A DNA stretch of 51,949 nt from Octopus bimaculoides (Eukaryota). Below are positions 1 through 51,949 of the stretch, piece by piece. Position 1 is the first letter of the stretch. Each line of letters starts with the position of its first letter. Below the pieces are notes generated by a model. That model was not told where the DNA came from, did no database searches, and saw only the letters and a program-made list of their open reading frames with translations. Position numbers and translations under genes: made by a program. The DNA lies in the NCBI RefSeq assembly GCF_001194135.2, contig NC_068994.1:31743649-31795597 (forward strand), written 5' to 3'.

Positions 1-197
1 GCGGGTGACACGTAAAAGCACCCACTACACTCTCTGAGTGGTTGGCGTTAGGAAGGGCATCCAGCTGTAGAAACTCTGCCAAATCAGACTGGAGCCTGGT
101 GTTGCCATCCGGTTTCACCAGTCCTCAGTCAAATCGTCCAACCCATGCTAGCATGGAAAGCGGACGTTAAACGATGATGATGATGATGATGATGATG

Positions 198-199
<2 letters not shown>
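1..199 (+). mobile_element. 3' end of young RTE-clade LINE with (GAT)n tail
   Basis: Near-identical to the 3' ends at 37783-37966 and 48667-48850, which are attached to RTE-type RT coding sequence; ends ...ggacgttaaac(gat)n. Confidence 0.85.
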
Positions 200-228
<29 letters not shown>

Positions 229-1014
229 TATATATTTAAGACTCACTGGTGTGTAAGATGTACATCCTATTGTAAAGGCTGTTTTTTTTTTCTATGCTGG
301 ACATGGGTGAGGGAAAAGTGTTGTTTTTTTTTGACAACACTCAAATATTTTTGATGACTGAAATATAAAATACATCAACTTTTTTTTTCCGGGGTGGGGG
401 GATAATTTTTAGCTTAAAAATAAATAATCAAATATAATTCAGCAGTAAATAATGGTAGCTGATTGATTGATTGATTGATTGCCTTATTGTTAACTTTTTT
501 TGCTTTACAACTAATTAATTTGTACTAATTTCTGTAATGCCATTGCAGTCTATTTTTTCTGCCTTTAATCCTTAATACAGCTTTTGAAAACATATGCAGT
601 ATGTGTGTGTGTGTGTGTACTTCTATGATTTTTTTTTATTTCCAATTTTCTTGTAAATGCTGGATTATATTTACTATCTTAATAAATTGCTTTCCTTGCT
701 CTGTGATACAATGGTAAAAATTACATCTTCCTTTCTTCTTCTTCCATTCAAATCAGTTGTTAAGCACAGCATTAAATTTTCCTTTTTATATGCATTTACG
801 CATATGTGCATGTATGTGTATATACATATGTATATGTGTGCATAAGACTTACTCACCTACACACATCTATATCTATCTGCTAAATGCATCGCATTTAATA
901 TATGCTGTGTACAGTTATATCTACTCTTAGTAGATATGTATCCTGAACATGTGTACATTACATATATCACGTGTCTTGTATTGTGAATGTAGAATGTGCA
1001 CATACAGGCTTAAC

Positions 1015-1063
1015 ATAGCCTTGTGAGTGGATTTGATAGACAGAAATCGAATGAAGTCCATCA

Positions 1064-1107
<44 letters not shown>

Positions 1108-1291
1108 TGTGTGCATACCCTTTCCAGTCTTCTATGGAAAACATGTCTGGCCATAGGAAATATTACCTTGTTTGGAAACAGGTGCAGGTTGGCAACAGGA
1201 AAGATATCCTGCTATAAAAAAATCTAACTCAACATAATTTGTCTGATTCACTCAAGCATGGAAAAGTGGACATTATAAAGATGATGATGAC
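1015..1291 (+). mobile_element. SINE fragment, RTE-tailed variant
   Basis: gccttgtgagtggatttgatagacagaaa (shared SINE body), then (AG)n, then a tail ending caagcatggaaaagtggacatt..gatgatgatg that resembles the RTE 3' end. Confidence 0.7.
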
Positions 1292-2229
1292 ATTATTCCT
1301 TATGGTTTTAGATTAGACTGTGTAACTCAATTCTTGTCCTTGAGTTGCAACTATTATTTCCAATTTGCCTACTCCTAGAAAGTATGAGAAATGGCTAATA
1401 TTTCCTTCAAACTTTGCTTTTGTTACATTTATTCAAACTCCAAAGAAACCTCCTCAACACATGGTTATGATGCTCTCCCACTACTCCTGCTCATGATCAG
1501 AGATGCACATATCGTCTGCCACTAAGGAACATGCTCATGTGGCTAAGGTCAAGCAACTGAAAAGCAAATCAGTTATTGAACAGAATATTTGCTATAACGA
1601 TATTTCTACTTCAGCAACTCAGTACTAAATCCATCTGAAATGTTATGGAAAATAGATAACTTTCAAAACATTGGTGGTTGGGTCAGAAAAGCAAAGTTTG
1701 AAGGGAATAGTAGTCATTTCCTTTGATTTCTAGATTGAAGCAAATAGGAAATAACACTTACTTGACCAAAGACAAAAAAAAGAAAAAAATTAAAATGTTC
1801 TTACACAATGTTATTTTTGATTTTCTTTACCATGAAATTGCTTTCTCAGTAGGTATACTTACTTCATTGTATGATATATGCTAACAGCTACTTTATAAAA
1901 GTTTTAATTAGCCCAATTCCTTGTAAAGGTTGAAGGTAGGGGAGAACATCACAAACCTGCTTAAGCAATATTTATTTTTGTTCTGCTTGAATTCTAAATT
2001 AAAATCTTCCCTGTTCCAACTTCCTCTTTTATCCTTTCGGAGGATCCATGGAATAAGTACCAATAATATTTATGGTAACATTTCAGTGCATCACATACAC
2101 ATCTTATTAAAAATCAGTGGCAATGTTGTGCCTGATTAAGCAGAATCATAATTTTTTTTCTTCACAGTTCCACAGTTAATCTGCTTGTTGTTTCATTTTT
2201 TAATGAGTTGGACAGATCTTCTTGAGCAT

Positions 2230-3270
2230 GGTGAATCACCAATCATTTCAATCCTTTATTGTCTTCTCTGCAAGGCTCAACAACCTGAGGTTAGTATTCA
2301 CCTCTTCCCTCTCATCTTCCTCACTTACCCTCATCCATTGGGTCCATCCATATTTTGCAATCAGCACTTCTTCATGCTACTGTCTTCAACCATACACATC
2401 ACATGGTTGTACCAGTGCAGTCTTGTTTTACACTCTACATGTAATACCTCTTATGATTAATTCTTCTCTCAACAAATTTGCACATTGTTGTACATACACA
2501 CCGATGTTGTAGATCCAGTGGAGTATATTAGCTTCACTTATTTCTAGTCTTCTCATGTCCTCTGTTTTCATGGCCTATATTTCCCTGCCATGTAGCATTG
2601 CTGTTCACATGCAAGCACCACACAATCTGCTTTTCACTTTGAGAGAGAGGCCTTTTGTTTCAACAGAGGCAATAGCTCTCTGAAGTTTTGCCAGCTGGTC
2701 TGTATTCTAGCAACTATACTTTCAGGACATCCCCATCCATTGCTTATTAGATCGCTTAGGTAACAGAAACATCTACTACCTCAAAGGATCCTCCTGGGCA
2801 TTTGAGAAAATCTATTTGATATGTTTCTTAGTGTTTATTGTTCATGTGCATCTGCCACAAACTCCTACCTGCACATTAGATTTGTCACTATATTCATTAT
2901 TAGCCCTCACCTTACAAACACAATCCCTATACATGGCTTCAATGGCTCTAATTAGCCATTCATCTGCTACCTTCCTCAGTGATCATCAGATCAAAGAGCA
3001 AAGGACCCTGTCAAAGAGTTTTCTCTATGTTAATGAAAGTTAAGTACAGCAGTTTATTTTTGGCTAAATACTTCTCCTGCAGTTGCTTTACCGGGAAGAA
3101 AACATGAGTAGTACTTCTCCTTGGCACAAAACCAAACTGCATCTCATCTAATCTAACTTTCTTCCTAATTAGTTGAGCTGTAACTTGCATAACCTGGTCC
3201 AGCAATTTGATACCTCTGTAATTACTCCTCTCAGAGGCAACTCCTTTACTCTTGTAACAGTTGACTTTAA
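2230..3270 (-). mobile_element. Decayed RTE-clade LINE reverse transcriptase fragment
   Basis: ORF 3011-3205 has EMQFGFVPRRSTTHVFFPVKQLQEKY..FINIEKTL (QFGF/STT/QLQEKY/DLEKAFD motifs); 2500-2730 is a diverged antisense match to the RTE at 47880-48087. Confidence 0.85.
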
Positions 3271-3828
3271 TACTGCTACATTAGTTGTTGGGTATGATAT
3301 CTTTATGTACAGCCTGATGAACTATATGAGTGACTAGGCCGTATCACATTCTGCCAAATACTTTAAGCATCTTAACAGAAATTCCTTATGGATCAAGGAC
3401 TTGTCCCTGTCTTTATATCCTTAATTGCTTTATCTATTATATTACTGTTGACTGGAATAGCTGGACCCTCTGTCAGGTTCACATTTGGAAGGCTCTTTTT
3501 TGCTCAGTTGACTAGTAGACTGAGCTATAGAAGAATACAGATGCAAAAATAATACAACACATCAATGAGTACACCTAATAAAAATACACAAACCACACAT
3601 AAAAATCTATTATGTGAAGCATAAAAACTATTGAACAGGTGAGCATATGAGGAAAACCCTCACAAAACAGAATACAAAATGCATCACACTTGATCATGAA
3701 CTTAAACTATTAATATTCTGCAAAAACACCAAAACCAAGAACCTTTATCTATAACACACCACAAACATATAAACCTGAGTACTAGTTACAAATGACTAAT
3801 ATAGTCCATAAATTTGACTATAAAATTG

Positions 3829-4020
3829 TTGGCAGGCTGGGAAAAGTGCTCAGCAGCATTTTGTCTGTCTGTACATTCTGAGTTCAAATTCTACTGAGGT
3901 TGACTTCACTTTTTATCCTTCCAAGATCAACAAAGTAAGTACCAGTTGGGCACTGGGGTTAATGTAATCAACTTAACTCAGTACCCCAAAATTGCTGGCC
4001 TTGTGCCAAAATTTGAAATT
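3829..4020 (+). mobile_element. tRNA-headed SINE with Nin/Deu-like central domain (old copy)
   Basis: gagttcaaattct B-box-like motif, then atccttccaagatcaacaaagtaagtaccagttgggcactgggg; matches copies at 8398-8626, 12666-12810 and 25925-26045. Confidence 0.7.
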
Positions 4021-4274
4021 ATAATAATAATAATTATTATTATCATTATTATTAGTAGTAGTCGTTGTAGTAGTAGCAGTAGTAGTAGTAGTAGTATAAA
4101 TAATAGTATTATAAAGATGGCAATCTAGTAAAATCAACACCTGCAGGACCATTTGTCTGCCTTTACATTCAAATTCTGCCTAGTTCATCTTTGCCTTTCA
4201 TCCATTTTTCTCCAAGATTTTATTGGTTTTGAATTGTTTTTAATGCTTCTGTAACTTAGCTTTTTCCTAGCGGG

Positions 4275-4430
4275 TGGGTGTCAGCCCTATGCAAACCTGG
4301 TTGCATCACTGGGAAGAGGTGGTCCATATTTGTTTGACATCTATCTTTGGACCTGTCTAACATGGGAGGCCTTAACCAGGAGTTTGCATTCCACTGGCAA
4401 AGCTCTCAGGGTTACTAAAGCACATAAGTC
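4275..4430 (-). repeat. Dispersed ~150 bp module resembling an RTE 5' region
   Basis: Reverse complement aligns with 16284-16450 and 39520-39660 (ctcccatg..gacaggtc..caaac..atggaccacctcttcccag); the family assignment is recollection only. Confidence 0.5.
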
Positions 4431-6451
4431 ACTACACTGCAACAAAGACTGGATCTTGTGGTGGTTTTATATGCACACACATTTTAAGTCATGTGCATGT
4501 GCACACACACACACACACACACACACACAATGGCATAGGATCACAGTGTCATTGATTTGGTTCTTTGATTGGAACACGTGTTGAGTCCTTCAGCAAAGCA
4601 TTTCACTATATTATTCTTACCATGTTATACTCAGATGAACTGAATAGCAATGAAATGCTGGTAGATAATGGGAGAAGGAGCATAAATGGAGACAGGAGTA
4701 CCTGGGTGGTGGAGGCAGAAATTCAACCACTTCTAAGGAACAAAAGCTATTATAATAGTCAGAAAGGGGATGTAGCACACTTATGACCCAGAGGCTGAAG
4801 CATGTCTGTGAGTGATTTTACACCAATCAGTTGCATAGCCTAGCCCTGAAGAGAAGAGCATCCCAGCTATGTTAAGGATCTGCTTTCACCAGGATAGATC
4901 CTTGGTGATAATGAGATCCAGCAAGGTAGACATATCATCTGTTGCACTTATATTTCTGAATCAGCCGTAAAGATAAGGCTTGATTGCATCATTTATTTGT
5001 ATATGCAACTTTCCATGTGAAGATACTCCTTGTGTCTAATTTTGCTTATCTATCTTTTCTGTACTTAGACATCTTGTCATCAGAACATTCTATGATTGCT
5101 GCATATTTTTCTTGCCTCTGGTACCAATTGGTTGGGAGTTTGAAAAGGGAGCTACAATTATTTTTATTACCTCGAACATTATAGTTATTCATTACTTTTT
5201 TTCTTTCCAATTTTCTAAGTTCTAAAACCTTAATTTATTGAATACAATGTTGATCTGCAATGAATATTTTTACAAAAAATATTTTAAAAAATAACCAACT
5301 AAAAACACGTGTAACATCAGTGTGCCATTGATGAAGTGTGGAGTTCATTGAAGAGACAACAACAACAACAATAATAATAACAACAACAGAAAGGGCCTAA
5401 ATGAATAGCTTGATTAAACCAATTATTATTTACTATTTTTCGGTTGTTTTATTTCATTCTTTCATTTCCCAGCTTTTAAAAAAAATTTTATTTACCTATT
5501 TATCTCTGCTGAAATGCTTGTAGTATTCTTTATATTCAAAGATCCTTACTTTCTTGGAGGGAAAGAAATAATAATAAGAACAATCAATAAAACAAAATCA
5601 ATAACATTAAAAAAAAAAAAATTGAAAATCATTTGAATGTTTAGTAAAAGGTTTCAATACTGAGAACCCAATTTTCAAGACCGATATTGAACTATTCCTT
5701 GAGGTTTACAATTTTTTTTTTTTGTCTTATTTTCCAGATTATAAAGACTTTTATATAACTTTGCAACAACATTAAAAAAAAAAAAAACGAATAAATGAAA
5801 CCTGTTGTTTNNNNNNNNNNNNNNNNNNNNNNNNNNNNNNNNNNNNNNNNNNNNNNNNNNNNNNNNNNNNNNNNNNNNNNNNNNNNNNNNNNNNNNNNNN
5901 NNNNNNNNNNNNNNNNNNNNNNNNNNNNNNNNNNNNNNNNNNNNNNNNNNNNNNNNNAAAATAATCAACATTTTAGGTTAAAATATATATGTATACCACT
6001 CACTTCTTTCTTACTTTAACCCTTTATTTCTTAGTATAAAGCCCCACCACACAAAACCATTTCTTTTGGGATTCATTGTCTTGCAAGCTGCATAGGAACC
6101 TAATAATGCTCATGGTAAAAGAAAAAAAAAAAAGCATTTTGTATGCATTGCAAAGTGGTTGGTAGTAGGAGCCATGCCAAAGTGGACACTGGAGTACTAT
6201 GGAGTCCTCGGACCTATCAGATCTTGTCAAACTGTTCAACCCTTGCCCGTCTGGAACATGGACCTTAAATAGAGATGCTTGTGTTGACAATAATGATGAC
6301 GTTGTATGTATGTATATCTCTGAATGCATACATATATATCTGTCCGTCTGTTCATCCGTCCATCCGTCCATCCATCCATCCATCCATCCATCTATCTATC
6401 TAGCTCTCTAGCTAGACAGACAGATAAATAGGCCTTCTCTCTCTCTCACAC

Positions 6452-6623
6452 TATCATCATCATCATCATCATCATCATCGTTTAACGTCTGCCTTCCATG
6501 CTAGCATGGGTTGGACGATTTGACTGAGGACTGGTGAAACCGGATGGCAACACCAGGCTCCAATCTAATTTGGCAGAGTTTCTACAGCTGGATGCCCTTC
6601 CTAATGCCAATGCCCTTCCTATA
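6452..6623 (-). mobile_element. 3' end of young RTE LINE, antisense, running into a gap
   Basis: (cat)n cgtttaacgtctgccttccatgctagcatggg... is the reverse complement of the 1-199 end. Confidence 0.85.
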
Positions 6624-6977
6624 NNNNNNNNNNNNNNNNNNNNNNNNNNNNNNNNNNNNNNNNNNNNNNNNNNNNNNNNNNNNNNNNNNNNNNNNNNNNN
6701 NNNNNNNNNNNNNNNNNNNNNNNNNNNNNNNNNNNNNNNNNNNNNNNNNNNNNNNNNNNNNNNNNNNNNNNNNNNNNNNNNNNNNNNNNNNNNNNNNNNN
6801 NNNNNNNNNNNNNNNNNNNNNNNNNNNNNNNNNNNNNNNNNNNNNNNNNNNNNNNNNNNNNNNNNNNNNNNNNNNNNNNNNNNNNNNNNNNNNNNNNNNN
6901 NNNNNNNNNNNNNNNNNNNNNNNNNNNNNNNNNNNNNAAAAATTCATAAGAGAAATTTCTATTCCCAAGAATATAAT

Positions 6978-7079
6978 TATTCGTTTATATTTATATAAAG
7001 GGCATTACTATAGAATAATGCCAAGTCTGTTGTGTGGCATTATTCTATAGTAATGCCCTTATATAAATATAAACGAATA
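6978..7079. repeat. Near-perfect inverted repeat, 45/46 bp arms, 11 nt loop
   Basis: tattcgtttatatttatataaagggcattactatagaataatgcca / tggcattattctatagtaatgcccttatataaatataaacgaata; single A bulge. Confidence 0.95.
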
Positions 7080-7112
7080 TATATATATATATATATATAT
7101 ATTGATAATAAC

Positions 7113-7144
<32 letters not shown>

Positions 7145-7499
7145 GGAAAATGGAGATGTTTCACATCCATAATTTTATTTTATTCAACAGGATCCTTACA
7201 TGACCCACATGTGTTTCAAATGCAGTGACTGCATGCTATTGGATATGCAACCTAGCATCATGGTCGGTGCAGTTTCATCAGGCCAATCTCAAAATGTTGA
7301 AACTTACGAAACTAGTCAGGGAACTTTTTGGTACCACCTAGTACACTATAGATTTAACTATACATTCTTATTGTAGCAGGCAGTCATCCTTTATTCTGTA
7401 GGAACATCTCAGGTTTTCTTGGAATTTGATTTTCTGGGTGATTTTCAACCTCGTAGAAGGTTTCTAAGAACAGCTGATTTTCACTGAATGCCTACTGAA

Positions 7500-7770
7500 T
7501 GTCCTATACTGATGTGAGAAATTGCTTATCTATTAGGTTTAAGAAGTTTCTACCAGTGTTAGAAGCTAAAGATATTACCAGAATATCAAAGGTAAGTAAG
7601 AGAACTGAATATCTAGCTCAATGTAATGCTTATATCTCACTGAAAGACCATAAGACTTCAACAATGGACCCACTTGTAGATTAGTGGACCCAGCTAGAAC
7701 AGAATTAAGATTAGCCAGTAAGAAGATTTTAAGAGACATAAATAATGTATTATGGAAAACACTAATCTAC
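7500..7770 (+). mobile_element. Penelope-like element RT N-terminal fragment
   Basis: Frameshifted translation AYISLKDHK...RLVDPARTELRLASKKILRDINN resembles the KDHK..RLINPAKSELG..SK.IL motif of Penelope-like RTs. Confidence 0.55.
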
Positions 7771-8015
7771 TGCTGTGCAATAGCACAACTGCTGTGAACT
7801 GCTGAACTAAGCTATGGGGACATAAACACATCAACACTGATTGTCAAGCAGTGGTATAGTGAGACAAACACACACAAAGTTTCAGTCTATCAAATTCACA
7901 CACAAGGCATTGATTGGCCTGGGGCTATGGTAGAACATACTTGCCCAGGGTGCCATGCAGTGGCACCACGTGGTTGCAAAGTGAGCTTCTTAACCACGCA
8001 TCCACACATCTGCCT

Positions 8016-8651
8016 ATTTATCTTTTATCTTTTACTTGTTTCAGTCATTAGACTTCAGCCATGCTGGAGCACCACCTTGAAGAATTTATTAATCGAATAA
8101 CTTGATCCCAGTACTTATTTTTTACTCTTTTTTTAAAGCCTGGACTCTTTTGTCAAACTGCTAAGTTACAGGGACGTAAACAAATCAATACCGGTTGTCA
8201 AGTGGTGGTGTGGGACAAACACAAGCATAGATACACATACACACACACACACACATGAGGGGCTTCTTTCAGTTTCTGTCTAGCAAATCCACTCACAAGG
8301 CTTTGGTCGGCCTAAAACTATAATAGAAGACCCTTGCCCAAGGTGTCACATAGTGGGACTGAACATGAAACCATGTGATTGGGAAGCAAGCTTCTTATTT
8401 CTTTATTGCCCACAAGGGGCTAAACATAGAGGGGACAAACAAGGACAGATTAACGGATTAAGTCGATTACATCGACCCCAGTGCATAACTGGTACTTAAT
8501 TTATCGACCCCGAAAGGATGAAAAGCAAAGTTGATCTCTGCAGAATTTGAACTCAGAACGTAGCAGCAGACGAAATACCACTAAGCATTTTGCCTGGCAT
8601 GCTAACGCTTCTGCCAGCCCACCGCCTCTTACCACGCAGCCACACCTGTGC
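8016..8651 (-). mobile_element. tRNA-headed CORE-like SINE interrupted by a second SINE; another decayed copy lies at ~7780-8012
   Basis: Antisense of head ggcacaggtgtggctgcgtggtaaga..agcttgcttccc, ccttgggcaagggtcttcta core, central (CA)n, tail tgactgaaacaagtaaaagat. Confidence 0.85.
8398..8626 (-). mobile_element. Full-length Nin/Deu-domain-like tRNA SINE with 5 bp TSD
   Basis: Antisense of ggcggtgggctggcagaagcgttagc...gagttcaaattc...ttttcatcctttcggggtcgataaattaagtaccag; TCTTA at 8393-8397 and 8627-8631. Confidence 0.85.
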
Positions 8652-8656
8652 CTATT

Positions 8657-8695
<39 letters not shown>

Positions 8696-11184
8696 AAAAA
8701 ACCTAAAATGGGTTGATGTACCACAAAGTCCCATTTTATTGAAATAGGAAGTAAGCAATGCAGTGATGGGGAAAAACAATTTGATTTTATTGATCTTTTT
8801 TTTTTTTTTTCCATTGAGTCTATATGCAACAACAATGTGTGAGTTATTAACTCTTTCCTGATTTGAAGATCAAATCTTGGCCCATTTTGCTCCAACTCTT
8901 TATGCATCTGAAAACCATGCTCCCTATAGAATAAAATTTATTTATATATATTTAGTTTCATTTAAATGAAACCAAGCTAGCAGCCTGCAGGCTGATTTCT
9001 TATGTGGAACATCGAGGTCAGTGGTGTATTCTTGTGAGTCTGTGAGATGCGAAGTGTCAGCAGCAGCAGCAGTAAAAACAACAGCAACAACAACAGCAGA
9101 GATTTCAGTGTTTATTTACAACCAAAATGTCACCTTCCAATAAACATTATTCTTTTTTTTTTACATCTGGTTATGATGGCAGAGTGCAATGTTAAGGTGG
9201 AGATGGATATTGTGGTGAAATGTAGTCTTTGTTAAGGTGGTGGTAGTGGAAGTGGTACTGACAGAAGTGGGGTGTAGTAGTGGTGGTGATGTCGGTGTTG
9301 GTGACAGTGATGAGGAGGGTGGTGGTGATGATGGTGAGGGTAACTATGTTAAGTAGTGGATGTAGTCTTGTATTAGCAGAGCTGAGAGTATTTCTATTGG
9401 AGGTGGTTTATGTGTTAACAGTGGTGGTGGTGGTGGTGGTGGCGGAAGTATCTATTTAGGGACAAGAGATGAGGGGCTGTACTGGTCTAATTTAGGGAGA
9501 AATACTTGTTATGGTTTAAATAAGTGGTCGTTATTTAACCCCAGGTCATCCTTGACTGAACAGACTTATAATCAAAGGTGTTCCACCTATGATTATACCA
9601 TCTTTCTTAAGATCACAAAGCATGAGCTTATAGAAATTTGGCTACTATTTCTAGCAGGCTGAGTAACAAGCAGAGGCACTTGTTAGCTTGTGAAAGAAAT
9701 GGTTGTGGTAGTGGTAATGGTGGTGGGGCATTTATTGGTGATCTGCTTAGAAGGGGATATGCGCGTTTTCGTGTATGAGTGTGGTGGTCTATGTCACAGT
9801 GGTTAGCCCTTTTTGCTGTATTGTATATCCATGGGTGGTCTCTGTGGTTGTACAAGTGGTCTATATACTGTTGTCTAACAGTTTATACAACAGTGCAGGT
9901 AGGACGTAACAAAGTGCTGTAGAATTACATCTACAGAAATAATAAAATTGCTAGTGTTGGACAAAATGCCTTGGCTGTAGAACTTGGTTAGGGCTCTTAA
10001 TATCTTGTGTTTTGGGTTCAAACTCCAGTTTAGTCAACTTAGCCTTGTCACCCTTTCAGGAAGGAAGGAAGGGGAGGATGGGCCATTAAAATGAAATACG
10101 AGTCAAGTACTGAAACCAATTTAAATATTCCTATAGACATCCTAGATATGAATGGAATTATAGTGGAAGACACACGCATATATACACACACACACACGAA
10201 AACGCGCGCGCGCGCACACACACAATCGTCCCAGTATGTTAAAGATTCAGGTCATTGGGTTTTTTTTTATTGTCTTTTTGTGTTTGGTCAGATACAAAAT
10301 GGTAAGTTGTACTACACTAGGCTTTCACGGCTTGATAAAAAATGTCTTTGAAGAGAGATTACACTGATTCTTGTAAGCTAGTTTTTGGCTGAGAAATAGA
10401 TAGATGAAAGAGAGTAAAACAGAGTGAGAAAGAGAGGAGGGATAAAAAAAAATATTTAAAACTAAATCGATAATTCTCTTTACGGTTTTATATTCTCCAA
10501 CAGAATATATCATCAGCAGTATTGCATTTGAAGAACCGATTCTAGGAAAAGAAAGGGGAAAAAAGATCATAAATAAACAAACACCACCAACACCAAATAT
10601 AGAGCTGCTGCATTCCATTCTCCAAGTAGGAAAGAAAGCACGTTTACCCCTCTCTCTTTCTTTCTCACCCTCTCTCTCTCTCTCTCTATCACACACACAC
10701 GCACGCTTTCTTTAAACAAGGGAGATAACCCTGAATTAATTATCGATTTTAAATTGCCACTCACCTGAATATTTTCTTTGCTTTGATATTTTTTATTAAA
10801 TTCATTTTGATTAAGGATATATTTAAGTTTTATTTACTTTATAAATATCTAACATCAAAGAAATTAAGCGTGTTGTATGTAAAGTAATTGTCAAGATCTG
10901 AATTACATTTTTTTTTTTTTTTTTNNNNNNNNNNTTTTTTTTTTTTTGTTCCTTTTTCGAAAATTCAAAGAAGTTCGCTTTGCAACTACGCGTTTACAGG
11001 CTCAAACCCACTGTGCGGTACATAGGGCAAGTGTTTTTCTTCCGTAGCTTTCAGTCAACCAAAGTTCTCTGAGTGAAATCTGGTAGTAATCCAGGATTGT
11101 CTATTCCAGAATAATAATTATAGCTGGCGTGTTCACAGTATGGAGTTCTTTTGATCATAGGTCTGATCAATTTTGACTTGTGGA

Positions 11185-11483
11185 CAGTGGGGGACTGGGT
11201 CTAAAAAGATTGGTTGCCAGGAGACGAAGGGGACCCACCCACAACTACAATGCTATCATTTAATTGGGGTTTTTTTGTTTTGTTTTTTAAGTATTCTTTA
11301 CAACTGTCGACAAATACAGCCTAGATGAAATAATTAATGCATTCTTCCAGGAGTGAATAACAAATTCTCAAACTTGAGGGGATGGGCCCCTTAGATACTA
11401 ACATGGGACCCCATATATGGATTCTAATGGCACAGGGGCCCACTTGCATCGGGAAAGCTGGCAACCTGGCCAGTCCGCCAGTG
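11185..11483. mobile_element. hAT-type MITE
   Basis: TIRs cagtgggggactgg / ccagtccgccagtg (12/14 match); degenerate 8 bp TSD cttgtgga / cttgcggg. Confidence 0.6.
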
Positions 11484-11929
11484 CTTGCGGGTCAGTGTTG
11501 TCATAAGGCATGGGGGCACTGGGTAGTTGCCCGGGAGCTTCATGGATCTCGGGGCCCAATTCTAATCTATGTATGCTGTGACGTTGTCAAAAGATAAATA
11601 CTATTGGGCTCAGTGCATCGAATTGTCTGGAAGCATATAACGCTGCTGGAGTGTTAAGAAAAAAAAAAACCACAAACAGGAATCAGCAGATATTAATGCC
11701 AGGATTATGATACATGAAAATTGGCAATGGTGAACAAAAGAAAAAAAAAAAAAAAAGAGAAATCGCAAATGGATCATTAGGGAAAAGCATAAATAGTCGC
11801 AGACATAGTTATGTGCTTCAGAAGTTCGCACCGCAGTTTGTTAGTATAATAAGCGCAATGCTGGGGAAATGTCTTCTATCATATCCCCTTGAAGTGATCA
11901 GTATTTTGGTATTGATAGAAGGAAACTGA

Positions 11930-12107
11930 GCAGCACATTGTCTGTGTGGTAAGAAGCTTGCTTCCCAACCACATGGTTCCGGGTTTAGTCACACTGCGTG
12001 GGACCATGGGCAAGTGTCATCTCTTATAGCCTCAGGCCTTGTCGGTGGATTTGGTAGACGGAAATTGAAAGAAGCCCCTCGTATAAATGCATGTATATAT
12101 GTGTGCG

Positions 12108-12153
<46 letters not shown>

Positions 12154-12302
12154 TCACCCTCCACGCTCGACAGCCAGTGTTGGTGTGTTTACATCCCCTT
12201 AACTTAGCTATTCTAGGCTTTTAAAAAAAGTCCTGGGGTTGATTTGTTCGACTGAAACTCTTCAAGGCGGTACCACAGCCAAATGACTGAAACAAGTAAA
12301 AG
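11930..12302 (+). mobile_element. CORE-like tRNA SINE
   Basis: tgtgtggtaagaagcttgcttcccaaccacatggttccgggtttagtc head, gggcaagtgtc core, (TG)n centre, gactgaaacaagtaaaaga tail. Confidence 0.9.
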
Positions 12303-12333
12303 ATGTGTGTGTGTNNNNNNNNNNATGTGTGCG

Positions 12334-12379
<46 letters not shown>

Positions 12380-12665
12380 TCACCCTCCACGCTCGACAGC
12401 CAGTGTTGGTGTGTTTACATCCCCTTAACTTAGCTATTCTAGGCTTTTAAAAAAAGTCCTGGGGTTGATTTGTTCGACTGAAACTCTTCAAGGCGGTACC
12501 ACAGCCAAATGACTGAAACAAGTAAAAGATGTGTGTGTGTGTGTACACAAAATTGTTTGGGTTTTTTCTTGAGCCTTAGGACTCATAAGACCGGCTTTCA
12601 AGGCGTATAAAAGATCGACATCACAATATTCCTCTTCAATGGGACACTGATCCATTACAGGGTCT

Positions 12666-12810
12666 AATACCAGCAATTTTGCGGCGGGTGGGGGGTAAAG
12701 TGGGAGCAAATCGATTACATCGAATCCAATACTTGACTGGTATTTTATTTTATCGACCCTGAAGAGATGAACAGCAAAGTTAACTTCGGTGGGGTTTGAA
12801 TTCAGAATGT
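12666..12810 (-). mobile_element. Nin/Deu-like SINE lacking its 5' head
   Basis: aatcgattacatcga..actggtattttattttatcgaccc..gatgaacagcaaagtt..tttgaattcagaatgt matches 8460-8560. Confidence 0.75.
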
Positions 12811-12830
12811 ACGTACATACATACATACAT

Positions 12831-13713
12831 ACATGGATATATCAGTAGAAAGCTCCGTGATGATAGTAACATTGATCATCAAAGCCGTTTATCATGGACC
12901 GATAGCCGGATTACTACCTCCTACTTTGAAGGGTATGCGTTTACAATCCAGGAAAAGGAAATATCAACCAAGTACCTGATGCACAAAAGGGATTAGAGAT
13001 ACAGGAAAAGCTGTAAAATGTGACAACCGATGCAGACTCTGTCGAGTTCACACTGAGGATATCATGCACAGCATAAGCAGTTGTCCGAAAATGTCATCAC
13101 TGTATTCTCTACCGATGAGACATGATGTTGTAGGTAGGACGTTCTATAATGAAATCTGTCGGAAAGATAATCCCGAGGACAAAGAAATAAGAACCCACAA
13201 TATGGTAGAAGCCAGAGTCACTCATAATAAACAGAAATACTGGTGGAATGTACCAGTGAAGACCTCAAGAAAATGTAAACACAACAGACCTGATGTAATG
13301 ATTTGAGACAGAGAAGAGAAATTGTGCACATTTATGAAAATTAGCTGCCCAGCGGATGTTAACATAAAGCCGAAGATCATTGAAAAAGAGAACACCTATG
13401 CTGAGCTATTGAGAAATCTACAGTTACTCTATCCAGATTACAAGTTTGGGTTTATACCTGTAATTATTGAGTCCCAGCGATATGTAACACACTGCCCAAA
13501 TATCAATCTTGAGAAATTAGGCTTCTCAAAGCCAGAAAGGAGAAAGCTATTTCGAAGACTACAGATCCAATCCATCACTGGAACTGTAAAAATCTGTAAA
13601 ACTTACCAGAAGTTTATCATTTAAATATATATGAGCATGTCTAGATATGCAACTATACGCATGAGAATACATACATAAAACATACAAATCTGCACATACA
13701 TACATACATACAT
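12831..13713 (+). mobile_element. 5'-truncated R4/Dong-like RLE-type non-LTR retrotransposon (pseudogenised C-terminus)
   Basis: CRLCRVHTEDIMHSISSC (CX2CX8HX4C, 13031-13084), RHD, WWN, HNRPD.I*D (PD endonuclease motif), SCPADVNI..K..EK..Y; stop at 13622-13624; (TACA)n on both sides. Confidence 0.85.
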
Positions 13714-13715
13714 GT

Positions 13716-13877
13716 GGAGGCGCAATGGCCCAGTGGTTAGGGCAGCGGACTCGCGGTCATAGGATCGCGTTTTCGATTCCCAGATCGGGCGTTGTGAGTG
13801 TTTATTGAGCGAAAACACCTAAAGCTCCACGAGGCTCCGGCAGGGGATGGTGGCGAACCCTGCTGTACTCTTCCACC
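13716..13877 (+). mobile_element. tRNA-derived SINE (third family), truncated by gap
   Basis: A box tggcccagtgg (13726-13736), B-box-like tttcgattccc (13771-13781), then non-tRNA body. Confidence 0.8.
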
Positions 13878-14286
13878 NNNNNNNNNNNNNNNNNNNNNNN
13901 NNNNNNNNNNNNNNNNNNNNNNNNNNNNNNNNNNNNNNNNNNNNNNNNNNNNNNNNNNNNNNNNNNNNNNNNNNNNNNNNNNNNNNNNNNNNNNNNNNNN
14001 NNNNNNNNNNNNNNNNNNNNNNNNNNNNNNNNNNNNNNNNNNNNNNNNNNNNNNNNNNNNNNNNNNNNNNNNNNNNNNNNNNNNNNNNNNNNNNNNNNNN
14101 NNNNNNNNNNNNNNNNNNNNNNNNNNNNNNNNNNNNNNNNNNNNNNNNNNNNNNNNNNNNNNNNNNNNNNNNNNNNNNNNNNNNNNNNNNNNNNNNNNNN
14201 NNNNNNNNNNNNNNNNNNNNNNNNNNNNNNNNNNNNNNNNNNNNNNNNNNNNNNNNNNNNNNNNNNNNNNNNNNNNNNNNNNNNNN

Positions 14287-14478
14287 GAGTTTTATCCACG
14301 CATGCGCATGAGACTCTTCCTGTATTTCTTCCGGAACTAGTCCCTGCACATGCGTGGATAAAACTCCGGACATTGAACATATAACAGTCGTCTGCTATAA
14401 GTTGTCACTACATGGCTCCCCCGCGAGTGCCGAAAGCACGAAAATAGAAATTTGGAGGGACGCCTGAGGCAAGATGGC
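14287..14478. promoter_or_regulatory. CpG-rich promoter-like cluster (NRF1-like, ETS, YY1 motifs) overlapping an 18-22 bp inverted repeat
   Basis: tgcgcatgcgtg on - strand (14297-14308), cttccgg (14328-14334), caagatggc (14470-14478); IR arms 14287-14304 and 14349-14366. Confidence 0.4.
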
Positions 14479-16283
14479 TACCGAAAACACCCACAAGATG
14501 TGGCACAAATATATACAATTGTGAGATACATGCATGCATGTACAAAAGAATTGACATTGACAAACAACCGTGATGACAACTGTCCAGGAAACTGGAATCA
14601 TGCTTTAAACTTTTGCAACTCATTTTCGTTTCCCCTAGACTCTCCAAAATTCTCTTCATTGTGTCCGTAGCAGTTACTTCACGTGCTCCACCTCCTCCTC
14701 CTCCTAAAATGTGGGTAACCATCACTCCAACAAAGTGTAGGGGTGGTGGTAATCGCCATCGTGAGTTTACCACCACCACCACCACCATTATCCTTCTCCA
14801 CTTAGTTGAACATATCCATATTCTCAACTGCTTCTCCACGACTATGGAGTTTTACCAGCTGGTCAGCAGGGTCACTATGGACACTAAAACGAGACTCAAT
14901 TAAGACAAAGTCTTTGTAGGCCACTTGGAAGTTCAGATTTTGATCCTGTTCTTTGGACTAATCCCAGGAACTGTATGGTTGTAATACTGGTGCTACCTCA
15001 CTCACCTGATATAAATTCAATTGGTTTAGCTTTAATACAATTCACCCGGCATTGAAATTCATTTCCACCACAACTAACACTTCTGTAGACATCTTCGACA
15101 CCTTAAAGACCCACCACCTTTTCACTTCTAAGCTCACTCCTATTTTGTCTATTCCATCTATCAGTCACACACACACACACACTGTGATTGATATCTAATT
15201 TTCTCAATTCCTCTGGTTGCACTAGTTATGCAGCACTGATTCAGACCTAAGATCGAGCTGGAGAACTGAAGAAATACGGTATTTATCCGTTATTGCAAGT
15301 ACTCTTGGCCGGTTGTGCTTATTGCGCATTCAACCAGTACCACCCTCAACCGCATTGCTACCCTCCTACCCCAATACCCACACCTACAAATCGGATCCCA
15401 ATTTTCTTTAACTTCTACTTGATCTTCCTCATATTAAATCACATACTCCACCAATTTTTTTTTATTTCTTCTTTCTCATCCTATAACTGCAACGACCTTC
15501 TTCCTACTTAGTCTTCTCTCCTTCAAGAGAGACAAGAATTGTTGCTACAATTTAATTAGAAGCTTCCTATTTCTGTAATCACACTCAACTTGATACCTTC
15601 AAATTGTCTCACCGCATCGGCCTCACCTGTTTCTATTATCTGTTTAACACTACAACCATCATCGACCCAAAACATTTCAAACTTTAACTGCACATATGGT
15701 CAGCCTCCGCTCTCCCACGATCTGTATTTATATGTATCATATATTTGTATGCTGAGGTATATTGATATATAATATATTTGTGAATATGTACAATGGTGTG
15801 GAGGTGAGCAAGTGTGCGAATATATGGACTGTATTTATGTGTTTCATGTTGACAGGGATATATGTATGTGTATATGCACGTAGGTATACTTACACACCAT
15901 ACATACATTGGCATGTGCATGTATATGTGAATGTCTATGTGTGTATGAGCGTGCTGATATGTATGTGTATAATATCAATGACATGCGTGTACGTCCCTGT
16001 GAATCTGAACGCAGCGGTATAAGCATGTTTTATGTATGCGTACATTCATGTGTATCTAAAGTTATTTACCATTTATATTTTTAATTAATGCTAAGTAATT
16101 AAAGTTTCGGGATTATTTCCACTATATTTCTTAACTAGAAATAATCATTACGCTAATGGGTTTTTTTTCTCCATGTTATGAATTAATTTTAATAAATTAA
16201 AATTTTTTAATCCACTAAATTAAATATGCTAACATCCACTGGTCCATCACAAGGTCTAACCCTTGTTGCGACGTGGTAGCTTG

Positions 16284-16450
16284 TGCCCCTCAATGATTCT
16301 GAGAGCAATGCCAGTGGAGTGCAAGCTCTAGTAGGGCTTCCAATGCTGGATAGGTCAAGGAATAGAGGCCAAACTCATATGGGCTACCTCTTTCCAGAGC
16401 TAAAGATGGTTTGCATAGGATCAACACCTCTAAAAAATAAAAGCAGTTAC
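16284..16450 (+). repeat. Second copy of the dispersed RTE-5'-like module
   Basis: Aligns to 4275-4430 (rc) and 39520-39660. Confidence 0.5.
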
Positions 16451-16465
16451 AGAAGTATCGGCAAC

Positions 16466-16640
16466 CAGTGACGTAATTAATATGGGAGCAAGCGGAGCCA
16501 CCACTACCCACGAGTACAATTTTCAAAATTGGCGCCTTTTATAGAATGTATAATCAATGAGTTAAAAATTGTTTGGTATGTGTCACGGCACCTTTCTATG
16601 TGCTCGCTCTCCCAAAGTTTAGGACCTGGCTACGCTCCTG
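16466..16640. mobile_element. Probable hAT-type MITE
   Basis: Termini cagtgacgta / tacgctcctg; weak 8 bp TSD tcggcaac / acggtgac (5/8). Confidence 0.4.
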
Positions 16641-17039
16641 ACGGTGACAATTCAAATCCAATGAGAAAAGACAGGAATCTTTTGAAATAGCTGGAGACAC
16701 TGAGGAAGAGTTGGTGGAGGGGGAGGGGGGACAAAAACAAAAGAAAAACAGAAAAACGGGGACAAATCGGAGAGAATAAGAAAAAACGGCCCAGAGTCGT
16801 GAACGGCGGGAAAAAAGTCGATGGAGCGAAGGCTTAGATATAAAAAAATAAAGTAATATGCAAAAACCCCTAACTAACCCAGGTACTCTCTTTAATTTGA
16901 CGGCTTAGAAGTGCCGCACATCCACAACACTTTCCTTCTTATTCTAATTCATTTTCGATCCCAATTTCAGTTTTCCTCAATTTCTTTTCTAAGCCGAAGG
17001 ACTCATCCAAAATGTTTTCCGAGCCAACAAGAGAATTTC

Positions 17040-17225
17040 TACATGGTCGTTCGACCTGCTAGAATTAACAGCCAAATCTTTCTCGAATCGCATCATACTG
17101 CTTTATAAAAGGACATGGTGGGTACCCTGCAGATTGGCAAAACGGGATGGTCACAGCTGGGATGCGTTTGACACAAAGCTTATTCAGTATTAACTTGAGG
17201 ATTAACAAAAGCTACAACAACGAAA
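17040..17225 (+). repeat. Old SINE-like repeat (fourth family); other copies at ~9500-9680 (-), ~11040-11170 (+), ~42830-42990 (+)
   Basis: Shared ctacatggtcgttcgacctgctagaa..cagccaaatct..ggtcacagctgg.atgc.tttga motif string. Confidence 0.6.
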
Positions 17226-17667
17226 ATGTTACGAAGGAGAGGAAGAGGGGTTTCTTTGCTATGGAGTGGGTGAGATGATAGAAGTTTTATATTCACCCAC
17301 CATACACACATCCATACACACACAGACACAAATGCATATAAAGATAAAGGGAGAGAGACAACAATATATAATTGATAATATGCATGTGAATGTCTATTTA
17401 TTTATTTATTTATTTTTATCAAATGGCTTCAGTTTGGACTAGGAATCGAAACCAATGAAGCTAAGAAGGTAACAATACACAATTACTACCTATCCTAACG
17501 GACTTGATACACTTTGACGGTAAAACCCGAAATCCTGAGACGGCCTGCATCAATGGCATAACTTCACCACCACCACCACCACCACCAAAACATCTCTTCT
17601 TCACTTCAGTCTCTTTATTATTTAAAAACTTGAAGACAAAACAGCAACGGCACTTTCTTTCTCTTAC

Positions 17668-18075
17668 CCTCACTCTCAGACGAAGAGTAGGCCTCCGAAA
17701 CGTTAGATTTTTCACTCCTAACACCGGAAGAACTTAAGGAAATCTTCTAGGAACTCCAGTTTGAAGTTCTGCTGATTTTGCATATAATTTCAAGTGGCGA
17801 CTAAAGCCGGCTGACACCGGTCTATATTTGGACTCATAAAAACAAATCACCGATTAGATTTGACGGCTGATTATTATTTCCATCATCTGCTATAAACGTG
17901 ATTAACCTCATCTGCATGGTAACACGCCAGTTTGGCTTGTCTTCTGCTTTATTTACCAACATAACCACGTCGGTATAGATGTGATTTATTTTTATTTGAA
18001 TATATATGTATATGTATACATGGCCAGAAAGTGTCCGCTTTTCTACTGGTTCGTTGCGCTGTCTTTCATCTCATG
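17668..18075. promoter_or_regulatory. Candidate bidirectional promoter with divergent first exons
   Basis: + donor ATG|GTGAGT at 18075/18076; - donor GAGG|GTAAGA at 17668/17667; ETS ccggaag at 17724-17730; locally CpG-rich, non-repetitive. Confidence 0.45.
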
Positions 18076-21000
18076 GTGAGTTAATTTAAATCGAAAAAGT
18101 CTGAGATGTGTGTGTGTATGTATGTGTCCATATTTACATATACCCACACATACATAATATATATGCATAAATATACATACACGCACATTGTATTTCTATC
18201 TGTCTATTGGTCTACACACATACACGCACACGCACACGCAGGTACACACACACACACACACAGAGTCGTAAACATTTGAATTCCCGAAAATAATTTTATA
18301 TAAAATAATAGCGAAAATTGATCGGATATTTTTAGCCGGCTATATTTTGGAACATGAAATATTTTTATAATTGAGACACAACGATATTGGAAGATTCTCT
18401 GTTAAAAAAAAAATGAAAATTGATTACAAAAGAAAACAAATTTGAAAAAAACCCTTCTCTTTATAATTTTAAAGATTACAGCTAAAATAATGATTGATAA
18501 TGATTAGGGCAGCTTTTACACATTTAATAAAACATCTGAAAGACATCTAAAGGAATTGGGAATGCAATATCGCAATGTTTGTGCTTTAATAAATAATGCA
18601 CTTTTAACATAAGCCATGAATTCTTAAGAAAAAGTATTAGTTGAGTGAGCACAATGCCGTATATTTGTATATGAGGGGTATAGTTGACAGTCGAGCCTAT
18701 TATATAACTGGTATATATGCAAGCAATGTCTATGTGTAGCGGGATCTCTGCAAGATCGCTCAATATGATACAAATAGCAATGAAGTTTCCCTCAAATAAC
18801 AATTTTTTTTTATCTTTTAAAAAGGGACACGTTGGATGTAATTCTAGATATATTTTTTAAAAGGTGTTTGAAAAAGAAAAAAATACATGCCAGGGGTGGT
18901 CATTTCTGGAACATCTTTGATCAGAAGTCTACTCTGACGGGGTTGACGTGGGGTCGAAATAGTAATAACAACTGGTATTTATTTGATCGACAATTACTAG
19001 AGGTGATAGATGAAAGTCGATTTTAGTGAGATTTGAACTCCGGAATGTGAGGTAGCGAGTTTTTTGCAAAGAAGTAGAGGGTATGTTGTGACGTTCATGC
19101 ATTTAGCTTTCGATCTAGTGTCCCAGACATCCTCAATTATTTCCTCATCAATTAATACAAAATATTAATTAAAAGAAATAACTGTAACTCGAAGAACTCA
19201 AATACACACATAAACACATGTGTATGCATACATATAAACATGCACATACACACACATAATGTGCATGTACATAGATACATACACACACACACACATATAT
19301 ATATATATACACACACACACACATGCAAACATGACTTATTTCTTCGCTTTGGCACTGACAGATCTAATTTATTATTTTTTAAACAACTACTCCTAAAAAA
19401 CATGAACCAAAATGTCTTTCTATTTAACATTATCTATGTAAGTAGGGAAACAGACTGATAGCGAAGGAATGATGCCGTGTTAGGTAGTTTTCGACAAAAA
19501 GCATCTCTCTTTTTTTTTTTATACTGAGTGTTTCATCTCTGTTAAAAAGTAAGAGAATCGCGGGAACATTTTTCTGTCACGAGATATTTTATTTATCGAC
19601 TTAATTGTTAAAGCAGTTCATTTTTTAGAGCAAAACATCAACAGATCTATATAGATATTTTTTTATTCTTATTAATTAAGAATTTAATATTTATCTTTTA
19701 TTTTTTACTAACATAACTTTCCTTTAATTTAAAATTCTGCTAATTTTATTAGGCCATGTATATTTTGGTTTTTAGTAATAGCGTTTTTGCTTACTGAATG
19801 TGTCTACAAGAAAAAACAAAACAAAAACAAATGTTTTCTATCAGATAAGAGATTTGAAAAGCAAAGCCCAATGTCGGCTTGCGTTTGTTGTGCTCAGTTA
19901 TCTATCTATCTATCTATCTATCTATCCATCCATCCATCCGAATATATGAAAATGTGTGTTAATTTCTGTATTAAGTTCGTCTCCTGTATAAATAGATATA
20001 TTTATATAGATCAGGTCCAGTTCATACGCCTATTAAAATAAATTAATATATTTATATAGACCAGGACTAGCTCACACATCTATAAAAAAATATATAGTTA
20101 ACTGATGAAGAACCAGGTTAAATCATGTTTTCATGTGTGTGTAACCATCACTAATAACTTTAAAAAAGTTTGTGACGACAGAATAATTAGCGGTATTATA
20201 CTGCTGCTAATTTAATTAATTAGAACACCTCCTGCACAAAAGTACTCACCATGTACCCATTACTTTAACTCTTTTCTTGCAGTTTCGTGACTGTGTTGTA
20301 GTCAATGATTATTATTTAAGCATGAATATCACATAATATCACATAATATCACGCTAGTACGGCCGGGACCTGTGGAGTGCCGGATTAACGAGTTTGCTTG
20401 GATAATTTAGATTTTTCGATTAACATACACTTTACTCAACAGTTAACCATCACAACGTACCTTTTAAAATATCCTGTAAATCCATATGATAGTCAATAAG
20501 GGGAAAAAATCGACATGAAATGAAAAGCAAGTGAAATTTTGATAAAGAGCAGATAAAACAAAGGGGTATAGATAAGTACACGGATTCTGTTGACTTGCGT
20601 AAGAAAGTTCAACGCTGCCTCTTTCAAAATGAAGAGCTGAAATTTAAATTTCAGTTCCATATTAAGAAGTGGGAGCTAACAGGATCGTCATCTTTATATT
20701 GAAAGGTGACTAAAACATCTGAAACTGGTGATGAAATTGTCCTGTTATCTTCAGGAGCTGATGATGATAGTGGCAGCATGCTTGGGTGAACAGAAGTCCA
20801 TGGCATTAAATTTTCAAATGTCAGTTCCCCTATTTCATGATTTCAATTTTTAGCTATTTTTAAAAATGAATCTTTCAATCTAATCTGTTTCATATATTTT
20901 GGCCTTTCTTAAGTTTATTCTACAAAATGTAAACTTATATCATTTCTTGTTAAGTTATAAAACTCTTATTCTAGATAAACCTTTTCACCCTTTGGGAATC

Positions 21001-22006
21001 TGCTAAAATATATTTTATGTCTCAGGGAAACCTCACAAAAAAGTTGGTGCATAGTTTTTTGGTGCTACTTTAGCATGCAGTCTACCACAGTATTCATAGT
21101 TTATGCTGTGAAATGACCTGATCTGAAATTAGATTTAGGCTTAGCTTAGGATTAGCCTGCATGCTAAAGTGTAAATGGCCAGGTAGACCATGCTCAAATG
21201 TGGCATCACTTTTTTATCTTTTTCTTAGTCTTTTGTAGATCAAGCAAATTGTAAAACTGTCTTCGAAAGGTTTAGCTGTCTAAATCCATTAGATATCCCA
21301 AAGAATGTGTGAGAAGTTTTATCTAATACCTTGTTTAAATCAAATATCCTTACAATCCTCCGTTAAGAGATCACTTTTCTTTATGCCATGTGTTTGTATA
21401 ATAAAATAATGATTATAGAATTAAACATAAAAATGCATTTGCATATAAGGCGCAGGTGTGGCAAGAAGTGTGGTAATGTCCAATTGAGAGGAAAATAACA
21501 ACTTGCGTGGAAACACATGATAGTTAATGACATGAAGAGCATCTGCCTCTGTGATTTTTTTTGTCTCATCCAGACAAGCATAGAAAAGTAGATTTTAAAA
21601 CAGTGATAATAATAGATCTTGCAAAACAAATTCAAAAACAAAATAAAACTTGAACTTTGGACAAATTGTCAACTTAATGAGTTCTGTTGTAAGTAAGTTC
21701 CCTGGTTATTACTGGTGGTGAGTCTTAGAACTTGTAGGGCTGGCTTCCCAGTTTCCATGACACTTAAGACTGAGATCCCAACATTATCCCACTGAATGGG
21801 ATGTCAGTCCACCATAGAGTATGCTCATTTACAGCTTAGTGGAGTATGAAGAAACATGAAATAAAGTGTCACCTAATCTGGGAATCAAAAGCATGATCTT
21901 GCATTTATGGGTACAATACTCTAACCCAGTGGTTCTCATCTTGGGTCCATATAGCCCTTTTGAATCCATATAAGATTTTGTTATTAAAATTTATATGCAA
22001 TAGATA

Positions 22007-22409
22007 CCGTAAATCCTTGAGTATAATCCGCACTTTTTTCCCAAAATTTAAAGGTCAAAATTTCTAGTGCGTACTATATACGAGGTTAAAAATGAAACAT
22101 ATATTTTCTAAGTGATAAATATGTAAAGGCAAAATATGTATTTTTCACTGAAGTTATTACTGTTATTTCTTTATTTTCTGCAAACAAAGTGCACAAAAAA
22201 GCTACACGTTTGCATTATGTTATGTATACAATAATAATAAAGGACGTTACCGTATATACGTTTATAAACCAAGGACATTATATAGACCTTGATTCAAGTC
22301 AGAGAAGGGGTGCATATTATACACAAGGTTTAGGTTTGTCAGAGGTACAGCCCCCTAAAAATCCCCTGCGTATTATACTCAAGAGCGGACTATACTCGAG
22401 GATTTACGG
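22007..22409. mobile_element. Tc1/mariner-superfamily (Tc2/pogo-like) MITE, 403 bp
   Basis: 25 bp TIRs ccgtaaatccttgagtataatccgc / gcggactatactcgaggatttacgg (23/25); TA on both sides; appears to sit in a hAT-like fragment starting cagtggttctca at ~21927. Confidence 0.9.
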
Positions 22410-22477
22410 TACTACTTCAATACACAAAATATTTTAACAATTTTTTAATACAATTCCAAATGCAATTTTTAATACAG

Positions 22478-22846
22478 GCATGGATGTGCGGTAAGAAGCT
22501 TGCTTCCCAACCACATGATTCAAGGTTCAGTCCCACTGTGTGACACCTTGGGCAGGTGCCTTCTACTATAGCTTCGGGCCGACCAAAGCCTTGTGAGTAG
22601 ATTTGGTAGATGGAAACTGAAAGAAGCCAGTTGTGTGTATATATGTGTGTGTGTCTATATTTGTACCTCCCATCGCTGCCCGACAACTGGTGTTGGTGTG
22701 TTTACATCTCCATAATGTAGCGGTTCAGCAAAAGAGACTGATAGAATAAGTACTAGGATTAAAAAATAAGTCTTGGGTCAATTTCTTCGATTAAAATCCT
22801 TCAAGGCGGTGCCCCAGCATAGCTGCAGTCAAATGACTGAAACATA
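22478..22846 (+). mobile_element. CORE-like tRNA SINE
   Basis: Same head, core and tail as 11930-12302. Confidence 0.9.
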
Positions 22847-23324
22847 AAAATTTTTTTTTTTTTTTTAATTAAGAAAGAATTCTTAATAATATCTAATTAT
22901 AAAAACGTGATATGATTTTATTAAAGATCAAATGGCCATGAGNNNNNNNNNNNNNNNNNNNNNNNNNNNNNNNNNNNNNNNNNNNNNNNNNNNNNNNNNN
23001 NNNNNNNNNNNNNNNNNNNNNNNNNNNNNNNNNNNNNNNNNNNNNNNNNNNNNNNNNNNNNNNNNNNNNNNNNNNNNNNNNNNNNNNNNNNNNNNNNNNN
23101 NNNNNNNNNNNNNNNNNNNNNNNNNNNNNNNNNNNNNNNNNNNNNNNNNNNNNNNNNNNNNNNNNNNNNNNNNNNNNNNNNNNNNNNNNNNNNNNNNNNN
23201 NNNNNNNNNNNNNNNNNNNNNNNNNNNNNNNNNNNNNNNNNNNNNNNNNNNNNNNNNNNNNNNNNNNNNNNNNNNNNNNNNNNNNNNNNNNNNNNNNNNN
23301 NNNNNNNNNNNNNNNNNNNNNNNA

Positions 23325-23495
23325 CACACACACACACGTATACATATATACGATGGGCTTCTTTCAGTTTCCGTCTACCAAATCCACTCACAAGACTTTG
23401 GTCGGCCTGAGGCTATAGTAGAAGACACTTGCCCAAGGTGCCACGCAGTGGGACTGAACCCAGAATCATGTGGTTGGTAAGCAAGCTACTTGGCC
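23325..23495 (-). mobile_element. CORE-like tRNA SINE 5' half (rest in gap)
   Basis: gggcttctttcagtttccgtctaccaaatccactcacaag..gacacttgcccaaggtgccacgcagtgggactgaacc. Confidence 0.9.
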
Positions 23496-23678
23496 ATGAG
23501 CCTTTACAGTATGTTAGTTCATCAATTTAAAATGAATAATAAAATCAAACTTTTTTCTTTCTTTTCTTTATATCATGTTTGATTATTTGAAATCTATCTT
23601 TTCAGTTCTCTATTACACTCTGTTCTTGTGTCCAAGTAATTCGTTCAAGTGAAGTGTTAGTGATTTGAGCTTTCCTAC

Positions 23679-25385
23679 ATGGACAAGATGCAATCTGTCA
23701 AATCAATCCAATCTATGTGGAAACAGTTTACATTTTGTGGTAAAACCTACCATCGGAATGATCAGTGGAAGACAACCAACAATGGCAATGAAAATGATAA
23801 ACAGAAGAAAACGCAGCCTGCAGCCCAGCTGGGCAGTTTACTCCAAGAGATGCCTCAGCAACAACAACAACAACAACAGCAGCATCAGCAGCAACATCAA
23901 CATCATTCACACCATCCTCAACATAATCATTTATATTCTAATAATTACAACTATGCAAACAATAATAGCAACCTCAGCAACAACTCTCCTGGTGGTGGTG
24001 GTGGTGGGGGCAATGGTAGTAATAGTAGCAGTAGTAGTAGTATGATGAATGTAAATCATTCAGTGACTGTTACAGGTTCTAATCATGACAGTACCCTATC
24101 AACTGGTTCAATACGTGGCATGAATCCTGAAATCAAAGAATTCAGGTGCAATCTCTGCCCTAAAATATTCTCACAACAGACGGGTCTTCAAATTCACATG
24201 CGAGTCCATTTAGAAAAACCTTTGAAAGTTTCAACTAGTCCTAAGCATTATGGTCAAGACTCTGCCCAGAAAAACCATGAACATAGCCATTCCTCAGAGA
24301 AAACTTACCAATGTAATGTTTGCTTCAAGACATTTAATCAACAAGTGAACCTGCGTAACCATGAACGAACACATACGGGGGAAAGACCTTTTCAGTGTAA
24401 TGTTTGCATGAAATCATTTACCCAGCAAACCATACTTCATAACCACCAGCGTGTTCACTCAGGTGAGAAGCCCTTTAAGTGTATTATCTGTGAGAAATCA
24501 TTCAGTAACCAAACTATTTTAAAAAACCATGAACGTGTACATACTGGTGAACGACCATTTAAATGTAGCAATTGTCCAAAGGCATTCAGTAATCAAACCA
24601 TCTTAAAAAACCATGAACGTGTACACTCAGGAGAAAAACCTTTCCAGTGTTCTCTATGTCTGAAAGTTTTTAGTCAACAAACAAGTTTGAAAAACCATCA
24701 ACGCGTCCATACTGGCGAGAAGCCTTTCCAATGTGGTGTTTGCTTGAAATCTTTCAGTCATCAAACCATTCTTAAAAATCATGAACGAGTCCATTCTGGG
24801 GAGAAACCATATAAATGCTTAGTTTGTTCAAAGTCATTCAGTCATCAAACTATTCTAAAGAACCATGAACGTATCCATTCTGGGGAAAAGCCATTTCAGT
24901 GTAGTGTTTGCTTGAAGTCCTTCAATCAGCAAACTATCCTTCGAAACCATCAGAAAACACACACTGGGGCATTTCCATACAACTGCTCTTTCTGCACAAA
25001 GGTCTTCTCAGAAGAAGAGTATTTAAAAGACCATGAATATGTCCATCGAAAACATCAAGATATTAGAAATGATCTCCCTAGGGAGGATGAGGTGGGAAGC
25101 CCCACCCCACCATACACACCACCTGTTCAATCATCTTCCTCACCTCCTTTATCATCAAGGTCCTCTCCAATGCAACAGTCTACTCCATCAACCTCAGGTC
25201 CCTCCTCATCTCCTGTACCATTTTCTTCAGCGCCTATTCCACCAATGTGGCGACCTCCTGCATATCTGCAACCGATGCCACCGCAGTATTGGGAAAATGA
25301 TTATAATTGGTCTAGGGCTTTCTCTGTGTCAACATATTTAACACCTTGGACAAAGCGGTCATCAAACCGTGGGAAAACTCACTGA
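23679..25385 (+). CDS. ZNF-A: C2H2 zinc-finger protein, 568 aa; Q/H/N/G/S-rich N-terminus, 10 intact fingers plus 1 degenerate finger, P/S-rich C-terminus
   Basis: Uninterrupted ORF; CX2CX12HX3H repeats with TGEKP/SGEKP linkers at 24141-25046; candidate acceptor ttttcAG at 23604-23605; AATAAA at 25811-25816; no KRAB/SCAN/BTB/ZAD domain seen; start codon uncertain. Confidence 0.95.
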   Translation: MDKMQSVKSIQSMWKQFTFCGKTYHRNDQWKTTNNGNENDKQKKTQPAAQLGSLLQEMPQQQQQQQQQHQQQHQHHSHHPQHNHLYSNNYNYANNNSNLSNNSPGGGGGGGNGSNSSSSSSMMNVNHSVTVTGSNHDSTLSTGSIRGMNPEIKEFRCNLCPKIFSQQTGLQIHMRVHLEKPLKVSTSPKHYGQDSAQKNHEHSHSSEKTYQCNVCFKTFNQQVNLRNHERTHTGERPFQCNVCMKSFTQQTILHNHQRVHSGEKPFKCIICEKSFSNQTILKNHERVHTGERPFKCSNCPKAFSNQTILKNHERVHSGEKPFQCSLCLKVFSQQTSLKNHQRVHTGEKPFQCGVCLKSFSHQTILKNHERVHSGEKPYKCLVCSKSFSHQTILKNHERIHSGEKPFQCSVCLKSFNQQTILRNHQKTHTGAFPYNCSFCTKVFSEEEYLKDHEYVHRKHQDIRNDLPREDEVGSPTPPYTPPVQSSSSPPLSSRSSPMQQSTPSTSGPSSSPVPFSSAPIPPMWRPPAYLQPMPPQYWENDYNWSRAFSVSTYLTPWTKRSSNRGKTH

Positions 25386-25395
25386 AAGAACTTTG

Positions 25396-25770
25396 TCATC
25401 ATCATCATCATTGGCATCATTATCATCATCATCATCATCGATACCATCATCATCATTCCACATTTTAATGTCCACTTTTCCATGCTTGCGTGGGTTGGAT
25501 GGAGTTTATCGAGGTAGATTTTCTGTGGCCAGACATGTTCTCACAAAATACTGGAAACGAATGACAGTGACAGTCATTTTACAACTATCACATGATGTCA
25601 TAACAAGGAGACACAAACGCATATGCACACATACATATGTGTGAATGGTGGGTTTCTTTCAGTTTTCAAATACTAAATCAACTCACAAGGCTTTGCTCAG
25701 CCCATGGCTATAGTAAAAGACACTTGCCCAAGGTGTCATGCATTGGGACCGAACCCTGAATCATGTGATT
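25396..25770 (-). mobile_element. RTE-tailed SINE variant, antisense, in the predicted 3' UTR of ZNF-A
   Basis: (cat)n..ttaatgtccacttttccatgcttgc tail, then the shared CORE-like body gacacttgcccaaggtgtcatgcattgggaccgaacc. Confidence 0.8.
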
Positions 25771-25924
25771 AAGATTTCAAGGTCAGCTGAAATCATCTTT
25801 GTGAGTTCCCAATAAATGAAATTAGCAATCTGATTTTTTAAAGCTTCACTTTAACAGTATTATCAACTAATTAAGACATTATCACAACCACTACCACCAC
25901 CATCATCATCATCATAATAATTAT

Positions 25925-26045
25925 TATTTGCTTTTCATCCTTTTGGGGTTGATAAATTAAGTACCAGTTGAACACTGGGGTTGATGTAATCGACACATCC
26001 CCTCCTGCAAAATGGCTAACCTTGTGGCAAAATTTGAAACCATTA
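25925..26045 (+). mobile_element. Nin/Deu-like SINE 3' half
   Basis: ttgcttttcatccttttggggttgataaattaagtaccagttgaacactgggg. Confidence 0.75.
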
Positions 26046-26687
26046 TTATTATTATTATTATCATTATTATAATTAGTATTGTAATTACTATTGTAATAGA
26101 GTGACAGATGAAATGCCTTGCTGTGTTTAGTTACATCTCTGTAGCTTCAAATACTGCAAAAAGTCAACTTTCACCCTCTCATTCTACAGACAACATATAG
26201 AATCCCTGATATAACCCTAACCCGTCTCAATACAATTGTGTGCTCTTGTACCAATGTAAAAATTGTAAAAGAAGGAAAAAAAAAAAGAAAAAAAATTTAC
26301 CATTTATAATGTTCCTCTTCCTCATCATCACTACCACTATTGTCATGATCATTTTCATCATCATCATTAAGTGTTCATCACTTATGGAAAATATATTTTT
26401 GTCTTGCAAAAGCTATACAACAAAACGAACATTTCCAGAGGTTATTTATTTACTGTGACCAGAAAGTTGTGAATTCTATATATTTGGCATTATGGTCTCT
26501 TTCTTTATCTCTCTGTCATATGTATGTGTGTATATGTGTGTGTGTGTGTGCAATTTCATTTTTTTAATTTAGAGTTAATTTTGACTGGCCACCCACTTGG
26601 TAGCAAGGTTGTGAAGGAGAGCATCTTGTTTTCTATCTATGTATGTATGTATGAGTGTGTGTGTGTATGAACGTATGTATGTATATA

Positions 26688-26901
26688 CAAGGGGGTGCTG
26701 AAAAGTTCTTGGCTTTAAGGGTATCATAAAAAGCCTGGTTGGGGACCCAACCTTCAGTTCTTTTACAGGGCTTAGGAAAACTGAAGGACCGCTGCAATAA
26801 TTGTGTGAATTTGAGAGGGGAATATATTAAACAAAATCATAATTAACTGATCTTCCTGCATTTTCTTTTACCCAAAACCAGGAACTTTTCAGCACCCTTC
26901 A
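26688..26901. mobile_element. mariner-derived MITE, ~214 bp
   Basis: TIRs caagggggtgctgaaaagttcttgg / ccaggaacttttcagcacccttca; TA flanks. Confidence 0.85.
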
Positions 26902-27499
26902 TAGTTTTTCTATAAATTATCTTGTGATGCTCCAGAACACATCATCAGTAGTGTTTCCTGGTCTTTCATCAGTCACACTCACAACTGGATGATCCAGCTG
27001 GAGTTGATCAAGCCCCAGCTTGTCTCCAGTTAGCACTACACCTGGTAGCACTGCCCCTTTCAGGGCTCACACTTCCTGACCTACAGCCAATCTTAGGCAA
27101 TCTCAAAAGATGACTAAGTCAGGAAGTGTCAACTTGATGGCCTTTCATCTATTTGCCTCTGTAAGCTGTGCAGAGAAAATACCCTGCACACTTTTTACAT
27201 CCCATATAAAAAAATATATATATATATTTATATAAAATAAAACTTAGATATTGTCATATTTCAGGATGGTCATTTATTTTCTTGCCAAATAAATACATGC
27301 ACTATTTGGCAAGAAAAAGGAAAATGACCATCCCAAAATATAACAATATTTGTTTCAACACACAATTTCACATCAAGAATCTTGCAAAACAAATACATAC
27401 ATGTAAAAACTTAGTTATGTTTCAGCCAAAATTGGCCCAGGCCATGTCTCACTTAGCATCATCACCTAATAGAATCTTTTAAGTCATTTTAAAGTCAAG

Positions 27500-28355
27500 T
27501 ATTGTGGTTTTATGGCCCATTCAAGTTAGGGAGTTGTTATTGACTGAGATGTATCCAGGTACAGGTGGCTTGTTTTGGTATCCCTTTCCAGATATTGTTT
27601 GAAGGTGATGATCCTTTTTTGCTTTGATTCGTTTTGGGATGTTGAATTGAGTAGGGCTAGTTAAGCAAAAGTATTCGTGTTGCAATGTGATTATGTGTTA
27701 TGACTCTGAATTGTACAGGGAGTGTATGGCATGGGGTCCTAGTCTTTATTGAATTGTGAACTTGATGTTAAGATCATTTGGGCAATGCGAGTAATATATT
27801 CTCCACATTATGCAAATGATATAATTCTCACAGTGTTATTAGGGAGAACCGAATTTCAATGTTTTAAGGCAGTCACAATAATCAAAATCAGTCATGCTAT
27901 TTATTTTCTTTTATGATTGTTCTCTGGGGGTGTCTCAGTTCTCGTAATGTTTTGTTCAGTATGGTGAGACCATCGATATGACGCCTGACTCTCTGGACTG
28001 GAAAGTTCTGAGGATCCAGGAGTTCATCTGTTTTATTGTTGATGTGAAAGCTCCAGTTGAGATTGTTGTCAACAATTACTCCTAAGTTTCTGATATCATT
28101 GGATGCCATGAGTGGTTTGTCTGAAGCAAAAGAATATGGTTGTTTAAACATTCTCTTTTCCAAAGTGCATGAGTTAAAATTTTCTCTCATTTAACAACAT
28201 TTTATTTCTGTCCATCCGTTCACTTGCAGCATGCAGATCGGACTGGAGTTTTGTTTGGTCTTCTCCACTGATGAGTTTTGGGATCATGGAGTCATCTGAA
28301 AATATCTTTATTTTACTCTGCTTGATGACATTTGAGATGTCATTTATACAGACTA
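27500..28355 (-). mobile_element. Decayed CR1/L2(Jockey)-group LINE RT fragment
   Basis: INDISNVIKQSKIKIFSDD (YADD box), LQSDL, MLLNERKF, IRNLGVIVDNNLNWSFHINNK across frameshifted ORFs. Confidence 0.85.
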
Positions 28356-28389
28356 TATATATAAAATGTGTGTGTATACACACACAAAT

Positions 28390-29668
28390 AGGGTATGGGT
28401 AGTATTTATTCGCATGATGACTTCTCAGGAGAAAATAAAACAATGTTTTTATTTTTTGAGATATATTTGTCAAATTTGGGTCAGTTTGTCTTCATGACAT
28501 GCTCTGTCGATCTCACTCAATGAACCTACTTTTGGCCTCAATGACAGCCTCCAGGTGACCTCAGAACTGGCCACAGGCCTTGGTCACTATTTCCCGTTTT
28601 AAGCCCCTGAAGGCCCTGGTAATCCTGGCCCTCAGTTTGTTCTTTGTGTTGCAGCTGGATATGTTGGACTCTTGTTCCGCCACACCCCACACAAAGAAGT
28701 TAAGGGGGTTGCAGTCAGGTGAGTTGAGAGGCCAAATGTCAGGTACTGTGTCATCAAAGAAATTCTCCAACAGCCAAGCCTGGGTCTTTTGGTTAGTGTA
28801 GCAGGGTGCGGAGTCTGGCTGGCACGCATACACAGCTGCCTGGTCAATTCAGGGTTTCACCATCTCGCTCAGAACATAGGTATAGCTGTCAGTGTTCAAC
28901 CAGAGGCTCTCAGGGCAGAAGTGGAGTGGCATGACATCACCTTCACCACTGAAGACCATGACTGTTGCTGGAAATTTAATCTGCATGACTCTAGGGGTGA
29001 GATAGTGAGCCACCCGTTGTTGCTCTGAGAGTTAATCTTCTGGTCTTGGCCGTAATTTTTCTTGTCAGAGAAGAACCACAGCATGCCTGGCTTCAGTAGG
29101 TGTTTCAACTTGTTGATCAGCTTTTTGGTGTGCTTGAGTCACTTTTCCTGCATTGCCTTGGACAGAAATTTTCCCCCTTCCTCATCTTGTATGAAAAGTG
29201 TTGAATTGAATATCTTCATGCACCACCAGCCTGATGAGCTTTTCATCCACACCTTTCTCCTGTGCAATGACACACATTAACTTGCTGATGATTTCTTGGA
29301 TTGCAATGATGAATTCCAGATTTCTGATGGTTTTAGATCATTGATTACAGGTTTTCCTCCCTGCTGTTCCAACATAGTTGAAACCTGAATCTTTTAGCTC
29401 CTTTGTAGCCTTTTTCACCATCCTCCTGTTGATGTCAAGGAAGGCAAAAATCTTGTTTGCCCTTCCTTTCAGCATAGATTCCAAGCACTCCATGCCTCTT
29501 CCAAAAATTCGGGTTTTCAAAATTTTCCATAGTCAATTATTCTGCAAAAAAGTAAAGCAAAAATGGTTATTGTTTTTAAGAAGAAAAAGATGGATTACAA
29601 AAGTAAGAAAATTATGTGTTAAATTAGCAGTTGAAAATTGCGAACAATAATGTCTGCACTGTGTGTGT
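28390..29668 (-). mobile_element. Near full-length (~1.28 kb) DD37D (maT-like) transposon, transposase pseudogene at ~28513-29530
   Basis: WFFSDKKN, QPDSAPCYT, WPLNSPDCNPLNFFVWG; 37 residues between the second D and the third position (now N); frameshifts and stops; degenerate TIRs sharing tatt(n)ttcgca. Confidence 0.85.
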
Positions 29669-29899
29669 GTGTGTGTATCATCATTATTATCATGGTTTCA
29701 TGTCGACTGTATATAAAATGTGAAGTAGTTGGCATTAGGAAGGTCATCCAACTGTAGGAACCATGCCAAAATAGACATTAGTGCTTAGTGCAGCTCTCTG
29801 GCTCTTCAGTTCATGTTGAACAATCCAAGCCATGCCAGTATGGAAAAGGGATGTTAAATGATGCTGATATATATATAAAATTGTGTCTGTGTGTTGGGT

Positions 29900-31700
29900 G
29901 CCTGTCAGCGTGCTGTGGACCAGTTTGACTTTTCCAAGTGTCCCTGACATCTGAACTTCCCCTGCTGAACTCTTGGACCTTTGATGTCTCCAATGCCACA
30001 AAGACATAAAACCAGCTGACATGGGTGGGGCCGTGGTGGTGTAGTGCATCGATCTCTACAAGGTAGAAGCTCTCTGCCAACTTCAACCCCACGCCCAGCT
30101 ACCAACAGACTGTGTCCTCCACTATCCATAACCTCATTGTCCGCACCCCCACAATTTGCTTCCTCCCCAAAATCCACAACCCTGGCTGCCCCATTGTCTC
30201 CACCTGCAACTGAACTCATCTCCAGATATCTTGACTGTGTCCTACCCCCCTAGTGGCTTCCCTCCCCTCTCACATCCATGACACCAACTATGCTCTTCGT
30301 TTGTTCAACTCTTTCTCCTTCCCTCCTGGCCCCTCTAAACTTCTCTTCACTCTTGACATCAAGAGTCTATACACAATGATCCCTCACCACAAGGGGCTGT
30401 GTGCACTCCAACATTTCTTTGACCTTCAATCCAACCCCCAACCTAACACATCCATACTGCTTTGTCTGGTCGAACTTGTCCTCTCACTTAACTGCTTCTT
30501 GTTTGTGGTTGATTTGTACCAGCAGATCTCTCGGGAGTGGCCATGGGAATGAGAATGGGCCCAACTATGCGAACCTGTTCGTTGGCTACATTGAGGCCCA
30601 AATATTCTCAAGTTTCACTGATTCCACTCTTGAACTATACAGTCGTTATACTGATGATTGTATCGGTGTGACCTCACTCTCCCGCGAACATCTAGACTCC
30701 TTCCTCTCTTTTGTCAAATCTTTCCATCCTGCCCTCCACTTCTCCTGCACTATTTTCCGACACCTCAGTCGCCTTTCTCGACATTTCGGTCAGCATTCAT
30801 CACTCCACTCGCACCACCTCCATCCACTACAAACACACAGACTCACACTCATACCTCCTCTTCCTCCTACCCTAAACACACCAAGCTCTCCATCCCCTAT
30901 TCTCAATTCCTCCGTCTACACAGGCTCTGCAGTGACAACCATGACTTTGAGACTCAGTCTCAACTCATGGCTCGCCACTTCATCCTNNNNNNNNNNNNNN
31001 NNNNNNNNNNNNNNNNNNNNNNNNNNNNNNNNNNNNNNNNNNNNCGCCACTATCCACACCGCCCTTGCCAGAGCATGTTCTGTGGACTGTGCATCTGCTC
31101 TCTCCCCCCACATCCGTCTCCCGTTTCCCCTCACATACCACCCCCACTAGCCTACCATTCTCCAAGCCTTCCGGCGACTCCAGTCTGACCCCTCCACTTT
31201 ATACATCTTCGCTAACCGACCCCTCCCCTCCTTCAAATGAGCCCACAATGTACAAGACCTCTTGGTCCACAGCTTCTTCCCTAACCCAACCTCCCAACCC
31301 GGCTCGCTCTCCTGCTCCTGTCCATACTGCCGCACTTGCTTACCTCTCCAACACCACCCTCCTCACAGGCCCCTATCATATCACTGACTCCTTCACCTGC
31401 ACTTCTGGCAACGTCATCTGCTGCATCTGTTCTCTCTGTCCTTCTCTATACATCAGTCAAATGGGATGCCGCTTGGCTGACCGGTTTGCGGAACACCTCC
31501 AAGACATCAGACTTGGCAATGACACCCTGGTCTCATGCCATTTCCGCTCTACTGGTCACTCTTTACAACACCTCTCTGTGATCAGATTGTCCTTGCACAG
31601 GGGCCATCTGGACTCCCGTCTTCGCCGTGAGCAGGGATTAATCTTCTTTCTTCTCTCCTTTGTGCCACATGGGCTCAACTCTCCTCCCCTCTTCATCTAA
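29900..31700 (+). mobile_element. Penelope-like element (RT plus GIY-YIG endonuclease), pseudogenised
   Basis: KPADMGGAVVV, LPKIHNPG, TLDIKSLYT, MGPNYANLF, YSRYTDD, IPYSQFLRLHRLCS, FTCTSGNVICCICSLCPSLYISQMGCRLADRFAEH (degenerate GIY-YIG), HGLN. Confidence 0.92.
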
Positions 31701-32308
31701 CCTGCCTCTTCTCTCTTCTCTTCCTCCCCCACCTCTCCTCTCTTGCTCTGGCACCTACTTACTTCACTCCTATCCACCCTGTCCCTTCATCCTCACCCCC
31801 TCCCTCATNNNNNNNNNNNNNNNNNNNNNNNNNNNNNNNNNNNNNNNNNNNNNNNNNNNNNNNNNNNNNNNNNNNNNNNNNNNNNNNNNNNNNNNNNNNN
31901 NNNNNNNNNNNNNNNNNNNNNNNNNNNNNNNNNNNNNNNNNNNNNNNNNNNNNNNNNNNNNNNNNNNNNNNNNNNNNNNNNNNNNNNNNNNNNNNNNNNN
32001 NNNNNNNNNNNNNNNNNNNNNNNNNNNNNNNNNNNNNNNNNNNNNNNNNNNNNNNNNNNNNNNNNNNNNNNNNNNNNNNNNNNNNNNNNNNNNNNNNNNN
32101 NNNNNNNNNNNNNNNNNNNNNNNNNNNNNNNNNNNNNNNNNNNNNNNNNNNNNNNNNNNNNNNNNNNNNNNNNNNNNNNNNNNNNNNNNNNNNNNNNNNN
32201 NNNNNNNNNNNNNNNNNNNNNNNNNNNNNNNNNNNNNNNNNNNNNNNNNNNNNNNNNNNNNNNNNNNNNNNNNNNNNNNNNNNNNNNNNNNNNNNNNNNN
32301 NNNNNNNN

Positions 32309-32364
<56 letters not shown>

Positions 32365-33146
32365 GCACACACATGTTCATTCCCATCAGAGTACATATGG
32401 CACCCCACTTCTAGTCTTTCTTGCCGTCACTAAGCTTTTATGTGTCCATCTGTTATACTGTTTCATAACCATGCCCCTTTTTGTTTGGCTAGAACCTTGG
32501 TCCAGATCATCTTCATTGAGAGCAAAGACTATTCTTGAGATCTAATTTTTCCCACGATAGGGCTTCAAAATGCGATGGACACTTGATTTTAAAATTCTTA
32601 TCTTGTGACTCGTTTGCTGCACAGATTTTCTTGAACACTAGCAATATGTTTCTAGTACCTGCTTTTGCTTTATGGGGCTTGTAGATGTTCGTGATTTCCA
32701 GAACATTTCTTGCGGACATTCTGGACAATTCAGTCTGCTTCAAACTTATCTTTAATTCAAGTGATGGCAAGTCATGTAGGTGGATCTATTTGAAACTCAT
32801 TTTTAAGCTTTCTTTAGACATTGATTGCCTTTTCAAATTTCCAATAGCACTTAGGATAAATTTCCCCCATTCTAAGATTAGTCTGGCTCCTTTCACTATT
32901 TCTAATGGGTTAAATTGAAAAAGAAATGAAAATTGCATTACCAGCTGTTAAAGCGTGTATACATGGTTATGGATGATGATGATGATATATATTATAAAGG
33001 ATTTTTTTGTCTAATGACGTAATATAATAGGTATGTACTGTAAGCGCTTAGTTTGGTTTACCACTAAGACTTTGGCTTGAACTTCAACAGAAAACAAGTC
33101 GGTGTTGAGGCTGCCTAGAAGTGGTTCATTGTGGAGTGGGTATATA

Positions 33147-34043
33147 TATATTAGAAATGAAGAACAGACAAGCAAACCTTGTGGTATCACTTTACAACCT
33201 TTAATTTATAATTTAAACATAGATTAGAGTAGTTATAGTAAATAGGTAAAGTCTCTTACAACTGTTTCTAGAATAGCTAAGCATGTAGAGCATGCGTTAT
33301 TGAGCAAAATTTCCCACATAAGCTAAGTAGTTTGTCATCAAAGAGAGAGAAATAAATAAGGAATATCCTTATACTAGGATATTAGTAGTTACCAGTTCAT
33401 TGAATAACTAAAGATTGTCCAAAGTAGAAATATATTAGTTGTTAGTTCCATGGTGGAAGAATTAATGAAATCTTTAGTAAACAATGATATCCATTACTAG
33501 TTCCATTGTTGAAGTATCAAAGAAAATCTGAGGTGTAAGATGATAGAAGTTACCAATTCCATCAACCCTCATGCACTTATCTTTCCTTCACACTCTCTTG
33601 TACTCTTTGAAGACTCATATCTACCTCACTTTCTCTTCAAAAATGGAAATAGTACTTTGGATTTTCCTTAATACTTCAACAATGGAACTACTAACAGATA
33701 TTTTTGTTTACTAAGGGTTTCATCAATTCTTTGACCATGAAACTAACAACCAGTATTATATTTCTTCTTTGGACACTCCTTAGTTATTTAACAAACCTGG
33801 TAACTATTAGTATCCTTCTTTAAGGATATTCTTTATTTCTCTCTTCCCAGTGATGGAATACTTAGTTTACTTGGAAATCCTTGTGCAATAACGCATGCTC
33901 CACATGCTTAGCTATTCTAGAAACAGCTGTAAGAGACTTTACCTGTTTACTATAACTACTCTAGGCTGTGTTTAAATTACAAATTATAGATTAAAGGCTC
34001 TAAAGTGATACCACATCTTTTGCTTGTCCTTTATTTCTTATAC
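33147..34043. mobile_element. Foldback-type element: ~380 bp inverted arms, ~130 bp spacer
   Basis: Arms ~33147-33528 and ~33660-34043; for example a 57 bp stretch differing at only 2 positions (gtaaagtctcttacaactg...gcgttattg). Confidence 0.85.
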
Positions 34044-34244
34044 ATGTGTGTGAGATATATATGTGTGTTATTTGTATAAGTGATATATATATATATATAT
34101 ATTATTGAAATCGTAGGAATTTTATAAACTTTCAGGAGCTTGTGAAATGATTCTTTTTTGGAATAGTATATTTTGAAGCATATGCATAAAGCTATAAATT
34201 ATAGCATGTAAATCTTGGGTAGAAAACCCCCTTTTGGATTGAAA

Positions 34245-34305
<61 letters not shown>

Positions 34306-35785
34306 ATTGTGTAAATATACACACACACATACCTGTCTATGTTCATGAACACACACACACCCTACTCTTGGGCAACTTGTGGATCAATAAGTTGTTTCAT
34401 TTATTCATGTATTCTAAAATCCTCACTTTCAAATACCAAAGAATTTAGTTGTAGGACATCAAAGTCTTGTTATTAGTATTGTCTTTAGAAGGATAATAGG
34501 TTGTTATGCATTTGAAAGGAAATATTCTTAGTTAAGGTAGATCATTGGTGGAATTCTTTGAGCTTTGGAAAAACAATGCTTTGCAGTATTTGTTCTGACT
34601 CTTAATATTCAGAGTTCAAATCCTACTCAGTCAATTTCACCTTTCATTCTTTTGCAATTGATAAAACAAAGTGCCGGTCAAGTATTGACTGCAAAAGGGG
34701 GTTATTCTTTTGTTTCGGGGTTTCATATCCTAATGGTGATGGAATGAGGCTCATCCTTTTCCTTTTGTCATCAATAACATTAGTGTATCAGTGTTAGAAT
34801 GAAATCTAATATCAACTAAATCCAAAATCAGTACCAGTCATGAACTAGTGTCATTTTGATCAACTATGCCCTCACCTTTACAAATTTGCGACTGTTTGTA
34901 TTAGTGTAAGAAACCACTCATTTTGTAATCATTTTAAAAGTGCATACAATGCTATGAAATTAAGGTACTTGACTACCCATATATGATGGAACCCTGAACA
35001 AATAATGATTTGCCTGGCTGGTACAAGGTTTCAGCTTTCATCTCTAATCCACAATTTAGTGGCCTATTGAAAATGCTTTATTTGATTTCTTATGTTAACA
35101 AACACCATTCAGAAAAGGCATGAACGTTATTAATTCTTATTCCTCCCACCTCACTACACAAAGGTTTTTGAGAAAAAAAATCAGAGTCATCTATCAGTCA
35201 CCTATCTTCTCTCTAAATTTGCTGAATCATTTGAATGGAACTTTTGTTGCTTTGAATGACAAATATTTTATATTCAAAGCTAGTGTGTGGTGGTATGGTA
35301 TTCAAACTTTTCTACAACATCCAAACTTTCATATCAAGCACAGATTTGTAAATAAAAATGGGTGGCAACATTCTGCTGCATGTGGCATCAACATGGTGAC
35401 GGCACAGTCTCACAACTTAGAGGGAATGTTAATTGTCACTATCAGTACTTGCACCATGACCATCAACATTATTCTTCAGTATACTTTACCAAAGAATTTT
35501 TTTTTTTTTGTTCAAATGTTTCACTTTAACTCTGCTGAAAGACTTATTTATTCAATTATTTATTATTATATGAATTTTTTTGTCTCCTTGAAAACCTTAT
35601 AAACAACATCTGTAATCTATATACATTTTTTTTTATTTCTTTAAGTTTCTAAACCTACTGAAATATTCTAGTGTATTGATTGACATTTTTTGTTTCAACA
35701 AATAAAGTTTGTAAAGGTACTTAAAAAGATATGAATACCAATGTTTGTTTATTGTCTTTCCATGTTTGGTAGCTTCATTGTTAAT

Positions 35786-36962
35786 TATTTGGTCATCCCA
35801 AAAGTAATGTCCAAATTTTTGGTAAGAAAAAGTGATCTAATTTTACATTTTATTAAATTTTAACCCTGTGTATAATTCCCATCATTATCGATGACCTCTT
35901 TCCATTTACACATCAGTTTTTTAATTCCATTTGGTAAAAAATTCTTTTGGTTTTGATGAGAAGGAAGAGAGGACAGTTTTGACCTCTTTGGAGCTTTTGA
36001 GGACTATTTCATCTAAATGATTGTGTAAGCTTCAAAATAAATGGTAATCAGAAAGACCAAGGTCCAAGGAATAAGGCAGGTAAAGGATTTTTTTCTGATG
36101 TAATCTCTGCAGTGTGAGGCCTTGCATTATTATGATGAAACACCACTCCCTTATGATTCACCTAAGCAGGCCTTTTTTCTTCAAAGCAGCATCCAAATAC
36201 TCTGATTTTTGGCAATAGGTGTGAGCAGTAATTGTTGCATTAGTTGATAGCAGCTCAAAGTGGATGACTCCAATGCAATCCCACCAAATAGAACCTTTTT
36301 TGCATGGAGGTCCCTTTTGGGTTGTGGTTTAGCCTGTTCTTCATTGCCTGAATTGCTTGACATTTTCATAAAAAATTCATTTTTCATCACCAGTCACTAA
36401 TCTGTCCAAAAATGGTGAGATACAATCATGAAAGCAAAGAGATGAGCAGATATCTACTCATGATTTTCAGTTGGCTTCTATCAAATCATGGGGAACCCAT
36501 TTTCTGAGTTTGGGCACCTTTCCAAGCTGTTAAAGATAGTGGTGAATAGTTGAATGACTTGAATTAAGTTTGCTTGCCAATTCTTCAAATGATACAGCAA
36601 TATCCTTCTCAAGCTCTGACAAAAGAAGCTCATCCTCAAATTCAACAGATCATCCTATTCATTTTTGAACATTGCAAACCATCGTCTACAACTTTTTTCA
36701 TTCAAGCACTCTTCCTCATAAACAGAATGGATTTTTTGGGTTGCTTCTGCTGCACTGTTTGCCTTTTTGATCTCAAAGCATTATGTACCTTCGATATATC
36801 AGTCTTTGAGCGATTAATATTAGTAATTAATTCAGTCAAATTATTCTGTAAAAATAAATTAAATTAAAGGTTTCCAAGTTCATATCTGTATCAATCAATA
36901 CTGTTTGACATTTCAGAATGATGTAAAATTTGATGGAAATTACATATATTTCAAACATTATT
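35786..36962 (-). mobile_element. Decayed full-length mariner transposon
   Basis: WVPHDL (36482-36499), AKPQPKRDLHAKKVL, VVFHHNNARPH, PYSLDLGLSDYHLF, WKEVIDNDGNY; degenerate TIRs sharing gtaatNtcc. Confidence 0.85.
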
Positions 36963-36982
36963 TATGAGATGACCTGATACTT

Positions 36983-38070
36983 GTTCCAGTCATTGGACTG
37001 CAACCATGCTGGAGCAGAATCTTGAAGGGTTTACTCAAACAGATTAACCCAGAATTTGTTTATCTTTTTAAAGCCTAGTTCTTATTCTATCAGTCTCTTT
37101 TGTTCAACCAAGTTATGGGCAGGTAAACAAACCAACACCAGTTGTCAAGCAAAGGGGGAACACAAACACAGACATACATGCATATATATATATATACATG
37201 GGTGGCAGTGAAACATGGGCTGTGACTGCTGAGGACATGCGTAAGCTCGCAAGGAATGAAGCCAGTATGCTCCGCTGGATGTGTAATGTAAATGTGCATA
37301 CCTGTCAGAGTGTAAGTATCTTGAGAGAAAAGCTGAACATAAGAAGCATCAGTAGTGGTGTGCAAGAGAGACGATTGTGCTGGTTTGGACATGTGGTGAG
37401 AATGAATGAGGATAGCTGCGTGAAAAAGTGCCNNNNNNNNNNNNNNNNNNNNNNNNNNNNNNNNNNNNNNNNNNNNNNNNNNNNNNNNNNNNNNNNNNNN
37501 NNNNNNNNNNNNNNNNNNNNNNNNNNNNNNNNNNNNNNNNNNNNNNNNNNNNNNNNNNNNNNNNNNNNNNNNNNNNNNNNNNNNNNNNNNNNNNNNNNNN
37601 NNNNNNNNNNNNNNNNNNNNNNNNNNNNNNNNNNNNNNNNNNNNNNNNNNNNNNNNNNNNNNNNNNNNNNNNNNNNNNNNNNNNNNATAGGGTTTTCGAG
37701 CGAGATCGTTGCCAGTGCCCCTGGACTGGCTCTTGTACGGGTGGCACATAAAAGACACCATTTTGAGCGTGGCCGTTTTTGTGCGGGTGACACGTAAAAG
37801 CACCCACTACACTCTCTGAGTGGTTGGCGTTAGGAAGGGCATCCAGCTGTAGAAACTCTGCCAAATTCGATTGGAGCCTGGTGTTGCCATCTGGTTTCAC
37901 CAGTCCTCAGTCAAATCGTCCAACCCATGCTAGCATGGAAAGCGGACGTTAAACGATGATGATGATGTGTGTGATGGGCTTCTACACAGTTTCTGTCTAC
38001 CAAATTAACTCACTAAGTAGAAGACACTTTCCCAAGGTGCCATGCAGTGGGATTGAACCTGAAAGCTCAT
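36983..38070 (-). mobile_element. CORE-like SINE split by a young RTE insertion
   Basis: SINE 3' half at 36983-37196 and 5' half at 37967-38070 flank the RTE, split at the central microsatellite. Confidence 0.75.
37201..37966 (+). mobile_element. 5'-truncated young RTE LINE
   Basis: GSETWAVTAEDMRKLARNEASMLRWMC..RRLCWFGHVVRMNED (RTE C-terminus); 3' UTR and (GAT)n tail as at 1-199. Confidence 0.92.
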
Positions 38071-38289
38071 AGTTGTAAAGAGCAAATTGAATACAACATT
38101 ATCAGAAACTTGTAAATAACTGGGCACAATGTTTACTTGGTGATTTGTATCTTCAATGGTTTATAAATGGCTAATAAACATAATATAGTCTTGTCAATTT
38201 AACAACTCCCAAGTTCAAGTCAGTGTAGGAATCTCAAAGTCAGAGGCTCCCAACCTAGAATGCAAAAGGATTTCAGGGGTTGTAACAAA

Positions 38290-38972
38290 GAGATATAGTA
38301 TATTATCATCATCATCATTATGACCACTGCCATGCTTGCATGGATCAAATGGAATTTGTTGAGGCAAATTTTCTATGGCCAGATGACCTTCCTGTCACCA
38401 TCTCTTCCCTGCTTCCAAGCAAGGAAATATTTCCCCACAGTCAGACATGTTTTTCATGAAAGACTGGAAATGAACAATACTGCTTGTATGATGGTGATGC
38501 TTGTTTACAACTATCACATGAAGCACACACATTTTATTAAAACCACTCTTAAAAATAACTGTATTCTATTAAGTATACTAAGAACATTATTATTTTATAT
38601 AACTTCTAATTTTTATTTGTTTCAGTCATTGGACTGTGGCCATACTGGGGTACCATCTTGAAGAACATTTAGTTGAATGAATTAGCCCCAGTACTTTTTG
38701 TTTCTTTTTCTTTAAATTTGGCACTTATTCTATTGGTCTCTTTGCCAAACTGCTAAGTTACAGGGATGTAAACACTCCAACACTGGTTGTCAAGGGATGG
38801 GGTAGAAGTGGGGGCAGATACTGCTACAAAGACATGCACACACACACACACATATATGACAGGCTTCTTTCAATTGCTGTCTACTAAATCCACTCAGAGG
38901 GCTTTAGTTGACCCGAAGCTATAGTAGCATAGTAGACTGAACCCAAAACCATGTGGTTGGGAAGCAAGCTTC
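38290..38972 (-). mobile_element. Adjacent antisense SINEs: RTE-tailed variant (~38290-38530) and CORE-like copy (~38605-38972); a further copy lies at ~39975-40395
   Basis: Match to 25396-25620 and to 8016-8397 respectively. Confidence 0.75.
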
Positions 38973-40399
38973 TGTGTCCTCATTCCATGTGCAGCAACAT
39001 GTTTGTGTGAAACTTGATTCAGTTCTCTGGATTTGTCAGTTAAGACAAAATTTCAGAATCACCTGAATTCACTGACAGACTTGCAGTTCTTGATCAACAG
39101 GAAAGTTCTACGTTTTGATAAAATCATAAATGAGAAGCATCCAAATTAGTTTTGTGGAACCCACTTCTTGGTGATATAAGAAAGGTAAAACATCATCACA
39201 CTTACATCAACTTGATTGCTGACACTGGTCTAAAATGTATCCAGGACCTTGAGGTAGTGATGTTGGACTGAGAAGTGTTGTAGGTGGACTTTGTTGCTGT
39301 GGAACCCAGCCACAGAATAGAATAAATGAGAAGCAAGAACAAAGTTATTGCATTTGCTTACAATTTTTGATTGATTTCATGGTTTACAGTGCTTTCAAAT
39401 TGTGCAGTTTGCTTGTTTATTACTGAAAAGCTAGCATTTATACAATTTGTATACATGGTAATCCTTTCACATGGCCCAGTCCTTGTTTTGGTGTGGAGGT
39501 CCTTGTATCTCAATGGCTAGCAGAGCACAAGTTCCTTGTGTGGTCTCCCATGCCGGACAGGTCAAAAGATAGAGATCAAACTGACATGGACCACCTCTTT
39601 CCAGAGGTAAAAATTGGTTTGCATAGCACAGCAACCTAGGAAAATAAGTAAAGTTACAGAAGCATTAATGACAATTCAAAACCAACAAGACCTGCAAAAA
39701 GAAGGCCATCCTTTTTCAGGGAAACAGAGTCAGGGTACTGAGGCAAAGCTGAAAAAGCAGGGATCGAAGAGCAAGAAGAGAAGCAGAAAAGACATTCCAC
39801 AGTTGAGAATAGTAGGGAAAAGTTGTGGATGGTCCACAGAGAATAAAGGTCTTAAGTAAGTAAAATCTGGTATCAGCCATGTGTTTCTTTGCCTTTGTCA
39901 GTTTACATATTAAAGCCATGACATAACTTTCTCTTATATGTGTGTTACAAATATATGAATTTTCTCATATTTTTAATCTTTTATCTCTTATCTCTCAGTC
40001 ATTAAACTGTGGAGATGTTGGAACAGCACTTTGAAGGAGTTTTAGTCAGATGACCCCAGTACTTTTTTTTAAGCTTGATTCTTATTCTATCAGTCTTTTT
40101 TTGCCAAACTGATAAGTTACAGGGGTGTAAACAAACCAGTACTGGTTGTCAAGTGGTGGTGAGGGACAAACACAGGCACAAAGATACTCACACACACACG
40201 CATGCACACATGTATATTTACACACACACATATATATATGCCATACTTTCAGTTTCCATCTATAAAATCCTCTCATAAGACCTTGGTTAGCCTGAGGCTA
40301 TAGTAGAAGACACTTACTCAAATCCCACACAGTGAGACTGAACCCATAGTCTTGTGGTTGGGAAGGAAGCTTCTTACTACACAGCAACACCTGACCCTA

Positions 40400-40836
40400 T
40401 AGTGTACAAAATCACAGGATGTGCTAAAACACCTTTTGAGCATTGGGCCTCATGGAGGCAATGTGGCTGAGTTCCTTTCAAGTGTTGGGCCTCATGAAGG
40501 CAAAGTGACTGATTCCTTTTGAGTGTTGGGTCTCATGGAGACAATGATCGAGACCTTTGGCATTATGTCATGCTTGAGAAGAAGACCCATCAATCCAAGC
40601 AAAATCGCAGTCATGGCAGATACTGGTGTTATGCAAACTAGCATCAGTGCCAGTGGCATGTAAAAGTACCCATTACACTCTCGGAGTGGTTGGTGTTAGG
40701 AAGGGCATCCAGCCATAGAAAACCATGTCAAATCAGACTGAAGACTGATGCAGCCTTCCAGTGTGCCAGCCCAGTCAAACCGTCCAACCCATTCCAGCAT
40801 GGACAATGGATGTTAAATGATGATGATGATGATGAT
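40400..40836 (+). mobile_element. Older RTE-family 3' end containing a ~41 bp minisatellite (about 3 copies, 40432-40555)
   Basis: ccttttgagcattgggcctcatggaggcaa-type units, then gagtggttggtgttaggaagggcatccag..gttaaat(gat)n. Confidence 0.75.
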
Positions 40837-41320
40837 ATTTAGCAATATCTATATATATTCAGTAGTATCAGTGCCAAGCAGTGTTTAGGCATAAGCAAAC
40901 TTTAGGTTAGTTAAAATGTTTGTGACATATTTCAAATTCTAAAGACAAAATGCTCTCTTATGGTAAAAAGGTGTAAAAACACCATATCTGTCAAGTGCTG
41001 CACTCTGTTGAATTCCCAAATGTGTTTCTAGCTCTTTGGCCATTATGATTGGGAAATACCAAAGAGAGGTAACTCTAGACAGACTTAAAGCTGTAGTTTT
41101 AACTAAAACACAGTCAACAATATTGTTATAAAGGCTCTCTTCCAATAACGGAGAGCAGTTATTTCCATTCCTGCTATCCCTGAAATGCATGTGTATTAGA
41201 TAACCATCAAGTTATCTAATATCCAATGTGAAACTGATAGGTAAGATTGGCTGTAATGGATCTGTAATAGTGCATACTTTGGTTAATATATATATATATA
41301 TATAGAGAGAGAGGCATACC

Positions 41321-42100
41321 TACACACGTGTGCCCTCTCCATTCCCATAAGACTCTGTTTCCTCATAACTTTCAGAAAAATGGATACGTTTTTTAATGAA
41401 TTTTTCTACAAATACCTTTCAGATGGTGTAGATTACGATTGTAACTGAATTTAATGCTAAAAAATGATTGGTGAGTGTGCACACATATTAACACATATCA
41501 CATATATATCTACAAAATAAAACTTGAAAATTTGGAAAGAATATATGTGTCAGTGTGTATGTGTGCCCACCAATTTGTTTTTGTTCCTAACATTAAATTT
41601 CAATTTAATCGTAATCTGCACCACCTGAAAGAAATTGTAGAAAATTTCATTAAAAAAAATGCTCATTTTCTTGAAATTTATGAGGAAACAAAGTCAATTT
41701 GTGTGAATTATCTGAAACTCCACTCCCCACCTGAGGAAATTTTTTTTTTTCAAAACAAATTCTTATATAATTGTAATCAGCACCATCTGAAAGGTATCTG
41801 TAGAAAATTCTATTAAAAAATACCCAATTTTCTGAAAGTCATGAGGAAATAAATTCAATTCCCATGAATTATCTAAAACTCCTCTACCTAGCAACTGAAA
41901 AAGAAGTTTTCACAAATTTCGATGTAATTGTAATCTATACCACCTGAAATGTATTTGTAGAAGATTTCATTATCTCTGTTGGAATAAATAAACCAAAATA
42001 ATACAAAAAACAAAAATTACAAATCAAAAATAAATCATTCAAAAGTATCCATTTGTCTGAAAGTTATGAAGAAACAAAGTTGGGAGAGCACACCTGTGTA
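41321..42100. mobile_element. TA-bounded TIR element with internal ~165 bp repeats
   Basis: Ends tacacacgtgtgccctctcc / ggagagcacacctgtgta; one inverted unit (41345-41455) and three direct units (~41600, ~41768, ~41926). Confidence 0.75.
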
Positions 42101-42429
42101 AATATGCTTATGTGTCTGTACTTGGTTTCCACAAAGGTCTTTGGAACAACTTGAAATGAGGATCAGATCATAAAAGACAAAAAAAAAACAATGTTAAAAA
42201 GATAAAAATATCAAAAACAAAAATAGACAGTCGAGAGTGAATATAAAGGGAGTTAATTTGAAAGTTATCTTCTCTTCTTTCGACTCTGTCCAATGTTTAT
42301 GCTTTGTGGCTTTGTCTTATTTTTTTCAAGAAGAGAAAACAATGTAAAAACTCTTTGCCGAAAAACTGATTTCAGTTTTGATTTTTATCAGTGTCTGTAT
42401 GTAGGTAACTCTGTAATGCATTCGGAACG

Positions 42430-42486
42430 TATCGATATATTGCGTAAATAATTTTCCGAGTAAAAGAAAACTTGGTACAGGTAAGT
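42430..42486 (+). promoter_or_regulatory. Candidate promoter and non-coding first exon of ZNF-B
   Basis: TATCGATA (DRE consensus) at 42430-42437; consensus donor CAG|GTAAGT at 42480/42481; CpG-rich; candidate acceptor ccAG at 46344-46345, 11 nt before the ATG. Confidence 0.5.
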
Positions 42487-43262
42487 TTCACACAGTTTTT
42501 TGTTTTTTTCTTGTGTTTTTTGTTGTTGTCTAATCTTTGCTTTTCTTCAACAAATGTAACTTTTTAAGATCTTTTATTTTTGTTGCTCAACAAAATTTGC
42601 GATCGGTTTCAATTTTTGGTTGAGGTCTTTTGAGTTGATTTTCACTTTCACGTTTGCTACTCTTCATTAAGAAAAAATGCCATGAACGCCACAACATTGA
42701 TGCCTTCCTTGGGAATTCTGTACCTTTACGATATAAGTCACAAGCTAATTATAGACCTGTCCTTTTAGATTCATGTTCCTGGAAAACAAAATACATCATA
42801 TCAACCAACTCTAACGAAAGAGCCTCTGAATGGTCTCTCAGTTTGCTAGAAACAACGGTCAAATTTCCCAAGTCGCACCATACCATCTTTTAATAGGAAA
42901 CGTGACAGGATAATGTAGTCATGGTTGGTCATGGCTAGAATGCCTTTAATAATGTCTGTTCAATCAGAGCCGGGCTTTTGATGTGTACCGTACTGAATAA
43001 ACTTTCTGCAAACGCGATGCGAGGTCTAATGTCATTTGCAGGCTGCAGTGATTTCATTTTTTTTTTTGTTACTGTTGTATTTTGGAAAAAGAATGAATGT
43101 TACAACTCATCTCTTTCATCTTTATAAAATATATTCGGTCTTGTGTCTGAGAAACCAATCATCACGTGAAACAAATACCAACATTTTAAGATATTTTAAC
43201 ATTGTCTTTAAATTAAAACATTGCTTTATTTCTTAATTATCTAGAAAATGATAATTAATACG

Positions 43263-44830
43263 TCAGGGATGGCCATGCAGTTAAGAATCTCGCTTTGCAG
43301 CCACGTTGGTTTGGATTCTGTCCCACTGTGCGGCATCTTGGGCAATTGACTTCGAAAATAGGCCCGTGTCGACCAAGTCGGTCATGTTTGTGCTTATGTC
43401 ACTATTTGACAACCGGTGTCGTTTGTTTACGTCCCTGCAACTTAGTGGTTCAGCAAAAGACCAATAGAATAAGCACGATTTTCACTAAGAAAAAAAAAAA
43501 GAATTCGGAGTTTTTGCGTGGAATCAAGTACCCTGACCTCCTAATATGTTGCAAATCTCTTATTCTGGTTCGGAAAAAGGGTGGGGGGCGAAGGGGAGGA
43601 CCCCTCATCCCGGACCCATTGGAAAATGTTTTTTTTTTTTTTCGGTGAATGAATTCCTGTGACCTAATACACTACAAAACCCTTTTGGGGGTCCGAAAAG
43701 TGGGGTGGGGTGAGGTGGAAGTCTCGGAAATTTAACCCCCACCCCCATTGATCTTTTCACCCGCATGATTTTCACTAAGGAAAAAAAATAAAAATAAAAA
43801 TCGCGCCCAAACTAATTTTTGTGTGTGGGCGGGGGAGAAAGATGATAAATAAGTATTATTTACATTATTTACATTCAACGGATATTTGTCCTCATCTTGT
43901 TTGTTGTTAACACAACGTTTCGGCTGGTNNNNNNNNNNNNNNNNNNNNNNNNNNNNNNNNNNNNNNNNNNNNNNNNNNNNNNNNNNNNNNNNNNNNNNNN
44001 NNNNNNNNNNNNNNNNNNNNNNNNNNNNNNNNNNNNNNNNNNNNNNNNNNNNNNNNNNNNNNNNNNNNNNNNNNNNNNNNNNNNNNNNNNNNNNNNNNNN
44101 NNNNNNNNNNNNNNNNNNNNNNNNNNNNNNNNNNNNNNNNNNNNNNNNNNNNNNNNNNNNNNNNNNNNNNNNNNNNNNNNNNNNNNNNNNNNNNNNNNNN
44201 NNNNNNNNNNNNNNNNNNNNNNNNNNNNNNNNNNNNNNNNNNNNNNNNNNNNNNNNNNNNNNNNNNNNNNNNNNNNNNNNNNNNNNNNNNNNNNNNNNNN
44301 NNNNNNNNNNNNNNNNNNNNNNNNNNNNNNNNNNNNNNNNNNNNNNNNNNNNNNNNNNNNNNNNNNNNNNNNNNNNNNNNNNNNNNNNNNNNNNNNNNNN
44401 NNNNNNNNNNNNNNNNNNNNNNNNNNNNNNNNNNNNNNNNNNNNNNNNNNNNNNNNNNNNNNNNNNNNNNNNNNNNNNNNNNNNNNNNNNNNNNTATATA
44501 TATATATATATATATTCTGATGATAAAATATAGTATCTTTCAAAAACATCCTAAATGTTTAAGAAAAAAAAACCCATTTTACAGAAATAAATTTTCCAGA
44601 GTGTGAATTACATGGTTCGTTATTAAATATATCCCCTTCGCTCCCCCCCTTTCCTGAACCAAAATAAGGGATTTGCAGCATATTAAGTCAGGGTACTTGA
44701 TTTCACGCAAAAAATCCAAGTTTTTTTTCTTAGTGAAAATCGTGTGGGTGTTAATATAAAAATTTACCTTGATTTGTTTAACTAACCCTTTCTTGGTGGC
44801 GCCCCAGCATAGCTGACACACCAAAAGATA
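43263..44830 (+). mobile_element. CORE-like SINE split by a TIR element
   Basis: SINE runs 43263-43473 (..ccaatagaataag) and resumes after 44744 (..ggtggcgccccagcatagctg). Confidence 0.65.
43474..44744. mobile_element. Unclassified DNA element with ~130-150 bp TIRs spanning a gap
   Basis: cacgattttcactaagaaaaaa..tttttgcgtggaatcaagtaccctgac.. is mirrored at 44600-44744; third partial terminus at ~43764; no TSD found. Confidence 0.7.
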
Positions 44831-45288
44831 AGAGAATCTCGTAATAAATTAGGTAGCTTTGGTATTTTCTTTTAAGCTGTATAGTTTATAAGAACACTTT
44901 CCAACTGTGTTTAGTGGTTCATTTCCACCATCAGGCAAGTGTCTTGTAAGATATCCACAGGTCAACTAAATCCTTGTTGGTGGAATTTGAACCTGTATGC
45001 AAGCCTGTTGGCTGAACCATCCAGTTCTTAGTTGGGTAGACTTAGATTGGTGTCACTTTAGTGTGCGATCTACGTGACCATTTACATTTTAGCATGCAAT
45101 TTAACCATAACTCTTACTCTAAACCAGTGGTTCTCAACCAATTTGTGCTTATGGACTCCTTTGATATTCTATTCTGGTGGCCATCTCATAGCCATTCGAT
45201 GTTTAAAGACTAGTTTTATAGATACTTCTTTAGATGTTATAGATTGTGGTGTCATCTCATGAGACTCTCAGAAGCTCACGAACAGTGA

Positions 45289-45694
45289 TGTAGGAACCAG
45301 AGCAGTGTGTTGGTGCTGTGTAGACGTTGGCGACATTGGTGAGAGACATCTGGTGTGGCAACGAAGATGGAGTTCGCTGCAAGGTAGTCAGTGGTTAGAC
45401 CTTAGAAAGTCTAGAACCAACTGACTCTGAGCCTAAGAAGAGGTGAGCTTTTATAGCTGACAGGTAGGCTCAAATGCTTGTTTGGAACAGACTGTCTCAC
45501 ATGACTTATTTGCAGGTTGTGATTGGTTGGGTTGCATATTGGCGCATGATAGAGTATGAGACAAATTGTGCCAATATCAACCAATTGGAGTGGTAGACAC
45601 AATGGGGTCCAAAACAGCGCCCAAAGGCTAGCTGTTACCTGTTACATTCGTATGTACTTGATATAAGAGAGGAAGCTCACTAGAGTTCACTACA
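45289..45694 (-). mobile_element. Probable solo LTR (406 bp) inside a hAT-like fragment starting cagtggttctcaacc at ~45125
   Basis: TGTAG...CTACA termini; TATAAAAG on - strand (45448-45455); several CCAAT; no TSD. Confidence 0.5.
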
Positions 45695-46356
45695 CTTCTT
45701 TCAAAATTCCTATTTTGTTATTCACACATTAACTTGTGTAGGTTGAACTATATGAAATGTTAGAGAATGAAACCTAGCTGTTTCTTGCAATATATTTAAA
45801 TTAAAACTTTTCATGGACCCTTAAAACCCTATAGTGGATCCCCAATTTACTATTTTGCAAGCATGGTGGGCTTTCATTCAGTTTCTGTCCAAATACACTC
45901 ACAGTTCACTGAAAAATTGGCTCCCCAGCATGGTTGCAATTCACTAAATTGAACCCAATAAAAAAAAAAGTAAAATAAAATAAAAAGAAATAATTTTCAT
46001 CATTTTTACATCTGTTTTACCATCCTGGCTGCATGGGATAGGGTCACTTTCAACAGTGTCTCTTCACTTATTGCAGTCCATCATCATCTCCTTTGTGATG
46101 TTCAGTATACTGCGATCAGCTCTTACCACTTCTCATGTCTTCTTTGGTTCTCTCTCTTCTGCAAGCTCCTTATGCTTGCATGGTTTGACACTCTTTTTTT
46201 CCTCAATAATCATTCTGTTATTTAATTTATTTAATCTAAAACCTTTTATTTTTTTTTATTCAACAGATATGGTGGAGAGAAGCACATTCAGAAAATAAAG
46301 TCACAAACAACGCAAAGGCAACCTTTTTTGACATTGACAATCCAGTTACTGCTAGG

Positions 46357-47070
46357 ATGGACACAGACTATTATAATATTTCAAACCCACCTGATGATGT
46401 TATAGATATTAGTAATGATGATGAAGTGGAGGAGGAGGAAGAGCCTATTTATAACATCAGTGAAAAGGAGAAAAATAACAGGCAGTCTTCCTTGCATGCA
46501 AACTCTAAACAGACTGAACAGAAAACAAAATCGAAATGGAAATCCACACCTCTCTGTTTGTTCCACTGTGAGTTCTGTGACCAACAGTTTCTGGACAGTG
46601 AATTTCTTGCACTTCATCAAAGGCGTCACCATCCCGTTTCCCAGGTGACCCAAAATGCTGGGGACAGTCCTACAAACCAGGTTGAGATTAAAATTGATGA
46701 CAGCAGCAGTGAGAGTGAGGTGAATGAAGGTGAGCTCTACCACTGTGAAGTTTGTGGCAAGCTGTTTACAGATGCCAGTCTGGTGCAGCAGCATCGCCGG
46801 GCTCATTACGGCGTCAAAGTATTCCAGTGTGATGTTTGCAGCAAAAGCTTTTCTGAGAGGAGTCATCTGTCACGCCACAAACGCACCCACACAGGAGAGA
46901 GACCATTTGGCTGTGATATATGTGGCAAGTATTTTGCTCGCTCAGACAAACTCCTCAGACACAAACGAATACACACGGGAGAGAAACCATATCACTGTGA
47001 AATATGTGGTAAAGTGTTTGGGAGATCCGATAAACTGTTACAACATAAACGAACACATTTCTACTGCTAA
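46357..47070 (+). CDS. ZNF-B: C2H2 zinc-finger protein, 237 aa; acidic N-terminus, 1 isolated plus 4 tandem fingers
   Basis: Intact ORF; fingers CEFC..HQRRH, CEVC..HRRAH, CDVC..HKRTH, CDIC..HKRIH, CEIC..HKRTH with TGERP/TGEKP linkers. Confidence 0.93.
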   Translation: MDTDYYNISNPPDDVIDISNDDEVEEEEEPIYNISEKEKNNRQSSLHANSKQTEQKTKSKWKSTPLCLFHCEFCDQQFLDSEFLALHQRRHHPVSQVTQNAGDSPTNQVEIKIDDSSSESEVNEGELYHCEVCGKLFTDASLVQQHRRAHYGVKVFQCDVCSKSFSERSHLSRHKRTHTGERPFGCDICGKYFARSDKLLRHKRIHTGEKPYHCEICGKVFGRSDKLLQHKRTHFYC

Positions 47071-47750
47071 GAGAGGTGATTGAGACTGTAGAGCATCAGA
47101 CTAGATATTTTAAAGTGTTTAGTTTTGTCTCGCTGCAATCTAAGATCAAATTCTATCAAAGTTCATATACACAATTATATTTTATACTTTACAGCAAAGG
47201 TGGGGACCTTTCTAGTAGCAAAGGTGAATTACAAGTACATACGAACCTGCTGAGAGCAGATATGTCCTCAGAAAAATAATGAAGCTTTATTTTATGCATG
47301 CAATCACACTAAGTAACATTAATTAAATTGCAATAATGTATTAATTAACCAGTGATAATGATTTAAATCCTATAAAACCAGTGTATAATGTTTATGGTTT
47401 AATGAAGTTTCTTGCCTTTCATTATGATGAAAAATTTAGTTCTGTTTATTATTGGAAATATCAAGGCAGCTAGATGTGACAATTCTTAAACTTGTATGCA
47501 AGATTACTGAAAGTCTTGCAGCAAGTGGTGCTTGGCTAAATTTGAGAAAAACTGTTTATGTCAATAAGTGTAGGAAAAAGATGCAACTTACAATTAGGGA
47601 TTTTAATTAAAAGTGAATATTTTTCAGTATCTATACAAGATTTATATTGGGTTATCAGATAAATTCATTCACTTTTTTTTTTCTATTTATTTAAATTATT
47701 TTCTTTCATCAACGATTTTAACAAATCAGTCAATAGTATATTTGCCTTCA

Positions 47751-48850
47751 GGTGCAATAAACACTGTAAACAAACAGGAAACAACTTCTATCTCATTCCA
47801 GGGAGAAAAACTAGAGGTAGTTAATAGCTTCCGCTATCTGGGTGACCAAGTTAGTAGTGGGGGTGGGTGCGCTGAAAGTGTAACTACTAGAATAAGAATA
47901 GCCTGGGCCAAGTTTAGAGAGCTCTTACCTCTGCTGGCGACAAAGGGACTCTCACTCAGAGTAAAAGGCAAACTGTATGACGCATGTGTACGAACAGCCA
48001 TGCTACATGGCAGTGAAACATGGGCTGTGACTGCTGAGGACATGCGTAAGCTCGCAAGGAATGAATCCAGTATGCTCCGCTGGATGTNNNNNNNNNNNNN
48101 NNNNNNNNNNNNNNNNNNNNNNNNNNNNNNNNNNNNNNNNNNNNNNNNNNNNNNNNNNNNNNNNNNNNNNNNNNNNNNNNNNNNNNNNNNNNNNNNNNNN
48201 NNNNNNNNNNNNNNNNNNNNNNNNNNNNNNNNNNNNNNNNNNNNNNNNNNNNNNNNNNNNNNNNNNNNNNNNNNNNNNNNNNNNNNNNNNNNNNNNNNNN
48301 NNNNNNNNNNNNNNNNNNNNNNNNNNNNNNNNNNNNNNNNNNNNNNNNNNNNNNNNNNNNNNNNNNNNNNNNNNNNNNNNNNNNNNNNNNNNNNNNNNNN
48401 NNNNNNNNNNNNNNNNNNNNNNNNNNNNNNNNNNNNNNNNNNNNNNNNNNNNNNNNNNNNNNNNNNNNNNNNNNNNNNNNNNNNNNNNNNNNNNNNNNNN
48501 NNNNNNNNNNNNGCACATAAGATGTACCATCCTGAGCGTGACCGTTGCCAGTACCGCCTGACTGGCCTTGTAGGGTTTTCGAGCGAGATCGTTGCCAGTG
48601 CCCCTGGACTGGCTCTTGTGCGGGTGGCACATAAAAGACACCATTTCGAGCGTGGCTGTTTTCGTGCGGGTGACACGTAAAAGCACCCACTACACTCTCT
48701 GAGTGGTTGGCGTTAGGAAGGGCATCCAGCTGTAGAAACTCTGCCAAATTAGATTGGAGCCTGGTGTAGCCATCCGGTTGCACCAGTCCTCAGTCAAATC
48801 GTCCAACCCATGCTAGCATGGAAAGCGGACGTTAAACGATGATGATGATG
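47751..48850 (+). mobile_element. 5'-truncated young RTE LINE
   Basis: LEVVNSFRYLGDQVSSGGG..RIRIAWAKFRELLPLL..LYDACVRTAMLHGSETWA; 3' UTR and (GAT)n tail; coding part still open. Confidence 0.93.
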
Positions 48851-49790
48851 TTCATGATTTCTTGCCAATGTTCCACTATCTTGTTAATGCCTTGACAGTA
48901 TAAACCACTGGGTTTTGATCCAAAGAATTCATTGAGCTGCATTTTTGGCTCCATGTCATTGTCGAACAAAACGTGTCACAGACTATTGGAGAGCAACAGA
49001 AAAAAGTGATGATCTGAAGTCGCTATGTCAGGAAAATATGGTGGATGCAGTAGAACTTCCCAACCACTTTGCATATTTGGTTGAAGTAGGGATGTGGAGG
49101 CAAAAGATGTGTTGAAGAAGCATGCCATGTTGATTACCTTGTTGAGCCAGTGCATTTTTGAACATAAAAAGCTCTGCATTGACTGTGTGGTTGTTTTCCA
49201 GCATTTTGTAGTGGATTGGCCCTTCCTAGTCCTACAGACGCAGGTCAATGGCTTGGCTTGAGATGTTTCAACCATTCATTCTTCTGCTTCATATTGACAT
49301 AAAGACACTATTTTTCATTGCTGGTGATGATGTGGTAAAGAAATCACTGTTTGTGTCCACAAGTAGCCTAGTGTCAAGGAAGCAAACTGGTGGTGATAAA
49401 GGAGCACTGCAGTTTGTTTCTTTCATTCAGAGCATGTGGGCCCATACACTGAGTATTTGCACCTCACCCATCTAGTGAAGGTGACGGGCGAGGGTATCAT
49501 GAGAGCATCCCATCTGCTGGGCTAATTTGCTAGTGGAATGGCATGGATTCTCATGGATGATCCTCCTGATCTGAACAGGTTAGCTGGATTGTGAAGAACC
49601 CAAGAGGTCAAAGTACATCTTGAATCACGAAAATCATTTCTGTGTAGTTCTTTTAATAATAGCACATTCTCTGTACACAACACAAATGTCTCAAATGGTT
49701 TTGAAGCTTTGGAACCTTGATTGAAAGCAAAGAGAAGCAGGTGTCAAGAATGCTCATCTTCTACTTAGCACTCCTTTGTCATATGTCTGA
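48851..49790 (-). mobile_element. Decayed mariner transposase remnant
   Basis: FLYHIITSNEK, GWEVLLHPPYFPDIATSDHHFF, EFFGSKP..QGINKIVEHW. Confidence 0.8.
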
Positions 49791-50071
49791 AAAGGGGTAA
49801 AATTTATTCAAATTTCAAAAATGGTAAAAGCTATAGAGGAAGAAGAGCTACAAAAATAGAAACCTTAAAACACTTTGATAAAAATGTTTCCGTGTTAATT
49901 GAAATAACATTGGAAAGAAACAAATGAATTTATCTAACAGCCCAGTAAATTTCCCAAATAGATAATCAATTAAATTTAGGTATGAAAGTATTTATTGTTA
50001 TACTTGGGGATGGTCATATTTTGCCAATTAAACACACACTGTACATTTGGCCTTCACTTCAGCTTTATTAC

Positions 50072-50238
50072 TATTATTTTAGTTTCTTTGTCAAAGTTCT
50101 TTTGTCACACATTCTGTGACTTCTTCAGGTCCACAAAATGGAGTGAACAGAACAAGAGGAGACACATGGGATATAGAGTTGCTGAAGAGGTCACAGAATG
50201 TGTGATGAAAGAACTTTGATAAAGAAACTAAAATGATA
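50072..50238. repeat. 57 bp inverted repeat with 53 nt loop (MITE-like hairpin)
   Basis: Arms 50072-50128 and 50182-50238; five non-Watson-Crick pairs, all G-T on the + strand. Confidence 0.9.
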
Positions 50239-51036
50239 ATAACAAGTGGACTCAGAGACCGCAAAACTCTGCCAAGGCAACATCAACGTCCTCTCAACAA
50301 TTAGCCAGAGATGATTTTTTAAATGAGAATATTTGAAATAAACTCGACTGCTTTCACAAATGAGATTACTAAATATGAACCTAACCACTCTCAAAAATTA
50401 AGTAAAAAAAAACAGGAAAAATAATCCAGAATCCTTGTCCGATACTGGATTGATCCCAAAATCTAATCAGTTCATGCCAGTCACAAAGCCAAACATCCCT
50501 GAAAGTTTCATTTGAATCCATCCAGCATTTCTTGAGATATCTTGTCCAGGGACAAACAAACACACAAATAAACACAACTGAAAACAATACCTCTGCCTTC
50601 ACTAAGCCAAAGTGAAGACCAAATATATAGTGTATGTGTTTAATTAGCAAAATATGACTGTCCCTAAGTATAACAGTATTTCTTTCAACACATGATTTCT
50701 TATCAAGAATCCTGCAAACCAAATACATAAATTTATGAAAGTATTATCTTATTTTATGTGAACATGGAATCTCTGGTCACATCTGGCTTGACATCAAAAA
50801 CAGTTTTGCATGTTCATAGTCCAATGTCATGGTTTTATAAATCTTAAAACAGGTTTTAAAACATCCTGTAAAATACTCCATTAGTTCTGGTTTCTGTTCT
50901 TTCAGTGCTTGAAAATGTACCACAGATTGATTTGTTTTTTTCTTTTTTCCTTGCAGTTGAGTTACAAATGGCATAGATTTAGAGTTCCTAGAGACAATAG
51001 GATTATTCAACTCTTCTAATTTTAAACTTAGATGAT

Positions 51037-51172
51037 TTAACCCTTTAGCATTCAGACTGGCCATATCCAGCTCTAAATGTTTTATGTTCAATCTGGCCAG
51101 ATCCAGCCTCTCACACCTACCCTACAATGCCATTCTAACAGTTGTATTTGACAAAATAATCTGAATGTTAAA
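51037..51172. mobile_element. piggyBac-like MITE remnant
   Basis: TTAA then ccctttagcattcag; partial right TIR ctgaatgttaaa lacking the terminal GGG-TTAA. Confidence 0.5.
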
Positions 51173-51695
51173 TCACATCAACGTTTTAGTTCTCTTATAT
51201 TCCACTAGCTGCTAAACCCGGTTTCACCCGGTCTGTTTGGATGATGTGACTGATTGTTTTCAGTTAGGCATAATCTATAACAGCATTTCTCAACCTGATC
51301 ATTTTGTGTCCTGTTTCGATTGGAGCCTCCAGCTGTATGAAGATTTCACCCCCTCCTGTCAGAAAATGGCTTCAGGAGTTGTGAAGAAAGAATTTGTACG
51401 TAGTCTGTTTGTGAGAGCTATTCTATTGAACATCTGTCTAATCATTAAAAGATTTATTTAATTATGAACATAGGAAGAAATTATACATTAATCGCAATGT
51501 TTGTAAGCAGTTTTATCCGTAAAAATTTTATTTGCAGAGAGCAGAAATTGAAAGATATGTGAAATGGATGTGCGTGTGTGTGTATGTGAGAGAGAAAGAG
51601 GGTAAGAAAGAGAGAACGAGTAAGTGAATTTGTGTGTCATTGACTTACGTTGGCTGGCACAGCAAGTACGAAGCTTTTGAGGCGCAGAAATTGAT

Positions 51696-51900
51696 ACATA
51701 CCTGTTGAAGATTAAAATGTATGTAAGAGCTATTGTTTTCGACGCGTGTATAATCATAGAGAAACTGAAAGACATGAAATGTCCATTTGTGTGTGTATGT
51801 ATGTGTATTTTTGGCGGGATTTTTTGGCCGGACAAGTAAAAAGGAAAGGCGATCTTTTGAAGTGGGCGTTGAATGAAGAGACATGAGCAGTTTTATGACT
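51696..51900 (-). promoter_or_regulatory. Candidate first exon and promoter of a minus-strand gene starting near the window end
   Basis: CAG|GTATGT donor on - strand (51702/51701); CpG-rich; E2F-like ttttggcggga near 51810. Confidence 0.35.
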
Positions 51901-51949
51901 GAACTTCTTTTGAAGTTGTGGTGAGAGGGGAGAATTGATGTGCGTGCGT

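Follow-up and report, generated by a model that had tools for sequence, protein, structure and literature searches.

A near-uniform zinc finger array in Octopus bimaculoides as candidate reader of A/T-rich three-base repeats

The gene ZNF-A, located in a 51,949-nucleotide stretch of Octopus bimaculoides DNA (the whole stretch analysed, referred to here as the window), is a genuine, if somewhat atypical, part of the cephalopod C2H2 zinc finger expansion. Seven central fingers of its array carry nearly the same helix, and long-term purifying selection on this helix is well supported. We tentatively favour the view that ZNF-A is a functional Kruppel-type protein with a single coding exon, whose array goes back to an ancient amplification and is predicted to read A/T-rich DNA with a 3-bp periodicity.

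Results

The ZNF-A reading frame and the regions flanking the fingers

The coding sequence, its putative upstream signal and the two protein regions outside the finger array are located as follows:

23679..25385, + strand: ZNF-A coding sequence of O. bimaculoides, a single unbroken open reading frame of 568 codons plus TGA
23588..23605, + strand: putative splice acceptor, a polypyrimidine tract followed by CAG, as read from the sequence
23679..24140, + strand: N-terminal 154 aa, mostly of low complexity (poly-Gln/His, Asn-rich, Gly7 and Ser-rich)
25047..25382, + strand: C-terminal tail of 112 aa, Ser/Pro-rich, without domain or homolog in Pfam and a word-indexed search

An in-frame stop is present six codons 5' of the ATG. 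The frame is intact at a genome GC content of 37%, and all zinc ligands are kept across the ten fingers (40/40). Chromosome CM046614.1 of O. bimaculoides (GCA_001194135.2) has a called gene with an identical 568-aa product; the exact sequence has no entry in a collection of 15 billion proteins, although the genome index lists the called gene. If the splice acceptor is real, the coding sequence lies wholly within one exon, with one or more 5'-UTR exons upstream. The region is repeat-rich and contains another zinc finger gene, ZNF-B, 21 kb downstream of ZNF-A.

The N-terminal 154 aa contain no domain known to Pfam, which reports zinc finger families only, and exhaustive searching with HMMER against 1.84 billion representatives retrieved no homolog; three weak matches to poly-Gln/low-complexity sequence were dismissed on inspection. 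The effector domains KRAB, SCAN, BTB and ZAD are absent according to a Pfam scan of the whole protein (E ≤ 0.01), as is any other known effector domain, and the term KRAB-independent used in the sequence-only reading therefore adds nothing. Effector function may reside in the N-terminus, which is rich in Gln, and in the Ser/Pro-rich tail. AlphaFold2, run on the single ZNF-A sequence, drew the fingers as strands at a mean pLDDT of 45, which is unusable as a model.

Ten zinc fingers and a decayed eleventh unit

The regular expression [FY]-x-C-x2-C-x3-F-x5-L-x2-H-x3-H located ten C-X2-C-X12-H-X3-H fingers that span exactly 24141..25046. Together with direct reading, this confirmed the placement given in a previous sequence-only reading of this DNA. 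The array consists of the following units, all on the coding strand:

24141..24209, + strand: finger 1 (F1), helix QQTGLQI, followed by the 4-residue linker LEKP
24222..24290, + strand: zinc-less pseudo-finger LKVSTSPKHYGQDSAQKNHEHSH between F1 and F2, in register with the 28-aa unit
24306..24374, + strand: finger 2, helix QQVNLRN, which opens a series of nine fingers on canonical 5-residue linkers
24390..24962, + strand: core array F3–F9, seven fingers that share the helix pattern [Q/N/H]-Q-T-[I/S]-L-[K/H/R]-N and are joined by [ST]GE[KR]P linkers
24978..25046, + strand: finger 10, helix EEEYLKD, acidic and divergent, preceded by the linker TGAFP

At helix positions -1/1/2/3/6, the ten fingers read QQTGI, QQVNN, QQTIN, NQTIN, NQTIN, QQTSN, HQTIN, HQTIN, QQTIN and EEEYD, as had been listed before, and six of them (F3, F4, F5, F7, F8 and F9) indeed have the motif Q-T-I-L-x-N in common. 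The claim that the contacts are Arg-free was likewise borne out: positions -1, 2, 3 and 6 carry neither Arg nor Lys in all ten fingers, the only helix Arg residues being those at +5 of F2 and F9. Across F3–F9, there is no variation at positions +1, +2, +4 and +6, and six of the seven fingers have the same residue at +3. That is, the contacts are Asn at +6 (7/7), Ile at +3 (6/7, with Ser once), Thr at +2 (7/7) and Gln, Asn or His at -1, the latter in the order Q, N, N, Q, H, H, Q.

The apparent long linker between F1 and F2 is a decayed eleventh finger, which the sequence-only reading had overlooked. In this unit, both Cys residues are replaced (by V and S) and Leu(+4) by Gln; Gln(-1), Lys5, Asn6, His7, Glu8 and His11 are retained. 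Its identity to the F3–F9 consensus amounts to 8 of 23 amino acids and 49% of nucleotides, and the linkers on either side, LEKP and SSEKT, keep the repeat period.

The ten intact units share the conserved Phe/Leu core of Kruppel-type fingers, and F2–F10 are joined by 5-residue linkers of the TGEKP type (TGERP, SGEKP, TGERP, SGEKP, TGEKP, SGEKP, SGEKP and TGAFP, in this order). Pfam scores are 117 bits for PF00096 (zf-C2H2, cut-off 25.2) and 217.8 bits for PF13465 (zf-H2C2_2, cut-off 40). The conserved Phe is always preceded by Lys, and position +9 is occupied by Arg or Lys in F1–F9. The best relatives with solved structures are DNA-bound arrays, namely Zfp568, Aart, CTCF and PRDM9, all of which match the generic framework. 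Judged by its sequence, the finger framework of ZNF-A is canonical for DNA binding.

Helix conservation against synonymous divergence

The near-identity of the helices had been ascribed to selection on the helix rather than to recent duplication, and this view held up. In pairwise comparisons of F2–F9, mean pS was 0.86, that is saturated, and mean pN was 0.21, corresponding to a pN/pS between fingers of ~0.25; dS was incomputable for most pairs. The helix codons do differ, as had been noted (Thr ACC/ACT/ACA, Ile ATA/ATT/ATC, Leu CTT/TTA/TTG/CTA), and some are constant, Gln(+1) being encoded by CAA throughout F2–F9 and Asn(+6) by AAC in six of F3–F9. The pairs F4/F5 and F7/F8, whose helices are identical, show three and four synonymous differences, respectively. 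Across the array, TRF detects the 84-bp period at just 69% matches, and column entropy is 0.55 bits at the helix surface as compared to 1.40 bits in the beta-hairpin. Saturation at synonymous sites, an entropy that is lower in the helix than in the hairpin and the decay of the pseudo-finger thus jointly argue that purifying selection has acted on the helix over a long time. The synonymous saturation led us to reject a recent duplication or gene conversion as source of the uniformity. There is one local exception to the synonymous divergence, a 23-nt identical tract common to F4 and F5. A three-finger (252-bp) super-repeat, which the order Q-NN-Q-HH-Q at position -1 had brought to mind, was supported neither by pairwise nucleotide identities nor by TRF.

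The degree of uniformity was also compared with other proteins. Over the best seven consecutive fingers, mean pairwise identity at positions -1, 2, 3 and 6 is 0.74 in ZNF-A, which is above every one of 120 other poly-ZNFs that had themselves been picked for similarity to ZNF-A (mean 0.34, SD 0.095, maximum 0.61).

Relatives of ZNF-A

Neither an ortholog nor a paralog of ZNF-A was retrieved from the protein collections searched, in which proteins of O. sinensis and O. vulgaris are present. The whole-protein search returned generic vertebrate poly-ZNFs at 40–52% identity, reflecting the framework only, and no cephalopod matches. When finger 10 and the C-terminal tail were used as probe, 44 word candidates were obtained, none at E ≤ 0.001. 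A synthetic 66-aa probe made of six concatenated helices yielded 146 word candidates, none at E ≤ 10, and hence no paralog with such helices. According to a local control, the latter probe would detect ZNF-A itself at E = 9e-5 and a two-finger fragment at E = 1 in a database of this size, and none of 120 generic ZNFs scored. The absence of matches is therefore informative as regards proteins that carry at least about three helices of this kind. The residues that contact DNA usually rank with the most variable positions of a finger, octopus included (PMC10547256), whereas in ZNF-A they are the least variable ones, and the search for helices of this kind returned no paralog. At the nucleotide level, the 10-kb flank of ZNF-B in O. 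sinensis matches 34.7–51.2 kb of the window at ~90% identity and ends ~9 kb short of ZNF-A.

Predicted target and repeats in the window

Adenine is read by Asn and Gln, and in zinc fingers that bind A:T-rich sites, e.g. those of SALL4 and Zfp568, the methyl groups of thymine are in van der Waals contact with Ile, Thr or Ser (PMC12264921). The residue types at the ZNF-A contacts fit this description of an A:T-rich reader (small or hydrophobic residues plus Asn/Gln; PMC12264921), which is a resemblance and not homology. When a naive contact code built on these contacts was applied to the array, ATA came first among the 64 uniform triplets with a score of 18.1 of a possible 20.5, followed by AAA (15.6), AGA and ACA (14.6 each) and ATG (13.5). 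Finger by finger, the code yields 5'-ATA-3', which corresponds to (AAT)n repeats, for most; 5'-ATG-3', which fits (GAT)n in one of its frames, comes from the His(-1) fingers F7 and F8 only. The sequence-only reading had predicted a periodic A/T-rich preference and had named (GAT/ATC)n and (AAT)n as candidates. The contact code is consistent with such a preference and favours (AAT)n; (GAT/ATC)n fares less well, only F7 and F8 pointing to ATG, and ATG ranking behind four triplets. The Arg-free helix, kept over a long time by selection, suggests that ZNF-A is a candidate reader of A/T-rich three-base repeats.

The code offers weak guidance at Ile(+3), Thr(+2) and His(-1), and His may favour G. 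In engineered finger modules, His(-1) may read T. As the residue at -1 varies along the core array (Q, N, N, Q, H, H, Q), the predicted site would be periodic in just two of three bases.

Two repeats lie close to the 3' end of the gene:

25396..25560, - strand: antisense SINE-like element with a (GAT)n tail
26042..26092, no strand assigned: (AAT/ATT)n microsatellite, 660 bp past the ZNF-A stop codon

The top naive-code sites within the window are (AAT)n microsatellites, and the one at 26042..26092 holds the best match, which is to be taken as an illustration. The commonest trinucleotide repeat in the window is (ATC/GAT)n, with 12 perfect runs of at least four units versus three for (AAT)n. The run adjoining the gene begins 10–11 nt past the ZNF-A stop codon, in keeping with what had been noted before. 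The tail of the SINE-like element reads (ATC/TCA)n on the + strand (25396..25456), and the ~45-bp tail-proximal end of this element is shared with a SINE/RTE-tail family elsewhere in the window.

Discussion

We propose that long-ago amplification of one finger unit gave rise to an array of eleven units. The zinc ligands of one unit would later have been lost, and drift would have changed the outer units. Purifying selection has kept the seven central fingers near-invariant at their DNA-contacting face (x-Q-T-I-L-K-N). ZNF-A would most likely act on double-stranded DNA, which it would contact canonically in the major groove with ~3 bp per finger. With Asn at +6, Ile at +3, Thr at +2 and Gln, Asn or His at -1 as contacts, an A/T-rich preference with 3-bp periodicity would be most likely. 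The preferred triplets would be ATA-like, such as those that make up tracts of the (AAT)n type, except that the two His fingers would favour the ATG or ATT type; a unique complex motif is probably not the target. In a more far-reaching version, ZNF-A would be a natural homotypic array, evolved to resemble the engineered binders of triplet repeats, in which seven to eight identical helices read long (AAT)n/(ATG)n-type tracts in register, tails of the dominant octopus SINE/RTE families included. It would thereby gauge repeat length and label microsatellites or transposon 3' ends throughout the genome without the help of a KRAB-like system. This version appears rather unlikely to us.

Several other explanations have to be weighed. 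It is conceivable, if somewhat unlikely, that ZNF-A is an ordinary sequence-specific factor, in which three to five fingers read a non-repetitive A/T-rich motif and the remaining ones provide non-specific affinity, act as spacers or are idle. Uniformity would then reflect common ancestry and general constraint rather than a periodic target. Long natural arrays often use subsets of their fingers, F4–F6 of TFIIIA and F8 of CTCF being spacers (PMC12264921). In addition, the linkers of ZNF-A are all canonical and include no extended spacers, the ordered pattern Q-NN-Q-HH-Q at -1 hints at a non-uniform site, and F1, F2 and F10 at the ends of the array differ in their helices. However, idle fingers should drift at their contacts while synonymous sites become saturated, yet the contacts are near-invariant in all seven core fingers. 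The array could alternatively read ATG/GAT-frame triplets and mark transposon 3' ends as a sensor for the (GAT)n tails of the abundant octopus SINE/RTE elements, the candidate that the sequence-only reading had put first. The prevalence of (ATC/GAT)n in the window (12 runs, present as SINE/RTE-family tails), the position of one such tail directly past the ZNF-A stop codon and, if His is taken as a guanine contact, the 5'-ATG-3' assignment of F7 and F8 in the frame of (GAT)n would fit such a role, and repeat targets of the expanded cephalopod ZNFs have been posed as a question (PMC12513265). Nonetheless, we regard it as improbable: Gln or Asn at -1 in six of the eight fingers F2–F9 calls for adenine and not guanine, uniform ATG (13.5) scores behind ATA, AAA and AGA/ACA, five of the seven core fingers have no Arg, Lys or Asp to read a G:C pair, and chance alone would be expected to place a gene beside one SINE tail in a genome as dense in repeats as this.

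The lack of Arg and Lys at base-contact positions might also indicate that double-stranded DNA is not the ligand of the uniform polar surface, which would instead bind a protein partner, a periodic RNA or some other polymer. Pfam matches above cut-off to zf-C2H2_jaz (PF12171, 33.5 bits) and zf-met (PF12874, 35.2 bits) would agree with this, and protein–protein contacts via C2H2 fingers are possible (PMC12774644). Such a role is nevertheless unlikely in our view, as the jaz and met matches overlap far stronger zf-C2H2 and zf-H2C2_2 matches on the same residues, the linkers, 5 residues long and of the TGEKP type, are those associated with arrays bound to DNA, and the phosphate-contacting Lys before Phe as well as Arg(+9) are conserved. 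Fingers that bind dsRNA are U1-like and have long inter-finger linkers of tens of residues, and ZNF-A with its linkers of 5 residues does not belong to this class (JAZ/ZNF346, dsRBP-ZFa). That ZNF-A is non-functional or a very young lineage-specific reading frame, which would render the helix uniformity meaningless, is very improbable. The failure to find an ortholog, a paralog or an identical entry in the protein collections searched and the location of the gene among SINEs could be cited in favour of this possibility. However, a 568-codon frame with complete zinc ligands is very unlikely without selection, pN/pS between fingers is ~0.25 at saturated pS, and the ligand-less unit has decayed but the neighbouring fingers have not. 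Moreover, the old divergence between the fingers is incompatible with a young array. We thus retain the reading of ZNF-A as an anciently amplified array under selection, which would recognize A/T-rich DNA with a 3-bp period.

An expansion of C2H2 genes in cephalopods was reportedly described by Albertin in 2015. ZNF-A resembles the poly-C2H2 genes of this expansion (Holzinger et al. 2025, PMC12513265) in its tandem C-X2-C-X12-H-X3-H fingers with TGEKP-type linkers, in the lack of KRAB, SCAN and BTB domains and in its repeat-rich setting near another ZNF gene. The expansion comprises ~1,800 genes, and the search for repeat-derived binding sites is named as a next step in a recent survey (PMC12513265). 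ZNF-A would be unusually easy to use as a test case, as its contact surface amounts to approximately one repeated helix and its predicted target is short and periodic. If the prediction is true, ZNF-A would provide a natural example of a synthetic repeat-binding design rule and the first target class assigned to a cephalopod ZNF; if it fails, conserved uniform helices could evidently serve purposes other than the recognition of periodic DNA.

Known systems share individual features with ZNF-A. In plant QALGGH (EPF/ZPT2-type) proteins, all fingers have an invariant helix motif and each finger reads one short core. These proteins are plant-specific and have two to four fingers separated by long variable spacers, and their helix sequence differs from that of ZNF-A. 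SALL4 ZF6-7 and Zfp568 ZF5-6 are similar to ZNF-A in combining Ile, Val, Thr or Ser with Asn at the base contacts (PMC12264921). Whereas ZNF-A repeats one helix seven times, the latter proteins have one or two special fingers in heterogeneous arrays and bind a short aperiodic motif (AATA-type); there is no homology at the helix level, the match to Zfp568 being one of framework only. Simple repeats are bound in nature by Zscan4, which targets (CA)n (PMC7083622), and by CLAMP, which targets (GA)n (PMC4945028). Both are C2H2 arrays with microsatellite-type targets, as would be ZNF-A. In contrast to the target predicted for ZNF-A, these are dinucleotide repeats, and the proteins are unrelated and belong to other phyla. 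To our knowledge, a homogeneous set of helices has not been reported for Zscan4 or CLAMP. GAGA factor is counted in the same functional class. The engineered proteins ZF11xHunt and ZF-KOX1, in which the helix QRATLQR is present in up to 11 fingers, bind poly(CAG) and favour longer repeats (PMC5013590). They follow the same logic as proposed here for ZNF-A, namely one helix repeated for a trinucleotide repeat, but they are synthetic, read GC-rich triplets and depend on extended linkers after every second finger (PMC5013590), which ZNF-A does not have. With linkers that are all short, the eight fingers of ZNF-A may not all engage together (cf. engineered arrays, PMC5013590).

The ZNF-A gene and its finger array

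A regular-expression scan of ZNF-A, a gene on the plus strand of the window, detected ten C2H2 fingers (F1 to F10, N- to C-terminal) spanning exactly 24141..25046; both this span and the following helices are identical to those listed in the preceding sequence-only reading.

F1: helix QQTGLQI
F2: helix QQVNLRN
F3: helix QQTILHN
F4: helix NQTILKN
F5: helix NQTILKN
F6: helix QQTSLKN
F7: helix HQTILKN
F8: helix HQTILKN
F9: helix QQTILRN
F10: helix EEEYLKD

As that reading had also claimed, six fingers have Q-T-I-L-x-N in common, Arg and Lys are absent from positions -1, 2, 3 and 6, which contact the bases, and the codon differences quoted for the helices are present. Pfam analysis revealed classical C2H2 fingers, far above threshold, and no domain besides zinc fingers, KRAB, SCAN, BTB and ZAD all being absent; its weak dsRNA-type finger matches are cross-matches of the classical fingers. 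By sequence, ZNF-A is a classical poly-C2H2 protein of the Kruppel type.

The locus maps to ~31.76 Mb of chromosome CM046614.1 (O. bimaculoides GCA_001194135.2), where the array sits within a single unbroken ORF (23679..25385, plus strand, 568 codons) with an in-frame stop six codons ahead of its ATG. Upstream of the ATG, at ~23605, a polypyrimidine tract terminated by CAG reads as a putative splice acceptor, which together with the uninterrupted ORF indicates that the entire coding sequence probably lies in one exon. The genome index lists the exact 568-aa product as a called gene; despite this, it has no exact entry in a 15-billion-protein collection. Two tRNA-derived-looking SINEs are present upstream:

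22478..22640, plus strand: SINE
~23340..23500, minus strand: inverted SINE copy

This inverted pair brackets a gap in the assembly (22943..23323) close to the 5' side of the exon, and part of the real sequence on that side, which would include any promoter or 5' exon, is absent from the assembly. A SINE copy is also found on the downstream side. Within the N-terminus, the segment FTFCGKTYHRNDQW (23724..23768, aa 16-30) has similarity to the latter half of a C2H2 beta-hairpin (C-G-K-x-[FY]) and may be what is left of an additional finger.

The 'linker' of 32 residues that separates F1 from F2 is a zinc-less pseudo-finger (LKVSTSPKHYGQDSAQKNHEHSH, 24222..24290), which has lost both Cys residues and carries Gln in place of the core Leu. 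It keeps the register of the 28-residue unit, is flanked by recognisable linkers (LEKP and SSEKT) and retains Gln(-1), Lys5, Asn6, His7, Glu8 and His11, indicating that the array originally comprised eleven units of one type. Identity to the core consensus is 8/23 for the pseudo-finger as compared to 17-21/23 for F3-F9; the unit appears to have drifted after zinc binding was lost and provides an internal control for relaxed constraint within ZNF-A.

Conservation of the recognition helices

The uniformity of the helices had been ascribed to selection on the helix rather than to recent duplication, and the present data bear this out. When the 84-nt units of F2-F9 were compared in pairs (Nei-Gojobori), mean pS was 0.86, a saturated value, with dS not computable for most pairs, and mean pN was 0.21. 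F4 and F5 have the same helix with three synonymous differences within it, F7 and F8 likewise with four, and TRF recovered the 84-bp period of the array at only 69% matches. Across the columns of the core array (F3-F9), entropy averages 0.54 bits for the four specificity positions, 0.55 bits for the helix surface and 1.40 bits for non-ligand hairpin positions; that is, the helix is less variable than the hairpin, which is the opposite of the usual pattern. Mean identity at -1, 2, 3 and 6 in the best seven-finger window is 0.74, exceeding the values of all 120 poly-ZNFs compared (mean 0.34, maximum 0.61), a set that is biased towards ZNF-A as it was retrieved by resemblance to it. Gene conversion as the source of helix uniformity would homogenise synonymous sites, yet these are not homogenised, which supports long-term purifying selection on the helices.

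An identical 23-nt tract in F4 and F5 (TTAAAAAACCATGAACGTGTACA, 24519..24541 and 24603..24625) covers the C-terminal half of the helix and may represent a small gene-conversion event; outside this tract, the two fingers exhibit many synonymous differences. Each of the eight units F2-F9 (24306..24962) uses CAA for Gln(+1), their other Gln codons being mostly CAG, and six of the seven units F3-F9 use AAC for Asn(+6). This invariance could stem from codon bias, from a constraint at the nucleotide level or from RNA editing being avoided.

Searches with the whole protein returned generic poly-ZNFs only, and no ortholog or paralog. F10 with the C-terminal tail, as well as a synthetic probe built only from the helices, retrieved nothing from protein collections that include O. 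sinensis and O. vulgaris proteins; in a local control, the helix probe would find ZNF-A at E = 9e-5 and ignores 120 generic ZNFs. Of 1.84 billion representatives, none is homologous to the N-terminus. As the array is old, an ortholog should exist, and its absence from the protein sets is most likely a matter of annotation. The window contains a second zinc-finger gene:

46357..47070, plus strand: ZNF-B, 237 aa, five C2H2 fingers, 'zinc finger protein 572-like'

ZNF-B has ordinary, Arg-rich helices (ERSHLSR, RSDKLLR, RSDKLLQ); its O. sinensis and O. vulgaris orthologs belong to the same 90% cluster. In the non-coding DNA surrounding this gene, O. bimaculoides and O. sinensis are ~90% identical. 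Positions 34700..51200 are collinear with O. sinensis CM016872.1:341021-361746 at ~88-91% nucleotide identity, with lineage-specific repeat insertions in between; this identity puts the neutral divergence of the two species at roughly 0.1. The block compared stops ~9 kb before reaching the ZNF-A position.

Predicted target of the ZNF-A array

The linkers of F2-F10 are all of the 5-residue [ST]GE[KR]P type, the Lys preceding the conserved Phe is invariant in 10/10 fingers, and Arg or Lys occupies +9 in F1-F9. The best solved relatives (Zfp568, Aart, CTCF and PRDM9), which match via the framework only, are all DNA-bound poly-finger proteins. Together, these features point to the framework of a DNA-binding array.

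In C2H2 contacts, adenine is read by Asn or Gln and guanine by Arg, Lys or His (PMC12264921, a structural review), and the target was deduced from these rules. Asn(+6), Ile(+3) and Gln/Asn(-1) are predicted to read 5'-ATA-3', F7 and F8 with His(-1) 5'-ATG-3', and F2 AAA. Ile, Thr and His are only weakly covered by the contact code; in engineered ANN modules, His(-1) is employed for a 3' T. When all 64 uniform triplets were scored, ATA reached 18.1 of a possible 20.5, followed by AAA (15.6), AGA and ACA (14.6) and ATG (13.5). ATA is one frame of (AAT)n and ATG one of (GAT)n. Hence, of the two repeats put forward by the sequence-only reading, (AAT)n comes out on top, whereas (GAT)n fits only F7 and F8 and ranks behind AAA, AGA and ACA. 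The proposed function is reasonable, with (AAT)n-like, A/T-rich periodic DNA a likelier candidate target than (GAT)n.

When the window was scanned with the composite predicted site, (AAT)n microsatellites scored highest, with the best match at 26047..26070, 660 bp 3' of the ZNF-A stop codon. Thirteen positions reach at least 80% of the maximum score as compared to 0.06 in first-order Markov simulations; these matches show the existence of such tracts only and are no evidence of binding.

The -1 residues of F3-F9 follow the order Q, N, N, Q, H, H, Q (24390..24962), which hints at a three-finger (9-bp) super-period in the target and speaks against a repeat that is perfectly uniform. Gln at b2 and +8 is likewise common to the Q-type fingers F3, F6 and F9. 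A 252-bp duplication behind the pattern is unsupported by DNA identities.

Engineered arrays in which a single helix recurs in 11 fingers follow the same logic and bind poly(CAG), for which extended linkers after every second finger are required (PMC5013590). ZNF-A has no extended linkers, making it uncertain whether eight of its fingers could engage simultaneously. Contact residues of like type occur in the A:T-rich readers SALL4 and Zfp568, and Zscan4 and CLAMP have a target class like that proposed here; neither these proteins nor the engineered arrays share homology with ZNF-A beyond the finger fold.

Taken together, ZNF-A may reasonably be regarded as a predicted reader of A/T-rich periodic repeats. 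It is a member of the C2H2 expansion of cephalopods (PMC12513265), and its uncommon, homotypic set of helices, conserved since ancient times, makes it an easy, testable way into the question of what cephalopod ZNFs bind.

Repeats in the window

The commonest trinucleotide repeat is (ATC/GAT)n, with 12 perfect runs versus three for (AAT)n. A SINE/RTE-tail family with (GAT)n ends is present in five copies:

1-205: family copy
6445-6640: family copy
37770-37975: family copy
40640-40845: family copy
48660-48860: family copy

An ORF-like translation, MKPDGNTRLQSNLAEFLQLDALPNAN, recurs in these copies, and longer copies (37090..37900 and 47613..48783) are broken by N gaps. A repeat tail had been placed 11 nt after the ZNF-A stop codon; correctly so, as an antisense element starts 10-11 nt past the stop, having its tail and ~45-bp tail-proximal end in common with this family. 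Since the region is so repeat-dense, this adjacency carries zero evidential weight. At 30401..31700 (plus strand), overlapping ORFs with a reverse-transcriptase-like motif (YTDDCIGV) followed by a Cys/His-rich segment have the appearance of a retroelement fragment, perhaps a Penelope-like one, disrupted by frameshifts and an N gap.
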